Assembly: GCA_046154225.1 (NCBI GenBank) | Contig: JBJXEM010000013.1 | Span: 27,388 to 91,387, forward strand | Source of the DNA: Rickettsiales bacterium | GTDB taxonomy: Bacteria; Pseudomonadota; Alphaproteobacteria; Rickettsiales; UBA3002 | Length of the DNA stretch: 64,000 nucleotides | Reading direction: 5' to 3' | Shown: in pieces, positions 1-64,000 of the stretch | How the letters are laid out: each line of letters opens with the position of its first letter | How positions within the stretch are numbered: the first letter of the stretch is position 1 | Program-made: the position numbers and the translations under genes | Notes under the pieces: generated by a model | What the model was told of the DNA's origin: nothing | Databases searched by the model: none | What the model saw: the letters and a program-made list of their open reading frames with translations, nothing else

Positions 1-943
1 GCGTGTTTTGATTACGGGCGGATGCGGCCAGGTTGGCTCACATGTGGCTGAAATGCTGCTTGCACGTGGCGACGAGGTGCTGGCGATCGACAACCTTGAA
101 ACGGGCAGGCCCGAACATTTGCCCCCACAGGCGAACCTTGAACTGGTGATGGGCAGCATCGCCGACAAGAAGCTTGTCGATGAGGCGTTCGAGCGCTTCA
201 AACCGGAGGTGGTGGTGCACACCGCCGCTTCGTACAAAGACCCCGAGGATTATTATTCCGACGCGCTCACCAACGTCGTCGGCATGGCGAATTTAGTGCA
301 AGCCGCTAAGAAAAACGCCGTGAGCCGCTTCATTTATTTCCAGACGGCGCTGTGCTACGGCGTGAAGCCGCTGCAGCAACCCATCACGCTTTCACACCCG
401 CGCTTCCCCAACAACAGCAGTTACGCCATTTCGAAAACCGCGGCCGAGGATTACCTTGAAATCTCGGGCCTCGATTATGTCTCGTTCCGCTTGGCCAACG
501 TAGTGGGCCCGCGCAACACCAGCGGCCCGCTGCCGATTTTCTTCCAACGCCTCAGCGACGGCAAAAAATGCTTCGTCACCAAAGCGCGTCGCGATTTCGT
601 GTTCGTGCGCGACCTCGCCAACAACGTGGTGAAAGCGTGCGACGGTACGGGCAATGGTGCGTATCATTTTTCTTCCGGCACCGATGTGTCGATTATGGAA
701 CTATATAACGAAGTGGTGAAAGCCATGGGCCTCAACCATTACCCCGAGCCCGACGTGCGCGAGCTGGGGCCCGACGATGCGCCTTCCATCCTGCTCGACC
801 CGAGCCGCACGTTCGCCGATTTCGGTGCGATTGCCTTCACCCCACTGGCAGAAACAGTGCGAGCGGCGGTTGCTTACTACCGCGAGTTTGGGGTGGTCGG
901 CGGCTACACCCATCTCAAGCACGACGAAAAGAAAGCCAGCTAA
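1..943 (+). CDS. wbmH: NAD-dependent sugar epimerase/dehydratase (extended SDR), WbmH-like; start codon lies at or just before the window edge
   Basis: Frame is open from base 2 (RVLITGGCGQVG, GxxGxxG); SSYAISK catalytic YxxxK; HTAASYKDP, FQTALCYGVKP and LSDGKKCFVTKARRDF segments match Bordetella WbmH as recalled. Confidence 0.85.
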   Translation, partial: RVLITGGCGQVGSHVAEMLLARGDEVLAIDNLETGRPEHLPPQANLELVMGSIADKKLVDEAFERFKPEVVVHTAASYKDPEDYYSDALTNVVGMANLVQAAKKNAVSRFIYFQTALCYGVKPLQQPITLSHPRFPNNSSYAISKTAAEDYLEISGLDYVSFRLANVVGPRNTSGPLPIFFQRLSDGKKCFVTKARRDFVFVRDLANNVVKACDGTGNGAYHFSSGTDVSIMELYNEVVKAMGLNHYPEPDVRELGPDDAPSILLDPSRTFADFGAIAFTPLAETVRAAVAYYREFGVVGGYTHLKHDEKKAS

Positions 944-1870
944 ATGCGGATATTGATTACCGGTGGCGCGGGGTGCTTGGGCTCGAACCTCATCGAGCAC
1001 TGGCTACCGCAGGGACACGAAATTTTCGTGATCGATAATTTTGCTACCGGCAAACGTGAACTCCTGCCCGCGGTGCGGGGGCTCACTTCGCGCGAGGGCT
1101 CCATCGCCGACGCGGCGTTGGTGGATGCATGCTTTGCGGAGTTTAAGCCCGAACTCGTCATTCATTCCGCCGCGTCGTACAAAAACCCCGACGATTGGGC
1201 CGAGGACATTGCCACCAACGTCACCGGTGCCGCCAACATCGCCCGCGCGGCAGCAACGCATGGTGCGAAACGAATCGTGCATTTCCAGACCAATTTATGC
1301 TTCGGTCGGCCGCAGCAATTGCCGGTGCGAAACGACCACCCATGCGCACCGTTTACGAGTTACGCGATTTCCAAAACGGCGGGTGAACAGCTTTTATTTT
1401 TGGGCGCGGTGCCAACGCTTTCACTTCGGCTCGCCAACGTGACCGGGCCGCGGCTGGCGATTGGGCCCATTCCCACCTTTTACCAGCGCCTGAAAGCGGG
1501 CAAAAGCTGCTTCTGTTCCGACACCGCGCGCGACTTCATGGACATGGCCGATTTTCTTACCTTCATGGACAAAGCCATCGCCTTCGACGCGCCCACCGGC
1601 TGCTTCAACGTGGCGAGCGGGCAAGCGCACAGCATCAAGGAAATTTTCGACCTGGTGGCGGCGTATGTGGATGTCAGCGTGCCGGACGTGCCCATTGTGC
1701 CTCCCGCCGCCGACGATGTGCCGGTGATGATGCTCGACGCCAGCGCCGCGCAACAGGCCTTCGGCTGGGCACCCAAAATCGCATTTGCCGAAATTATTGC
1801 GCGTCAGCTCGCATGGTACGATGCCCACGGCGTGAGCGACGTATTCACCCACCTGAAAGCAGCCGCATGA
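944..1870 (+). CDS. wbmG: Extended SDR sugar-nucleotide reductase, WbmG-like
   Basis: MRILITGGAGCLGSNLIEHWLPQGHE start, YAISK, GPRLAIGPIPTFY; ATG directly follows the upstream TAA. Confidence 0.88.
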   Translation: MRILITGGAGCLGSNLIEHWLPQGHEIFVIDNFATGKRELLPAVRGLTSREGSIADAALVDACFAEFKPELVIHSAASYKNPDDWAEDIATNVTGAANIARAAATHGAKRIVHFQTNLCFGRPQQLPVRNDHPCAPFTSYAISKTAGEQLLFLGAVPTLSLRLANVTGPRLAIGPIPTFYQRLKAGKSCFCSDTARDFMDMADFLTFMDKAIAFDAPTGCFNVASGQAHSIKEIFDLVAAYVDVSVPDVPIVPPAADDVPVMMLDASAAQQAFGWAPKIAFAEIIARQLAWYDAHGVSDVFTHLKAAA

Positions 1871-2946
1871 GCGCCGATTTCGCACAAAGCAGCATTCTCG
1901 TTGTGGGCGGCGCAGGGTTTGTCGGCAGTAATCTGGTGCAGCAATTGCTGCAGCAAAAAGTGCAGCAAATTATCATCGTTGATAATTTATTATCGTCCGA
2001 CCGTAGCAATGTCGCGAATGATTCCCGTGTGAATTTTATCCTCGGTTCCATCGCGGAGGATGCGGTGCTGGCGCAGTTGCCTCGCCGGTTGGACTATGTA
2101 TTCCATCTCGCCTGCTACCACGGTAACCAGTCCTCCATCGCCGACCCGATTGCCGACCATGACAATAACACCTTCACCTCGCTGAAACTTTTTAACCACC
2201 TGCGCGACTACACGGGCCTGAAGAAAGTGGTGTATGCCGCCGCCGCGTGCGCCGTGGCCGAAAAAACCTACGACGCGCCGACCGCCACCACCGAAGAACA
2301 GCCTGTCAGCCTCTACCACGACAGCCCGTATTCGATTTCGAAAATCATCGGCGAATTGTACGGCAATTATTATTATCAGCGCTACCAGTTGCCGTTTGTG
2401 AAAGCGCGATTCGCGAATGTCTATGGCCCTCGTGAGATTTTAGGCGCCGGGCAGTGGCGTGGCACGGTGCACACGGTGTGGCGCAATGTGATTCCGACAT
2501 TCATCTGGCGGGCGCTCGCGGGCGAAGCCTTGCCGCTCGACAATGGCGGCAATGCCAGCCGCGATTTCATTTTCGTGGAAGACATGGCGCGCGGTTTGAT
2601 GGCCTGCGCACTGAAAGGTGCGCCGGGTGAAGTATACAACCTCGCCACGGGCCGCGAAACCACCATCCTCGATCTGGCCACTAAAATTAACGCGCTGACG
2701 GGCAATACAACCCCGCCCGACATTAAACCCGCGCGCGACTGGGACCGTTCAGGCAAGCGCTTTGCGGCTACGGAAAAAGCAAAACGCGAACTTGCATTTA
2801 CCGCCGAAATTACCATCGACACGGGGCTGGCACGCACCGTTGAATGGACAAAAGCAAACGTTGAAAGCATCCGTTGTTGCATATCTCAACACGACGCACA
2901 CATGCCGCAATCTGCTGCAGCGCCTCAGCAAAAGGTAAGCGCGTGA
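1867..2946 (+). CDS. wbmF: Extended SDR, WbmF-like putative 3,5-epimerase
   Basis: ATG 1867 overlaps the upstream TGA (ATGA); VVGGAGFVG, YHGNQSS, YAAAAC (Ala at the catalytic Ser position, Cys retained), YSISK. Confidence 0.85.
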   Translation: MSADFAQSSILVVGGAGFVGSNLVQQLLQQKVQQIIIVDNLLSSDRSNVANDSRVNFILGSIAEDAVLAQLPRRLDYVFHLACYHGNQSSIADPIADHDNNTFTSLKLFNHLRDYTGLKKVVYAAAACAVAEKTYDAPTATTEEQPVSLYHDSPYSISKIIGELYGNYYYQRYQLPFVKARFANVYGPREILGAGQWRGTVHTVWRNVIPTFIWRALAGEALPLDNGGNASRDFIFVEDMARGLMACALKGAPGEVYNLATGRETTILDLATKINALTGNTTPPDIKPARDWDRSGKRFAATEKAKRELAFTAEITIDTGLARTVEWTKANVESIRCCISQHDAHMPQSAAAPQQKVSA

Positions 2947-3746
2947 TCGGCTCGTTGAGGCGCGCATTGCAGCTACTATGGCGTTATCGCCACCGGTTGC
3001 GCGAGGGCGTGACAAGCGATATTCGCATGCGCTATGCTGGCTCGGTCCTTGGCTTTACGTGGGCGCTGCTTTACCCGGTACTACTGCTCAGCATTTACAG
3101 CGTACTGTACCTGATGATTTTTAAAGTCCGGCCAGCAGGGCTCGCGCCTGATGCCTATGTCGTGCTGGTGTTTTCGGGCTTAGTGCCGTTGCTTGCCTTC
3201 AACGAATCGCTGATGGCGGCAACCTCGTCGCTGTTGTCGAATCGCAGCTTGCTACTCAACACTGTGTTCCCGGCCGAGCTGATTCCGTTGCGGGCCATTC
3301 TCGCCGGGCAGTTTCCGTCGCTGATGGGAGTGATCGTCACGGTGATCGGGGCGACATGTTTGGGCCTCACCCATCTATCCGCCATCATTATGGTGCCGCT
3401 ATTATGGGTATTACTTCTCATGTTCGTGACCGGCATCGGCTGGGTGCTGTCGTTGGTGGTGCTGGTAGCGCGCGATATTCAGCAGGCACTCGGTTTGGTG
3501 TTGATGGTGCTGACCATCCTGAGCCCGTTTGCCTACACCCCCGACATGGTGCCCGCTGCCATGAAATTCGTGCTTTATTTTAACCCGCTTTCCTATTTTG
3601 TGCTGAGTTTCCAGCAAGTGATTTGCTATGGCACCTGGCCTAGCTGGGACCTGATGTTAGCCGTACTGGCGCTCGGCGTGGGCAGCTTTACACTGGGCTT
3701 TCGTATGTTCATGAAAACCAAGCACGTGTTTTTCGATTATGCATGA
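2943..3746 (+). CDS. wzm: ABC-2 polysaccharide exporter permease
   Basis: GTG overlaps the upstream TGA; RYAGSVLGFTWALLYP, RDIQQ and NPL motifs; about 6 hydrophobic segments. Confidence 0.9.
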   Translation: MIGSLRRALQLLWRYRHRLREGVTSDIRMRYAGSVLGFTWALLYPVLLLSIYSVLYLMIFKVRPAGLAPDAYVVLVFSGLVPLLAFNESLMAATSSLLSNRSLLLNTVFPAELIPLRAILAGQFPSLMGVIVTVIGATCLGLTHLSAIIMVPLLWVLLLMFVTGIGWVLSLVVLVARDIQQALGLVLMVLTILSPFAYTPDMVPAAMKFVLYFNPLSYFVLSFQQVICYGTWPSWDLMLAVLALGVGSFTLGFRMFMKTKHVFFDYA

Positions 3747-5181
3747 ACCTCTCGCCATTTCGCTCGAACATGTGTCGAAATCCTACCGGCTGTATGGGTC
3801 GCAGCGCGAGCAGTTATGCGACGTGCTGGGGCTCACCCGACTGGGACTTGCGCGCCCTTCGCGCGCGCAGGAATTCAAAGCGCTTGAAGATGTATCGCTG
3901 CAGGTGCCGCGCGGCCACCGTATTGGTATTATCGGCCGAAACGGGGCAGGCAAGACAACGCTACTGAAATTGATTTGTGGCAACTTCGCGCCAAGTGCCG
4001 GAAAGGTCACGGTGAACGGCAGCGTGCAGGCCTTGATGCAGATGGGACTTGGCTTTCATCCCGAATTCACAGGGCTTGAAAACCTGCGCGCCTCACTTCA
4101 GTATAACGGCTTGGCGACCGCCGAATACGAAGCGGCGCTGGCCGACATCATCGCATTTTGCGAACTAGGCGATTTCATCGACCAGCCGTTCAAGACCTAT
4201 TCGCTGGGCATGCAGGCAAGGTTGATGTTTGCGGCAGCCACGGCGATTCGCCCGGATATTCTCATCATCGATGAAGTGCTGGGAGCGGGCGATGCCTATT
4301 TCATCGCCAAATCGCGCCAGCGTGTGGAACGCCTAGTAAATAGCGGCGCAACGATGCTGCTGGTGTCGCACTCAACACAACAGGTGCTGGAATTATGCAA
4401 CGAAGCGATCTGGATGCATGAAGGTAAAATCCGCATGCAGGGCGATGCTTTTTCGGTAGTAAAAGCATATGAAGCGTATATCCATAATCCATCGTTAAGT
4501 AAGGTCGATTCACGGGCGCATGTAGTGCCGCCAAGCGATATACCTGTTATGGTAGATGCGCCATCGCGGCAGGTCGAGCGGCAGGTAGACAGGCCCGCGG
4601 AAATTCAGCTGCAGGATCCCTGTTTTCAACCGCACACCACGCATCCGGCATTCCCTAGTTTGCCCGCAGATGCTTACCGCACGATGCAATTTGAAGCGCT
4701 GGGGGGCATTTCGCGTTGGGAGTGCGACAGGGGCGTGAAGATTACCGGCTTTACAATCCGTAATTCGCGAGGGCAAAATAATGAGTTGCGCACACTCGAG
4801 CCGGTTGCATTTACGCTGTTTACGCAGGCGGAGATTACTGGGACGATTGCCTGCCGCTACGGTATAGCCATCCACGATTATCTCGGAAACTGCGTCACGC
4901 GCATTTTTAGTGCGGCAGATCGTTACGAGGCGATTAAAGGACAGTGCCGGGAAATTACTCTGATGCTCAACCCTAACCAGCTGGGCCCGGGCGATTATAC
5001 GCTCGGCATATCGATTAATAGTGATTTGCCGCTGGAGATGATTAATACTGCGGCGCGCTATGATTTGCTTTCACGCAGTTTTGCGTTTCGCATTGTCTTG
5101 CCCGATTCGCTGAATACTATTTCCTCAGCATTTTTTCATAGCGGCGAGTGGGACATTCGTGTTTTTGAGAGGAGTGAGTAA
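3739..5181 (+). CDS. wzt: Polysaccharide ABC exporter ATPase with C-terminal carbohydrate-binding (Wzt_C-like) domain
   Basis: Walker A GRNGAGKTT, YSLGMQARL signature, ILIIDE Walker B, VSH; ~230-aa C-terminal extension with LGPGDYTLGISI. Confidence 0.92.
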   Translation: MHEPLAISLEHVSKSYRLYGSQREQLCDVLGLTRLGLARPSRAQEFKALEDVSLQVPRGHRIGIIGRNGAGKTTLLKLICGNFAPSAGKVTVNGSVQALMQMGLGFHPEFTGLENLRASLQYNGLATAEYEAALADIIAFCELGDFIDQPFKTYSLGMQARLMFAAATAIRPDILIIDEVLGAGDAYFIAKSRQRVERLVNSGATMLLVSHSTQQVLELCNEAIWMHEGKIRMQGDAFSVVKAYEAYIHNPSLSKVDSRAHVVPPSDIPVMVDAPSRQVERQVDRPAEIQLQDPCFQPHTTHPAFPSLPADAYRTMQFEALGGISRWECDRGVKITGFTIRNSRGQNNELRTLEPVAFTLFTQAEITGTIACRYGIAIHDYLGNCVTRIFSAADRYEAIKGQCREITLMLNPNQLGPGDYTLGISINSDLPLEMINTAARYDLLSRSFAFRIVLPDSLNTISSAFFHSGEWDIRVFERSE

Positions 5182-5183
5182 AC

Positions 5184-6170
5184 ATGGTGCAAAAGGTCAG
5201 TCCGCTGTATCAATCGGAGCCGCTTTCATGGTCTGACGCTATTCCCGTTTTCAGTGCGGCGGATTCATATAACGAGAACTATGCTAAAATTGCGCAGGAT
5301 CATCTCGAAGCAGCAGAGAAGCAGGGTATCGACAACCCGTTCATCTCGGATGCGCTGTGGCGCGAACTGGAGGATTCCACCAAACTTCTCGTCGACAAAT
5401 ATATTCCCGCACACAGCCGCGTGCTGGATGTAGGGGTGGGGCTTGGGCGTGTACTGGAGTCGTATACCCAGCTCGAGCGTTACGGCATCGATATCAGCCT
5501 CGACTACATGGCTATCGCTCAGCGCAAAGGCATTGAAGTGGCTTACGCCCGTATCGAGGATATGCCCTACCACGATGAGGTTTTCGATGCCGCGTTGAGC
5601 TGCGACGTGCTGGAGCATGTGATTGATTTACACGCCTGCTGCATGCAGATAGTGCGCGTTGTTAAGAAAGGTGGCACTATCATTATTCGTGTTCCGCAGG
5701 GCGAGGATATGAATGCCTACCTGACTCCGTCCATTCCCTACCAGTTCGTGCATTTGCGGCGGTTCGATGTGGCTTCACTAAGGCTACTGTTCGAAAAGCT
5801 CTATGGCTGTGAATATATCGAGCATCAGTTTGTTGCCCCTACCTTCACAGGAGCACACACATTGGCGATCCGCACACTGGAAGCGGCCGATCCATTCCGT
5901 GAAACGTTTAAACAGCTGGCAAATGGTGAAAATCAAACCAAAGAATTGTCGCAGCGAATCTGGGGTAAAAGAACCCCAGAGCAACGATCGGATGTTTTCT
6001 GGAAAATTATCCGGCACATGACCGTCTACACCCAGGAAGATATCCATAACAATCTTGGCATCATACGCGACGAATACCCCGAGCTGTACGCGCAGATCAG
6101 ACCGCATTTGGTGCAACCTCTGGAGGTGAATGTGGTGTTTCGGAAAAAAACATCCCCGGTAATGACATGA
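5184..6170 (+). CDS. Class I SAM-dependent methyltransferase
   Basis: VLDVGVGLG motif I, GIDIS, FDAALSCDVLEHV, VKKGG. Confidence 0.85.
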   Translation: MVQKVSPLYQSEPLSWSDAIPVFSAADSYNENYAKIAQDHLEAAEKQGIDNPFISDALWRELEDSTKLLVDKYIPAHSRVLDVGVGLGRVLESYTQLERYGIDISLDYMAIAQRKGIEVAYARIEDMPYHDEVFDAALSCDVLEHVIDLHACCMQIVRVVKKGGTIIIRVPQGEDMNAYLTPSIPYQFVHLRRFDVASLRLLFEKLYGCEYIEHQFVAPTFTGAHTLAIRTLEAADPFRETFKQLANGENQTKELSQRIWGKRTPEQRSDVFWKIIRHMTVYTQEDIHNNLGIIRDEYPELYAQIRPHLVQPLEVNVVFRKKTSPVMT

Positions 6171-8920
6171 GATCAGTTATCACAGTTCCGAGACAGGGGT
6201 TCCTACATGCCGGCAAGCGAGCTAAGCATGTCTTGCTCTTATGTTTTTACGACCCGGCGGGCATCTCAACTGTGCCAGAAACTGTCGCCTGTCTGCAGCA
6301 TTTTTCCCGCTATGCGGTCAGCGTCGTCAATCTGGCTGAAACGCGCGACAAGGACGCTGCGTTCCTCACCTTACCTGCATCGTTCGATCTCTCTCGGTTT
6401 GATGCGCTGTTGATTCATAATTCAGTCTCTTACAACCCCGATAATTTGCGTGCCCTCGACAGCCATATTCGCCTTAAGATAAAAAAATTTCCAGGAGTAA
6501 AACTACTCTTCAAGCAGGATGAAAACTACCGTTTCCGTGAAATCGCCGACTATATCGGTGACGTAAAGTTCGATGCTGTATTCACCTGTCTACCGCCGGA
6601 GGCAATCGATCAAATTTATCCGGCTGAACGTGTCGGTCGGGTGCGTTTTGAACGCATGCTCACCGGCTATGTGACACCGAGGCTGCGGCAATTATCGTGG
6701 CAATTGGCACAGCGGCCCATCGACATTGGTTATCGTGGATCGATTCAGCCGCTGGATTTTGGACGTCTGGCTTACGAAAAGCGCCAAATCGGCGAGGATG
6801 TAACCAAACGGCTATCCAGTAGCGGACTGCATCTTGACATATCGAGCCGCTGGGAGGATCGCTTCGGCGGCGATCAATGGTTCAATTTTCTGGGTCGCTG
6901 CAAAGCAACGCTCGGTGCGGAATCCGGCGCCAGCCTGTTTGATCTGGATGGGGATCTGGCCAGCCGTTGCCAAGCGCTGCGAAGAACGCTTGGGCCAGAG
7001 AGGGAAGATGCCGCTTATGCAGAGTCGTTCCTCGATGGTTTGAGCGATCTTGAGGGTAATGTCGCCTATGCGCAAATCTCGCCGCGCCATTTTGAGGCCG
7101 CGGCAACGGGGACGCTGCAATTACTTTATCCTGGTGAATATTCGGGTATTCTGGTAGCGCATCGGCATTATTTCCCGCTGGCTAGAGATTACAGTAATCT
7201 CGACGAAGCAGTTGCGTTGCTTAGCGATGAAAAGCGCCGACACGAGATGGTCGCCTGCGCTAGAAGTGAGCTGATCGATGCCCCTACCTACAGTATCGAG
7301 CAATTTGCTGCGCGTGTGGATGCCGTGCTGGAAACCTCGTTTCTCAAACAAAGCAGCACTATAAGTGAACGGATTATCTATGATCAAGCCGCCAAGCAGG
7401 TTGTACTTTTGGCGGCACATGAACCAACGTTAGATCCTCGCCTGACGTGGATAGCCCAATGCGCTCCTACCGGCATGAATATCACCCGGCTAGGTGCTCA
7501 CAGGCAGTTCGGTCATAAAACGCAACTGCACTCCTCGCCAGAAGATGGTATTTATCTTACGGCCGAGCGAATTCGATTTGATTCTTCCCTTGAACTTCTG
7601 CTTGCTGGGTCAGTTAGAGCCACTGAAGGGGTCACTGCACTGCACGAACTAATGCGACTGCGACAACTGGCGCTACTGAGTGACAGCGATTTGAGTGATG
7701 TAACAGGAATAGTCATCGACAATCCAAGGCTGGCTGCGCTTAGGTGGCTGATTGGCTACTTCCTCGACACGGCCGCGACGCTACTCACGCAAGCATGGAA
7801 AATTGAGGGTGCACAAGCGTTTATTGCTACAGACTTAGACACGATGATACCCGGACTATTATTAAAAAGCATCTATGGCGTGCCGCTGATTTACGATGCG
7901 CATGAGTATTGGCCTGAAGCCGACCCCGACGCATGTGAGGCGGAAGTGGCGTTTTTTCGTGATCTGGAAGCACGGCTTGTAGGGCTTGCGGATGTTAGGC
8001 AAACTGTTTCGGAGCCGCTGGCCGCTTTGATGAGCGAGCGCTACGGGGTGACGTTTACAGCTGTCCCAAATTGCGAAACATTACAGACCGTTGAGGACGC
8101 ATCATTACGGCATGATATTAATTGTCGGTTTTTGTTTCAGGGGGGTATTGCGCCCTGGCGTGGGCTTGATACGTTGATTTCTGTGTGGCCGCAAACCCTG
8201 CCACAAGCCGAGCTATGGATACGCGGGCCAGACAACGCCTATAAAGAAACTCTTATTCGTCAAGCCGAGGAGACAGGCTTGCTAAATTCGCGTATCTTTT
8301 TCCCTCCCGCCGTGCGCGAGAACGAGCTTATCATTAAAGCGCGCGAAGCCGATGTTGGCCTCATCCCCTATCCGCCGCGTGGCATCAATTATACCTACTG
8401 TTGTCCCAATAAAACGTCGCAATATATGGCAGCCGGATTGCCGATACTTGCCAACGACACAGTCTTTGTACGTTCTATAATAGAGCGATCAAATGCAGGG
8501 CTTGTAGTACGTTTTGAACAGACAAGAGACTTGATTGCTGCAGTAAATAGGCTCACCGAAGACCGCGACGCGCGCCAACGACTTGCTGCTGCAGGACAGT
8601 ACTACTATCGGCATCATTTTCATTGGGAGAAAGTTTCTGAATCTTTTTACCATACACTTTCTCAATGGATGGAGCATGCCCAACCGTGCATATTGCGGAT
8701 CCACAACATAGGCATTACCTCAGATGCAGAAACCTCTACTTTAGCAAAGTCAGGAACAGTCTTTCAACAATGCCTTGGATATGTACGCAGGTTCAAAGTA
8801 ACCCTATTCATCAGAAAGCTTTCAATCATGCTGCTGCAAAAAGTCTGGCATGCACTTCCCTCGAGTACACGACATACTCTTAGACCCCTGGCGGTCTGGG
8901 TCTGCGTGAAGCTAAACTGA
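6167..8920 (+). CDS. Multidomain glycosyltransferase (N-terminal GT-B-like domain plus C-terminal GT4)
   Basis: C-terminal YDAHEY, FQGGIAPWRGL and PNKTSQYMAAGLPIL GT4 motifs; N-terminal ~390 aa paralogous to 9098..10378. Confidence 0.8.
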   Translation: MRSVITVPRQGFLHAGKRAKHVLLLCFYDPAGISTVPETVACLQHFSRYAVSVVNLAETRDKDAAFLTLPASFDLSRFDALLIHNSVSYNPDNLRALDSHIRLKIKKFPGVKLLFKQDENYRFREIADYIGDVKFDAVFTCLPPEAIDQIYPAERVGRVRFERMLTGYVTPRLRQLSWQLAQRPIDIGYRGSIQPLDFGRLAYEKRQIGEDVTKRLSSSGLHLDISSRWEDRFGGDQWFNFLGRCKATLGAESGASLFDLDGDLASRCQALRRTLGPEREDAAYAESFLDGLSDLEGNVAYAQISPRHFEAAATGTLQLLYPGEYSGILVAHRHYFPLARDYSNLDEAVALLSDEKRRHEMVACARSELIDAPTYSIEQFAARVDAVLETSFLKQSSTISERIIYDQAAKQVVLLAAHEPTLDPRLTWIAQCAPTGMNITRLGAHRQFGHKTQLHSSPEDGIYLTAERIRFDSSLELLLAGSVRATEGVTALHELMRLRQLALLSDSDLSDVTGIVIDNPRLAALRWLIGYFLDTAATLLTQAWKIEGAQAFIATDLDTMIPGLLLKSIYGVPLIYDAHEYWPEADPDACEAEVAFFRDLEARLVGLADVRQTVSEPLAALMSERYGVTFTAVPNCETLQTVEDASLRHDINCRFLFQGGIAPWRGLDTLISVWPQTLPQAELWIRGPDNAYKETLIRQAEETGLLNSRIFFPPAVRENELIIKAREADVGLIPYPPRGINYTYCCPNKTSQYMAAGLPILANDTVFVRSIIERSNAGLVVRFEQTRDLIAAVNRLTEDRDARQRLAAAGQYYYRHHFHWEKVSESFYHTLSQWMEHAQPCILRIHNIGITSDAETSTLAKSGTVFQQCLGYVRRFKVTLFIRKLSIMLLQKVWHALPSSTRHTLRPLAVWVCVKLN

Positions 8921-9097
8921 AGCGCTTCTCGCCATTATTGCACGACATTGCGGGCTACGACCGTGCCGCACTTGACGCGCAGTGGGACGAACACCAGCAC
9001 GGTGTCGCAAACCATTCATGGGCGCTGTGGCGTTGGATAAGCCTCACGGAATGGCTAAGCCTGCTGGAGCAGGATTGCTGGAAAAAAGGCATGCCGC

Positions 9098-10378
9098 ATG
9101 TCTGAGCGTCATGTTGCACTACTATGTTTTTACGATCCGGCGGGCGTGCACACCGTGGTCGAAACCATCGCCTACCTGCAATCGCTGTCGCGCCATGGGG
9201 TGCATGTCGTCAATCTGTTCCATGAACGTTTTTCATTCGATGATATTGCCTTAAAACCTACGGTCGATTTCGATCAATATGATGCGATTGTGCTGCACAA
9301 TACGCTCGCCTATAACGTGGAAAACCTGCGCACACTCGATCGTCATTTGCGGGTTAAATTACGCCAGTTCGGCGGCACCAAAATCCTGATGAAGCAGGAC
9401 GAAAATTTCCGTTTCCGCGAGTTGGCGCACTATATCGGCGACACGGGGTTTGACGTTATTTTCACCTGCCTGCCGCCCGAGGCGATCGCACAGGTCTATC
9501 CGCCGCAGCAGGTGGGCAGCCCGCGCTTCATCCGCATGCTCACCGGTTATGTAACGCCCCAGCTGCGAGCCCGCACGGCACCAATCGGCACGCGTCCGGT
9601 CGATATTTTTTATCGCGGATCGGTGCAGCCGCTAAGCTTCGGGCGACTCGCCTATGAGAAACGCTCCATCGGCGAGGAAGTACGAACCCGCCTGTGCGAC
9701 GCTGGACTCGTACTCGATATTTCCAGCCGTTGGGAAGACCGCGTGGCGGGCGAGGCATGGTTTGCGGCATTGGGCAATGCTAAAGTGACGCTGGGCGCTG
9801 AATCCGGCGCCAGCATTTTCGACCTCGACGACACATTGGCTGCGCGCTGTGCACAGGCCGAGCAGGCCCTCGGCCCCATGGATGATAGCGCCACCTATGC
9901 AGAAGCCTATTTGCAATTTTTGGCGCCGCTTGAGAACGACGTGCGTTATCACCAGATCGCCCCGCGGCATTTCGAGGCAGTGGCGATGCGAACAGTGCAA
10001 TGGCTGTTACCCGGCGAATACTCGGGCATTTTGCAACCACACCGCCATTATTTTCCGCTCGCCCGCGATTTCTCTAACCTGCCCGAAGCGCTGGCGCTAC
10101 TGAGTGACCCCGCTCGTTGCGCCGCCATGACCGAGGCCGCTTACCATGAAATCATTCTCAACCCCGACTATGCCATCGAACGCTTTGTCACGATCTTCGA
10201 TGCCGTCATCGCCGAAGGCTGCGCAGCACGCCCGCACCAAGGGTGCACCAGACTTGCACCGCGTGTGTGGCGCATGCGCATTGCTCTCACGCACACGGCT
10301 TTCGTGTTCAGGCGAGCTGCCCTAAAATTGCTCCCACTGGCTCTAAAACGCTGGCTGCATGCGCGCTTTAAAGCATAA
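9098..10378 (+). CDS. Putative glycosyltransferase, paralog of the N-terminal domain of 6167..8920
   Basis: Shared blocks LLCFYDPAG, KQDEN, RMLTGYVTP, FGRLAYEKR, LGAESGAS, PRHFEA, GEYSGIL, HYFPLARD. Confidence 0.7.
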   Translation: MSERHVALLCFYDPAGVHTVVETIAYLQSLSRHGVHVVNLFHERFSFDDIALKPTVDFDQYDAIVLHNTLAYNVENLRTLDRHLRVKLRQFGGTKILMKQDENFRFRELAHYIGDTGFDVIFTCLPPEAIAQVYPPQQVGSPRFIRMLTGYVTPQLRARTAPIGTRPVDIFYRGSVQPLSFGRLAYEKRSIGEEVRTRLCDAGLVLDISSRWEDRVAGEAWFAALGNAKVTLGAESGASIFDLDDTLAARCAQAEQALGPMDDSATYAEAYLQFLAPLENDVRYHQIAPRHFEAVAMRTVQWLLPGEYSGILQPHRHYFPLARDFSNLPEALALLSDPARCAAMTEAAYHEIILNPDYAIERFVTIFDAVIAEGCAARPHQGCTRLAPRVWRMRIALTHTAFVFRRAALKLLPLALKRWLHARFKA

Positions 10379-10445
10379 AGGGCCAGCGTACTCGACAGAC
10401 GTTGAGCCAGCGATACCACTGAATACGGCAAAGACTCTCTTAACG

Positions 10446-11504
10446 CTATCGTCCGGTGATCGGCTCGGATAAAAACTCCGCGATGCGTGCTGCGATTTTT
10501 ATACTAGCATCGCCCATGCCATAGTCGTCGATGTCGCGGCGCGGCGCATAATCTGCCGCAGTCCACAAGCGATTCCAGCCAGCGTCGACGGTTTCGACCC
10601 ATTCGGTTTCATCGCGCAGGGTCACGCAGGGCACGCGGTGGAAATAGGCTTCTTTCTGCAATCCGCCAGAATCGGTATAAAGCGCGCACGCATGATGCAA
10701 CAGCCACGCCATATCGAGATAAGCCAGCGGTGGAATAAGGCGTATGTTGCGAGGCAGGACCGGCAATCCATCCAAGAGTTTTTGGGTACGCGGATGCACC
10801 GGCATGACAATCGGCTGCTCGGCGCCTTGCGCTTCAAGCCACGCCAGCAGTGCCGCAAACCGCGTCGGGTCATCGGTATTCTCGGCGCGGTGCAGGGTGG
10901 CGAGTGCGTAGCTCTTCGGGGTGAGCGCCAAGTCATTCAGGATCGTCGAGTGAGCGCCTGCGCGTTCAATCGCGGCTTGCGTCGCGTCCATCATCACGTC
11001 GCCCACATGCACTACCCCATGCTGGATATTTTCACGTGCCAGATGCGCGACCGCGGTGGCCGTGGGGCAGAACAGCAATGCACTGAGATGGTCGACCATC
11101 ACGCGGTTGATTTCTTCGGGCATGGCGCGGTTGAAGGACCGCAGGCCCGCCTCGACATGGGCAATCGGGATGCCCAGTTTGGCCGCGGCAAGCGCACCCG
11201 CTAACGTCGAGTTGGTATCGCCATACACCAGCATCAGCGCCGGTTTTTCCTCCAGCAAAATAGCCTCAATGGCCTCAAGCATGCGCCCCGTCATCGCCCC
11301 GTGACCGAGGCTGTGAATGGCCAGATGGTGCTTCGGGGCCGGCATGTCGAATTCACGAAAAAACTGGGCCGACATGGCATCGTCGAAATGCTGGCCGGTA
11401 TGGACCATGATTTCCGTGATACCCGCCACCGCCAAGGCGCGACTGACCGGCGCAGCTTTAATGAACTGCGGCCGTGCACCGACAACACTGAGAACTACGG
11501 ACAT
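10446..11504 (-). CDS. wecB: Non-hydrolysing UDP-N-acetylglucosamine(uronate) 2-epimerase (WecB/WbpI/WlbD family)
   Basis: VVGARPQFIK, HTGQH, VYGDTNSTLAGA, HVEAGLRS, TDSGGLQKEA; start at MSVV. Confidence 0.93.
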   Translation of the reverse strand: MSVVLSVVGARPQFIKAAPVSRALAVAGITEIMVHTGQHFDDAMSAQFFREFDMPAPKHHLAIHSLGHGAMTGRMLEAIEAILLEEKPALMLVYGDTNSTLAGALAAAKLGIPIAHVEAGLRSFNRAMPEEINRVMVDHLSALLFCPTATAVAHLARENIQHGVVHVGDVMMDATQAAIERAGAHSTILNDLALTPKSYALATLHRAENTDDPTRFAALLAWLEAQGAEQPIVMPVHPRTQKLLDGLPVLPRNIRLIPPLAYLDMAWLLHHACALYTDSGGLQKEAYFHRVPCVTLRDETEWVETVDAGWNRLWTAADYAPRRDIDDYGMGDASIKIAARIAEFLSEPITGR

Positions 11505-11544
11505 GAGGGCACGCGCCTTGCCGCAGCCGGAGCGTACAGCCGCA

Positions 11545-12003
11545 TTACGCCATCGACGGTTTGTTGAACCGCTTCCAGATGAACGCATCGAGCGAAATTT
11601 TGCCGGGTCCCTGCGCCACAACCATCAGGCAGATCAGCGCCCAGAACGGCGCCACCATGTTCATGTCGGTGTTGTAAATAATGGCGCTCATCACAATCAG
11701 CCCCGCCGCGCCGAAACGTGCGAACAGCCCAATCGCCAGCAGCGTTGAAAGCCCGAGTTCACCCATCATGCCCATCCACGCGGCAGCTTTCACCGACAGC
11801 AGCGGCACATGGTAATCTTCAAACAGGAAATACAGCGAGTCGAGGTCGTCGTTGCGCACATAGCTAAATTTAAGCCAGCCTGACTTGAAAAAGTCGTTGG
11901 CGACGAACAAGCGTGCCGCCAGCAACGCCAGCGGGGCCAGATACTTGTTAGCGGCTGCCAGCAGTGGCGTGAGCTTGTCGTTGAGGGTTGTGATCAGTTG
12001 CAT
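11545..12003 (-). CDS. DoxX family membrane protein (bufferin operon, BufD-like)
   Basis: ARLFVANDFFKSGWLK, GLFARFGA, GPGKISLD; AGGAGA RBS. Confidence 0.85.
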   Translation of the reverse strand: MQLITTLNDKLTPLLAAANKYLAPLALLAARLFVANDFFKSGWLKFSYVRNDDLDSLYFLFEDYHVPLLSVKAAAWMGMMGELGLSTLLAIGLFARFGAAGLIVMSAIIYNTDMNMVAPFWALICLMVVAQGPGKISLDAFIWKRFNKPSMA

Positions 12004-12013
12004 CTGGTTCTCC

Positions 12014-12775
12014 TTAAATCTCGTCCGCCGCGAAGCTTTGTGAAGCCACGTGCCGCGACAGGAAAGCGGTTGGATCGAAGCGGGCGTCGGCTTCCATCGC
12101 CTCGGCCAACGCCTGTTGCAGCGGAATCTGCCTGATGAGCGCGCCAAGCGCAAGAAATTCTGCATGGGTGAGAGTGAGTATCTCGACTTCAAGCCCGGGG
12201 CGTTGCACCAGCAACCACCGGCGCCGGGCCACAATCTCCGGTGCATCCGCCTGCATTTCGCAAAACCGCCAGATGGCATCGGCCGGGTAATCCAGCGCTA
12301 CCAGTTGCGACGATTGCCGCAAGCGCAGCGGCTTTTCCAGTAGCGTTTCAGGCCCAGTGGCGGCGAGGGTTTCGGCGTTGAATGCCGTATCATTGTGCGC
12401 CAGAAATGCGCGGTTCCACGCCCACTCGAACCGGGCCACATCCGCCAGATAGCCAAGCGATTGCGCGGGGGCATACTGCGCGATGAACGCAGCAAATTGC
12501 GCGCCATACTGGTTCACATCGCCCAGTTGCGGCGGGTGGGCGGCCACATAATCGCGCGCCAATTGCGTAAAAAATTCTTCGCCCACCAGCTTACACACCG
12601 CGCTGTAAGTCTCGCCCAGCACATCGCGCAGCCCCAACACCACATTCGCATGATACACCCCCATGCGATCGCGTGGGGTGATGGCGGCATCGGCAGGCAA
12701 CAACGCCCCGAGCGGCGTTTCGTCATGTGCCAATGCAGCACTGACAAACTGCGACTGGAACTTAGGCAGCAACAT
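12014..12775 (-). CDS. bufC: DUF2063 MNIO partner protein (BufC/HvfC-like)
   Basis: FQSQF, RMGVY, LVGEEFF, YG-F-F, YLADVARFEWA; overlaps the DUF692 gene. Confidence 0.85.
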   Translation of the reverse strand: MLLPKFQSQFVSAALAHDETPLGALLPADAAITPRDRMGVYHANVVLGLRDVLGETYSAVCKLVGEEFFTQLARDYVAAHPPQLGDVNQYGAQFAAFIAQYAPAQSLGYLADVARFEWAWNRAFLAHNDTAFNAETLAATGPETLLEKPLRLRQSSQLVALDYPADAIWRFCEMQADAPEIVARRRWLLVQRPGLEVEILTLTHAEFLALGALIRQIPLQQALAEAMEADARFDPTAFLSRHVASQSFAADEI

Positions 12776-13607
12776 GGGCTGCTCCGTGCGCCATACGCGT
12801 TTCGGCTTGTGCTGCTTCGGCCAGCAACACGTCGAGCGTCGGCAAATCCTTATCCCATTCGACGAGCGTCGGCACCGCACCAAATCGCGCAATGGCCGTG
12901 TCGTACAGCGCCCACACCGCTTCACTCACCGGGCGGCTATGGGTGTCGATGTACAATGTTCGGTCGCCAAATGCCTGCTCGATATGCCCCGCAAGGTGAA
13001 TTTCCTGAACCGCCGAAATGGGCAACCGTGTGAGGTAATCCAGCGCGTCGAGCCCATGGTTATGGGCCTGCACATGAATATTGTTCACATCGAGCAAAAT
13101 ACCGCAGCCCGTGAGGTGCGAGGCTTCTGCCATGAAATCGGCTTCGTGCAGGGTGGAATGCGTAAACGTGACATAGGTCGAGGGGTTTTCAATCAGAATT
13201 TGACGCCCTAGTGTGTCTTGCACAATGGCGATATTGCGGCACAGCGCCGCCAAACTTTCTTCGGTGTATGGCAGCGGCAGCAAATCGTTCAGATGCGCAT
13301 TGCCGCTGGCGCTCCAGGAAGCATGGTCCGACACCCGGACGGGGTCGTGGCGGTCGACCAGTTGCTTTAATTGTGCGAGATGTTGGTGGCTCACCGCATG
13401 GGCAGAACCGAGGGAGAGCCCTACCCCATGAAACGACACGGGATAGAGCTCTCGCACTTTGGTCAGACGGTCGGCATGCAGCCCGCCACAGAAATAATTT
13501 TCCGGGTGAACTTCCAGCCAGCCAATGTCGGGGCGGCCGTCAAGCAACGCATCAACATGCGGGGCTCGAAGGCCAATCCCGGCGCGGCTGCTGGATACAG
13601 GCTGCAT
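12762..13607 (-). CDS. bufB: Multinuclear non-heme iron oxidase (DUF692, BufB-like)
   Basis: GIGLRAPH, EVHPENY, HGVGLSLGS, SDH, IENPSTY, LLDVNN, EIHLAGH, IDTH, EWD. Confidence 0.95.
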   Translation of the reverse strand: MQPVSSSRAGIGLRAPHVDALLDGRPDIGWLEVHPENYFCGGLHADRLTKVRELYPVSFHGVGLSLGSAHAVSHQHLAQLKQLVDRHDPVRVSDHASWSASGNAHLNDLLPLPYTEESLAALCRNIAIVQDTLGRQILIENPSTYVTFTHSTLHEADFMAEASHLTGCGILLDVNNIHVQAHNHGLDALDYLTRLPISAVQEIHLAGHIEQAFGDRTLYIDTHSRPVSEAVWALYDTAIARFGAVPTLVEWDKDLPTLDVLLAEAAQAETRMAHGAAHVAA

Positions 13608-13630
13608 GCGACCGGTGTCTGCGATTGGGC

Positions 13631-13900
13631 CTATTTCGGCTCAGTCAGCGAACCGTGAGCCAAGCGCTCGCACAGGCCTTTCGGCACGGCGATGAAGCCT
13701 TGGCCATCGGCTTTAGCGGTGCCTGCACACGACGCACCAGCGCCGCCGCAGTCATTTTTACCGGCTTTTGCAATGCCGTAGCATTTTTCTTTGCCACCGG
13801 CTTTTTCGGCAGCGGCGTTAGCCGAGAGAGCGAAACCAGCGATAGCAGCCGTTGCAGCAGCGATCATGAGCGACTTTTGAATGGTGGTAACGGTTTTCAT
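13631..13900 (-). CDS. bufA1: Bufferin precursor peptide (DUF2282, BufA1 family)
   Basis: Sec signal peptide then [14 protein letters not shown]...SCAG...VPKGLCERL with four Cys; GAGGA RBS. Confidence 0.92.
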
Positions 13901-14082
13901 AACAAATTCCTCTAAGTGTAGAAGTCAGTCCGGTGGGGGATTCCACCTGCGCTGCTGTATAAAGGATAAATTGTAAGGCAGGAATACTTTTTATCGCCAA
14001 ACAACAAAAACTTTTTGTAACTTTTCCTGTGTGGCCATTGCTGTTATTTATCAAGTCTGGTAGCTCCACCCGCGAGCGTCGC

Positions 14083-14844
14083 TCAGCTTGACCACTTCAC
14101 CTGACGCAACAACCAAAAATACGCGCCATAGGGCAGCAACGACAGCAGTTTCATCACGCGCGAAAAGCGTTTGGGGAAATCGATCTCGAAGCGCGTTTGC
14201 TGCAGGCCGCGCACGATATAATCGGCCGCACGCTCGGGCGTAATGATGCACGGCATGGTGAAATCGTTACGGTCCGTCAGACGTGTTTTTACAAAGCCCG
14301 GATTAATAATTTGCACCTGAATATTCGTGCGCGCCAGATCGGCCCGTAAATTCTCCGCGAGGTGAATAAGCGCCGCTTTGCTCGCCCCATAACCCAGCGC
14401 CGCCGGCAACCCGCGATAGCCCGCCACACTTCCCACCAGCGCGATATGGCCCGCATTGCGCGCCATAAAATCGGGCAGCACCCACGCCAGCATGTTCAGC
14501 GCGCCGTTAAAATTCACGTCCACCATCCGCGCGATTTTGCTGCGGTCAAAATGCGCCGCATCCATAGGCTCGTAGGCGCCTGCATTGTAAATCACCCGAT
14601 CAAGCGGGCGGCCTGCGCCCGACACACTCTGCCACGCCGCAGCGACACTTGTCGGGTCGGTCACGTCGCACGGCACTACGCGGTGCGTGCCGGGTAGTGC
14701 GGCGGCCACGGCATGGAGTGCATCGGCGTTGCGCGCCGAGAGTACCAGCTCCGCCCCCGCTTCGGCCAAGCGTTGCGCCAGTGCCGCCCCAATGCCCTCA
14801 CTCGCCCCGATGAGCCAGATCGATTGACCGCTAAATACTTTCAT
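14083..14844 (-). CDS. Short-chain dehydrogenase/reductase
   Basis: GASEGIG, YNAG, YGASK, PGFVKT. Confidence 0.9.
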   Translation of the reverse strand: MKVFSGQSIWLIGASEGIGAALAQRLAEAGAELVLSARNADALHAVAAALPGTHRVVPCDVTDPTSVAAAWQSVSGAGRPLDRVIYNAGAYEPMDAAHFDRSKIARMVDVNFNGALNMLAWVLPDFMARNAGHIALVGSVAGYRGLPAALGYGASKAALIHLAENLRADLARTNIQVQIINPGFVKTRLTDRNDFTMPCIITPERAADYIVRGLQQTRFEIDFPKRFSRVMKLLSLLPYGAYFWLLRQVKWSS

Positions 14845-16102
14845 GCGTCATCCTTTCGCGCGCGATGGGGCTGAACATCAACAGCGCCAAGGCCCCTACC
14901 TTAAACAATGAGGGTAATAATGCATAGCCCAGCCGCAGCGCGTCAAGCCCGGTTTCGCTTGGCGCGGGCGTGGTGTAGCCCCACGCATATAGCAGCGGCA
15001 GTGCGATGCCTGCCGCCAGCGCAAGGGTAAATTTGCTGATGAAATTCCAGATGCCGAACGCGAGGCCACCCCCTTCGTCGCGTTTGCCCAGCGCATCGGC
15101 CAGCAAGGCAGGCAGCAAGGTTAAATCACCCCCGAGCGCCGCGCCCGATGCGACACAGATCGCGATGAACGCCATACTGTCACCCGCTTGCAGCTGATAG
15201 GCGAACAGGAACGAAGCAATCGCCAGCCCCATCGCCCCCATCAACGCGCGACGTTTTCCAACATGGTCTGCGAGCTTCACCCACAGCGGCATCACTAGCA
15301 CCGCACTCAGAAAATAAACCCCGAGAAAAATCCCGCTCCATGATTCATGGTGCAGGATGTCGGTGACAAAAAACAGAAACAGCGTCGCGGTGATAGAGGG
15401 CGGAATCGCGTTCAGGAAAAACAAAGCAAAAATCCAACGCAACGGGCGGTTATCCTTCAGGCTACGCCAGGGCGATGTGACGCTGTGCGCAGAAGCCTGC
15501 GGCATAGGCATACGCCGCAAGCTCACCCACGCCGCCAGCGCTAACACCGCCACAAAACTCACCGCAAAAATATGGTACGCGCGCGCGGGCGAAACCCAGT
15601 TGATTAACACCGTCGGCAGCGTCGAAGCGAGCAGCACGCCCGCAATCACCGCCCCTTCGCGCCACGCCGAAACCCGTGCCGTATGTTGCGGCGCGCGCGA
15701 AAGGCGCAGACCGGTCGCATAAAAATAAATCATGAGCACGCTGTACGAGCCGTAGGTGAGGGCAAGCAGCAATCCCATACTCACGATCGGGCTAAAACCC
15801 TCGGTGAGTGACGGCAGGTAAAACAGCCCCAGCACACCCAGCGCCGCCGTCATACAAGCAACGCGCATAATGGTTTTTTGATGGTGCGCGAACCGGTCAG
15901 CAAAATAGCCAATCCACGGGTCGGCGAGGCAATCGAGCAGCCGCGCGAAAAACATCACCGCGCCGATGGTGGCGAGCGTTGTGGGCAGCGTGTCGGCATA
16001 GTATTTCGGCAAATGCACATACAGCGGCAGGCCGATAAACCCGAGCGGCAACCCGAAAAACGCATAGCGCAACAACGCGCGGCGGGTGGGGGCCTCGCTC
16101 AT
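14831..16102 (-). CDS. MFS transporter (GPH/melibiose-symporter-like)
   Basis: About 12 TM segments, RLLDCLADPWIGYFADR, LADHVGKR; ATG overlaps the upstream stop. Confidence 0.85.
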   Translation of the reverse strand: MSEAPTRRALLRYAFFGLPLGFIGLPLYVHLPKYYADTLPTTLATIGAVMFFARLLDCLADPWIGYFADRFAHHQKTIMRVACMTAALGVLGLFYLPSLTEGFSPIVSMGLLLALTYGSYSVLMIYFYATGLRLSRAPQHTARVSAWREGAVIAGVLLASTLPTVLINWVSPARAYHIFAVSFVAVLALAAWVSLRRMPMPQASAHSVTSPWRSLKDNRPLRWIFALFFLNAIPPSITATLFLFFVTDILHHESWSGIFLGVYFLSAVLVMPLWVKLADHVGKRRALMGAMGLAIASFLFAYQLQAGDSMAFIAICVASGAALGGDLTLLPALLADALGKRDEGGGLAFGIWNFISKFTLALAAGIALPLLYAWGYTTPAPSETGLDALRLGYALLPSLFKVGALALLMFSPIARERMTHESI

Positions 16103-16626
16103 GTAACGCAGCGCAGCAGCGCGCGACGCAATTCCGGCTCCGAGGTTTTTTCCGACACCCAAATGTCGAGAAAAGGTTTTGCTAAATCCGGGGGTAGCCG
16201 GGAGAGCAGTTTACCGTTTTGATACATGGCGGCCCCGCGCTTGGGCTCATACAGGGCGGTCAGGCGATCACCCTCGCGCACATCGGCGAACGAAGCTGCG
16301 TAACGTTGGCGCAGCGACGCTTCTTGCTCAGGCGCATAACGGCCATGGATTTTCTCAAGTTCGCTGATGGTATTGTCGGCCAAATCTTCCTTCGTGGCAT
16401 CGATGCCGTAGACAAGCGACAGCGCAAATGGCGTGCGGTAATCAAGTGGGCCTGCGTCTTTCCACAAGGTGGCATCGTACACATGGAAGAAGAATTTATG
16501 CAGCGAGCCTTCGCCGCACGGGCTTTTGGCGTGGATGGCCGCGAGCTCCGGCGGTTTGTCGGCGGCACTCGCTCCGGTGGCGATAAACGCCGCAACTAGT
16601 AGCACAGCTGCATGACGGATTTTCAT
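16099..16626 (-). CDS. Exported chalcone-isomerase-like protein
   Basis: Signal peptide; FFFHVYDATLW, DVREGDRL, FLDIWVSEKTSEPELRRALL. Confidence 0.8.
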   Translation of the reverse strand: MKIRHAAVLLVAAFIATGASAADKPPELAAIHAKSPCGEGSLHKFFFHVYDATLWKDAGPLDYRTPFALSLVYGIDATKEDLADNTISELEKIHGRYAPEQEASLRQRYAASFADVREGDRLTALYEPKRGAAMYQNGKLLSRLPPDLAKPFLDIWVSEKTSEPELRRALLRCVT

Positions 16627-16707
16627 TACCCCTCCGGATTAAGTGGGTGCTAGAAGTAACAAAATCACACTGGTCAGTCTAGTAAAATTTGACTGATGAG
16701 TCTAATT

Positions 16708-17292
16708 TTATGGAGTGGCGACCGGTACGGCGAGTGCGGCTTCCACTGCCTTTGTCAGCCGGTCGGCATCCGGCGCGGTGGTGGAGTTGAAATAATCCAC
16801 CAGCTTCCCGTCGCGGCCAATCAGGTATTTATGAAAGTTCCATTTAGGTGCCGTACCAAAACCCAGCGTGTCGCTGGCCCACGCGTAAAATGGGTGCGCG
16901 CCGTGGCCCGACACCACTTCCTTTGCCGCCATCGGGAACGTCACGCCGTAATTAAGTTTGCAAAAATGCGCGATCTGCGCGCTGTCGCCCGGCTCCTGCC
17001 CACCGAAATCGTTGCTCGGCACCCCGAGGACCACCAGCCCTTTATCCTTGTAGGTCTCGTACAGTTTCTCGAGCCCCTCATATTGCGGCGTAAACCCACA
17101 TTCCGACGCAGTGTTCACCACCAAAAGCACTTTGCCCTTAAACTGCGAAAGCAGCATGGGCTTGCCGCCGATGAGGGCGGTGAACTGATAGTCATAGGCG
17201 CTGCCCTTCTGGGCTTCGATGGCTTTGGCGGACGGCGAAAATAACGAGAACATAAGCACTCCCACAAGCAGGCTGATAAAACGACAATCCAT
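16708..17292 (-). CDS. Glutathione peroxidase (Cys type)
   Basis: GKVLLVVNTASECGFTPQY, PSNDFGGQEPG, PKWNFHKYLI. Confidence 0.95.
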   Translation of the reverse strand: MDCRFISLLVGVLMFSLFSPSAKAIEAQKGSAYDYQFTALIGGKPMLLSQFKGKVLLVVNTASECGFTPQYEGLEKLYETYKDKGLVVLGVPSNDFGGQEPGDSAQIAHFCKLNYGVTFPMAAKEVVSGHGAHPFYAWASDTLGFGTAPKWNFHKYLIGRDGKLVDYFNSTTAPDADRLTKAVEAALAVPVATP

Positions 17293-17295
17293 GGC

Positions 17296-17994
17296 TTACG
17301 CTTTCAGTTTAGGGCGAACGCGCGACAACCCACCATCGATCGCCAGTACTTGGCCGGTGATCCAATCATTGGCGGGGTCGAGTAAAAAAACAATGCCGCG
17401 TGCGATGGCGTCCGGCGTGCCCAAACGCCCCAGCGCATGCATCGATTCGGAAAATTTGCGCGCCGTATCGTTACCGGTGAGTGCTGCGGTCAGCGGCGTT
17501 TCGGTAAGACCCGGCGCCACAGCATTAAAGCGCAAATTGGCCGGCGCATACGTCGCCGCAGCCGAGCGCATGAGGCCAATCACCCCGGCTTTGGCGGCAG
17601 CAATCGCTTCGTGGTTGGCAAGCCCTTCCATGGCCGCGGCCGATGATACCAGCACTACCGAACCGCCCTGCCCCATATGCTTACCCGCCGCGCGCACGGT
17701 GGCAAACGCGGTGGTCAGCGACGCGTCGATGACGGATTGGTATTGCGCGTGGGTGGTTAAATGTGCCGATTTCAGCAACAACGAACCGCTGCAATTCACC
17801 ACGCCGTCAAGCGCGCCTGCTTGCTGGAATACCTCATCGACTGCATCGAAATCGGTCGCGTCGAGCACGGCATCGGGGGTTATTTTATCGCCATTGCGCG
17901 CAGTAGTGAACACCGTATGCCCCGCGTGCCGCAATTGCTGTGTGGTGGCTCGGCCGATGCCGCTACTCGCGGCAATCACCAGGAAATGCGCCAT
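17296..17994 (-). CDS. SDR family oxidoreductase (atypical)
   Basis: AASSGIG, NAVAPGLTETP, ITGQVLAIDGG; catalytic Tyr replaced (IAAAK). Confidence 0.85.
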   Translation of the reverse strand: MAHFLVIAASSGIGRATTQQLRHAGHTVFTTARNGDKITPDAVLDATDFDAVDEVFQQAGALDGVVNCSGSLLLKSAHLTTHAQYQSVIDASLTTAFATVRAAGKHMGQGGSVVLVSSAAAMEGLANHEAIAAAKAGVIGLMRSAAATYAPANLRFNAVAPGLTETPLTAALTGNDTARKFSESMHALGRLGTPDAIARGIVFLLDPANDWITGQVLAIDGGLSRVRPKLKA

Positions 17995-18104
17995 GTTGCC
18001 TCGCCTGTGCCGTGTGGGTGAACGCAAAATTCACTTCCTTCATGCCACAGGGTGCCGCGAAAGTAGCTTAAATAAATTGTAATGCGCGATTGCTTGACCG
18101 CGTG

Positions 18105-18133
18105 CTGCAAAAAAACATACTCAATGGTATAGT
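18105..18133 (+). promoter_or_regulatory. Candidate sigma70 promoter on the + strand
   Basis: CTGCAA-N17-TATAGT with extended TG; overlapping TTGACC-N16-CATACT at 18094..18121. Confidence 0.45.
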
Positions 18134-18160
18134 AAGTGCCAAAATGTTTCGTAGCAGCTT

Positions 18161-18194
18161 CCCGTGATAGGGGTCGCCCCTATCACGGGTTTTT
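18161..18194 (+). terminator. Intrinsic terminator with U-tract on the + strand
   Basis: Perfect 13-bp stem CCCGTGATAGGGG-TCG-CCCCTATCACGGG followed by TTTTT. Confidence 0.75.
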
Positions 18195-18217
18195 GCGAGT
18201 TGAGCTTGGGTTTTTTA

Positions 18218-18856
18218 TTACTGGTAGGCCCACCAGTTGCTCTCGTTAATGGCGTAAATCGGGCGATAGCGCGTGGTGTGGTTTTCGGCTACAATCTTCT
18301 GGGTTTGGTTGTCTAGCAGGTAGCGCGTGTCGTCGTTGGTTAGTTCCAGCACCGCATGCATTTCGCCACCCCGGTTCATGTCGCGCACGATCATGATCCG
18401 CATGTCGTCGGCACTCACGCCGAGGCGCTGCAATGTGAGGTATTTCGCAATCGCATAATCTTCGCAATCACCGCCGCGCGCCATGGTTTCATAGGGGGTC
18501 TGCCAGAAATCGACGATGCCCCAATTCGCTTCGTCGGTAATGTAAGGCACCGCGTTGAAAAACGCATTTACGGCTTTCATTTGCTCGTCGACCGGCTTGC
18601 CATCGAGGTCGCTGATGAGTTTTTCCCATTTCACGTTGGTACAGCTTTCATCGGTGCATTCTTCGTCGACCGACGCTTTTTGTTCCTCGTAGCGCGGCAG
18701 AATGGCCGTCCATTTGGTGAAGGCCGAAAGATCGTCGGATTCGGTTTGCTGGCCGCCAAAGAACGCACTGCCTGCAGCCTGAGCTGGGTTGTGTACCACC
18801 AGCAGCAGCAAGGCGGCGGTGGCGGCAAGGTGGCGAACTGTTTTTCTCTCGATCAT
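18218..18856 (-). CDS. lapG: Periplasmic transglutaminase-like cysteine protease (BTLCP/peptidase C93, LapG-like)
   Basis: Signal peptide; VNAFFN, D-NWG-DFWQTPYE, GDCEDYAIAKY (Cys), HAVL (His), LDN (Asp). Confidence 0.9.
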   Translation of the reverse strand: MIERKTVRHLAATAALLLLVVHNPAQAAGSAFFGGQQTESDDLSAFTKWTAILPRYEEQKASVDEECTDESCTNVKWEKLISDLDGKPVDEQMKAVNAFFNAVPYITDEANWGIVDFWQTPYETMARGGDCEDYAIAKYLTLQRLGVSADDMRIMIVRDMNRGGEMHAVLELTNDDTRYLLDNQTQKIVAENHTTRYRPIYAINESNWWAYQ

Positions 18857-19030
18857 TAAGTTAATGATACGAGGAGAATATTGCCTAAACGTTAACGATG
18901 GTTACGAGGTTTCCGCACCACTGGAAACCATTTAACCTTATGATTTAACTTATTTAATAAGGTATTTTAACGGTCATAATTTAAGCAATTTACTTAAAAT
19001 GCTACCATAAAAATGAAGGTTAAGCCCTTA

Positions 19031-19825
19031 CTACGAGGCATTCGCCGGTGTCAGGTCGGCGAGGCGCTTCCAGTTCGAGGTCGAGGCCAGCGCCAGATAA
19101 ATGAACGGCAGCCAGCCTTTGCTGCGGAACTCGTTAAAAACAGACTCGGGCAGCGCATTGAACGCCGCTTCGTCGATCATCTGGAAGCCGCTGAGCTGTA
19201 GTTGACGGCCACTGGGCGCATTAAACGCGGTCTGGTAAGGCGATAGCAGCGCGTGCGCCACTAAATCCGCACAAAAATTCTGGGTCATGCGGCGGTGCTG
19301 GTAATATTGCGTGCAGAATTGCAAAGCGTGGTTGGCAAGCTCGGTCGGTTTGCCTTCTGCGTCGTACAGCGGCTGGCCGCCCTCTGCTGGACCCTCGCTG
19401 TACTGCACGGCAGCTTCGTCAACACAAAGGTAGAATTTATCGTCCCCCGCCTGCTCCATGAAGATAAACGGGTATTGGCGCGCATAGGCGGGCACATAAT
19501 CGCCCGTGCGCCACTGACCAGCGCCATCGACCATCAGGTTGCGCTGCTCGAGTCCCAGCACGGCGACAGGCACCGGCTCCGCGCCCACCGAGAACACGAT
19601 GGGATAGGATTTCACCGCCTCGATAAACTCGATGGCATTGAGCGGCACCGAGTTCGCGTCGCGCGTAAAACGGTAATCGACCGCCGGCAGAATAGTAGCG
19701 GCAGCATGGCGCACGCGGTCGAGCAGCCGGGGCTCACGGAAATACAGCGGCAATTCCGAAGCTGCTTGGTTCACTTGCGCCGTTGCTTGTGCTTCGGCTT
19801 TAGCGCTCTTCTCACGTTTTGCCAT
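19031..19825 (-). CDS. sapC: SapC family protein
   Basis: EF-EA-YPIVF, PVAVLGL, NL-VD-GQW, YVPAY-RQYPF, GF-IDE-F-LP, SxxNW. Confidence 0.88.
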   Translation of the reverse strand: MAKREKSAKAEAQATAQVNQAASELPLYFREPRLLDRVRHAAATILPAVDYRFTRDANSVPLNAIEFIEAVKSYPIVFSVGAEPVPVAVLGLEQRNLMVDGAGQWRTGDYVPAYARQYPFIFMEQAGDDKFYLCVDEAAVQYSEGPAEGGQPLYDAEGKPTELANHALQFCTQYYQHRRMTQNFCADLVAHALLSPYQTAFNAPSGRQLQLSGFQMIDEAAFNALPESVFNEFRSKGWLPFIYLALASTSNWKRLADLTPANAS

Positions 19826-19830
19826 GGCTA

Positions 19831-22800
19831 CTACTGCGCGCCGCAGCTGAAGCCCTGGGCGAAGCCGGTGCCGAGGAAGCTGTTACCGCAGCTGCCGCCC
19901 ACCGTGTTGCTCACCACTTTCTGACCCTCAGGCCCACCCGAAGCGGGACTCAGGTTCGCCAGTGCCTTCGCATCGACCGGCCCACCGGCGGCGGGCGCGA
20001 GGGTCGCGAAGAAGTTAGCAACTTGGGTGGGCGTCGTAATCGGTGCCGAATTGCTGAGCAGGCTCAGGTCAATCGTGTTGACGTTCAGCGATACCGGTTT
20101 CGCTTCGACGTTGGCCGAAAGGGTGCGGCCCGCGTAAGAGAACAGCCCCTGACGAATCAGGCCACGGCGATTACGCTGGAAATCGTTCAGCGCGTTCTGG
20201 TTGGTGTCAATGAAGTCAGCGTAGAAGACGTCGCCGAGGGTCAGGTCGTCACCCACGTCGATCGTTTTGTTTTCCGCGGCGATCAATTGTAGCGGTGTGA
20301 AATCACGCGCCCGCGTGCCATCAAAGGTCTGACCGCTGGCATCCAGCGTCTGGCCTACCATGGCACCGTTCTGCAGCACAAAATAGAACCCAACGTTGCT
20401 GAAGCTGCTGTCTTCACCTAGGAATTGCAGGCTGCTGCCGGGGATAATTTCCGGCTGCAGTTGCAGCGCTACTTCTTGCCCGTCTTGAAGGACTTGTGCC
20501 TCCAGCGGAATCCGGCTGAACACTGCCCCATCGATCAGTATCGCAATGTCACCGCCGCTGAAGCTGGTATTTTCGACCAGCGTGTTCGCCGACCCGTTGA
20601 ACAGCTCCAGGCCAATCCCGTTTGCCGCGTTCGTGGTGAAGGTTTCGTCCGAGAGCAACACGTTGCTGCTGCCGTTCAAATCCACCCCGATCAGGTTGTT
20701 GCTGAACAGGTTGTTGCGCAGCACGGCGGCGTTGCTACCGCTCAGCAATGCACCGGTTCCGCCATCGCGAAAGAAGTTGCCGTTCACTGCTAGAAGGCTG
20801 TCGCCCTGGCTGTCAAGCCCGGTGGTGTTGCGCTCTACAATGTTGCCAGTCAGCGTACTGCCCGACGTCGCCGACAGAGAAATGCCCGTGTCGTTGTCGT
20901 TGATCGTGTTGGTACCGGCATTCAGCCCGCTACCGCCCAGCACCAGCAACCCCGTGTCGGTATTGTTCGAGAAATTGTTGCTGGTAAGGGTTGCATTGTT
21001 GCTGAAATTAAGCGCCGCACCCGTCACGTTATTGGTCGCGGTGTTGCGCGTGCCCGTGAAGCCCGACGATTGCTGCACCACTAAACCGGTGCCATTGAAG
21101 GTGAGGGTGTTGCCGGTTGCCGAAGCCCCATTGCTGCCACTCACACGCACACCGGCGCCCGTTGCCTGACTGGCGAAATTGTTGCTGATAACTGCGTTAT
21201 CCGAAGCGTTGACCAGTATGCCATCGCCTTTGATGTTGCCAACGTCGCCTGCGGTGCCCGTTTTATTGGTGAAGCCAACATAGTTGCCATTCACCATCAC
21301 GCTTGGGCTACCGGCGATATCGATACCGTTCGCACCGGTGTTATAAACCACGTTGTTCGACACGGTGAGGCCACCCGTGCCGCGGGTGATGATGCCCGCA
21401 TTCGTGGTGTTGTGAATGATGTTGTCATCAATCAGGTTGGTGCCGCCCGCGTTAGTGACGCTGATGCCGTTCTTATTGCTCGAATTCACCATATTTTTGC
21501 TGATGGTGAGGTCTGAGCCGTTGTCGGATTCAATCGCGCCTACCGCATCGGTGGCCACCTTGCTGAGCGTATTATTCAATACCGAAGCGGTGCTCACACC
21601 ACCTAGGTAAATCCCAGCGCGCTGCACGCCATCCACCGTATTATTTTGCACGGTGATGCGGCTGCCGCCACTGAGCTTGATGCCATCCCATGCAATGTCG
21701 CTCACGCTGTTGCCATCGGCCGCAGTGGTGCTGCCAATGGTCACATCGTCGCTGCCCGAGACAAAGATACCGCTGCCCACATCAAAACTGTTGGCTGGAG
21801 CCGTGGTACGCGTGACCTTGTTGCCTTTAATGGTAGCGCCGTTCGACGCGTCGATACGGATACCATCGCCGTTGATGTTGTTCACATCGCCTGGGGTGCC
21901 CGTTTTATTGGTGAAGCCAACATAGTTGCCATTCACCATCACGCTTGTGCTACCCGAAATGTCGATACCGTTCGCACCGGCGTTATAAACCACGTTGTTC
22001 GACACCGTGAGGCCCGTGCTGGTGCGCGCGACAATGCCGCGGCCCGTCGTGTCATGCACCGTATTGTCATCCACCAGGTTCGTGCCCGTTGCACCAATCA
22101 GGCTGATGCCATCACGGCCCGCTTTGTTGACCTTGTTACCAGTTACTTCAAAGTTATTGCTGTCCTTAATCCAGATGCCATCACGCGTCGCGGTGATCGT
22201 ATTATCGGTTACCGTGAAGTTTGGTTTTACCTTAGCGAGCGCTTTAACGAAGGTCGCAACCTTCTCGAACACGCCTGCATCACGGATATGCACGCCATCG
22301 CGGCCTGCACGGGTGATATCGTTCTCATCAATCGAGAAATCATTCGCGTTGCGCACATTCACACCATCGCGGTCGGCGGCGATGTCGTTGTCCGTCACGC
22401 TGAAATCATTGGAATTGGCGATGTTGATGCCATCGCGGCCCTTGGGCGCTTCAACAACAGCTACACCGATATCAATATCGTTGTTGATGATTTTGAAATC
22501 ATTCGCGTCACGCACATGCACGCCGTCGCGGCTAGCATAGATGTCGTTCTTGCGTATACGGAAATCGCTCGCATCCTTGATGTTCACGCCATCGCGGCTG
22601 GCTGTGATGTCGTTGCGGCGCACCGCGAAATCCGTGATACCATCGATATTCACGCCGTCACGATCCACATTGTTGATGGTGTTGCGCTTGATGGTCAGTT
22701 TGCCAGTGAGTTTCATCCCATCGGTCATCGTCTCATCAACAGGCATCACCTCGAGCAATACAGGCCCATCAGAAATTTCAGAATCACCCAGCGTTAATTC

Positions 22801-25800
22801 AATCCCATCAGAATTAGCAGGCTCATCGGTCGATGTAGGTTCATCAACCGCCTTGCGTGCTGGACGCACATGGATACCATCGCGACCCGCATTGCGAATA
22901 TCGTTGAACGAGATTTCCGATTCACCCAGCACTGTTTCAATAATACCAAAGCCGGACTCAATCTGATTGCCATTACCATCAAGGATAACAATTTCTCCGA
23001 AAATCGGCGTTTGCGTCACCGTCAAATCACGCACGTTGATGCCGTCACTATCCACGTTGCGGATCGTGTTTTCGGTGATCAGCGTGTTTTGCGAGCCTTC
23101 GAGATGGATCCCGTCGCGGCCGCTGGTGGAAATTACAGCGAGCGGACGCTGGTAGTCATTACCTTTAACGAGCTCATCGGGCTGCGGTTTAACAGTTGCC
23201 TCGTTGATGCGGTTGTTGGCAATGATGGTTTGGTTGAAACCAATCTTCGGCTCGTCCACCAGCAACGATTCGCTCAGAAGGTTTAACGGCACGCCATCGC
23301 CCTCATCAGGCGCTGCGACGATGAAATCAACCGGGCGGAAGCTGTTGGTGACATAGAGATTACTGCCGAAAATACCGTCGCGGCCCGTGTCGTTGATGGT
23401 GTTATCGACGACGTAGGTATTTGCAACGTTTTCGATATGAATACCGTCGCGTTTCACATCGCTAATGCTGTTGCCCGAGATAATGGATTGGTTGCTGCCA
23501 ACGAAGATTGGGCCTGCGATAACGAATGCATCGCCGTCTAAAACGCTATCCCACATCGACGACAAAACCGTGAGGTTGACGGCGTGAATACCATCACGGC
23601 CCGCATCGCTGATGCTGTTGTTGGTAACGCGTGCGTTATTCACCGTATCAAGGTTGATACCATCCTTATCGGTTTTGCTAACGTCGTTGTTCGACACCAG
23701 CGTACTGCCACCTTCGAACGTCGTAAGGTTCTGGCCATAGATGCCATTACCATCGACATTCTTCACGGTGTTGCCAGCGTTTGCGTTCTCTCCACCGATG
23801 GTGACGTTGCTGCTACCCGTGACATGGATACCATCTTGCATGACGCGGCGTACATTGTTGCCACTGATGGTATTTTCACCTGTAGCTGCATTGATTCGGA
23901 TGCCGTGGCCGTTCGTTTTGCCTTTGATACCCTTGTTGATGGTATTGCCCGAAATGGTGATGTTCGCACCGTTATCGGTCGAGATCGCGCCGTAATCATT
24001 CAGCGCAATGTTCGCATTCGCCACATCGTTGTCGGATACGGTCAAGCCGCTCACGCCACCCGCATAGATACCCACACGTTGCGTGCCATCGACCGAGTTA
24101 TTCTGCACGGTGACACGGTCGCCTTCGCTGAGCTTGATGCCATCCCAGGCGATGTCGCTGAGGCTGTTACCATCGGTCGCTTTTTCGCCACCGATGGTGA
24201 CATCATCGCTGTTGATGACGAAAATACCGCTGCCGACATCAAACGTGTTGGCGGGAGCCGTGGTGCGGGTAACATCGTTCCCTTTAATCACTACATTGTT
24301 CGATGCATCGACACGAATGCCGTCGCCGTTGATGTTATTCGCGAGCCCTTTGTCACCCAGCTTGTTGATGAAGCCGATAACGTTATTGGCAAGGGTCGTG
24401 TAGGCGCTTTTCGCCACATCAATCGCGTTGCTGCCGGTGTTGTAAACCACGTTCCCATTCACTTTGCTGCGGTCGCCCTGCTCGCCGCCGCTGCTGGTAA
24501 GCGTAATGCCTTTACCGGTCACATCATGCACAATGTTGTTTTTCACCGTCACGCTGGCTGAATCGAGAATCGCGATACCCGTCAGGCCGCTGCTGATGGT
24601 GTTACCGCTGACCACTGCATGTGGGCTTGGGTCAACAAAAACACCCACGTTGCCAAAGTAAGAAACCGTATTCGTGTTAATTTGCGCCGACGCCGAGTCA
24701 AGAATGGCAATGCCATCATGCGTAATCTTGCCACCATCGGTGCCGACTTTGTTGTTCGATACCGTCAAACCTTCAACATTGGCGGCATGTACGCCATCCA
24801 CTGACGTGAAATCAACGCTGTTGCCGTCAACGAGGTTCGTGCCGGTAGCATTGCGAATCAAGATACCGTTCGCGCGACTGTTATCGATGTCGTTACGAAG
24901 CACGCTGATGTTGCTGCCACCATCGATTGATATCGCACCCCAAATGTCGAAGCTGCTGTTGTTCAGGCTGTTATCGGCGAAGGTGGCCGTTGCGTTGTTG
25001 CCGGAATAAATACCGTTGAGGGCGATGTTGTCGATGCTGTTGTTTTGCACGGTGAGGTTCGAATTATCCTGCGTACGAATGCCATCCCAACCTGCGTTGG
25101 TGATGGTATTGCCGTCCTTGGCTTTGTCGCCACCGATGGTCACGCCGTCGCTGTTAAGCACTTGAATGCCGCTGCCGTTCGGGTAACCGGTGCTGCTGGT
25201 TTCGGTGATGGTGTTGCGCGCAATCACTGCGTTGTCGCTGTTATCGACAAAAATGCCATCGCCCTTGATGTTATCGTTCGGCGACGAGAGCAGATTGCGC
25301 TTCAGGAAGCCAATGATGTTTTTCTTGATAGACGCACCGTTGCTGTTCACCACCGAAATGCCATTGGCACCCGTGTTGCGCACGAGGTTGTCGGTGACTT
25401 CAAGGCCGCTCGCATTATCGACGCGAATGCCGTTGCTGGCCGTGTTACCGACTTTGTTGTCGTCAATCACGTTCACGCCACCTGCATTATTCATGCTGAT
25501 GCCGTTTGCGTTGCTCGATTTCACATCGTTGCCGCGAATGGTGAGGTTCGAGCCATTGTCGGATTCAATCGCGCCCACGGCATTCGTTGCCACGTTGCTG
25601 AGCGTGTTACCGAGCACCGAAGCGGTGTTCACACCGCCGAGGTAAATACCCGCACGGGTCACGCCATCCAGTGTGTTGTTCTGCACCGTGGCATTGCTGC
25701 CGCCGCTGAACTTAATCCCGTCCCACGCAATGTCGCTGATTGTGTTGACATCGAATTTACCAATACCACCCACGGTTACATCATCACTGCCGCTGACAAA

Positions 25801-28800
25801 AATACCGCTGCCGATATCAAAGCCGGTCGAGGCGGTGCGGGTGATGGTATTACCGAGAATGTTAGCGTTATTGCTGCCAGCCACGCGGATGCCATCGCCT
25901 TTGATGTTGCCTGCAGTGCCTGCAACAAGCGCGCCATTGCTATCAAAGCCAGCGTAACCAATGTTGTTGGAATTAATGTTGGTGAAGGCGCTGTTGTTCA
26001 CATCAATCGCGTTGCCGTTCGCATTGTAAATTAGGTTGCCAGAAACGCTGCTGCGGGTGGCATTATCCGTACCGCCGCTGCCATCCAGCATGATGCCGAT
26101 GCCCGCACCGCTGATGGTATTGTTGCTGACCGTCGCATTCGATGCGTCATAAAGCGCAATGCCGTACTCGAGCGCACCGGTAATGGTGTTGGCATTGATC
26201 AATGCGCCGGTGCTGCTGTCGGCCACTACACCATCCAGCGAGCCCGTGATGCTGTTGTTATGAATGTTGACGCCATTGCTGAGATACGCGTTCACGCCCG
26301 CATCGACGCCAGTGCCGGTGATGGTGTTATTGCTCACTTCCACGCCGTCGCCTGCCTGGAAGAGCAGGATGTTCGCGGCCTGTACGCTTAGCGGCGTATA
26401 GCCAAATCCGCTGAGGGTGTTGTGATCAATCACGCCTTTGGTGCCCGATAGGAACACAATGCCATTCTGCGCAATGAAGTCGATCGCGCCGAGGCCGGTG
26501 ATGGTGTTGTCATGCACATTTGCGGTAATCGTGCCCGTGGCCGAACTGGTCAGGAAAATGCCGTTTTTCTGGAAGTTGTTCACGTTGTTATCATGGATGT
26601 TCAGCGTGAAGTTGCCTGCATCGGCAAGGCTGTAAATACCATAACCCGCTTGCGAACCATTCGCCGGGTTGTTTTGAATGTTGGTAATGGTCAGGCCCGA
26701 CACTTCCCCGCCTGCGTTATGCAGCGCAACGCCCGTAAAACGGTTATTCGCGTCGCCTTTTTTCAGACCGTCGACCGTGAAGTTCGAAAGCGTCACATCC
26801 GTACCGCCATCGACACCAACCACGGCTTTAATGGGATAGCTGCCGGTGAAATTGGTCGCCAGCAGGTCCGGCGCGCTAATGGTAGTATTGGCAGCGCCCG
26901 CACCGGTAAGGGTGAAGTGGCTTTTATTGTTGATGGTTACTTGTTCGTTGAACGTACCCGCACCCACCGTGAGCAGCGCGTGCGCGTAGTTTCCTACCGC
27001 GTCGATCGCCTTCTGGATTTTCCCACCGGCATTCTGGCGCAGCGAAATATCGCCCGTTGCGTTGAGGTTGCCCGTGGTGTTGCTGGCGAACACGCCGCTG
27101 TTATTGATGGTGAGATCACCTGCCGTGGCGGTGATGGTGCTGTTGGTGAGGGTGACGTTCGTTACAGGGTCAATTGTCACCGCGGCACCCGTAATGCTGC
27201 TGCCCGTGAGTGTCACGTCGCTCGGGTCAATATTCACTTTGCCCGTGGTGGTGATGGTGGCGTTGTTGGCCAGAATCACGCCGTTCGTGTCGAATTTAAT
27301 GTCTTTTTTACCTTGGATTTTTACGTCGCTCAGGCTCATCGAATCGGCGTTGAGGGTGATTTTCCCGTTCGCGTTCGCGCCGCCAATGACATTGCTGCCA
27401 GCCAAGGTGAAAATGCCGAAGTTACCCCCCGAAGACGGACCTCCGGCGGTGCCATTCAAGGTGATTTTGCCTTTACCGGTGCTGGTGATGCTGCTGCCGT
27501 TATAAAGCTGCACGCCGTTACCATAGCCCAGCCCTGCACCCGTGATGCCGCCCTTGCCAGTAACTTTAATATCGCCCGAAGCGGTCGTGGCCGAGGCACC
27601 ATCGCCCAGCACTACTCCGTAGCTGCCGTAGCTGCTTGTGTTGCCGCCAATACCATCGAGCGTGATGTCGCCCGAGGTGGTTTCGAGTTTGCCGGTGGTG
27701 CCGGAAATTTGCACGCCGACATTCTGGCCGTTATTGCCGCCTTTACCGTTCGCAACAATGTTGCCCGAGGTGGTTTTTACGCTCGCGTTATGGATGAGAA
27801 TGCCCGCCTGACCTGCACTGCTAGGATTCAAGGGGTCGGCATAGGGGCTGAGCGCCAAGCTGGCGCTTCCTTTCGCGTAACCGTTGCCACCGGTGAGGGT
27901 GATGTTGCCGGCACCCGTGGTGATGGATGCACCGCTTTGCAGCGCGATCGCGCCTGCATTGGCATTATCCGCATCCGAAGTAATGACGACATTGCCCGAA
28001 CCCGAGGTGATGGAGCCAGTGGCCGAAACACCCGCCGTGCCACCGTTGCCGGCCGCACCGCCATTGCCAGGGCGTGCGCCGGTGGCGTTGTTGCCACGCG
28101 TGCCTGCCGCGCCGGCGACACCATTTTTGGTGCTGCCGATAACCACATCGCGGTTAGCATTAAGTGCAATATCACCACTCACGCTTGAAAGCGTGCCCGT
28201 GCCGCCGTTGCCGCCATTACCGCCGTTAGCACCATCGCCACCATTACCGCCAGTGAAGCGGGGCGCTGTGCTTCTGCCATTCGCACCATCGCCGCCGTTG
28301 CCACCATTGCCGCCGTTAGCACCATCGCCGCCGAGGCGCACATCGCTGCCCGCGTTCAAGGTAATTTTGCCCGATTGGGTGCTGACGCTGCCGTTGCCGC
28401 CATTATTGTTGTTGCTGGCATTAGGGAAAGTAGTGCCGTTAACAAAGCCAAGCGCATTCGTGCCGCTCAGACCATTCGCGCCATTCGCGCCATTGCCGCC
28501 CACTTGCACATTGTTGCCCGCAGTGAGGGTCACGTTACCGCCCACACCCGCCGTGGTCGAAGTAATGCTGCTATTCACGATGATATCGTGAATAGCGTTG
28601 AGGATGAGCGAACCCGTGCCGCTCCAGTTGATCGCGCTGAGCACGGTGATGTCACCCGCCTGCCCGCCCGAATTGGATGTCGTCAGCGTGACATCCGTGC
28701 CGGTGTTGAGAATCAGTTCGGATGCGAACGCAAGCACCGCGCCTATCGTAATGTTCGTCGGGTCGAGCAGCAGGTGGCCTTTGGTGCCCGTCGCATCGGT

Positions 28801-30024
28801 CGCATGCAGGTCGGCATAGCCCGAGAAATCAAGCGTATTTTTGCCGGAAACTTCAGCAAATCCGCCATTTTTTCCGGTGCCGAGAATCGTGCCCGAAAAT
28901 TGCGTTGCGTCGTCCGACCACACAATGGCGCGGCCTGCGTCGCCATTTTCGGCACTCACGTTAATCACGCTGTCTGCATCCACCGCCACCGTGTCGGCAC
29001 GGGCCAAATCGCCGCCGCCTTGGTAGTCGCCGCCGATTTTCACTGTGCCGCCTGCGGCTGACCCGCTGGCATCCACGTTGGCCGAAGCCAGCTCAATCGT
29101 TTTGCCGGTGACCGTAATGCTGCCGCCTTTTTTGCCGGCCCCTTTGCCGCTGGCGTTCAGTTTACCCGCCACATGCACGGCGCTGTTTTCACCGCCGAGT
29201 ACGAGCGTGCCGCCATCCATGTGGGCGGTGGTTGCTTCCAGCACACCGGTGTTGTTCACCACGTTGGTGACGATATCTTTCGCCGCGTTGGCGGTGAGTA
29301 AAATGGTGCCTGCTTTCACCGTGCCTGTGTTGCTGACCGATGCGCCATTATCGGCGTTGCCGAGTGCGAAGCTGTAGAGGTTGTCGCCATACATATCGAC
29401 GGTGACGGTCGACGCACCGGCGAGCTGCACCGTGCCGTATTGTGCTTGGATTACGCCATCGTTACGAACGTTCGGAGCAACAAGCGCGACAAGGCCGCCT
29501 TGCGCCGCCGTAATGGTACCGGCGTTGGTGATGCTGGCGTCGGCATTGCCGGGCTTCGTGAAATTCATTTTACCCGCGAGGAAATCCGCACTTTTAATGT
29601 CCGCACTCGAAGCCACCAGGCCCGCCACGTCGATTTGCGACCCGGCACCGAAGACCACACCGTTCGGGTTCACCAGATACAATTTCCCGTTGGCCGACAG
29701 ATTGCCCAGAATCTGCGACGGACGGCCGCCGCCAATGCGGTTCAGCGCCACCGAATTCGCGCTGGGCTGGTTAAAGCGCGTCGACTCGCCGCTCAGAATG
29801 TCAAATCCCTGCCAGTTGATAATGGCTCTGTCGCTACCCTGATTCACCACCAAATTCTGCGCGTTCGGCTGGCTGATGCTGATCGCACCCGATTCCACTT
29901 GCGCGCCCGTTGGCAATGCGTTCGCCGCTCCGAAGGGCATCGCCGCTGCGGCGCCCACAAGGGCCACACGGGTCAGCATCGAAGAATTGCGTAAACGGGT
30001 AACGGTAGCGAATGGGTGACGCAT
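19831..30024 (-). CDS. Giant two-partner-secreted adhesin TpsA1 (3397 aa): TPS domain, Gly/Asn-rich tract, long parallel beta-helix repeats, C-terminal Cys pair
   Basis: Signal peptide, AIINWQGFDI, VALNRI, LVNPNGVVFG, LLDP, many I-x-x-N-x-I...GI repeats. Confidence 0.93.
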   Translation of the reverse strand: MRHPFATVTRLRNSSMLTRVALVGAAAAMPFGAANALPTGAQVESGAISISQPNAQNLVVNQGSDRAIINWQGFDILSGESTRFNQPSANSVALNRIGGGRPSQILGNLSANGKLYLVNPNGVVFGAGSQIDVAGLVASSADIKSADFLAGKMNFTKPGNADASITNAGTITAAQGGLVALVAPNVRNDGVIQAQYGTVQLAGASTVTVDMYGDNLYSFALGNADNGASVSNTGTVKAGTILLTANAAKDIVTNVVNNTGVLEATTAHMDGGTLVLGGENSAVHVAGKLNASGKGAGKKGGSITVTGKTIELASANVDASGSAAGGTVKIGGDYQGGGDLARADTVAVDADSVINVSAENGDAGRAIVWSDDATQFSGTILGTGKNGGFAEVSGKNTLDFSGYADLHATDATGTKGHLLLDPTNITIGAVLAFASELILNTGTDVTLTTSNSGGQAGDITVLSAINWSGTGSLILNAIHDIIVNSSITSTTAGVGGNVTLTAGNNVQVGGNGANGANGLSGTNALGFVNGTTFPNASNNNNGGNGSVSTQSGKITLNAGSDVRLGGDGANGGNGGNGGDGANGRSTAPRFTGGNGGDGANGGNGGNGGTGTLSSVSGDIALNANRDVVIGSTKNGVAGAAGTRGNNATGARPGNGGAAGNGGTAGVSATGSITSGSGNVVITSDADNANAGAIALQSGASITTGAGNITLTGGNGYAKGSASLALSPYADPLNPSSAGQAGILIHNASVKTTSGNIVANGKGGNNGQNVGVQISGTTGKLETTSGDITLDGIGGNTSSYGSYGVVLGDGASATTASGDIKVTGKGGITGAGLGYGNGVQLYNGSSITSTGKGKITLNGTAGGPSSGGNFGIFTLAGSNVIGGANANGKITLNADSMSLSDVKIQGKKDIKFDTNGVILANNATITTTGKVNIDPSDVTLTGSSITGAAVTIDPVTNVTLTNSTITATAGDLTINNSGVFASNTTGNLNATGDISLRQNAGGKIQKAIDAVGNYAHALLTVGAGTFNEQVTINNKSHFTLTGAGAANTTISAPDLLATNFTGSYPIKAVVGVDGGTDVTLSNFTVDGLKKGDANNRFTGVALHNAGGEVSGLTITNIQNNPANGSQAGYGIYSLADAGNFTLNIHDNNVNNFQKNGIFLTSSATGTITANVHDNTITGLGAIDFIAQNGIVFLSGTKGVIDHNTLSGFGYTPLSVQAANILLFQAGDGVEVSNNTITGTGVDAGVNAYLSNGVNIHNNSITGSLDGVVADSSTGALINANTITGALEYGIALYDASNATVSNNTISGAGIGIMLDGSGGTDNATRSSVSGNLIYNANGNAIDVNNSAFTNINSNNIGYAGFDSNGALVAGTAGNIKGDGIRVAGSNNANILGNTITRTASTGFDIGSGIFVSGSDDVTVGGIGKFDVNTISDIAWDGIKFSGGSNATVQNNTLDGVTRAGIYLGGVNTASVLGNTLSNVATNAVGAIESDNGSNLTIRGNDVKSSNANGISMNNAGGVNVIDDNKVGNTASNGIRVDNASGLEVTDNLVRNTGANGISVVNSNGASIKKNIIGFLKRNLLSSPNDNIKGDGIFVDNSDNAVIARNTITETSSTGYPNGSGIQVLNSDGVTIGGDKAKDGNTITNAGWDGIRTQDNSNLTVQNNSIDNIALNGIYSGNNATATFADNSLNNSSFDIWGAISIDGGSNISVLRNDIDNSRANGILIRNATGTNLVDGNSVDFTSVDGVHAANVEGLTVSNNKVGTDGGKITHDGIAILDSASAQINTNTVSYFGNVGVFVDPSPHAVVSGNTISSGLTGIAILDSASVTVKNNIVHDVTGKGITLTSSGGEQGDRSKVNGNVVYNTGSNAIDVAKSAYTTLANNVIGFINKLGDKGLANNINGDGIRVDASNNVVIKGNDVTRTTAPANTFDVGSGIFVINSDDVTIGGEKATDGNSLSDIAWDGIKLSEGDRVTVQNNSVDGTQRVGIYAGGVSGLTVSDNDVANANIALNDYGAISTDNGANITISGNTINKGIKGKTNGHGIRINAATGENTISGNNVRRVMQDGIHVTGSSNVTIGGENANAGNTVKNVDGNGIYGQNLTTFEGGSTLVSNNDVSKTDKDGINLDTVNNARVTNNSISDAGRDGIHAVNLTVLSSMWDSVLDGDAFVIAGPIFVGSNQSIISGNSISDVKRDGIHIENVANTYVVDNTINDTGRDGIFGSNLYVTNSFRPVDFIVAAPDEGDGVPLNLLSESLLVDEPKIGFNQTIIANNRINEATVKPQPDELVKGNDYQRPLAVISTSGRDGIHLEGSQNTLITENTIRNVDSDGINVRDLTVTQTPIFGEIVILDGNGNQIESGFGIIETVLGESEISFNDIRNAGRDGIHVRPARKAVDEPTSTDEPANSDGIELTLGDSEISDGPVLLEVMPVDETMTDGMKLTGKLTIKRNTINNVDRDGVNIDGITDFAVRRNDITASRDGVNIKDASDFRIRKNDIYASRDGVHVRDANDFKIINNDIDIGVAVVEAPKGRDGINIANSNDFSVTDNDIAADRDGVNVRNANDFSIDENDITRAGRDGVHIRDAGVFEKVATFVKALAKVKPNFTVTDNTITATRDGIWIKDSNNFEVTGNKVNKAGRDGISLIGATGTNLVDDNTVHDTTGRGIVARTSTGLTVSNNVVYNAGANGIDISGSTSVMVNGNYVGFTNKTGTPGDVNNINGDGIRIDASNGATIKGNKVTRTTAPANSFDVGSGIFVSGSDDVTIGSTTAADGNSVSDIAWDGIKLSGGSRITVQNNTVDGVQRAGIYLGGVSTASVLNNTLSKVATDAVGAIESDNGSDLTISKNMVNSSNKNGISVTNAGGTNLIDDNIIHNTTNAGIITRGTGGLTVSNNVVYNTGANGIDIAGSPSVMVNGNYVGFTNKTGTAGDVGNIKGDGILVNASDNAVISNNFASQATGAGVRVSGSNGASATGNTLTFNGTGLVVQQSSGFTGTRNTATNNVTGAALNFSNNATLTSNNFSNNTDTGLLVLGGSGLNAGTNTINDNDTGISLSATSGSTLTGNIVERNTTGLDSQGDSLLAVNGNFFRDGGTGALLSGSNAAVLRNNLFSNNLIGVDLNGSSNVLLSDETFTTNAANGIGLELFNGSANTLVENTSFSGGDIAILIDGAVFSRIPLEAQVLQDGQEVALQLQPEIIPGSSLQFLGEDSSFSNVGFYFVLQNGAMVGQTLDASGQTFDGTRARDFTPLQLIAAENKTIDVGDDLTLGDVFYADFIDTNQNALNDFQRNRRGLIRQGLFSYAGRTLSANVEAKPVSLNVNTIDLSLLSNSAPITTPTQVANFFATLAPAAGGPVDAKALANLSPASGGPEGQKVVSNTVGGSCGNSFLGTGFAQGFSCGAQ

Positions 30025-30135
30025 GGGTCGAGCTCCTGTCAGTGAATCGCCGGGCGATTCGTTTTATAATGAGTTTTATGCCGAGTGTTGCAATTATGAT
30101 GCCGAACGCAGGCGGGCAACCTAGCGAGCGCAATA

Positions 30136-30151
30136 GTTAATAACAAGTTAA
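30136..30151 (-). promoter_or_regulatory. CtrA-type binding site upstream of tpsA1
   Basis: Minus strand TTAA-CTTGTTA-TTAAC fits the TTAA-N7-TTAAC consensus. Confidence 0.55.
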
Positions 30152-30270
30152 TTTTTATAACTTGTGTTAAATTTTATGGGAATCCCGTAAATTCTTTATT
30201 TTTCAAAGCATAGGGGAGGCATTAGTCCATTAAATATGTACTAGGCGAGCCCTGCCACCATTAACCAATA

Positions 30271-31968
30271 CTAATAGCGATACTGGACGTTGAAAAACAC
30301 CCGCGGGTCGTTGCCATTGCCACCAAGAGCCGCCACGCTACGGGTCAGCGGCCATGCACCTTCAACCGACGCCGAAACGGCATCGATCAGGTTGACGCGT
30401 GCCCCAACGCCTGCCGAAGAAAGCGATTGCACCGACTGCTCGCTGCCTGCAATGGCACGGATGTTGTACACTTCGCCAATGTCATAAAAACCATACACCT
30501 GATATTGCTTCAGGTAGTTCAGGCCGGGGCTCTGGTTGTATTGCAGCTCGGCACGGCCTGCCGCACCCGAGTCGCCGGTGAGTTCCGCCGTATCGTAGGC
30601 CGAGCCGAATTCTTGTCCGCCCAGGGCAAATTCTTCCGACGCCAGCAACGGCTGGAATGCATACTGGCCCGACGCCGACACTTGCAGCGAGAACGCATCG
30701 TATAACGGTTGCAGGCGCGACACTTTGGCGTTGATTTTGGTATAGCTGCTATCGGCGTTGGCGCGCGAACGCTGCTGACCGGCGGAATCGCCTACGGCAA
30801 TCCCCTGCGAAGCGCTTGCTTCCAGGCGGTTGATCGCCGCCAGCGGGTCGACGAAATCGAAGGTGGAGCCGACCGTAATGGCGCGGGTTTTATCGTAATA
30901 GAGATTCGAGCCCAGCGCGTCGGTATTGACATCGCGCCAGGTGAAGTCGGTGTTCACAAACCAGTTTTGCTGGCGGCTACGAATCAGCGGGTGGCTTGCC
31001 CCGATGCTCAACGCGTAGCTGATGCCATGAATATCAAGCGGCGTGAGCAAATAGCCCGGATGCGTATCGACATAGCTGCCCGAGAAAAAGAGTTTGGTGC
31101 CTTCGTTACCGATTTGCTCTTCGTGGCGAATTTCGCCGTACGCAAATTCATCGGTTTGCAGGATCGAACTGGCGGCACGCAACTGGGTCTGCTCTTCAAG
31201 GCCGAACGCGTTATTCGCAGCCACCGTTGCGCTCAACTGATACGGGCCCAAATAGCGCGTCCCACGATTATCGAACGACGCCGAAGCCGTGATGGGTTTG
31301 CGCGAGATAGTGATAATCACATCCGACGCACCCGTTTGCTCAGCCGCTGGCTGCAACACAGCGCGCGCCTCAACGCCTGGCAGATCTTCCATCAGCAGCA
31401 GATAGCGCTCAAGCGTGGAAGCATTGAGCGGTTTGGCCGCTTGAATTTTATCGGCATAGTTACGCAGCAACGGGCGGCCATTGCCCACATCGCCTTGCAG
31501 TTTCACTTCATTGACAAAACCTTCCACAATGCGGATGGTCACCACACCGCCTTCGGCGCGTTGCGGCGGCACCACGGCGCGGGTGAGAATATAGCCATGG
31601 TTGCGGTAGTAGCTCGTGATGTCAGCGGCGACATCGCCCAAATCGTCGAGCGAGATTTTCTCGCCAATTTTGTTGGCGTATAGCGGCTTCAGTTCTTCTT
31701 CGCCATACACGGTGCCACCCTCGATCTTTACCGCCTTGAGGGTAAATTGCGCAGTGCCCGAAATCGATTTTTTCTCCGCTTTCGGTGCCGAGATAACCGG
31801 CGCACCACCCACACCGGGGCGTAGCGTTTCAATGCGGTTTTGGCGTTCAATCACGTTAGGCAGCGAACTGTTGGGGGGAATGCTTTGCGCCAGGGCAGTG
31901 CTCGCACCCAGTGCTGCAACCAGCGAAAAGCCCGCCAATGCCAAGGATGAATTTTTAATAGTACCCAT
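30271..31968 (-). CDS. ShlB/FhaC/HecB family TpsB outer-membrane translocator
   Basis: Signal peptide, POTRA motif YYRNHGYILTRAVVPPQ, DNRGTRYLG, EEFALGG, GDSG, C-terminal aromatic YRY; alternative TTG start at 31977. Confidence 0.93.
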   Translation of the reverse strand: MGTIKNSSLALAGFSLVAALGASTALAQSIPPNSSLPNVIERQNRIETLRPGVGGAPVISAPKAEKKSISGTAQFTLKAVKIEGGTVYGEEELKPLYANKIGEKISLDDLGDVAADITSYYRNHGYILTRAVVPPQRAEGGVVTIRIVEGFVNEVKLQGDVGNGRPLLRNYADKIQAAKPLNASTLERYLLLMEDLPGVEARAVLQPAAEQTGASDVIITISRKPITASASFDNRGTRYLGPYQLSATVAANNAFGLEEQTQLRAASSILQTDEFAYGEIRHEEQIGNEGTKLFFSGSYVDTHPGYLLTPLDIHGISYALSIGASHPLIRSRQQNWFVNTDFTWRDVNTDALGSNLYYDKTRAITVGSTFDFVDPLAAINRLEASASQGIAVGDSAGQQRSRANADSSYTKINAKVSRLQPLYDAFSLQVSASGQYAFQPLLASEEFALGGQEFGSAYDTAELTGDSGAAGRAELQYNQSPGLNYLKQYQVYGFYDIGEVYNIRAIAGSEQSVQSLSSAGVGARVNLIDAVSASVEGAWPLTRSVAALGGNGNDPRVFFNVQYRY

Positions 31969-32673
31969 GTGTTGCAATCCTGTTTCTGTAGCCTGCCACC
32001 TCTTAACTAGATGCTCTGGCGCTTACCAGAAAAATCGACATCATCGCGCGCATGACATGCGTTTCTTCTCAACACTGTGAAAAGCCCGTGCTCATTTGGC
32101 ATCGCACAGGCAGGGCACCCCACCCCTAAATTGCACAGCAGATGATAATTTGCATGCCCATGACCAAAGTAATGTTCACCGGGGCACTCACCAGACACGG
32201 ACACGCACCAACTTAAGGGGCGTCCATCCGTTAAACCGCAGCACGTCAATAATAAGCGTATTATCTAATATTGCTTTGTTATTTTTAAGTTATAAAATAT
32301 AATATTCGTTCTAGATTGAATTGTAGCGCGGCGATTTAAAAATGCGCAAAAAAATTTTTCATTGCCTTAAAATCAACGGAAAAACTTAAAGTGCTAATGC
32401 ATTAATGCATTACTTAGGCTAATGAATTCCGTTTTCGTAATAATTATTTTAGCGCACCAGAACTCGTGTGATTTGCTGTCAGCATGGAGATTTTTGAATA
32501 TATCAAAAATTCGTACAACTTGTGCTGTGAATACTCCGATGCGCCACCACGCCGCTGTGGCAAGCCGGCATGAAATCATTAAAATGCCGCCTACTTTCGT
32601 ACTTTTTGTGGACTCATTTTTGTGACTTTTCATCAAAAAAATGCTATATTCAGTCATAAAAAGAACGTATTTC

Positions 32674-44666
<11,993 letters not shown>

Positions 44667-44670
<4 letters not shown>

Positions 44671-45383
44671 GCGGCGGCGCTCGATTCGCTACCCACCACA
44701 TCCATGCGGTAGCCAATGCCTGCTTCCGACACGATGGATTTGCCTAAACCCTTTTTCGCCTCAAGCTTTTCGCGCACCTGGCCGACATAGACGCGTAAAT
44801 ACTGCGTGTCCTCGACATGCGCCGCGCCCCACACTTCCTTCAGGATTTGTTTGTGCGTGAGCATGCGCCCGCGATGGATAAGGAAATAGCGCAGCAAATC
44901 ATATTCCTTCGGCGTGAACGCGACTTGATTGCCCTCGATGAACACTTCATGGCGCACTAAATCCATGCGGATGGGGCCGTTCACAATATCGGGCTCGCCC
45001 ACTTCGCGTACGGTGGCTTTGCGCAAACTGGCGTGAATGCGCGCCAGCAACACTTCGGCATTGAACGGCTTGGTGATGTAATCATCGGCACCTAAATTAA
45101 GCGCGGCGGCGACTTCCGCATCGTCCGAGCGCACGGTGAGCACAATAATCGGCACCTGCGTCCATTGCCTAAGCGCGGTGACGACTTCCTTACCGTCCAT
45201 GTCCGGCAGGCCGAGATCGAGCAGAATTAAATCCGGCTTCACCGAAGTCGCCATGCGCAGCGCCTGTTTGCCGCAATCGCTCTCGACGACCTTAAAATCC
45301 ACGGTGTCGAGGAAGATATTCAGCATTTTGCGAATTTCTTCTTCGTCGTCGACCACGAGAATGGTGTTTTTCTTCACGTGCAT
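44667..45383 (-). CDS. kdpE: OmpR-family response regulator, KdpE-like
   Basis: VVDDE, LLDLGLPDMDG, GADDYITKPF, LTHKQILKEVWG, QYLRVYVGQ, GIGYR. Confidence 0.88.
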
Positions 45384-45400
45384 GTTGTTCCCCGCGTCGG

Positions 45401-45472
45401 TTAGAAAAACAGGTTATAAAGGACAATCAACGAGACCGGTACGCCTAATGCCCACAGAAGAACACTTTTCAT
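45401..45472 (-). CDS. Small single-TM peptide MKSVLLWALGVPVSLIVLYNLFF (23 aa), below the ORF track cutoff
   Basis: AAGGAGAG RBS 4 nt before the ATG; almost wholly hydrophobic; ends 17 nt before the kdpE-like ATG. Confidence 0.7.
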   Translation of the reverse strand: MKSVLLWALGVPVSLIVLYNLFF

Positions 45473-45558
45473 AAAACTCTCCTTGCGCCCGGAATTGGGC
45501 TTCTCGCAAAAATTACCCAGCACACCGTAAAGAAACAGCGGGCGGGCATGAGAACATA

Positions 45559-45575
45559 TATAAAAAAACGATAAA
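45559..45575 (-). promoter_or_regulatory. KdpE-type binding site
   Basis: TTTATCGTTTTTTTATA versus the recalled E. coli kdpFABC site TTTATACTTTTTTTACA (14/17). Confidence 0.55.
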
Positions 45576-45583
45576 GACGATGG

Positions 45584-46306
45584 CTACTGCCGTGGGCAGC
45601 GCAGCGTGAACTCGGCCCCGCCTTGTTCGTGATTCACCCCTTCCACCGTGCCGCCGAGTGCCTGCATCATTAACCGGCAGATGGGCAGGCCGAGGCCGGT
45701 GCCCGCGTTTTGATTATCGTTATGGGCGATACGGGTGTATTTCGAGAAAATTGCTTCTTCCTTACCCGCCGGAATACCACGGCCATTATCGCGCACCCGC
45801 ACGTACGCACCGTTCGCGTCGGTGCCGTAATGCACTGCAATCGTCGCTTCACGCCCGGCATGCTTGATGGCGTTGTCGAGCACCAGCCCGACGGCACGGC
45901 CAAACAGCATGAGGTCGGTGGTGATCGGCGCACCCTGCTCGTCACCATGTAACTCAATCGTGTGGCGCTTGGCGCGCGGGCCGAGGCGCGACAGGCAGTC
46001 GTTCAGCAACGATTTCATCACCAGTTTTTCGGGCTTCAGCGTAATCATTCCCGCTTCGAGCTTGCCCATATCGAGAATGTTGGTGATGAAATTATCGAGC
46101 CGATACGCCTCGCCCAGCGCCGAGCGAATGAGGCTCTCTTTTTTCTCGGGCGTCAGTTTTTCGTTCATGCGCTCGTACACTTCGAGCGCGCCGATGATGG
46201 TCGCGAGCGGCGTTTTCAAATCATGCGACACCGCCGACAGCATCTGCCGATGCATCTGCTCGCGCGTCTGCGCGAAGGCGGCAGCATCATCAGGGGGGTT
46301 TTTCAT
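45584..46306 (-). CDS. Sensor-less KdpD-like histidine kinase (HisKA plus HATPase only)
   Basis: SHDLKTPL after only ~26 aa, LDNAIKH, DNGRGI, GTGLGL. Confidence 0.88.
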   Translation of the reverse strand: MKNPPDDAAAFAQTREQMHRQMLSAVSHDLKTPLATIIGALEVYERMNEKLTPEKKESLIRSALGEAYRLDNFITNILDMGKLEAGMITLKPEKLVMKSLLNDCLSRLGPRAKRHTIELHGDEQGAPITTDLMLFGRAVGLVLDNAIKHAGREATIAVHYGTDANGAYVRVRDNGRGIPAGKEEAIFSKYTRIAHNDNQNAGTGLGLPICRLMMQALGGTVEGVNHEQGGAEFTLRCPRQ

Positions 46307-46378
46307 CGCGCTGCCTTTGGCTTTATGGGCTTGGAAAGCCTATGTTAGCATACGCGATATAAAAAAGTGAACCGCAAG

Positions 46379-47968
46379 TCACGCCAGCTGCTGCAATTTC
46401 GCGGCCAGAATATCGGGGTGGATGGGCTTGCTGATGTAATCGTCCATCCCGGCGCTCAGGCAGCGCTCGCGGTCGCCCGCCAACGCATGCGCCGTGACGC
46501 CGATGATGGTGTGACGAAACCCCTTCTCCTGCTCGATTTCGCGAATACGGCGCGTGGTTTCCAGCCCGTCGACCCCTTGCATCTGCACATCCATCAGGAT
46601 GACCATAAACGGCGCGCTACGCGCCTGCACCAGCGCCATTGCTTTTGTCCCGTTTTCAGCACTTTCCACGCGGTAGCCCATGTCTTCGAGCATCATGGTG
46701 GCCACCATGATGTTAGGGGCATAATCCTCGACCAGCAGCACTTCTGCCCCAAGCGCATCGCTACTCTCCGGTTTGGCGGCGGCAGCGGCACTTGCAGGCT
46801 CCACCACCGCCTCGCACGCTTCGCATGGGGTAAGGCAAATAGTGGCGGTGAACAGCGAACCCTTGCCCGCTTCGCTTTCAATCCCGATGTCGCCATCCAT
46901 CATCCGCGCCAGCGAATGGGCGATCGACAGGCCAAGCCCCGAACCGCCGAAACGCCTCGTGATGGTGGCATCAGCCTGCGTGAACGTATTAAAAATGGTC
47001 GGCAAATGCTCGGGCGCGATGCCGATGCCGGTGTCGCGTACCGTGAGTTGAATGCAATGCTGCCCGTCGGCGCGGGTGATGGGCCGCGCCACCACATCCA
47101 CCCCGCCCTGGTCGGTGAATTTAATCGCGTTGCTCACCAGGTTCATGGCAATTTGCTGCACTCGCGTGCGGTCACCGATATAGGCCCGCCCGTGCGTCTG
47201 GTCGTCGAAGTGCAGGGCAATGTTTTTCTGCTGCGCGTGTTGCTCAAACATCAGGCGGGTATCTTCCAGCACCGCCGAAAAACTAAACCGCGTCGATTCC
47301 AGCATCACGTGTCCGGCCTCGATGCGGCTGATGTCGAGCAGGTCGTTGATGAGCTTGAGCAATAGCTGCGCGTTCGAGCTTAGGGTGCTGACGATTTTCG
47401 TCTGTTTTTCATCGAGCGTCGTGCGCGCCAGCACGGCCGTCAGCCCCGTCACTACATTCAATGGCGTACGGATTTCATGGCTCATGGTGGCCAGAAAGTT
47501 GCTTTTCGCGGTATTGGCGGCTTCGGCTTTTTCCTTGGCGTCGGACAGTTCCTGCCGCTGGCGTTCGTTCTCGCGCACCAGCGCTTCGCGCATGAAGGCG
47601 GCTTGCATGATGGCGGGCAGCAAATCGAAATAATTCTGCCCCGCATCTTTCACGGCATAATCCGCCGCGCCCTTTTCAAGCGCCGACACCGCAACGCGCT
47701 CATCGCCGCCAACGGTGAGGATGACGATCGGTGGCGTGTCGTCGCGCGTGGCTAGCAAATCCAGCAGCTCGAGCCCGTTGATGCCGGGCAGATGGTAATC
47801 GACCAGCACCAGATCGTAATCGGCTTCATCCATCATCACCAAGCCCTGCTCGGCGCTGTGGGTGATGTCGACGGTGAAATGCTCGCGCTCGAGCCGCTTT
47901 TGCAGCAGCCGCGCGAGGCCCACATCGTCCTCGATATACAGTATACGATGCAGGGTGTGATTGGGCAT
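46379..47968 (-). CDS. Cytoplasmic hybrid kinase REC-HisKA-HATPase-REC
   Basis: YIEDD and VDYHLP receiver; FLATMSHEIRTPL, NLVSNAIKFT, GGSGLGL; LMDVQM and DDYISKP receiver. Confidence 0.92.
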   Translation of the reverse strand: MPNHTLHRILYIEDDVGLARLLQKRLEREHFTVDITHSAEQGLVMMDEADYDLVLVDYHLPGINGLELLDLLATRDDTPPIVILTVGGDERVAVSALEKGAADYAVKDAGQNYFDLLPAIMQAAFMREALVRENERQRQELSDAKEKAEAANTAKSNFLATMSHEIRTPLNVVTGLTAVLARTTLDEKQTKIVSTLSSNAQLLLKLINDLLDISRIEAGHVMLESTRFSFSAVLEDTRLMFEQHAQQKNIALHFDDQTHGRAYIGDRTRVQQIAMNLVSNAIKFTDQGGVDVVARPITRADGQHCIQLTVRDTGIGIAPEHLPTIFNTFTQADATITRRFGGSGLGLSIAHSLARMMDGDIGIESEAGKGSLFTATICLTPCEACEAVVEPASAAAAAKPESSDALGAEVLLVEDYAPNIMVATMMLEDMGYRVESAENGTKAMALVQARSAPFMVILMDVQMQGVDGLETTRRIREIEQEKGFRHTIIGVTAHALAGDRERCLSAGMDDYISKPIHPDILAAKLQQLA

Positions 47969-48044
47969 GGCGTCTATGTACTCTCGTGCGGCATTTTAAC
48001 AATACCCAACATCAGATCCGGCATCGGAGCGTGTCGGTGACGTA

Positions 48045-48443
48045 CTAGCCTTTATTGAAGCCCTGCAAAAACGCATCGCACACTTGCGATACCCTGCCTG
48101 AGATCGGCGATTGGCGGGTAATCATCTGACTGCAGGCGTTGGTGGCGCGGCACCAGTAATGGCGCATCGCCATAAACGCGGCGAGTAATAACGCAAGCAA
48201 GGCCGAGCCAATGAGCAACGCGGCAACAGCAACAGTCACGCCATGGGCTACCAGCTGAGCGTAGGCTAGCCAAATCGCCCCGGCCAGCACCATAGCCATC
48301 AGCACCGCCGCAAACACCGCAAGTAGGGTGATCGCCGCCATGCTGACCAGCAGTCGCATGAATAACGGGGTCGTCGACGAAAAATTGTGACTGAATGCCC
48401 AGAGACTCAGTAGTCTGCGTGTCCATGCCATGGCGGCGATCAT
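48045..48443 (-). CDS. Two-TM membrane protein (YqjE-like partner of DUF883)
   Basis: Two long hydrophobic helices; directly follows the DUF883-like gene. Confidence 0.65.
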   Translation of the reverse strand: MIAAMAWTRRLLSLWAFSHNFSSTTPLFMRLLVSMAAITLLAVFAAVLMAMVLAGAIWLAYAQLVAHGVTVAVAALLIGSALLALLLAAFMAMRHYWCRATNACSQMITRQSPISGRVSQVCDAFLQGFNKG

Positions 48444-48475
48444 TTCCTTGTGTAAAGTTGCGACGGCAGTTGATA

Positions 48476-48766
48476 CTAGCGGCGAATCAACGCACCGAGC
48501 AATACGCCGATACCGAGCGCAACCGCACTCGAGCGCAGCGGATGATCGTGGATTTCGTTGGTGAGACGTTCACGTGCATCGCTCATCTGGTCGGTCGTGT
48601 CGTCGATGAATTTGCGCACTTCGTGGCCGGCTTTTTCAGCGTAGTCGGTCACATCATTGCGGCCACTACGAGCGGCTTCGCGTACATCGCGTTTTGCGTT
48701 GTAGGCAGTGGATTTAGCATCAGCCACGGTGTCGTTGGCAGCATCTTTGGTTGCGGTAGAAAACAT
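48476..48766 (-). CDS. DUF883/ElaB/YqjD-like tail-anchored protein
   Basis: Charged helical N-terminus and HPLRSSAVALGIGVLLGALIRR tail; AAGGAGAG RBS. Confidence 0.85.
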   Translation of the reverse strand: MFSTATKDAANDTVADAKSTAYNAKRDVREAARSGRNDVTDYAEKAGHEVRKFIDDTTDQMSDARERLTNEIHDHPLRSSAVALGIGVLLGALIRR

Positions 48767-48922
48767 GGTACTCTCCTTTATTGTTATGTGATACCGGCAA
48801 TGGCTTGAACCATGCCGTGCCTAAACAATTAACCAGAGCCCGAATAAAGGAGCGATGCGGACTGGTTATGCCGCTGCTAAAGAAGCGCTAAGTGCGCATC
48901 GCATGGTTTGGGGGGCGTGCTT

Positions 48923-49558
48923 TTATAGGCCTACAAGTGCCGTAATCGAGTACAGCAAGCCGCCTAGAAAAGCCGCAATCACCGTCGCGCTAATGCAGGT
49001 AACTATCAGTCCCGCAATGACAAACACGCCATCTCGTTGCATCAGCCCGATGGCAAACAGGCAGATCGCGAGCGCGGGGAACGCATTGCCAAAAGGGATG
49101 GGCATCACGATCATCAGCGCCAGCACAACACAGATAAGCGCCACCACGCGCTCCATAGGGGTCGCCGTCAACATCATGAGGCGCGGCCGGTTAACCCGCT
49201 CGAGTTTGCACATCCACGGCACCACGCGGCGGCATAACGCCTGCAGCCGTTCGGTTTTGACAGATCGTCTGGCCAACATGCCCGGGAGCCAGGGCGTTTT
49301 CATCCCTAACATCATTTGAAAGGTAACGAATATCAGGGGCACCCCAAGCAAGGCCGAAAGGCCCGGCGCCGGAATGGGAATCAGGTTCGGCAGCGCTAAT
49401 ACCAGCAGCAACATGCCAAAGGCCCGCCCGGATAGCGCACGGGTAAGTTCACCCACCGTTACTTTTGCGCCGGTAAACTGGTCGGACAGCGCCGCCAAAA
49501 TATCCGATATTTTCTCACGATTGCCGCTTTGGTGATTCGCCGCGCGTACCCGTTTCAT
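48923..49558 (-). CDS. exoD: ExoD family membrane protein
   Basis: RAFGMLLLVLALPNLIP, PWLP, RPRL, PIPFGN, RDG. Confidence 0.9.
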   Translation of the reverse strand: MKRVRAANHQSGNREKISDILAALSDQFTGAKVTVGELTRALSGRAFGMLLLVLALPNLIPIPAPGLSALLGVPLIFVTFQMMLGMKTPWLPGMLARRSVKTERLQALCRRVVPWMCKLERVNRPRLMMLTATPMERVVALICVVLALMIVMPIPFGNAFPALAICLFAIGLMQRDGVFVIAGLIVTCISATVIAAFLGGLLYSITALVGL

Positions 49559-49692
49559 CACCCGTGTTTCCAATTGAAAGATTGCGTGCGCCCAGCATTA
49601 CAGAATACCGCCGCGATAGCGACCTGTTATCGTGGCACCATCAAGGGCCCAACCAACGCTACACGCAAAATATGAGGATGCTCGCTGGGAAA

Positions 49693-49769
<77 letters not shown>

Positions 49770-49893
49770 ATTCCACCGCGAGGCGAGTCTTTTAGGTAGG
49801 TGGGGGGGCAATGTCAAGGGATTCAGCCAGCACATCCGGGCGGTGGGGACATGGCGGTTAAGGCGCGGGGTGCGGCCTTGGAGGGGCTGGCGC

Positions 49894-50967
49894 TCAACTG
49901 GTCGTCTGGGTGCCAAGGGTGGGTGGCGATTCCTGCGACACCCGGTTGCGGCCGTTTTTCTTCGAGACATACATGGCCGCGTCAGCACGGCGGATCAGGT
50001 TTTCAGGCGTATCGCTGCCGTGATGGTAACGCGCAACCCCGATCGAAATCGTGATGGCACCGAAATTTTCGCCATTGGTTTTGCGCTTCAGTTCGCGGCT
50101 GGCGATCGATTTGCGGATGGCCTCGGCCACCACCGCAGCCCCGCCCAACGGTGTGCGCGGCAGAATCACCGCGAACTCCTCGCCGCCATAGCGCGCCACG
50201 CAATCCATGCCCTTCAGGGTATCGGTCAGGGTGCGCGCGACGATTTTCAACACTTCATCGCCGATCAAATGGCCGAAATTATCGTTGAACTGCTTGAAAT
50301 GGTCGATGTCGATCATCAGCAAGCTGAGCTCGGTGCTTTTGGCGCGCGCGTCCTCCACCGCGTCGAGCAGCCGTTTATCGAATGCCTTGCGGTTGAAGCA
50401 GCCGGTGAGAAAGTCGCGCTCGGCTTCGGTCATCACGCGCGCCAGGTCTTCTTTCAGATCGGCGATTTCCTGCTGCGCGCCCGCGAGGCGTTCTTGCATC
50501 GTGTCGCTCGAGCTTTGCATGGCGTGCGCGCTCGTTACCAGCGTGTTGGCCAACAGTCGCACCACTTCTTCGCTTGCCTGCTCGTCGAGCATTTTCAGCT
50601 CGCGCGTCACATCGGCGCTGATGGCTGAAGTTGCCCCCGCAAATGCCGACACATTGCTCATCATTTCGTTCAGGATTTTTTTGGCGTTCACCGCGGTGTC
50701 GTTCACCACGCGGGTTTGTTCCTCTGCGATGTAGCGGGTGTATAGCGCGTCGAGCACGTCGTCGGTGAAGCGCTGGCGTTGCGATTTCAAAAGCTCAATC
50801 TCGCGCAGCAATTCGGAGGGCTGGCCCGCCACGTAGGAAAAAAACACGGCGTAATGTTTGGGCAGCGGCATCACCCCGAGCGAGCGCATCACGCCAATCG
50901 CGCGCTCGGCATAAACCGCCGCTTGGCTGAGTACGGGCGCGGGAGTCGTGGGGGTTGGGCTCGGCAT
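49894..50967 (-). CDS. Diguanylate cyclase (helical N-terminus plus GGDEF; DgcB-like architecture)
   Basis: DFLTG-NR, DIDHFK-FND-FGH-GD, RYGGEEF, SIG, ADAAMY-SK-GRN. Confidence 0.93.
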   Translation of the reverse strand: MPSPTPTTPAPVLSQAAVYAERAIGVMRSLGVMPLPKHYAVFFSYVAGQPSELLREIELLKSQRQRFTDDVLDALYTRYIAEEQTRVVNDTAVNAKKILNEMMSNVSAFAGATSAISADVTRELKMLDEQASEEVVRLLANTLVTSAHAMQSSSDTMQERLAGAQQEIADLKEDLARVMTEAERDFLTGCFNRKAFDKRLLDAVEDARAKSTELSLLMIDIDHFKQFNDNFGHLIGDEVLKIVARTLTDTLKGMDCVARYGGEEFAVILPRTPLGGAAVVAEAIRKSIASRELKRKTNGENFGAITISIGVARYHHGSDTPENLIRRADAAMYVSKKNGRNRVSQESPPTLGTQTTS

Positions 50968-51082
50968 AACTTCATATTAGTTTTTACGGCTACGCGCGTC
51001 AAGGCGAACGCATGTCCACGGTTATGCTTGCATTTATCAGGTTGCGTGGCACAATTCGGGGGCATGTGTGAAGGCTGGTTGA

Positions 51083-51538
51083 ATGCTCGCTCCCCAACAA
51101 AAAACAACGCCGGATGACGATCAGGCCGCAGTGCGCCCCAAGGTGATGCGGCGTCCGGCGCAATTTTCCCAACCCACGCCGCCAGTGGTCGCTGAAACGC
51201 AATTGGCCGCGCTGCCAGTTGTCAGTGAGCCTTCGCTGGCGCGGCTGCCGCGCACCTATCCCTGGCAGGATGACGGGCGCTTCGGCCTTGCGCTCGTGGC
51301 CATTCTGGTGGTGGTCAATCTCGCCTTGCTGCTATGGTTGCCGCATCTGTTGCCACAGCCGATAGCGACAGCCACGCGCAACCCGTTAGTCATGCTGGGC
51401 CAAGCCGCCGCGCCGACGCCTGCGCCCTTACCGGTCACGCTGTATGCGCAACCGTCGCGGGCGCGGCTCTATACGGCGCCGGTGCATGTGCTGGGCGAAT
51501 CACCCGCGCTCGATCTGCCTGTCGCCGGGGCGCAATAA
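51083..51538 (+). CDS. Hypothetical Pro-rich single-TM protein
   Basis: One TM segment (FGLALVAILVVVNLALLLWL); TAA overlaps the next ATG (TAATG); start uncertain. Confidence 0.5.
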   Translation: MLAPQQKTTPDDDQAAVRPKVMRRPAQFSQPTPPVVAETQLAALPVVSEPSLARLPRTYPWQDDGRFGLALVAILVVVNLALLLWLPHLLPQPIATATRNPLVMLGQAAAPTPAPLPVTLYAQPSRARLYTAPVHVLGESPALDLPVAGAQ

Positions 51539-52089
51539 TGCGCGTCGCCATCGCCAGCCGCAGCACCAGCGTGACGCGCACACTGGAGTCGCTGATAGAG
51601 ATGGCGGGCCATGAGGTTTGTGCTACCGCAGACGCGCAATTACTCATCGCCGATGGGCACCACCCCACTCAATTACCGCAGGGTTTGTCCATCCTCACCA
51701 TTGCATTGGGCGGCGCGAACCCCGATGCCATAAGCAGCCCGGCGCGTATCGCCACGGTGCTACAGGCCATCACGCGTGCGGCTAAACCTCCACTCACACT
51801 TTCCGGTGGCTGGGCGCTCGACCCCACCGCGCGGATGCTGGTGCACCCCGAGATTGCCAGCCAAACCCTGACGGAAAAGGAATGCACGCTGCTGGCCACG
51901 CTGGCTTCGACGACAGGCACCATGCCACGCGAGCAACTGTTGGCCCAAGTGTGGGGCATGGCGGCACAGGCCGAAACCCACACGCTGGAAACACACATTT
52001 ACCGGCTGCGCGCGAAGCTTAACGCCCTGCACCCCCTGCCCTGCGACCTGATTACCGAAGGCGGCAGCTACCGCCTTGTCCTGCCGTGA
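51538..52089 (+). CDS. OmpR-type winged-helix protein with short degenerate receiver
   Basis: LTEKECTLL, REQLLAQVWG, ETHTLETHIYRLRAKL, GSYRL. Confidence 0.85.
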   Translation: MRVAIASRSTSVTRTLESLIEMAGHEVCATADAQLLIADGHHPTQLPQGLSILTIALGGANPDAISSPARIATVLQAITRAAKPPLTLSGGWALDPTARMLVHPEIASQTLTEKECTLLATLASTTGTMPREQLLAQVWGMAAQAETHTLETHIYRLRAKLNALHPLPCDLITEGGSYRLVLP

Positions 52090-52127
52090 GCCTTGTGTTT
52101 GCGCGCATTTACGCGTAAACGGGCGGC

Positions 52128-53369
52128 ATGAACCAGCCTATCTTTAAAACGGCACTTGCCGCCGACACGCAGGCCGAAGCCCTCGCCGCCAAAGCGAGCC
52201 TTGTTGGCTTGCCCCGCGAATTAGTGGCCAGCCAATTACAGGCGCTAGGCATTGAGCCGTTTCGTGCCAAGCAGGTCTGGTCGTGGATTTACGGCAAAGG
52301 CGTGACCGATTTTTCGGGCATGAGCAACATCAAGCGCGACACACAAGAGCTGATGGCGCAGCATTTCAGCGTCGCTCGTGCCGGCGTCAGCCGCAATGCC
52401 GTCAGCTTCGACCAGACGCAAAAATGGCTGCTGAAATTCGCCGACGAAGCGGAAGTCGAAACCGTGTTCATCCCCGACAATAATCGCGGCACGTTGTGCG
52501 TGTCGAGCCAAGTGGGCTGCACATTGGCCTGCACCTTCTGCCACACCGGCACCCAACGCCTCGTGCGCAACCTCACCGCGGGCGAAATCATCACCCAGGT
52601 GCTGGTCGCGAAGGATGGGCTGGGCGAGTGGCCGGGACAAACTTTTAGCGAGCCGACCGGCGAGCCGCGAAGCGGCAGGGTCAGCGAAGCGAAGGGGGGC
52701 AAGCCCCCTTCCAATTTAAAAACACATAAAAACGATTGGGCTGTTTCTACCCCCGCGCGCCAGCTTACGAACATCGTTTTTATGGGCATGGGTGAACCTC
52801 TGTATAATTACGACAACCTCATCGCCGCCATCGACATTCTGATGAGTAACGAGGGCCTCGCGCTCAGCCGCCGTAAAATCACCGTGTCTACCTCGGGCGT
52901 GGTGCCGAAAATCGTTCCGCTGGCGCGCGATGCTGGCACGAATCTGGCCATATCGCTGCACGCCGTGACCGACGATTTGCGCAACGAAATCGTGCCCATC
53001 AACCGCAAATACCCCATTGCCGAATTACTCGATGCCTGCCGCGAATATCAAGCCATCGTCAACGACCGTCACATCATGTTCGAATATGTCATGCTCGCGG
53101 GCGTCAACGATTCCGAAGCCGAAGCGAAAGAGCTGGTGCGGCTCCTCAAGGGCATCCGTGCCAAGGTAAACCTCATTCCCTTCAACCCCTGGCCGGGCGC
53201 GCCTTATACTTGCAGTTCCAACAACCGCATCCACGCCTTTGGCCGGGTGCTGATTGCAGCGGGTATCGCTTCTCCCATCCGTAAAACCCGCGGCGAAGAC
53301 ATCATGGCCGCCTGCGGCCAACTGAAGAGCCTAAGCGAATTGAAAAAAGGACAGAAAGTGAAGCTTTAA
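52128..53369 (+). CDS. rlmN: Dual-specificity RNA methyltransferase RlmN (radical SAM)
   Basis: CVSSQVGCTLACTFCHTG, MGMGEPL, ISLHA, NLIPFN, RGEDIMAACGQL. Confidence 0.97.
   Translation: MNQPIFKTALAADTQAEALAAKASLVGLPRELVASQLQALGIEPFRAKQVWSWIYGKGVTDFSGMSNIKRDTQELMAQHFSVARAGVSRNAVSFDQTQKWLLKFADEAEVETVFIPDNNRGTLCVSSQVGCTLACTFCHTGTQRLVRNLTAGEIITQVLVAKDGLGEWPGQTFSEPTGEPRSGRVSEAKGGKPPSNLKTHKNDWAVSTPARQLTNIVFMGMGEPLYNYDNLIAAIDILMSNEGLALSRRKITVSTSGVVPKIVPLARDAGTNLAISLHAVTDDLRNEIVPINRKYPIAELLDACREYQAIVNDRHIMFEYVMLAGVNDSEAEAKELVRLLKGIRAKVNLIPFNPWPGAPYTCSSNNRIHAFGRVLIAAGIASPIRKTRGEDIMAACGQLKSLSELKKGQKVKL
52641..52755. repeat. Palindromic element embedded in frame in rlmN
   Basis: Hairpins GCCGC-GAA-GCGGC and GAAGGGGG-GCAAG-CCCCCTTC plus an A-rich tail within an enlarged variable loop. 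Confidence 0.6.
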
Positions 53370-53432
53370 GTCCGCTAGCACGAATAGAAAAATCATCGGT
53401 TATGTTTATATATTAGAAGTCTAGCGCATTCA

Positions 53433-53450
53433 CTGTCATCAAATTGTCAT
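53433..53450 (+). promoter_or_regulatory. Pho box (PhoB site)
   Basis: CTGTCAT-CAAA-TTGTCAT direct repeat with 11-bp period, 31 nt upstream of the ATG at 53482. Confidence 0.6.
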
Positions 53451-53481
53451 TGTTGTTGCGAGTCATTCGCATGTATACCCT

Positions 53482-54204
53482 ATGCCGATGACGCCAGAAT
53501 TAACAGTGCCGCCCCCATCCCGCCGTCGCCAGCTGGCCGATGATGTTGCTTTCGCGACGGAACAGACCGCCCTGTGCTTCCTGACGGACGGCTTCACCGA
53601 TCCGTGGATCAGCCAAAAACTACAGGAACGATGGGGTGGTGGGGCCAGCAGCATCGGCGAGAATTTTATTGCAGAAGTGGGCGGCGATTTACTGGGGGCA
53701 GCAAGTTTTGTGGTGTCCCGCCAATTATGCAAGCCAGCGTTCACCGTGGCTACACGCGGCGTGCGAACCTTGCTCGATCCTGTCTATGAGCGGCTCGGGC
53801 GCTCTGCATTACGTTTCGAAGGGTCCCAAGCCCTCACTGAGGCGCAATCTGCCAAACTGGAGAGCTGGAAAAACTTCCAGGCAGACAGCTTCGTCAAGTC
53901 GAACTCTATTTCACTCGCCAGCACCTTGGCCAATGCCGCCATCCTCAAGGCGCGGCATTCTCCCTATAGCTGGCCGGTGTTGCTGGGCAGTAAATTCGCC
54001 GCATCCTTGGTGACGACTACCAGCATGGTAGGTTTGCGGCTCATTTTCCCGGAGCATTCACAAAAGCTTGATCACTGGTTGAGTAAAACCCTCAGCCCGG
54101 CCACGCAGCAGCCGTACCGTGCGACGGCGCCGTTGCCATCGGTCGAGTCTAGGCAGTGGCAAGGACGTATGGAAACCGATTTTCCTCAGCCGACCTTACC
54201 CTAG
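53482..54204 (+). CDS. Hypothetical protein
   Basis: 240-aa ORF filling the gap; weakly hydrophobic segments; no motif recognised. Confidence 0.65.
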   Translation: MPMTPELTVPPPSRRRQLADDVAFATEQTALCFLTDGFTDPWISQKLQERWGGGASSIGENFIAEVGGDLLGAASFVVSRQLCKPAFTVATRGVRTLLDPVYERLGRSALRFEGSQALTEAQSAKLESWKNFQADSFVKSNSISLASTLANAAILKARHSPYSWPVLLGSKFAASLVTTTSMVGLRLIFPEHSQKLDHWLSKTLSPATQQPYRATAPLPSVESRQWQGRMETDFPQPTLP

Positions 54205-54210
54205 GCAACC

Positions 54211-54480
54211 CTACCAAATCGTGCCCGTATCGTTTCCCGCATAGCGTTTCAGCACTTCTTCGCTGATTTTGGGTAATTCTACACGGCGCTCGCCCATCGC
54301 AGCTTCCAGCAGTTTTAAGGATGCCTCGCGAATCGCTTCAAAGGTGCTACTGCCCACTGCTTTGCCCGCAGGCAATTGCTCGTCGGCGAACTGGAAACGT
54401 TCCATGTTGAACGCATCAAGCTCGGCTTGAGTAATGGGGGGCAGATGTTTTTGGCGATGGAAGGGAAAATGGTCGGTCAT
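54211..54480 (-). CDS. Small hypothetical protein (89 aa), paralog A
   Basis: GGAG RBS; 57/89 identical to 55564..55827 by hand alignment. Confidence 0.8.
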   Translation of the reverse strand: MTDHFPFHRQKHLPPITQAELDAFNMERFQFADEQLPAGKAVGSSTFEAIREASLKLLEAAMGERRVELPKISEEVLKRYAGNDTGTIW

Positions 54481-54517
54481 GGCAATCTCCGGTGAGTGAG
54501 TGAACTGCTCACTCCCA

Positions 54518-54534
54518 TGCATATCACATGCCAA
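54518..54534 (-). promoter_or_regulatory. Sigma54 (-24/-12) promoter of paralog A
   Basis: TTGGCATGTGATATGCA, GG-N10-GC. Confidence 0.7.
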
Positions 54535-54605
54535 CTATCTTATTAAATTAGCTCAAATTTTAGGGGATTCATTCGCGAATGTAGCCAGGAGCGCAGCCTC
54601 CGGCC

Positions 54606-54631
54606 GTCATCCCAGCGAAGACGGGGATCCA
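54606..54631 (+). repeat. Single arm of a GTCATCCC-type palindromic repeat
   Basis: GTCATCCCAGCGAAGACGGGGATCCA, same head and GGATCC end as the 60904 element. Confidence 0.5.
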
Positions 54632-54715
54632 TATGGCGTATTGATTTTGTTAGCCCTAATGCGTACAGTACTAAATATGCAAAAGCACGCCCCCCCCGCT
54701 AAATTTACGGCCGCA

Positions 54716-55537
54716 ATGAAGCGCGGCTTTTCGCTTGTAGAGTTATCGATTGTCCTCGTCATCCTCGGCCTGCTCACGGGCGGTATTCTGGCCGGACAAT
54801 CTCTCATCCGCGCGGCAGAGATGCGTTCGGTGAACACGGAATACTCCAAGTATACCACTGCCATTTACAGTTTTCGTGACAAATATTTCCAGCTTCCCGG
54901 CGACATGAATAATGCCACACGCTTCTGGGGTGCGCAAACAGGCGCGACGACAGATGGTGTGGTGACCGCCTGCGCTGCGTTAACCGTCGGCGCTACCGAC
55001 ACCTCCACCTGCAATGGGGATGGTGATGGTAAGATCGCCCCAGAAACAACACCGGCCACCGGCCTTGCTGATCGGCTACAATATTACGAAGTATTTCGCG
55101 CGTGGCAGCACCTCGCCAATGCTGGCTTGATCGAGGGGCGCTACGGGGGAGTTTCCTCCGCTGGCCGCACGGACATATCAAACATCATCATCGGTACCAA
55201 TCAGCCGGCAAGCCGCTCAGGCAACAGCGTCACTTGGGGTTTACGTTACATTGTACCGGGGTACGATTATCCGACTTTTTACACGCCGAACCCCTATGGA
55301 AATGTGCTGACGGCGGGGGCGAATAGCAGCCCTTACAATGGGTCAGGGCCGTTCCTGAAACCTGATGAGGCATGGAATATTGATACTAAGTTCGATGATG
55401 GCAAGCCGGGGCTAGGCAATGTTATTACCTATCAATCAGTAGTAAATCCCGATTGCATGACGGCCGATAGCCAAACAGCGGATTACAAGCTGACCTCAAG
55501 CACGGTTGCGTGCGCCTTAATAATTCGGCTGCCCTAG
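54716..55537 (+). CDS. Type IV pilin/pseudopilin-like protein with prepilin N-methylation site
   Basis: KRG/FSLVELSIVLVILGLLTGG class III signal, LPGD, CNGDGDG, IDTKFDDG, C-terminal Cys pair; alternative start at 54677. Confidence 0.9.
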   Translation: MKRGFSLVELSIVLVILGLLTGGILAGQSLIRAAEMRSVNTEYSKYTTAIYSFRDKYFQLPGDMNNATRFWGAQTGATTDGVVTACAALTVGATDTSTCNGDGDGKIAPETTPATGLADRLQYYEVFRAWQHLANAGLIEGRYGGVSSAGRTDISNIIIGTNQPASRSGNSVTWGLRYIVPGYDYPTFYTPNPYGNVLTAGANSSPYNGSGPFLKPDEAWNIDTKFDDGKPGLGNVITYQSVVNPDCMTADSQTADYKLTSSTVACALIIRLP

Positions 55538-55563
55538 GTCGGTAATTCCGCGTAACTATAACG

Positions 55564-55827
55564 CTACCACACGCTGCCGCCGGGCTTACCGGTGTAACGT
55601 TGCAGCACCTGATCGGAAATAATCGGCAGCTCTTTCTTTTTTTCGCCCATCGCCGCTTCCAGCAATCGCAACGAGGCATCGCGAATGACCTCGAATGGGC
55701 TTGTGCCAACGGCTTTGCCGGGAAATTCGCGGGCGAACTGGAAACGTTCGGTATTAAACGCCTCGATGTCTTCCGGCGTGATGGTGGGCAGGTGTTTCTG
55801 GCCGTGAAAGGGAAAATCGGTGGTCAT
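55564..55827 (-). CDS. Small hypothetical protein (87 aa), paralog B
   Basis: AGGAG RBS; paralog of 54211..54480. Confidence 0.8.
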   Translation of the reverse strand: MTTDFPFHGQKHLPTITPEDIEAFNTERFQFAREFPGKAVGTSPFEVIRDASLRLLEAAMGEKKKELPIISDQVLQRYTGKPGGSVW

Positions 55828-55866
55828 GATGTGCTCCTGAAGGATGGGTGATACTGCCCCATGCCA

Positions 55867-55883
55867 TGCACGACACATGCCAA
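55867..55883 (-). promoter_or_regulatory. Sigma54 promoter of paralog B
   Basis: TTGGCATGTGTCGTGCA, GG-N10-GC. Confidence 0.7.
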
Positions 55884-55914
55884 CTATCTTATTAAGTTAG
55901 CTCAAATTTTAGGG
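55874..55914. repeat. 41-bp direct repeat, second copy (first copy 54525..54565)
   Basis: CACATGCCAACTATCTTATTAA(A/G)TTAGCTCAAATTTTAGGG, 40/41 identical. Confidence 0.95.
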
Positions 55915-55936
55915 AATTTCAGGCGCATACGCCGAA

Positions 55937-56614
55937 TCAGATCAACAGGTCTTCGAAAAAAGCACCATAGGGCAAGTGCTTGTGACGCACCTGAATCTCG
56001 AGAATCCATTTCCCGGCTTCGACGCGTTCTGGGTAATGATTGATCCCGCGCTTCCAGCCACGATGCGGAAAAGCGCCGATTAAATGCCCGGCAGGCTCAA
56101 GATTCCAATCCACCCCCAGCCGTTCGGCCAAATCATAGATATGCGCATAGAGCGCGATGCCGGTGGGCTGTTCGCGGTGCCAGAAAGTGCGCGCCTGGGT
56201 AAAAATGTGCTGGCTAATCGCGGCAAGTTTTTTCAATTCCGGCGCTTCGCCATACACAACGCTGCGACCCGCATCCCCCTCGATGCCGTTGCGCACGATG
56301 CCAATATCGACAAACGCGATGTCGGACGTGCCCAGCACCCGGTCCTCGGTTGCCTTTTCACGAAAAGTGAGCAGCGTATTCTCGCCGAAACGTACATAGG
56401 GCGCGTGCCAGGTGCGTTCGATGCCGTCGCGGGCGAAGCAATCCAACGCAAACTGCCGCACGTCACTTTCGCGGATACCCGGGCGCATGTAGGCGATGAT
56501 TTCATCCACGAAGCGGTGCGCCTCGCGGGCGCACGCGACGGCGGCGTCGACCGTTTGGGCGTCCAGATATTGCCGCGTGGCGGACAGGCGTTCTTGCGTA
56601 TCGGCGTCGTCCAT
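55937..56614 (-). CDS. M24 family metallopeptidase
   Basis: VDIG, EGDAG, GHLIG-FPH, ILE, FFED metal ligands. Confidence 0.8.
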   Translation of the reverse strand: MDDADTQERLSATRQYLDAQTVDAAVACAREAHRFVDEIIAYMRPGIRESDVRQFALDCFARDGIERTWHAPYVRFGENTLLTFREKATEDRVLGTSDIAFVDIGIVRNGIEGDAGRSVVYGEAPELKKLAAISQHIFTQARTFWHREQPTGIALYAHIYDLAERLGVDWNLEPAGHLIGAFPHRGWKRGINHYPERVEAGKWILEIQVRHKHLPYGAFFEDLLI

Positions 56615-56631
56615 TAATCACCCCTTTCAGC

Positions 56632-56658
56632 AAAAAGCCGACCCTTGCGGGCCGGCTT
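56632..56658 (-). terminator. Intrinsic terminator after rpoC
   Basis: Minus strand AGCCGGCCC-GCAA-GGGTCGGCT-TTTT. Confidence 0.8.
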
Positions 56659-56682
56659 CCTGTTCGTTTCGGCTGAATCCGC

Positions 56683-60879
<4,197 letters not shown>

Positions 60880-60903
60880 TCACCCTTTCAACTTCCATTT
60901 TCG

Positions 60904-60992
60904 TGTCATCCCGGGCTTGTCCCGGGATCCCGCCATTCCACAAACTCAGTGCCAGCGGCGGGGCTGGATCCCGGGACAAGCCCGGGATGACA
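60904..60992. repeat. RPE/REP-like palindromic element with perfect 27-bp inverted arms
   Basis: TGTCATCCCGGGCTTGTCCCGGGATCC ... GGATCCCGGGACAAGCCCGGGATGACA. Confidence 0.9.
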
Positions 60993-60993
60993 A

Positions 60994-61089
60994 TTATTTT
61001 TTAACCGGTGATGCGATAGCAATTTTAATTTCATCAAACTGCTTGGTCGCCTGCATCTGACCAAAAATGTTCATCAACTCATTAGCCAT
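60994..61089 (-). other. 31-aa mini-ORF duplicating the RpoC N-terminus ([31 protein letters not shown])
   Basis: GGAG RBS; 27 of the first 28 residues identical to RpoC. Confidence 0.85.
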
Positions 61090-61118
61090 GGTTTACTCCA
61101 AATTATCCTTAAATCTCG

Positions 61119-61433
61119 TTAAGCACCCAATCCACGGGCAGAAGCGTCAAATCCGATGACTTCTTTGAAATCATCCGACAGTTTAATGGCATTAAGAAGA
61201 GCCGAAGGGTTTCCATCGCCCATCTCATTCAACAAAGTCGTCGCCTTATCCGCATGCGGCTTAGCTGCATTTTCTGCAGCATTAAGGGCTTGCTCGGCTT
61301 TAGAGACGGTTTGCTGAGCTTTAGCGTGTGCTTGAAGCGCAGCTTTTAAACCCGCGTTTTCTTCCACCGCATTACGCAACCAGCTTAACGCTTCATCCCT
61401 AGGCATTGTGGTAAAATTAACTTTCTCAACCAT
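61119..61433 (-). CDS. Hypothetical Ala-rich helical protein inserted between rpoB and rpoC
   Basis: ATG 2 nt after the rpoB stop, AAGGAGG RBS inside the rpoB end; visibly AT-richer than the flanks. Confidence 0.75.
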   Translation of the reverse strand: MVEKVNFTTMPRDEALSWLRNAVEENAGLKAALQAHAKAQQTVSKAEQALNAAENAAKPHADKATTLLNEMGDGNPSALLNAIKLSDDFKEVIGFDASARGLGA

Positions 61434-61435
61434 GA

Positions 61436-64000
<2,565 letters not shown>

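Follow-up and report, generated by a model that had tools for sequence, protein, structure and literature searches.

Does a Rickettsiales bacterium hold a giant surface adhesin by a tether that a protease can cut, and, if so, what governs the cut? The question is raised by four neighbouring genes in a 64,000-nucleotide stretch of contig JBJXEM010000013.1 (the window). They encode a TpsB transporter, a beta-helix TpsA exoprotein, SapC, and a LapG-type protease of the Peptidase_C93 family. Among the outputs of c-di-GMP in biofilm control, none is better understood than the regulated release of giant adhesins by proteolysis. To our knowledge, the adhesins so far described as released in this way are the Lap and Dvh proteins, which use type I secretion, and just one two-partner (TPS) adhesin, CdrA.

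The locus

All four open reading frames lie on the minus strand in the same direction, as the initial annotation had them, and the protease is indeed encoded in cis, two genes downstream of tpsA1. The region is arranged as follows.

32641..44670, plus strand: tpsA2, a divergently transcribed second TpsA of 4009 residues (TPS-domain alignment; YDG and MBG_2 repeats)
30271..31977, minus strand: tpsB, an Omp85-type transporter of 568 residues from TTG (ShlB and POTRA_2, Pfam)
19831..30024, minus strand: tpsA1, a 3397-residue exoprotein with signal peptide, TPS domain and long parallel beta-helix passenger
19834..20283, minus strand: TpsA1 C-terminal tail module, the last 150 residues (alignments and profile search)
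19981..19995, minus strand: PAAGG, TpsA1 residues 3344-3348, with candidate scissile bond A3345-A3346
19933..19947, minus strand: PASGG, TpsA1 residues 3360-3364, a second, degenerate unit
19843..19890, minus strand: Cys loop C3379-x14-C3394 (CGNSFLGTGFAQGFSC), a candidate disulfide plug
19031..19825, minus strand: sapC, 264 residues (PF07277)
18857..19030, minus strand: AT-rich spacer of 174 nt between sapC and the protease gene (sequence reading)
18218..18856, minus strand: Peptidase_C93 protease, 212 residues, predicted periplasmic, LapG/DvhG-like (PF06035)
18161..18189, no strand assigned: GC-rich hairpin of 13 bp just beyond the protease stop (top terminator-like match)

TpsB starts at the TTG at 31977 (position 31968, given earlier, is the first in-frame ATG), matches ShlB (E 1.2e-24) and POTRA_2 (E 9.1e-20), and is 48-59% identical to the TpsB proteins of syntenic loci. 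TpsA1 carries a TPS domain at residues 69-143 (TIGR01901, NCBIfam; E 2.8e-22), and its passenger matches Beta_helix in 16 stretches and NosD in 13. Two hallmarks of a CdrA-type adhesin, the TpsB partner and the N-terminal TPS domain, are therefore present. The sapC start lies 5 nt past the tpsA1 stop. The spacer upstream of the protease gene is possibly the site of that gene's own promoter, and the hairpin, with a T-run on its plus-strand side, likely marks the end of the gene block.

The N-terminus of TpsA2 is 46% identical to the TpsA1 TPS domain over 240 residues, and TpsA2 may share TpsB with TpsA1. Its tail contains neither a Cys pair nor a Cys hook, and TpsA2 stands outside the release design considered below. 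A contact-dependent inhibition locus (cdiBAI), with SapC as immunity protein, was considered and rejected: TpsA1 has no VENN motif and its tail is conserved, while SapC, a member of a broad family, keeps 39-52% identity across 21 relatives.

The TpsA1 tail

TpsA1 ends in FFATLAPAAGGPVDAKALANLSPASGGPEGQKVVSNTVGGSCGNSFLGTGFAQGFSCGAQ followed by the stop codon (translated sequence). PAAGG, PASGG and a C-x14-C loop follow one another as first described. C3379 and C3394 are the sole cysteines among the 3397 residues, where about 37 would be expected from the Cys frequency of this genome's reading frames of at least 300 residues. The candidate cut, A3345-A3346, falls 52 residues before the C-terminus. 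The tail module has four parts: a proximal FSYAGR...(N/D)LSLL block; two helix-PAAGG units; the Cys loop; and a terminal Gln. No Pfam or NCBIfam model, in searches of both, covers it.

A profile of the last 150 residues, searched among 1.84 billion proteins at E <= 0.001, matches 76 cluster representatives, nearly all at the extreme C-terminus. P[AS][AS]G occurs within the last 140 residues in 75 of these representatives, a terminal Cys pair in 62, and Gln as the final residue in 47. Across 43 aligned tails, P-A-A-G-G is nearly invariant, as are C, N, F, L and C of the Cys loop. The initial annotation had staked its proposal on conservation of the motif in homologous loci, and the PAAG and Cys tail is conserved in 18 of 18; the Cys spacing in these close loci is always 14 or 17, and 17 of them end in Gln, as does the tail in the window. 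Relatives carry one to five PAAGG-type units per tail, with the consensus [QE][QD][LF]A[NS][LI][ASE]-P[AS]AGG. A low-confidence AF2 model places helices at tail residues 85-93 and 105-108, right before each motif. Judged from the profile search, the tail motifs are not due to chance.

What might such a tail be for? The published LapG/DvhG cleavage consensus is [T/A/P]AAG, to which PAAGG conforms, and the substrate presents a targeting helix with hydrophobic residues ahead of that motif (PMC13090378), an arrangement that the tail repeat unit resembles. Changing PAAG to PRRG blocks V. cholerae LapG (PMC6890996). The CdrA/CdrB system of P. aeruginosa (LapG, LapD, c-di-GMP) likewise has a beta-rich TPS adhesin, [T/A/P]AAG about 50 residues from the C-terminus, a Cys hook in TpsB, and a periplasmic BTLCP cut. 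In CdrA, 2154 residues long, the cut within TAAG separates A2105 from A2106 and leaves 49 residues to the C-terminus (bioRxiv 10.64898/2026.07.13.738186; PMC4694147); the corresponding 52 residues in TpsA1 suggest a likeness of anatomy. The two systems differ in several respects: CdrA has one TAAG, whereas TpsA1 has two tandem helix-PAAGG units; the gene order is cdrA-cdrB there and tpsB-tpsA here; and the present locus has its protease in cis and sapC behind the adhesin gene, in a genome where no LapD was found.

The protease

The protease matches Peptidase_C93 (PF06035) at 70.7 bits against a cut-off of 27 (E 1.6e-19), and LapG chains in the PDB (4fgo, E 1.9e-21; 4u65, E 2.8e-20). The proposed Cys-His-Asp triad is intact: Cys131 (GGDCEDY), His167 and Asp182 (LLDNQ) occupy the same columns in 28 of 28 aligned relatives. 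Read by eye, the N-terminus, MIERKTVRHLAATAALLLLVVHNPAQA followed by AG, looks like a Sec signal peptide, with a hydrophobic core and an AQA/AG junction. The protein, the sole C93 of its genome, is a bona fide BTLCP. It scores 98.4 bits against the NCBIfam LapG equivalog NF045674, short of the cut-off of 320 for LapG proper, which counts against the tether-and-release reading.

Other systems bracket what such an enzyme may do. In LapA/LapG/LapD of P. fluorescens and FrhA/CraA of V. cholerae, a BTLCP cuts Ala-Ala in a [T/A/P]AAG site that is flanked by a retention element in the periplasm and by the segment spanning the pore; those systems differ from the present one in secretion route, adhesin polarity and receptor, LapD being a GGDEF-EAL protein. 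Cleavage by LapG-type BTLCPs of P. fluorescens and V. cholerae is calcium-dependent (PMC6890996, PMC13090378). HvyA of Caulobacter crescentus is also an alphaproteobacterial periplasmic BTLCP, described in the cited account as regulated by abundance and without LapD; it is encoded in a capsule-export locus, whereas here the protease accompanies a TPS pair with an explicit candidate site (PMC4241560).

Tail and protease across the order

If the protease acts on the tail, the two should travel together. Presence tables for tail, C93 and SapC in 401 genomes of the order were cross-tabulated by hand. TpsA proteins carry the tail module (tandem helix-L-x-PAAGG plus Cys loop) in 51 of the 401. C93 is present in 50 of these 51, against 61 of 349 tail-less genomes, so the co-occurrence anticipated at the outset is borne out; the lone exception (G082) is 75% complete, and all 30 genomes with a tail at E <= 1e-10 have C93. 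Where no protease adjoins the tail locus, exactly one C93 is found elsewhere in the genome (11 of 11).

Physical linkage is partial but recurrent. In 19 of the 51 genomes, which represent 7 families, tail and C93 share a contig and are no more than 21 kb apart; in the other 32 they are unlinked. At least four gene orders occur: TpsB-TpsA-SapC-C93; TpsA-SapC with a convergent C93; C93-TpsB-TpsA, with or without SapC; and C93 convergent directly on TpsA. Four genomes (G185, G146, G081 and G005) have complete clusters, in which a DvhD-like receptor and C93 accompany TpsB and a tailed TpsA; SapC may or may not be present.

These distributions also bear on the reading that C93 acts mainly on another envelope target, such as capsule or another surface protein, as HvyA does. 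TPS adjacency would then reflect co-regulation, PAAGG would be a flexible linker before the Cys plug, and any release would fall to another protease. The 61 tail-less genomes with C93 fit this reading, as do the genus g1 genomes that have C93 and no tail (G003, G017 and G022), and G036, where the TPS pair on which C93 converges includes a TpsA with neither PAAG nor Cys tail. Within the window's genus, C93 also occurs in a pepA/flagellar context (G003, G017, and a second copy in G004); together with the tail-less genomes, this indicates that C93 has other substrates or roles. Moreover, HvyA, the one studied alphaproteobacterial BTLCP, controls capsulation (PMC4241560). These same points, and the 32 unlinked genomes, weigh against release as the function of the window's protease. 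However, nearly every tail genome has C93, with linkage in 7 families and several gene orders, and the near-invariant P-A-A-G-G with its conserved amphipathic unit implies constraint far beyond a linker's need. No capsule-export genes flank the protease within the window. We regard another main target as unlikely.

Control

Two kinds of receptor could restrain such a protease. For LapD (LapD_MoxY_N-HAMP-GGDEF-EAL), PF16448 gave no match at E <= 1 in the window's 98.5%-complete genome, a search in which no control genome exceeded the cut-off either, and the genome's three EAL reading frames (439, 350 and 455 residues) have no membrane-spanning or periplasmic part on reading. On these searches, the initial annotation's "no LapD" appears to hold for the whole genome.

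Its further suggestion, that control could be new, fares less well, since a receptor of already published type pairs with the protease in relatives. Beside C93, they encode a protein of about 715 residues that has PAS and HD_5 domains, two TM segments and a weak match to dCache. Its best matches in the PDB are chains 9rc0_A (E 1e-37, PAS and HD-GYP) and 9rbz_A (E 3.2e-33), the next HD-GYP match being at 8e-14. We take these two structures, titled "HD domain/sensory box protein" and not naming DvhD, to be fragments of Desulfovibrio DvhD. The receptor's HD-GYP domain is degenerate, its metal-binding motifs being replaced as in the aligned 9rc0/9rbz chain. Receptor and C93 are paired in 10 of 10 unlinked loci and also in G005, G022, G004, G030, G034, G025, L041, G146, G081 and G185. 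DvhD-type control is known for Desulfovibrio type I secretion adhesins, in work of 2024-2026 (PMC10990149, PMC13090378). DvhD/DvhG/DvhA of Desulfovibrio vulgaris, which has been reconstituted in a heterologous host, thus shares with the relatives a C93 beside a dCache-PAS-HD-GYP receptor. Its substrate differs, being an adhesin that is secreted by the type I route and cut behind a retention domain at the N-terminus, as against a type Vb (TPS) protein with a site near the C-terminus.

Unlike D. vulgaris, the window's genome appears to have no such receptor: tblastn with four receptor homologues found no match at E <= 1e-3, and its only HD_5 protein is a cytoplasmic GAF-HD-GYP. The receptor is also missing in G018, G009, G007 and G006. 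On these searches, the window's protease is an orphan encoded in cis, and what is unusual here is that both receptors, LapD and DvhD-type, are missing from the genome.

SapC

SapC matches PF07277 over profile positions 1-220 of 220 (E 6.1e-64; 216.1 bits, cut-off 28.9) and has no signal peptide on reading. Its inclusion in the proposed system is well founded as far as adjacency goes: in the beta-helix class, sapC immediately follows the tail at all 18 close loci, of which only 7 have an adjacent protease, and it does so in 32 of the 51 tail genomes of the order. SapC is present in 40 of the 51, including all 30 with a tail at E <= 1e-10, against 24 of 350 tail-less genomes. The expected co-occurrence is not complete. 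Short-TpsA variants of the tail lack SapC, and the 11 tail genomes that have no SapC retain the PAAGG and Cys-loop part and C93. To judge by these cases, SapC is no general part of the release switch; it tracks the proximal block or the long-passenger class, and not the part of the tail that bears the cleavage units and the plug.

Might the tail nevertheless depend chiefly on SapC, with a cytoplasmic SapC modifying or chaperoning the long TpsA C-terminus before export, so deciding anchoring, and the protease secondary? The tight association, the 5-nt gap and 28 invariant columns among 22 aligned SapC sequences favour this, as does the prediction by Iyer and Aravind that SapC is an uncharacterised enzyme (PMC2938197). 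Against it stand the 11 genomes just mentioned, and SapC itself: an AF2 model (pLDDT 83.9) matched no solved structure, and no recognisable fold or active site was found. We consider this dependence improbable; it is in any case compatible with protease release, not exclusive of it.

HMW1/HMW1B/HMW1C of Haemophilus influenzae offers a precedent for a third, cytoplasmic accessory gene in an operon whose TpsA is anchored by a C-terminal disulfide loop. We know of no protease release of HMW1. HMW1C is a glycosyltransferase, whereas no solved fold shows detectable similarity to SapC. The SapC family is widespread, and also found beside a Campylobacter S-layer exporter and in TonB-receptor loci. 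One speculation, which we hold to be unlikely, makes SapC a "TpsC", an enzyme or chaperone of the cytoplasm whose fold is not represented in the PDB. It would act before export on the C-terminal module of TpsA proteins with a long beta-helix, thereby decide tail plugging and then BTLCP cutting, and, in receptor-less genomes, replace c-di-GMP receptor control. If so, these adhesins would be the first concrete substrate class for the SapC family.

A model for tether and release

The whole is best explained, with a probability of about 0.62, by a CdrA-like tether that would be cut at PAAG by the neighbouring C93, with release independent of a receptor and SapC as an accessory. The tether-and-release proposal of the initial annotation is thus partly supported: tail anatomy, co-occurrence, and repeated linkage across families are consistent with it. 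From gene content, motifs, conservation, co-occurrence and linkage we infer the following topology, disulfide, cleavage, regulation and role of SapC.

TpsA1 would be exported by Sec and threaded through TpsB, placing the beta-helix passenger outside the cell while the last ~55 residues remain periplasmic. The two cysteines would form a disulfide loop too bulky for the pore, tethering the adhesin. The two units would sit between the loop and the stretch that spans the pore; each is predicted to be a short amphipathic helix followed by L-x-PAAGG, and each is a putative recognition and cleavage site for the periplasmic C93 cysteine protease, which is probably calcium-dependent. A cut between the alanines would remove the plug and release the adhesin. 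In most relatives, an adjacent inner-membrane c-di-GMP receptor of the DvhD type presumably restrains the protease; the window's genome and a sub-clade of its genus appear to have lost it, so release is probably set there by protease amount (the gene has an AT-rich upstream spacer of its own) or by calcium. Release may also be constitutive maturation. SapC, cytoplasmic and made right after the TpsA C-terminus, would serve the long beta-helix class as a dedicated accessory.

Two further points tell against this model: AAG is a short motif in a tail rich in Ala and Gly, and a receptor-less protease beside its own substrate would be an odd design for a switch. Very improbable is the reading of C93 as a transglutaminase that anchors the adhesin covalently by joining its C-terminal Gln, the acyl donor, to an amine of peptidoglycan or of a protein in the periplasm: the frequent terminal Gln, the transglutaminase-like character of the family, and the listing of transamidation among the possible activities in the HvyA paper (PMC4241560) fit it, but assayed BTLCPs (LapG of P. 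fluorescens and V. cholerae; DvhG) are Ala-Ala-directed proteases, the invariant PAAGG is left unexplained, and the Gln may mean something else, such as protection from tail-specific proteases.

Implications

Tether and release by the C93 protease would extend the same release logic to a TPS adhesin family of an uncultured order of Alphaproteobacteria, with a DvhD-type receptor in place of a LapD-type one. Receptor and SapC are each present in some relatives and absent from others, which makes a natural series. Alphaproteobacterial BTLCPs such as HvyA gain an explicit candidate substrate with a tandem-site design, and the uncharacterised SapC family becomes tied to a defined partner.

A minus-strand locus of four genes

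The four co-directional genes described in the initial annotation follow one another head to tail, all on the minus strand, and their domain matches bear out the description. The features are:

30271-31977, minus: tpsB; ShlB and POTRA_2 (Pfam)
19831-30024, minus: tpsA1; 3397 aa; TPS domain at residues 69-143, then 16 Beta_helix and 13 NosD stretches
19031-19825, minus: sapC; PF07277 over its full length, E 6.1e-64
18218-18856, minus: protease gene; Peptidase_C93 (C93), 70.7 bits against a cut-off of 27
18161-18189: GC-rich hairpin of 13 bp, past the protease gene
32641-44670, plus: tpsA2, a second TpsA gene divergent from tpsB; 4009 aa; YDG, MBG_2 and Gly-rich domains

The sapC start follows the tpsA1 stop after 5 nt, and an AT-rich spacer of 174 nt separates sapC from the protease gene. 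The hairpin, found by promoter and terminator scan and in the sequence, is the only element used from that scan of the window, whose counts were close to shuffle expectation. A CtrA-type box (TTAA-N7-TTAA, 30137-30151) in the tpsB-tpsA1 spacer is the sole match in the 64-kb window and is taken as chance: 0.41 are expected, and 33 of 100 shuffles contain at least one.

The tpsA2 product ends in ...APGSGGFDDEELIRQRRRQLQQAI with no Cys pair there; it may share TpsB and be released freely. Past tpsA2 (44667-47968 and 48923-50967) lie a response regulator, an ORF resembling a histidine kinase fragment, a hybrid kinase, an ExoD gene and a GGDEF diguanylate cyclase, any of which might regulate the adhesin genes. 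Assembled in 64 contigs (2.18 Mb, 98.5% complete), the genome carries a single C93 gene, a single SapC gene and, elsewhere, a second TpsB that is 34% identical. No RNA run containing the stretch was among the matches listed. For 18218-21000, 70-94% of sampled words were found in four DNA runs of one biofilter-metagenome study; these are possibly the assembly's own source, and so are not independent evidence of habitat.

A conserved TpsA1 tail

TpsA1 ends as first annotated: LAPAAGG (PAAGG at 3344-3348), LSPASGG (PASGG at 3360-3364), and C3379-x14-C3394-GAQ. The two cysteines are the only ones in 3397 residues, against roughly 37 predicted from the Cys frequency in ORFs of at least 300 aa in this genome. 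The candidate scissile bond, A3345-A3346, lies 52 residues before the C-terminus.

Seven tails from the genus and its sister family align over 150 residues, sharing three elements: a proximal block, DDFQ..RRG.FSYAGR ... NLSLL; two or three L-x-PAAGG units; and CGN[NS]FL..G[YF]..GF.C. Two peptide patterns drawn from this alignment, scanned over 185,579 species genomes, yielded 18 confirmed loci, all in metagenome-assembled genomes titled Rickettsiales, Alphaproteobacteria, Azospirillaceae or Pseudomonadota. When a tail profile was run exhaustively against 1.84 billion cluster representatives, only 76 proteins came back at E <= 0.001 (31 at <= 1e-10), nearly all matching at the extreme C-terminus. 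A P[AS][AS]G motif falls within the last 140 residues of 75 of the 76 representatives, and 62 carry a terminal Cys pair (spacing 9-18). The final residue is Gln in the window's tail, in 17 of the 18 loci and in 47 of the 76 representatives; runs of Gln close several tails. The unit consensus is [QE][QD]-[LF]-A-[NS]-[LI]-[ASE]-P-[AS]-A-G-G, and the near-invariant columns among 43 aligned tails are P-A-A-G-G, C, N, F, L and C. Neither Pfam nor NCBIfam has a model that spans the tail. Its relatives, all from metagenomic sources, bear generic database names such as 'filamentous hemagglutinin family protein' and 'NosD domain-containing protein'.

Motif and synteny had been expected to persist in homologous loci. 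The motif does: each of the 18 tails has one to five P[AS][AS]G units and a Cys pair (spacing 14 or 17) two to seven residues from the end. Synteny holds in part, with sapC directly after the tail in 18/18 loci but C93 adjacent in only seven (five co-directional past sapC, two convergent). The other 11 genomes each contain exactly one C93 gene elsewhere.

Three representatives (P0019, P0025 and P0031) have no Cys at all and keep the PAAGG units and an ANSFLGEGY-like segment; these may be variants that a disulfide cannot plug. At another locus (L080, G146:C1, 6362-10152), within a cluster of DvhD-like, C93, TpsB and TpsA genes, the tailed TpsA appears to be split between two neighbouring frames of 572 and 693 aa, which could reflect a frameshift or an assembly error.

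A BTLCP protease and its candidate sites

The protease matches the solved LapG structures of L. pneumophila and P. fluorescens (E 1.9e-21 and 2.8e-20), and the annotated Cys-His-Asp triad proves to be C131, H167 and D182, present in all 28 aligned relatives. On the LapG equivalog model it scores 98.4 bits, below the cut-off of 320. It is therefore a BTLCP and does not count as a strict LapG orthologue.

According to passages of PMC13090378, the best LapG substrate comprises a poorly conserved targeting helix, a turn, and a scissile Ala-Ala in [T/A/P]AAG, and conserved hydrophobic residues ahead of this motif dock the protease. Changing PAAG to PRRG abolishes FrhA cleavage by V. cholerae LapG (PMC6890996, in part). 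The tail unit has this form, with hydrophobic residues at -5 and -2 followed by PAAG. An AF2 model of the tail (mean pLDDT 59.5, pTM 0.22), read only for the positions of short helices, puts low-confidence helices at residues 85-93 and 105-108 of the tail, each immediately ahead of one of the two motifs, which gives a weak hint. The 2154-aa Pseudomonas aeruginosa TPS adhesin CdrA offers a close parallel: according to passages of bioRxiv 10.64898/2026.07.13.738186 and PMC4694147, its LapG site (A2105/A2106) lies upstream of a cysteine hook and 49 residues from the end, compared with 52 in TpsA1.

Three loci of the same genus (L029, L031 and L032; G003, G017 and G004:C90) present a second protease context: C93 lies beside an M17 leucyl-aminopeptidase-like gene (labelled from translated ORFs, not a family-library scan) and near flagellar genes, with no tail, SapC or receptor nearby.

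The protease accompanies the tail

Across 401 evenly sampled genomes of the order, cross-tabulated by hand, the tail profile occurs in 51, SapC in 64, and C93 in 111 of the 400 scored. The co-occurrence of tail and protease, proposed initially as a check, is evident: C93 is present in 50/51 tail genomes and 61/349 tail-less genomes, counts that come from relatives rather than independent genomes and include one family (f18) in which C93 is near-universal (39/40). The same pattern nevertheless holds inside two other families: 10/10 tail genomes (G000 counted) against 8/30 tail-less in f1, and 5/5 against 3/13 in f9. All 30 genomes with a tail match at E <= 1e-10 have C93; the lone tail genome without it (G082) is 75% complete.

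Protease and tail share a contig, at most 21 kb apart, in 19 of the 51 genomes, from seven families, in at least four arrangements.

Arrangements of tail and C93 genes among linked genomes
TpsB-TpsA-SapC-C93: the window's genus
TpsA-SapC with convergent C93: G034, G173, G377
C93-TpsB-TpsA-SapC: G185; also G196, G207 and G227, by fitting distances
C93 converging directly on TpsA: G081

In one further genome (L078, G036:C7), C93 is convergent with a TpsA-TpsB pair of a different type, whose 1272-aa TpsA ends in GFDINGFD repeats with no PAAG and no Cys tail. Since this TpsA lies beside C93 and lacks the tail, a general link between C93 and TPS gains no support.

SapC accompanies a subset of the tails

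The inclusion of SapC in the system stands for the 18 loci but not throughout the order. SapC directly follows the tail in 32 of the 51 tail genomes; it is present in 40/51 (24/350 tail-less) and in 30/30 with strong tail matches. Where SapC is missing (11 tail genomes), the tail matches are all weaker, at E 1.6e-9 to 3.9e-4, and nine of them cover only the PAAGG and Cys-loop part; the six inspected contain TpsB-TpsA pairs with short TpsAs of 454-1265 aa. All 11 have C93. Thus, the distribution of C93 matches that of the cleavage-plug part, and the distribution of SapC matches that of the proximal block or of the long β-helix passenger.

No signal peptide was seen on reading the SapC sequence. 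The AF2 model is confident (pLDDT 83.9, pTM 0.77); Foldseek against PDB gave nothing at E <= 0.001, and the best Z in a wide VIA-align comparison was 2.3. A GST relation was discarded (phmmer against PDB, only E 0.0031, chance level). Predicted complexes of SapC with the TpsA tail (ipSAE 0.00 and 0.01 against a mark of 0.32, run with no controls) carry no weight either way. Passages of Iyer and Aravind (PMC2938197) place the SapC family beside TonB receptors, tryptophan halogenases and JmjC enzymes, and predict an enzyme of unknown kind. A CDI reading with SapC as the immunity protein was rejected: TpsA1 has no VENN, the tail is conserved, and SapC is 39-52% identical over 21 relatives. One locus (L052, G318:C13) has a single tailed TpsA followed by two tandem SapC genes.

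A DvhD-like receptor in relatives

The initial annotation found no LapD in the window and suggested that control could be new. Its first part stands: no LapD_MoxY_N domain was found in the window's genome, in a search where no control genome passed the cut-off and sensitivity is unproven, and none of its three EAL proteins has a LapD-like architecture. Its second part is weakened, because relatives pair C93 with a receptor of a published type. A protein of about 715 aa adjoins C93 in all 10 unlinked loci examined, and also in G005, G022, G004, G030, G034, G025, L041, G146, G081 and G185. It has two membrane segments (by reading), a weak dCache_1 match, PAS and HD_5. Its best PDB matches are 9rc0_A (PAS plus HD-GYP, E 1e-37) and 9rbz_A (3.2e-33); the next HD-GYP is at 8e-14. 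Both entries are titled 'HD domain/sensory box protein', with no mention of DvhD in the titles; they are taken to be the Desulfovibrio DvhD fragments of PMC13090378, because PAS/HD-GYP and HD-GYP fragments match the description given there. By alignment, the roughly 715-aa protein and the matched chain both carry substitutions at the HD and HHE metal-binding positions, as passages of PMC13090378 report for DvhD. Passages of PMC10990149 and PMC13090378 describe the BTLCP DvhG as controlled by DvhD in response to c-di-GMP. Because a DvhD-like protein adjoins C93 and DvhD regulates DvhG, the usual control in relatives is, by analogy, probably Dvh-like, joined in this case to an adhesin of type Vb.

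The window's genome departs from this pattern. A tblastn search with four receptor homologues found no such receptor there at E <= 1e-3, and the sole HD_5 protein of the window's genome is a cytoplasmic GAF-HD-GYP protein. The receptor is also missing from G018, G009, G007 and G006, in a search that recovered the positive control (G005). Enzymes of c-di-GMP metabolism do exist in the genome, including the GGDEF gene at 49894-50967. In a quick C93 tree, whose branch order is provisional, the copies from those four receptor-less genomes and the pepA-context copies form one clade (SH-aLRT 99); the window's C93 lies outside it, its placement unresolved.

At another locus of the genus (L027, G022:C8), SapC, C93 and the DvhD-like receptor stand in a row, with an acyl-CoA-synthetase-like gene divergently upstream (read from the translated ORF, not a family-library scan) and no tailed TpsA found; it looks like a cluster remnant.

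Proposed release of the adhesin

The principle of release is already known from Lap, Dvh and CdrA. Compared with the literature searched, several elements appear new: a family of TPS adhesins whose tails combine tandem helix-PAAGG units with a Cys loop; the pairing of these adhesins with a receptor of the DvhD rather than the LapD type; receptor-less variants with the protease encoded in cis; and the link between SapC and tailed TpsA. Titles, openings of abstracts and part of PMC5422565 revealed no LapG-released TPS adhesin besides CdrA. The literature searched contained nothing on SapC together with LapG, and nothing relevant on the SapC family (PF07277). The taxon lists for DvhDG (PMC13090378 Fig. 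9b and Supplementary Data 1; PMC10990149 SI Fig. S1) may include Alphaproteobacteria, which would narrow the novelty.

These observations suggest a model, to which we assign a probability of roughly 0.6: a periplasmic disulfide plug would hold TpsA1, and the cis-encoded protease would cut the tandem BTLCP sites to release the adhesin. In the receptor-less genome of the window, control would have been lost, or have moved to protease abundance or calcium. Against this model, many genomes that lack the tail also have C93, and even in this very genus the gene turns up in other contexts; moreover, HvyA, the sole studied alphaproteobacterial BTLCP, acts on capsulation (PMC4241560, in part). A further objection is that a protease beside its substrate with no receptor would release the adhesin constitutively, making cleavage a maturation step rather than a switch.

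Follow-up and report, generated by a model that had tools for sequence, protein, structure and literature searches.

A truncated second start of rpoC between rpoB and rpoC, a probable scar of horizontal insertion in a Rickettsiales genome

The junction between rpoB and rpoC is among the most conserved gene adjacencies in bacteria. Integrative islands bring with them a copy of one end of the gene they target, as in the case of the 3' ends of tRNA genes at attL and attR; they depend on a site-specific integrase, and the copy borne by the element restores the gene. Attenuator leader peptides and upstream ORFs (uORFs), for their part, are short translated ORFs lying directly before a strong RNA hairpin and the gene that is regulated. 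Displaced orphan fragments derived from incoming cassettes are reported, in the excerpted sections of PMC5361080, from the T6SS effector-immunity arrays of Vibrio cholerae and from orphan Rhs/CDI toxin tips. Homology-facilitated illegitimate recombination (HFIR) and double illegitimate recombination upon uptake of foreign DNA are known from Acinetobacter, Streptococcus pneumoniae, Pseudomonas stutzeri and conjugation in E. coli, as far as the excerpts of PMC3240628 and PMC5361080 go, and illegitimate recombination of this kind has been invoked for insertions that displace, yet keep, resident genes (same excerpt of PMC5361080). A further class of sequences bearing on the present case is that of REPINs, which the abridged texts of PMC3337134 and PMC3116915 define as doublets of REP sequences moved by RAYT transposases.

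Here, I describe a second, truncated start of rpoC that lies between rpoB and an intact rpoC, and I argue that this stub is probably a recombination scar left by a horizontal insertion, with no gene having been made for its own sake. The locus sits in the window, i.e. the whole stretch of 64,000 nucleotides that was analysed, and is read on the minus strand. The 3' part of rpoB (61436..64000, 854 codons, Pfam RNA_pol_Rpb2_6/3/7/45), which extends past the window edge, terminates with the stop codon TAG at 61438..61436. Two nucleotides past that stop lies the ATG of ORF104 (61119..61433), an orphan ORF of 104 amino acids, followed by a 29-nt spacer with a GGAG ribosome-binding site (61090..61118) and by the stub (60994..61089), which is made of 31 codons and TAA; codons 1-28 of rpoC correspond to 61089..61006, the remaining three encoding VKK. 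Thirteen nucleotides (TTAAAAAATAATT, 60992..61004) separate the end of the similarity (CCGG) from an 87-bp REPIN-like palindromic element, to which no strand is assigned (60905..60991). A resident 28-nt spacer (60877..60904) holding the rpoC ribosome-binding site (GAAAGGGTGAGAC) precedes the resident rpoC (56683..60876, 1397 amino acids, five RNA_pol_Rpb1 domains in Pfam), which is intact, retains its own ribosome-binding site and is the only rpoC in this genome. The stub is the right-hand end of a low-GC block (approximately 60992-61480) that includes ORF104 and perhaps the last 14 codons of rpoB, and that is flanked by rpoB on one side and, on the other, by the palindromic element preceding rpoC. 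No integrase gene is present between rpoB and rpoC according to the ORF list and Pfam.

A previous interpretation made without database searches, hereafter the sequence-only reading, had described the stub as a synonymously recoded copy of the RpoC N-terminus, and its figures hold on recounting. Four features had escaped it: ORF104 between rpoB and the stub, the 87-bp palindromic repeat before rpoC, the low GC of the block, and the exact coincidence of the start of the similarity with the ATG. Over codons 1-28, 66 of 84 nucleotides are identical to the start of rpoC, with 17 synonymous codon differences and one replacement (A14 in the stub, S14 in the resident copy); the distance from start to start is 213 nt, GGAG is found 6 nt ahead of the stub ATG, and TAA follows the thirty-first codon. 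By the Nei-Gojobori method, the comparison of stub and resident yields 17 synonymous differences over 15.3 sites and a single non-synonymous one over 68.7 sites, and a repeat search returns the pair as a 92-nt direct repeat of 78% identity. The same reading held that a neutrally decaying duplicate would not show such a bias, and rightly so, the probability of at most one replacement among 18 random substitutions being 4e-12. The similarity begins exactly at the ATG and stops after CCGG at 61005, the VKK tail and the stop codon of the stub having been created by the junction. The regions upstream of the two starts cannot be aligned, as would be expected of orthologous genes with diverged spacers and not of a local duplication. 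A duplication of the resident rpoC start followed by AT-biased synonymous drift, the peptide being held by selection, would agree with the 10 of 17 synonymous differences at which the stub has A or T and the resident G or C, but at six of the 17 the difference is reversed (including CAG for CAA three times), and the stub is farther from the resident than the members of any congener pair are from each other, so that a very old event shared by no congener would be needed. In view of these points and of the sharp boundary at the ATG, an origin by local duplication is exceedingly improbable.

The 28 rpoC-derived residues of the stub are identical to the RpoC N-terminus of two congeners (G001 and G014), and the RpoC N-termini of other genera are unlike the stub peptide at several positions. 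The base composition of the block stands apart from that of its surroundings: GC3 is 0.41 in ORF104 and 0.50 in the stub, versus 0.72 in rpoB and 0.75 in rpoC, in a genome with a GC content of 0.57, and the GC3 of rpoB stays normal to within 90 nt of its stop. Along the same line, the codons of the stub include AAT, TTT (twice), ATT (three times) and GAT, the same preference as that of ORF104 (AAT 6:2, GAT 5:1). The resident rpoC prefers AAC (40:2) and TTC (34:6), and the rpoC heads of 12 out of 12 congeners favour AAC and TTC, with a GC3 of 0.69-0.84. In other genera of the same family, rpoC heads have a GC3 of 0.53-0.72 and use TTT, AAT and ATT, which makes a lower-GC relative plausible as donor. 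Synonymous divergence was counted against 13 congener genomes representing 14 loci (G014 also appears as L040): the stub differs from congeners at 13-18 synonymous codons, and congeners differ from one another at 0-13; pS is 0.87-1.21 between stub and genus, and 0.12-0.85 within the genus. The 5' end of the resident rpoC is within the range of the genus: it matches congeners at 64-78 of its 84 nt.

GC3, codon usage, the failure to find ORF104 in 60 relatives and the range of divergence are what would be expected of inserted DNA that is foreign to the recipient. One of the options offered by the sequence-only reading, namely that the stub is a homology arm belonging to a cassette that came from a diverged relative, gains support here from the composition, the codon usage, the orphan neighbour, the arrangement in congeners and a synonymous divergence exceeding that of any pair of the sampled congeners. 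Taken together, peptide identity, divergence, codon choice and the start of similarity at the ATG point to a donor from an unsampled lower-GC lineage near this genus, which would have carried ORF104 between its rpoB and rpoC. The bias of 17 synonymous changes to one replacement most likely arose while the stub belonged to a working full-length rpoC in the donor lineage. The 29-nt spacer may be read as the donor's own rpoC translation-initiation region; it contains TTTGGAGTAAACC, which is similar to the sequences upstream of rpoC in relatives, and it cannot be aligned with the resident upstream region. The codon signature of the stub has no match in metagenome_contigs, nor, with up to three mismatches, in 400 other genomes of the order.

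ORF104 (GC 0.47) was not found in 60 relatives. Family searches in Pfam, NCBIfam, PHROG and PADLOC gave nothing below E 0.01, the best feature score in the ESM Atlas (0.76) is lower than what chance hits reach, no match came from tblastn searches of phages and plasmids, and no credible match exists among 1.8 billion representative proteins. A single homolog (P0002, 88% identity, indel-free) was retrieved from 5.8 billion proteins; it is encoded on a JGI contig of 1515 bp, and a search for this contig with back-translated patterns in metagenome_contigs and genome_contigs found no relative. The rpoB codons AAG GAG GCG constitute the Shine-Dalgarno sequence serving ORF104, and given its length, this ribosome-binding site and the indel-free homolog at 88% identity, translation of ORF104, provided that it is a real gene, is very likely. 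Its AF2 model (pLDDT 70) is mostly helical, with helices at residues 12-72 and 77-93. The only match obtained among the representatives, P0003 (E 1.9e-10), was rejected: seven short stretches of it match residues 70-102 of ORF104, a pattern that is read as chance similarity amplified by repeats. P0003 is a protein of 1387 aa with about 12 tandem repeats of some 100 residues each, the core of which weakly resembles that part of ORF104, probably by chance.

The sequence-only reading had also put forward a survey of rpoB-rpoC spacers in relatives as a check. The survey covered 38 other genomes (14 congeners, 8 members of other genera in the family and 16 members of other families in the order) and a wider set of 80 loci, mostly alphaproteobacterial. 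In all 38 relatives and at 79 of the wider loci rpoB and rpoC adjoin; the spacers measure 2-203 nt in the 38 relatives, with the exception of G018 (317 nt) and G045 (545 nt), and the gap is 14-413 nt at 79 of the 80 wider loci. No second rpoC start was seen in the relatives examined, be it the 29 other genomes with an rpoC match, 9 further relatives or the 79 wider loci, and none of the 14 congeners has ORF104 or the stub at the junction. A case in point concerns G003 and G017, in which rpoB is followed by 10 nt, a palindrome of the same family and rpoC, without any insert; because these two carry the palindrome alone, the ancestral state here was likely rpoB, about 10 nt, palindrome and rpoC, the low-GC block having been added between rpoB and the palindrome. 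Related palindromes occur at the rpoB-rpoC site of G016 and G022. In congeners, 8-10 nt separate the rpoB stop from the element, as exemplified by GCT TAG TAATAACGCT in G017, and the 13 nt preceding the element in the window (T TAA AAAATAATT) may represent the last base of the recipient's old rpoB, its stop codon and its spacer. Most congeners (L012, L014, L016, L017, L020-L022) have, directly behind the rpoB stop, a GC-rich hairpin that lacks a clear U-run; a palindromic repeat takes its place in four other congeners. The site may be a conserved one for processing or attenuation. At the end of a G017 contig (G017:C41, L049), the last 55 nt, which cover the rpoC start, are 100% identical to those of the window, the rpoB tails being 81% identical; either the 5' end of rpoC was exchanged recently, or strains assembled together have left a k-mer overlap.

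The slot between rpoB and rpoC seems to accept unrelated small ORFs repeatedly, as three other genomes illustrate. In G018 (L015), the gap contains an orphan ORF of 101 aa; its ATG shares letters with the rpoB stop (TAATG), 12 nt separate its end from rpoC, and it matches only itself in 5.8 billion proteins. In G045 (L034), the gap is occupied by an ORF of about 150 aa, anchored to the membrane by an N-terminal helix, and an ORF of about 125 aa is found there in a Rhodobacteraceae MAG (L093). Neither G018 nor G045 has a duplication of rpoC. The rpoB codons mentioned above encode the conserved C-terminal (E)K-E-A and amount to a strong Shine-Dalgarno sequence immediately ahead of the stop (61436-61450; also in congeners); the starts of ORF104 and of the G018 ORF are found 4-7 nt downstream of it. 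A homology between these two ORFs was considered and discarded, the BLASTP match (E 0.075 over 44 residues) being collinear and weak and giving no evidence of common descent.

The 87-bp element consists of 31-nt arms, 97% complementary to each other, every arm being in itself a small hairpin, and it is predicted to fold at the RNA level into one long hairpin. Within the 2.18-Mb genome, the dispersed family to which it belongs counts 95 arm matches (at most 2 mismatches) and 49 paired elements; the paired elements are 69-136 bp long, 87 bp being the commonest length, and have sharp ends GTCAT...ATGAC (genome-wide in G000, e.g. on contigs C7, C20, C33 and C36), and the hairpin cores of the repeat family amount to 189 across the genome. 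In most paired elements, the arm variants of the two sides are unlike. Rfam over the palindrome returns only miRNA-precursor-like matches far below gathering scores, reflecting a generic hairpin. One match to a Y1-transposase (PF01797, 44.6 bits with a cut-off of 23) was obtained, in a frame of 206 aa at G000:C27:34771-35100 (L050), and no repeat cores occur within 1.2 kb of this candidate RAYT. Owing to the paired inverted hairpins, the many copies and the single Y1-transposase gene, the family looks like REPINs with a candidate RAYT; two inverted REP hairpins with a spacer, in many genomic copies, are indeed what is found. As for its part in the present case, the element does no more than adjoin the stub and mark where the old spacer lay, and it shows no sign of having caused the insertion.

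The foreign origin of the block is held with more confidence than the exact mechanism by which it came in, which may be pictured as follows. In the ancestor of the present organism, an uncultured alphaproteobacterium, rpoB would have been separated by about 10 nt from the REPIN-like palindrome, and the palindrome by about 30 nt from rpoC. A fragment would then have arrived from an unsampled lower-GC relative in which ORF104 was packed between rpoB and rpoC, bringing the end of the donor rpoB, ORF104, the donor ribosome-binding site of rpoC and rpoC codons 1-28. Its left end would have joined within or at the end of rpoB, and its right end illegitimately just upstream of the palindrome, with no crossover inside rpoC. 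Such an event would have spared the palindrome as well as the resident rpoC with its ribosome-binding site, and the donor rpoC start would have remained as a stub of 31 codons ended by a stop made at the junction. Overall, this would be a one-sided homologous plus illegitimate recombination, resembling homology-facilitated or double illegitimate recombination.

With regard to the right end, the site is non-homologous: the similarity stops at 61005 and is followed by the 13 nt and the palindrome, upstream of rpoC. The longest identical run between the two rpoC starts is 8 nt, far under the minimal efficient processing segment for RecA recombination, which the excerpt of PMC4824099 places above 40 bp; a second crossover in rpoC would hence not be expected, and the same divergence should keep the two copies from recombining now, making the repeat stable. 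With regard to the left end, the last 14 codons of rpoB (61439..61480) are possibly donor-derived and a candidate zone for the left crossover. Five of these 14 (AGG, TTG, GTA, TTA, GTA) are unused by 12 congeners at the respective positions, versus 19 of 296 upstream, and the protein is unaltered. The excess of private codons (Fisher one-sided p = 0.002) refers to a stretch chosen post hoc, another stretch of 14 codons also reaching five, and the TTA occurs in G017 too, which was examined later. A crossover in these last codons is unplaceable because the protein is identical, and the identity profiles of rpoB and rpoC fail to place crossovers because the congeners are all approximately 80-87% identical. 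A homologous anchor in rpoB itself is hard to explain if the donor rpoB diverged as much as the donor rpoC.

The same final structure would result from a transfer in the reverse direction, ORF104 and the stub being native and the palindrome with the present rpoC having come from a congener, in replacement of the old rpoC from codon 29 onwards. An exchange of this sort might also be reflected in the 55-nt identity to G017, found despite rpoB tails that are 81% identical; that identity, however, sits where a contig ends, and co-assembly of strains may have produced it as a k-mer overlap. Moreover, rpoB and rpoC have the composition of the genome, from which ORF104 and the stub depart; a search of 23 congeners did not find ORF104, and a whole rpoC of 4.2 kb would have to be replaced. 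A native block with an acquired rpoC is accordingly very unlikely, and an incoming block remains the preferred reading.

Contigs from four public runs of one study were compared with the window over 60650-61650, runs X1-X3 coming from biofilter samples in which the organism occurs. Parts of this range lack cover in runs X2-X4 and 16 further runs contain small shares only, from which no conclusion is drawn; no RNA run contains the locus. X1 record 7 spans 60964-61604 (arm, 13 nt, stub, ORF104, rpoB) with 2 differences, and X1 record 6 spans 60730-60973 (rpoC, spacer, left arm, loop) with none; X2 record 15 (60772-60990: rpoC, spacer, left arm, loop and nearly all of the right arm) is likewise without differences, as are X2 record 16 and X3 record 23, in which ORF104 is joined to rpoB. 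The sequence-only reading had named a misassembly as the outcome to be drawn if reads did not span the junctions. Each junction does occur on run contigs, but no run contig has at least 31 letters on both sides of the outer end of the right arm, so that the link between stub and element rests on the assembly of the window and on the universal rpoB-rpoC adjacency; the runs maybe include the genome's own sample, and their support is therefore not independent. A misjoin through the repeat arm, by which rpoB, ORF104 and the stub would not truly lie beside the palindrome and rpoC, would fit the break of the run contigs inside the element and the nature of the genome, a 64-contig assembly from a metagenome-type sample in which the arms occur about 95 times. 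Against it, the truncated stub, an arm, ORF104 and this genome's rpoB are all on X1 record 7, and as this is a single contig, the stub is real and its rpoB needs an rpoC downstream; there is a single rpoC in the genome, and rpoC follows rpoB throughout the relatives and the 79 wider loci. The two pieces have comparable depths (8.6 and 5.5), the 87-bp element is shorter than usual reads, and the exact arm variant is present in just 9 of the 95 matches, two of them at this locus. An assembly artefact is thus quite unlikely.

The stub probably makes a peptide of 31 residues, as predicted from its position inside the rpoBC transcript with a good ribosome-binding site. Pfam assigns no family to this product, which has no Rpb1 domain architecture and corresponds to RpoC residues 1-28 only. 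The other option of the sequence-only reading was that the peptide is translated and selected, as a beta-prime mimic or a leader peptide. In the form weighed here, it would act either as a mimic of the beta-prime N-terminus, which meets the beta subunit in core assembly, or as a uORF opening the hairpin and tuning rpoC, alone or with ORF104. Consistent with selection are the intact ATG and the well-spaced GGAG inside the rpoBC operon, a peptide free of replacements when compared with the RpoC N-termini of G001 and G014, the position of the stop 2 nt before a hairpin with 31-nt arms, and the participation of the start-codon regions of both copies, together with the hairpin, in the predicted minimum-energy fold. 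Yet a stub with its start codon and ribosome-binding site intact, and without replacement vs two congeners, is predicted equally by a recent insertion and by selection on the peptide. Purifying selection on the donor side explains the synonymous bias, and therefore a selected peptide gains nothing from it; the VKK tail and the stop are products of the junction, no second copy was seen in any set of the junction survey, and the exact sequence is missing from a collection of 15 billion proteins. Nor does the coding strand carry an intrinsic terminator over 60600-61700, and the hairpin, for its part, is a dispersed repeat with about 49 copies, at variance with what defines a leader peptide. A promoter-like site within the stub scores 9/12, which is the chance level for the region. 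Selection on the translated peptide is quite unlikely, and its extension to a small RNA-polymerase-directed module, in which ORF104 and the 31-aa peptide would act on core assembly or, via the hairpin, on rpoC translation, the stub being selected, is a distinctly unlikely proposition. No function needs to be assumed for the stub, and a scar of insertion is the reading retained here.

To sum up, the locus would provide a natural example of DNA too diverged for an ordinary double crossover and still entering a core operon. It also implies that synonymous bias, even if strong, is no sure sign of selection on the copy when seen in a tandem partial copy, and, since the C-terminal codons of rpoB supply a ready ribosome-binding site, small genes may find the slot that follows them a favourable place to land. 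In practical terms, the case is of modest value, namely as a word of caution to annotators and to users of dN/dS-style arguments on fragments.

Compared with integrative islands, the proposed event would likewise have brought in a diverged, incomplete copy of the target gene, which now stands in tandem with the gene itself; unlike islands, no integrase gene lies between rpoB and rpoC, and the resident copy remains the functional one. The stub shares with leader peptides the position of a short ORF directly upstream of a strong hairpin and of rpoC, but no terminator/antiterminator alternative was found over 60600-61700, relatives show no conservation of it, and its sequence is explained by descent from rpoC. 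The 87-bp element resembles REPINs in being made of two inverted short hairpin-forming repeats with a spacer, in about 49 paired copies, and departs from typical REPIN-RAYT systems in that the candidate RAYT is without flanking repeats within 1.2 kb. As with the T6SS, Rhs and CDI orphans, in the form in which the excerpted source presents them, a module with a conserved arm would have been added beside a resident gene, a partial and diverged tandem copy staying behind. Those orphans are 3' ends of polymorphic toxins accompanied by immunity genes and play a role in competition, whereas the fragment at hand is the 5' end of an essential housekeeping gene; unlike in that excerpt, the truncated copy here would be the incoming one and not the resident. 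The join, finally, is like HFIR as the excerpted sources portray it: foreign DNA, putatively flanked by homologous sequence on one side and joined non-homologously on the other, a small insertion, and neither integrase nor transposase. The HFIR cases contained in those excerpts come from laboratory settings with selectable markers, whereas here the event is deduced from one natural genome. The kind of event is known, and what is unusual is its location inside the rpoBC core operon, together with a stub that documents its own origin.
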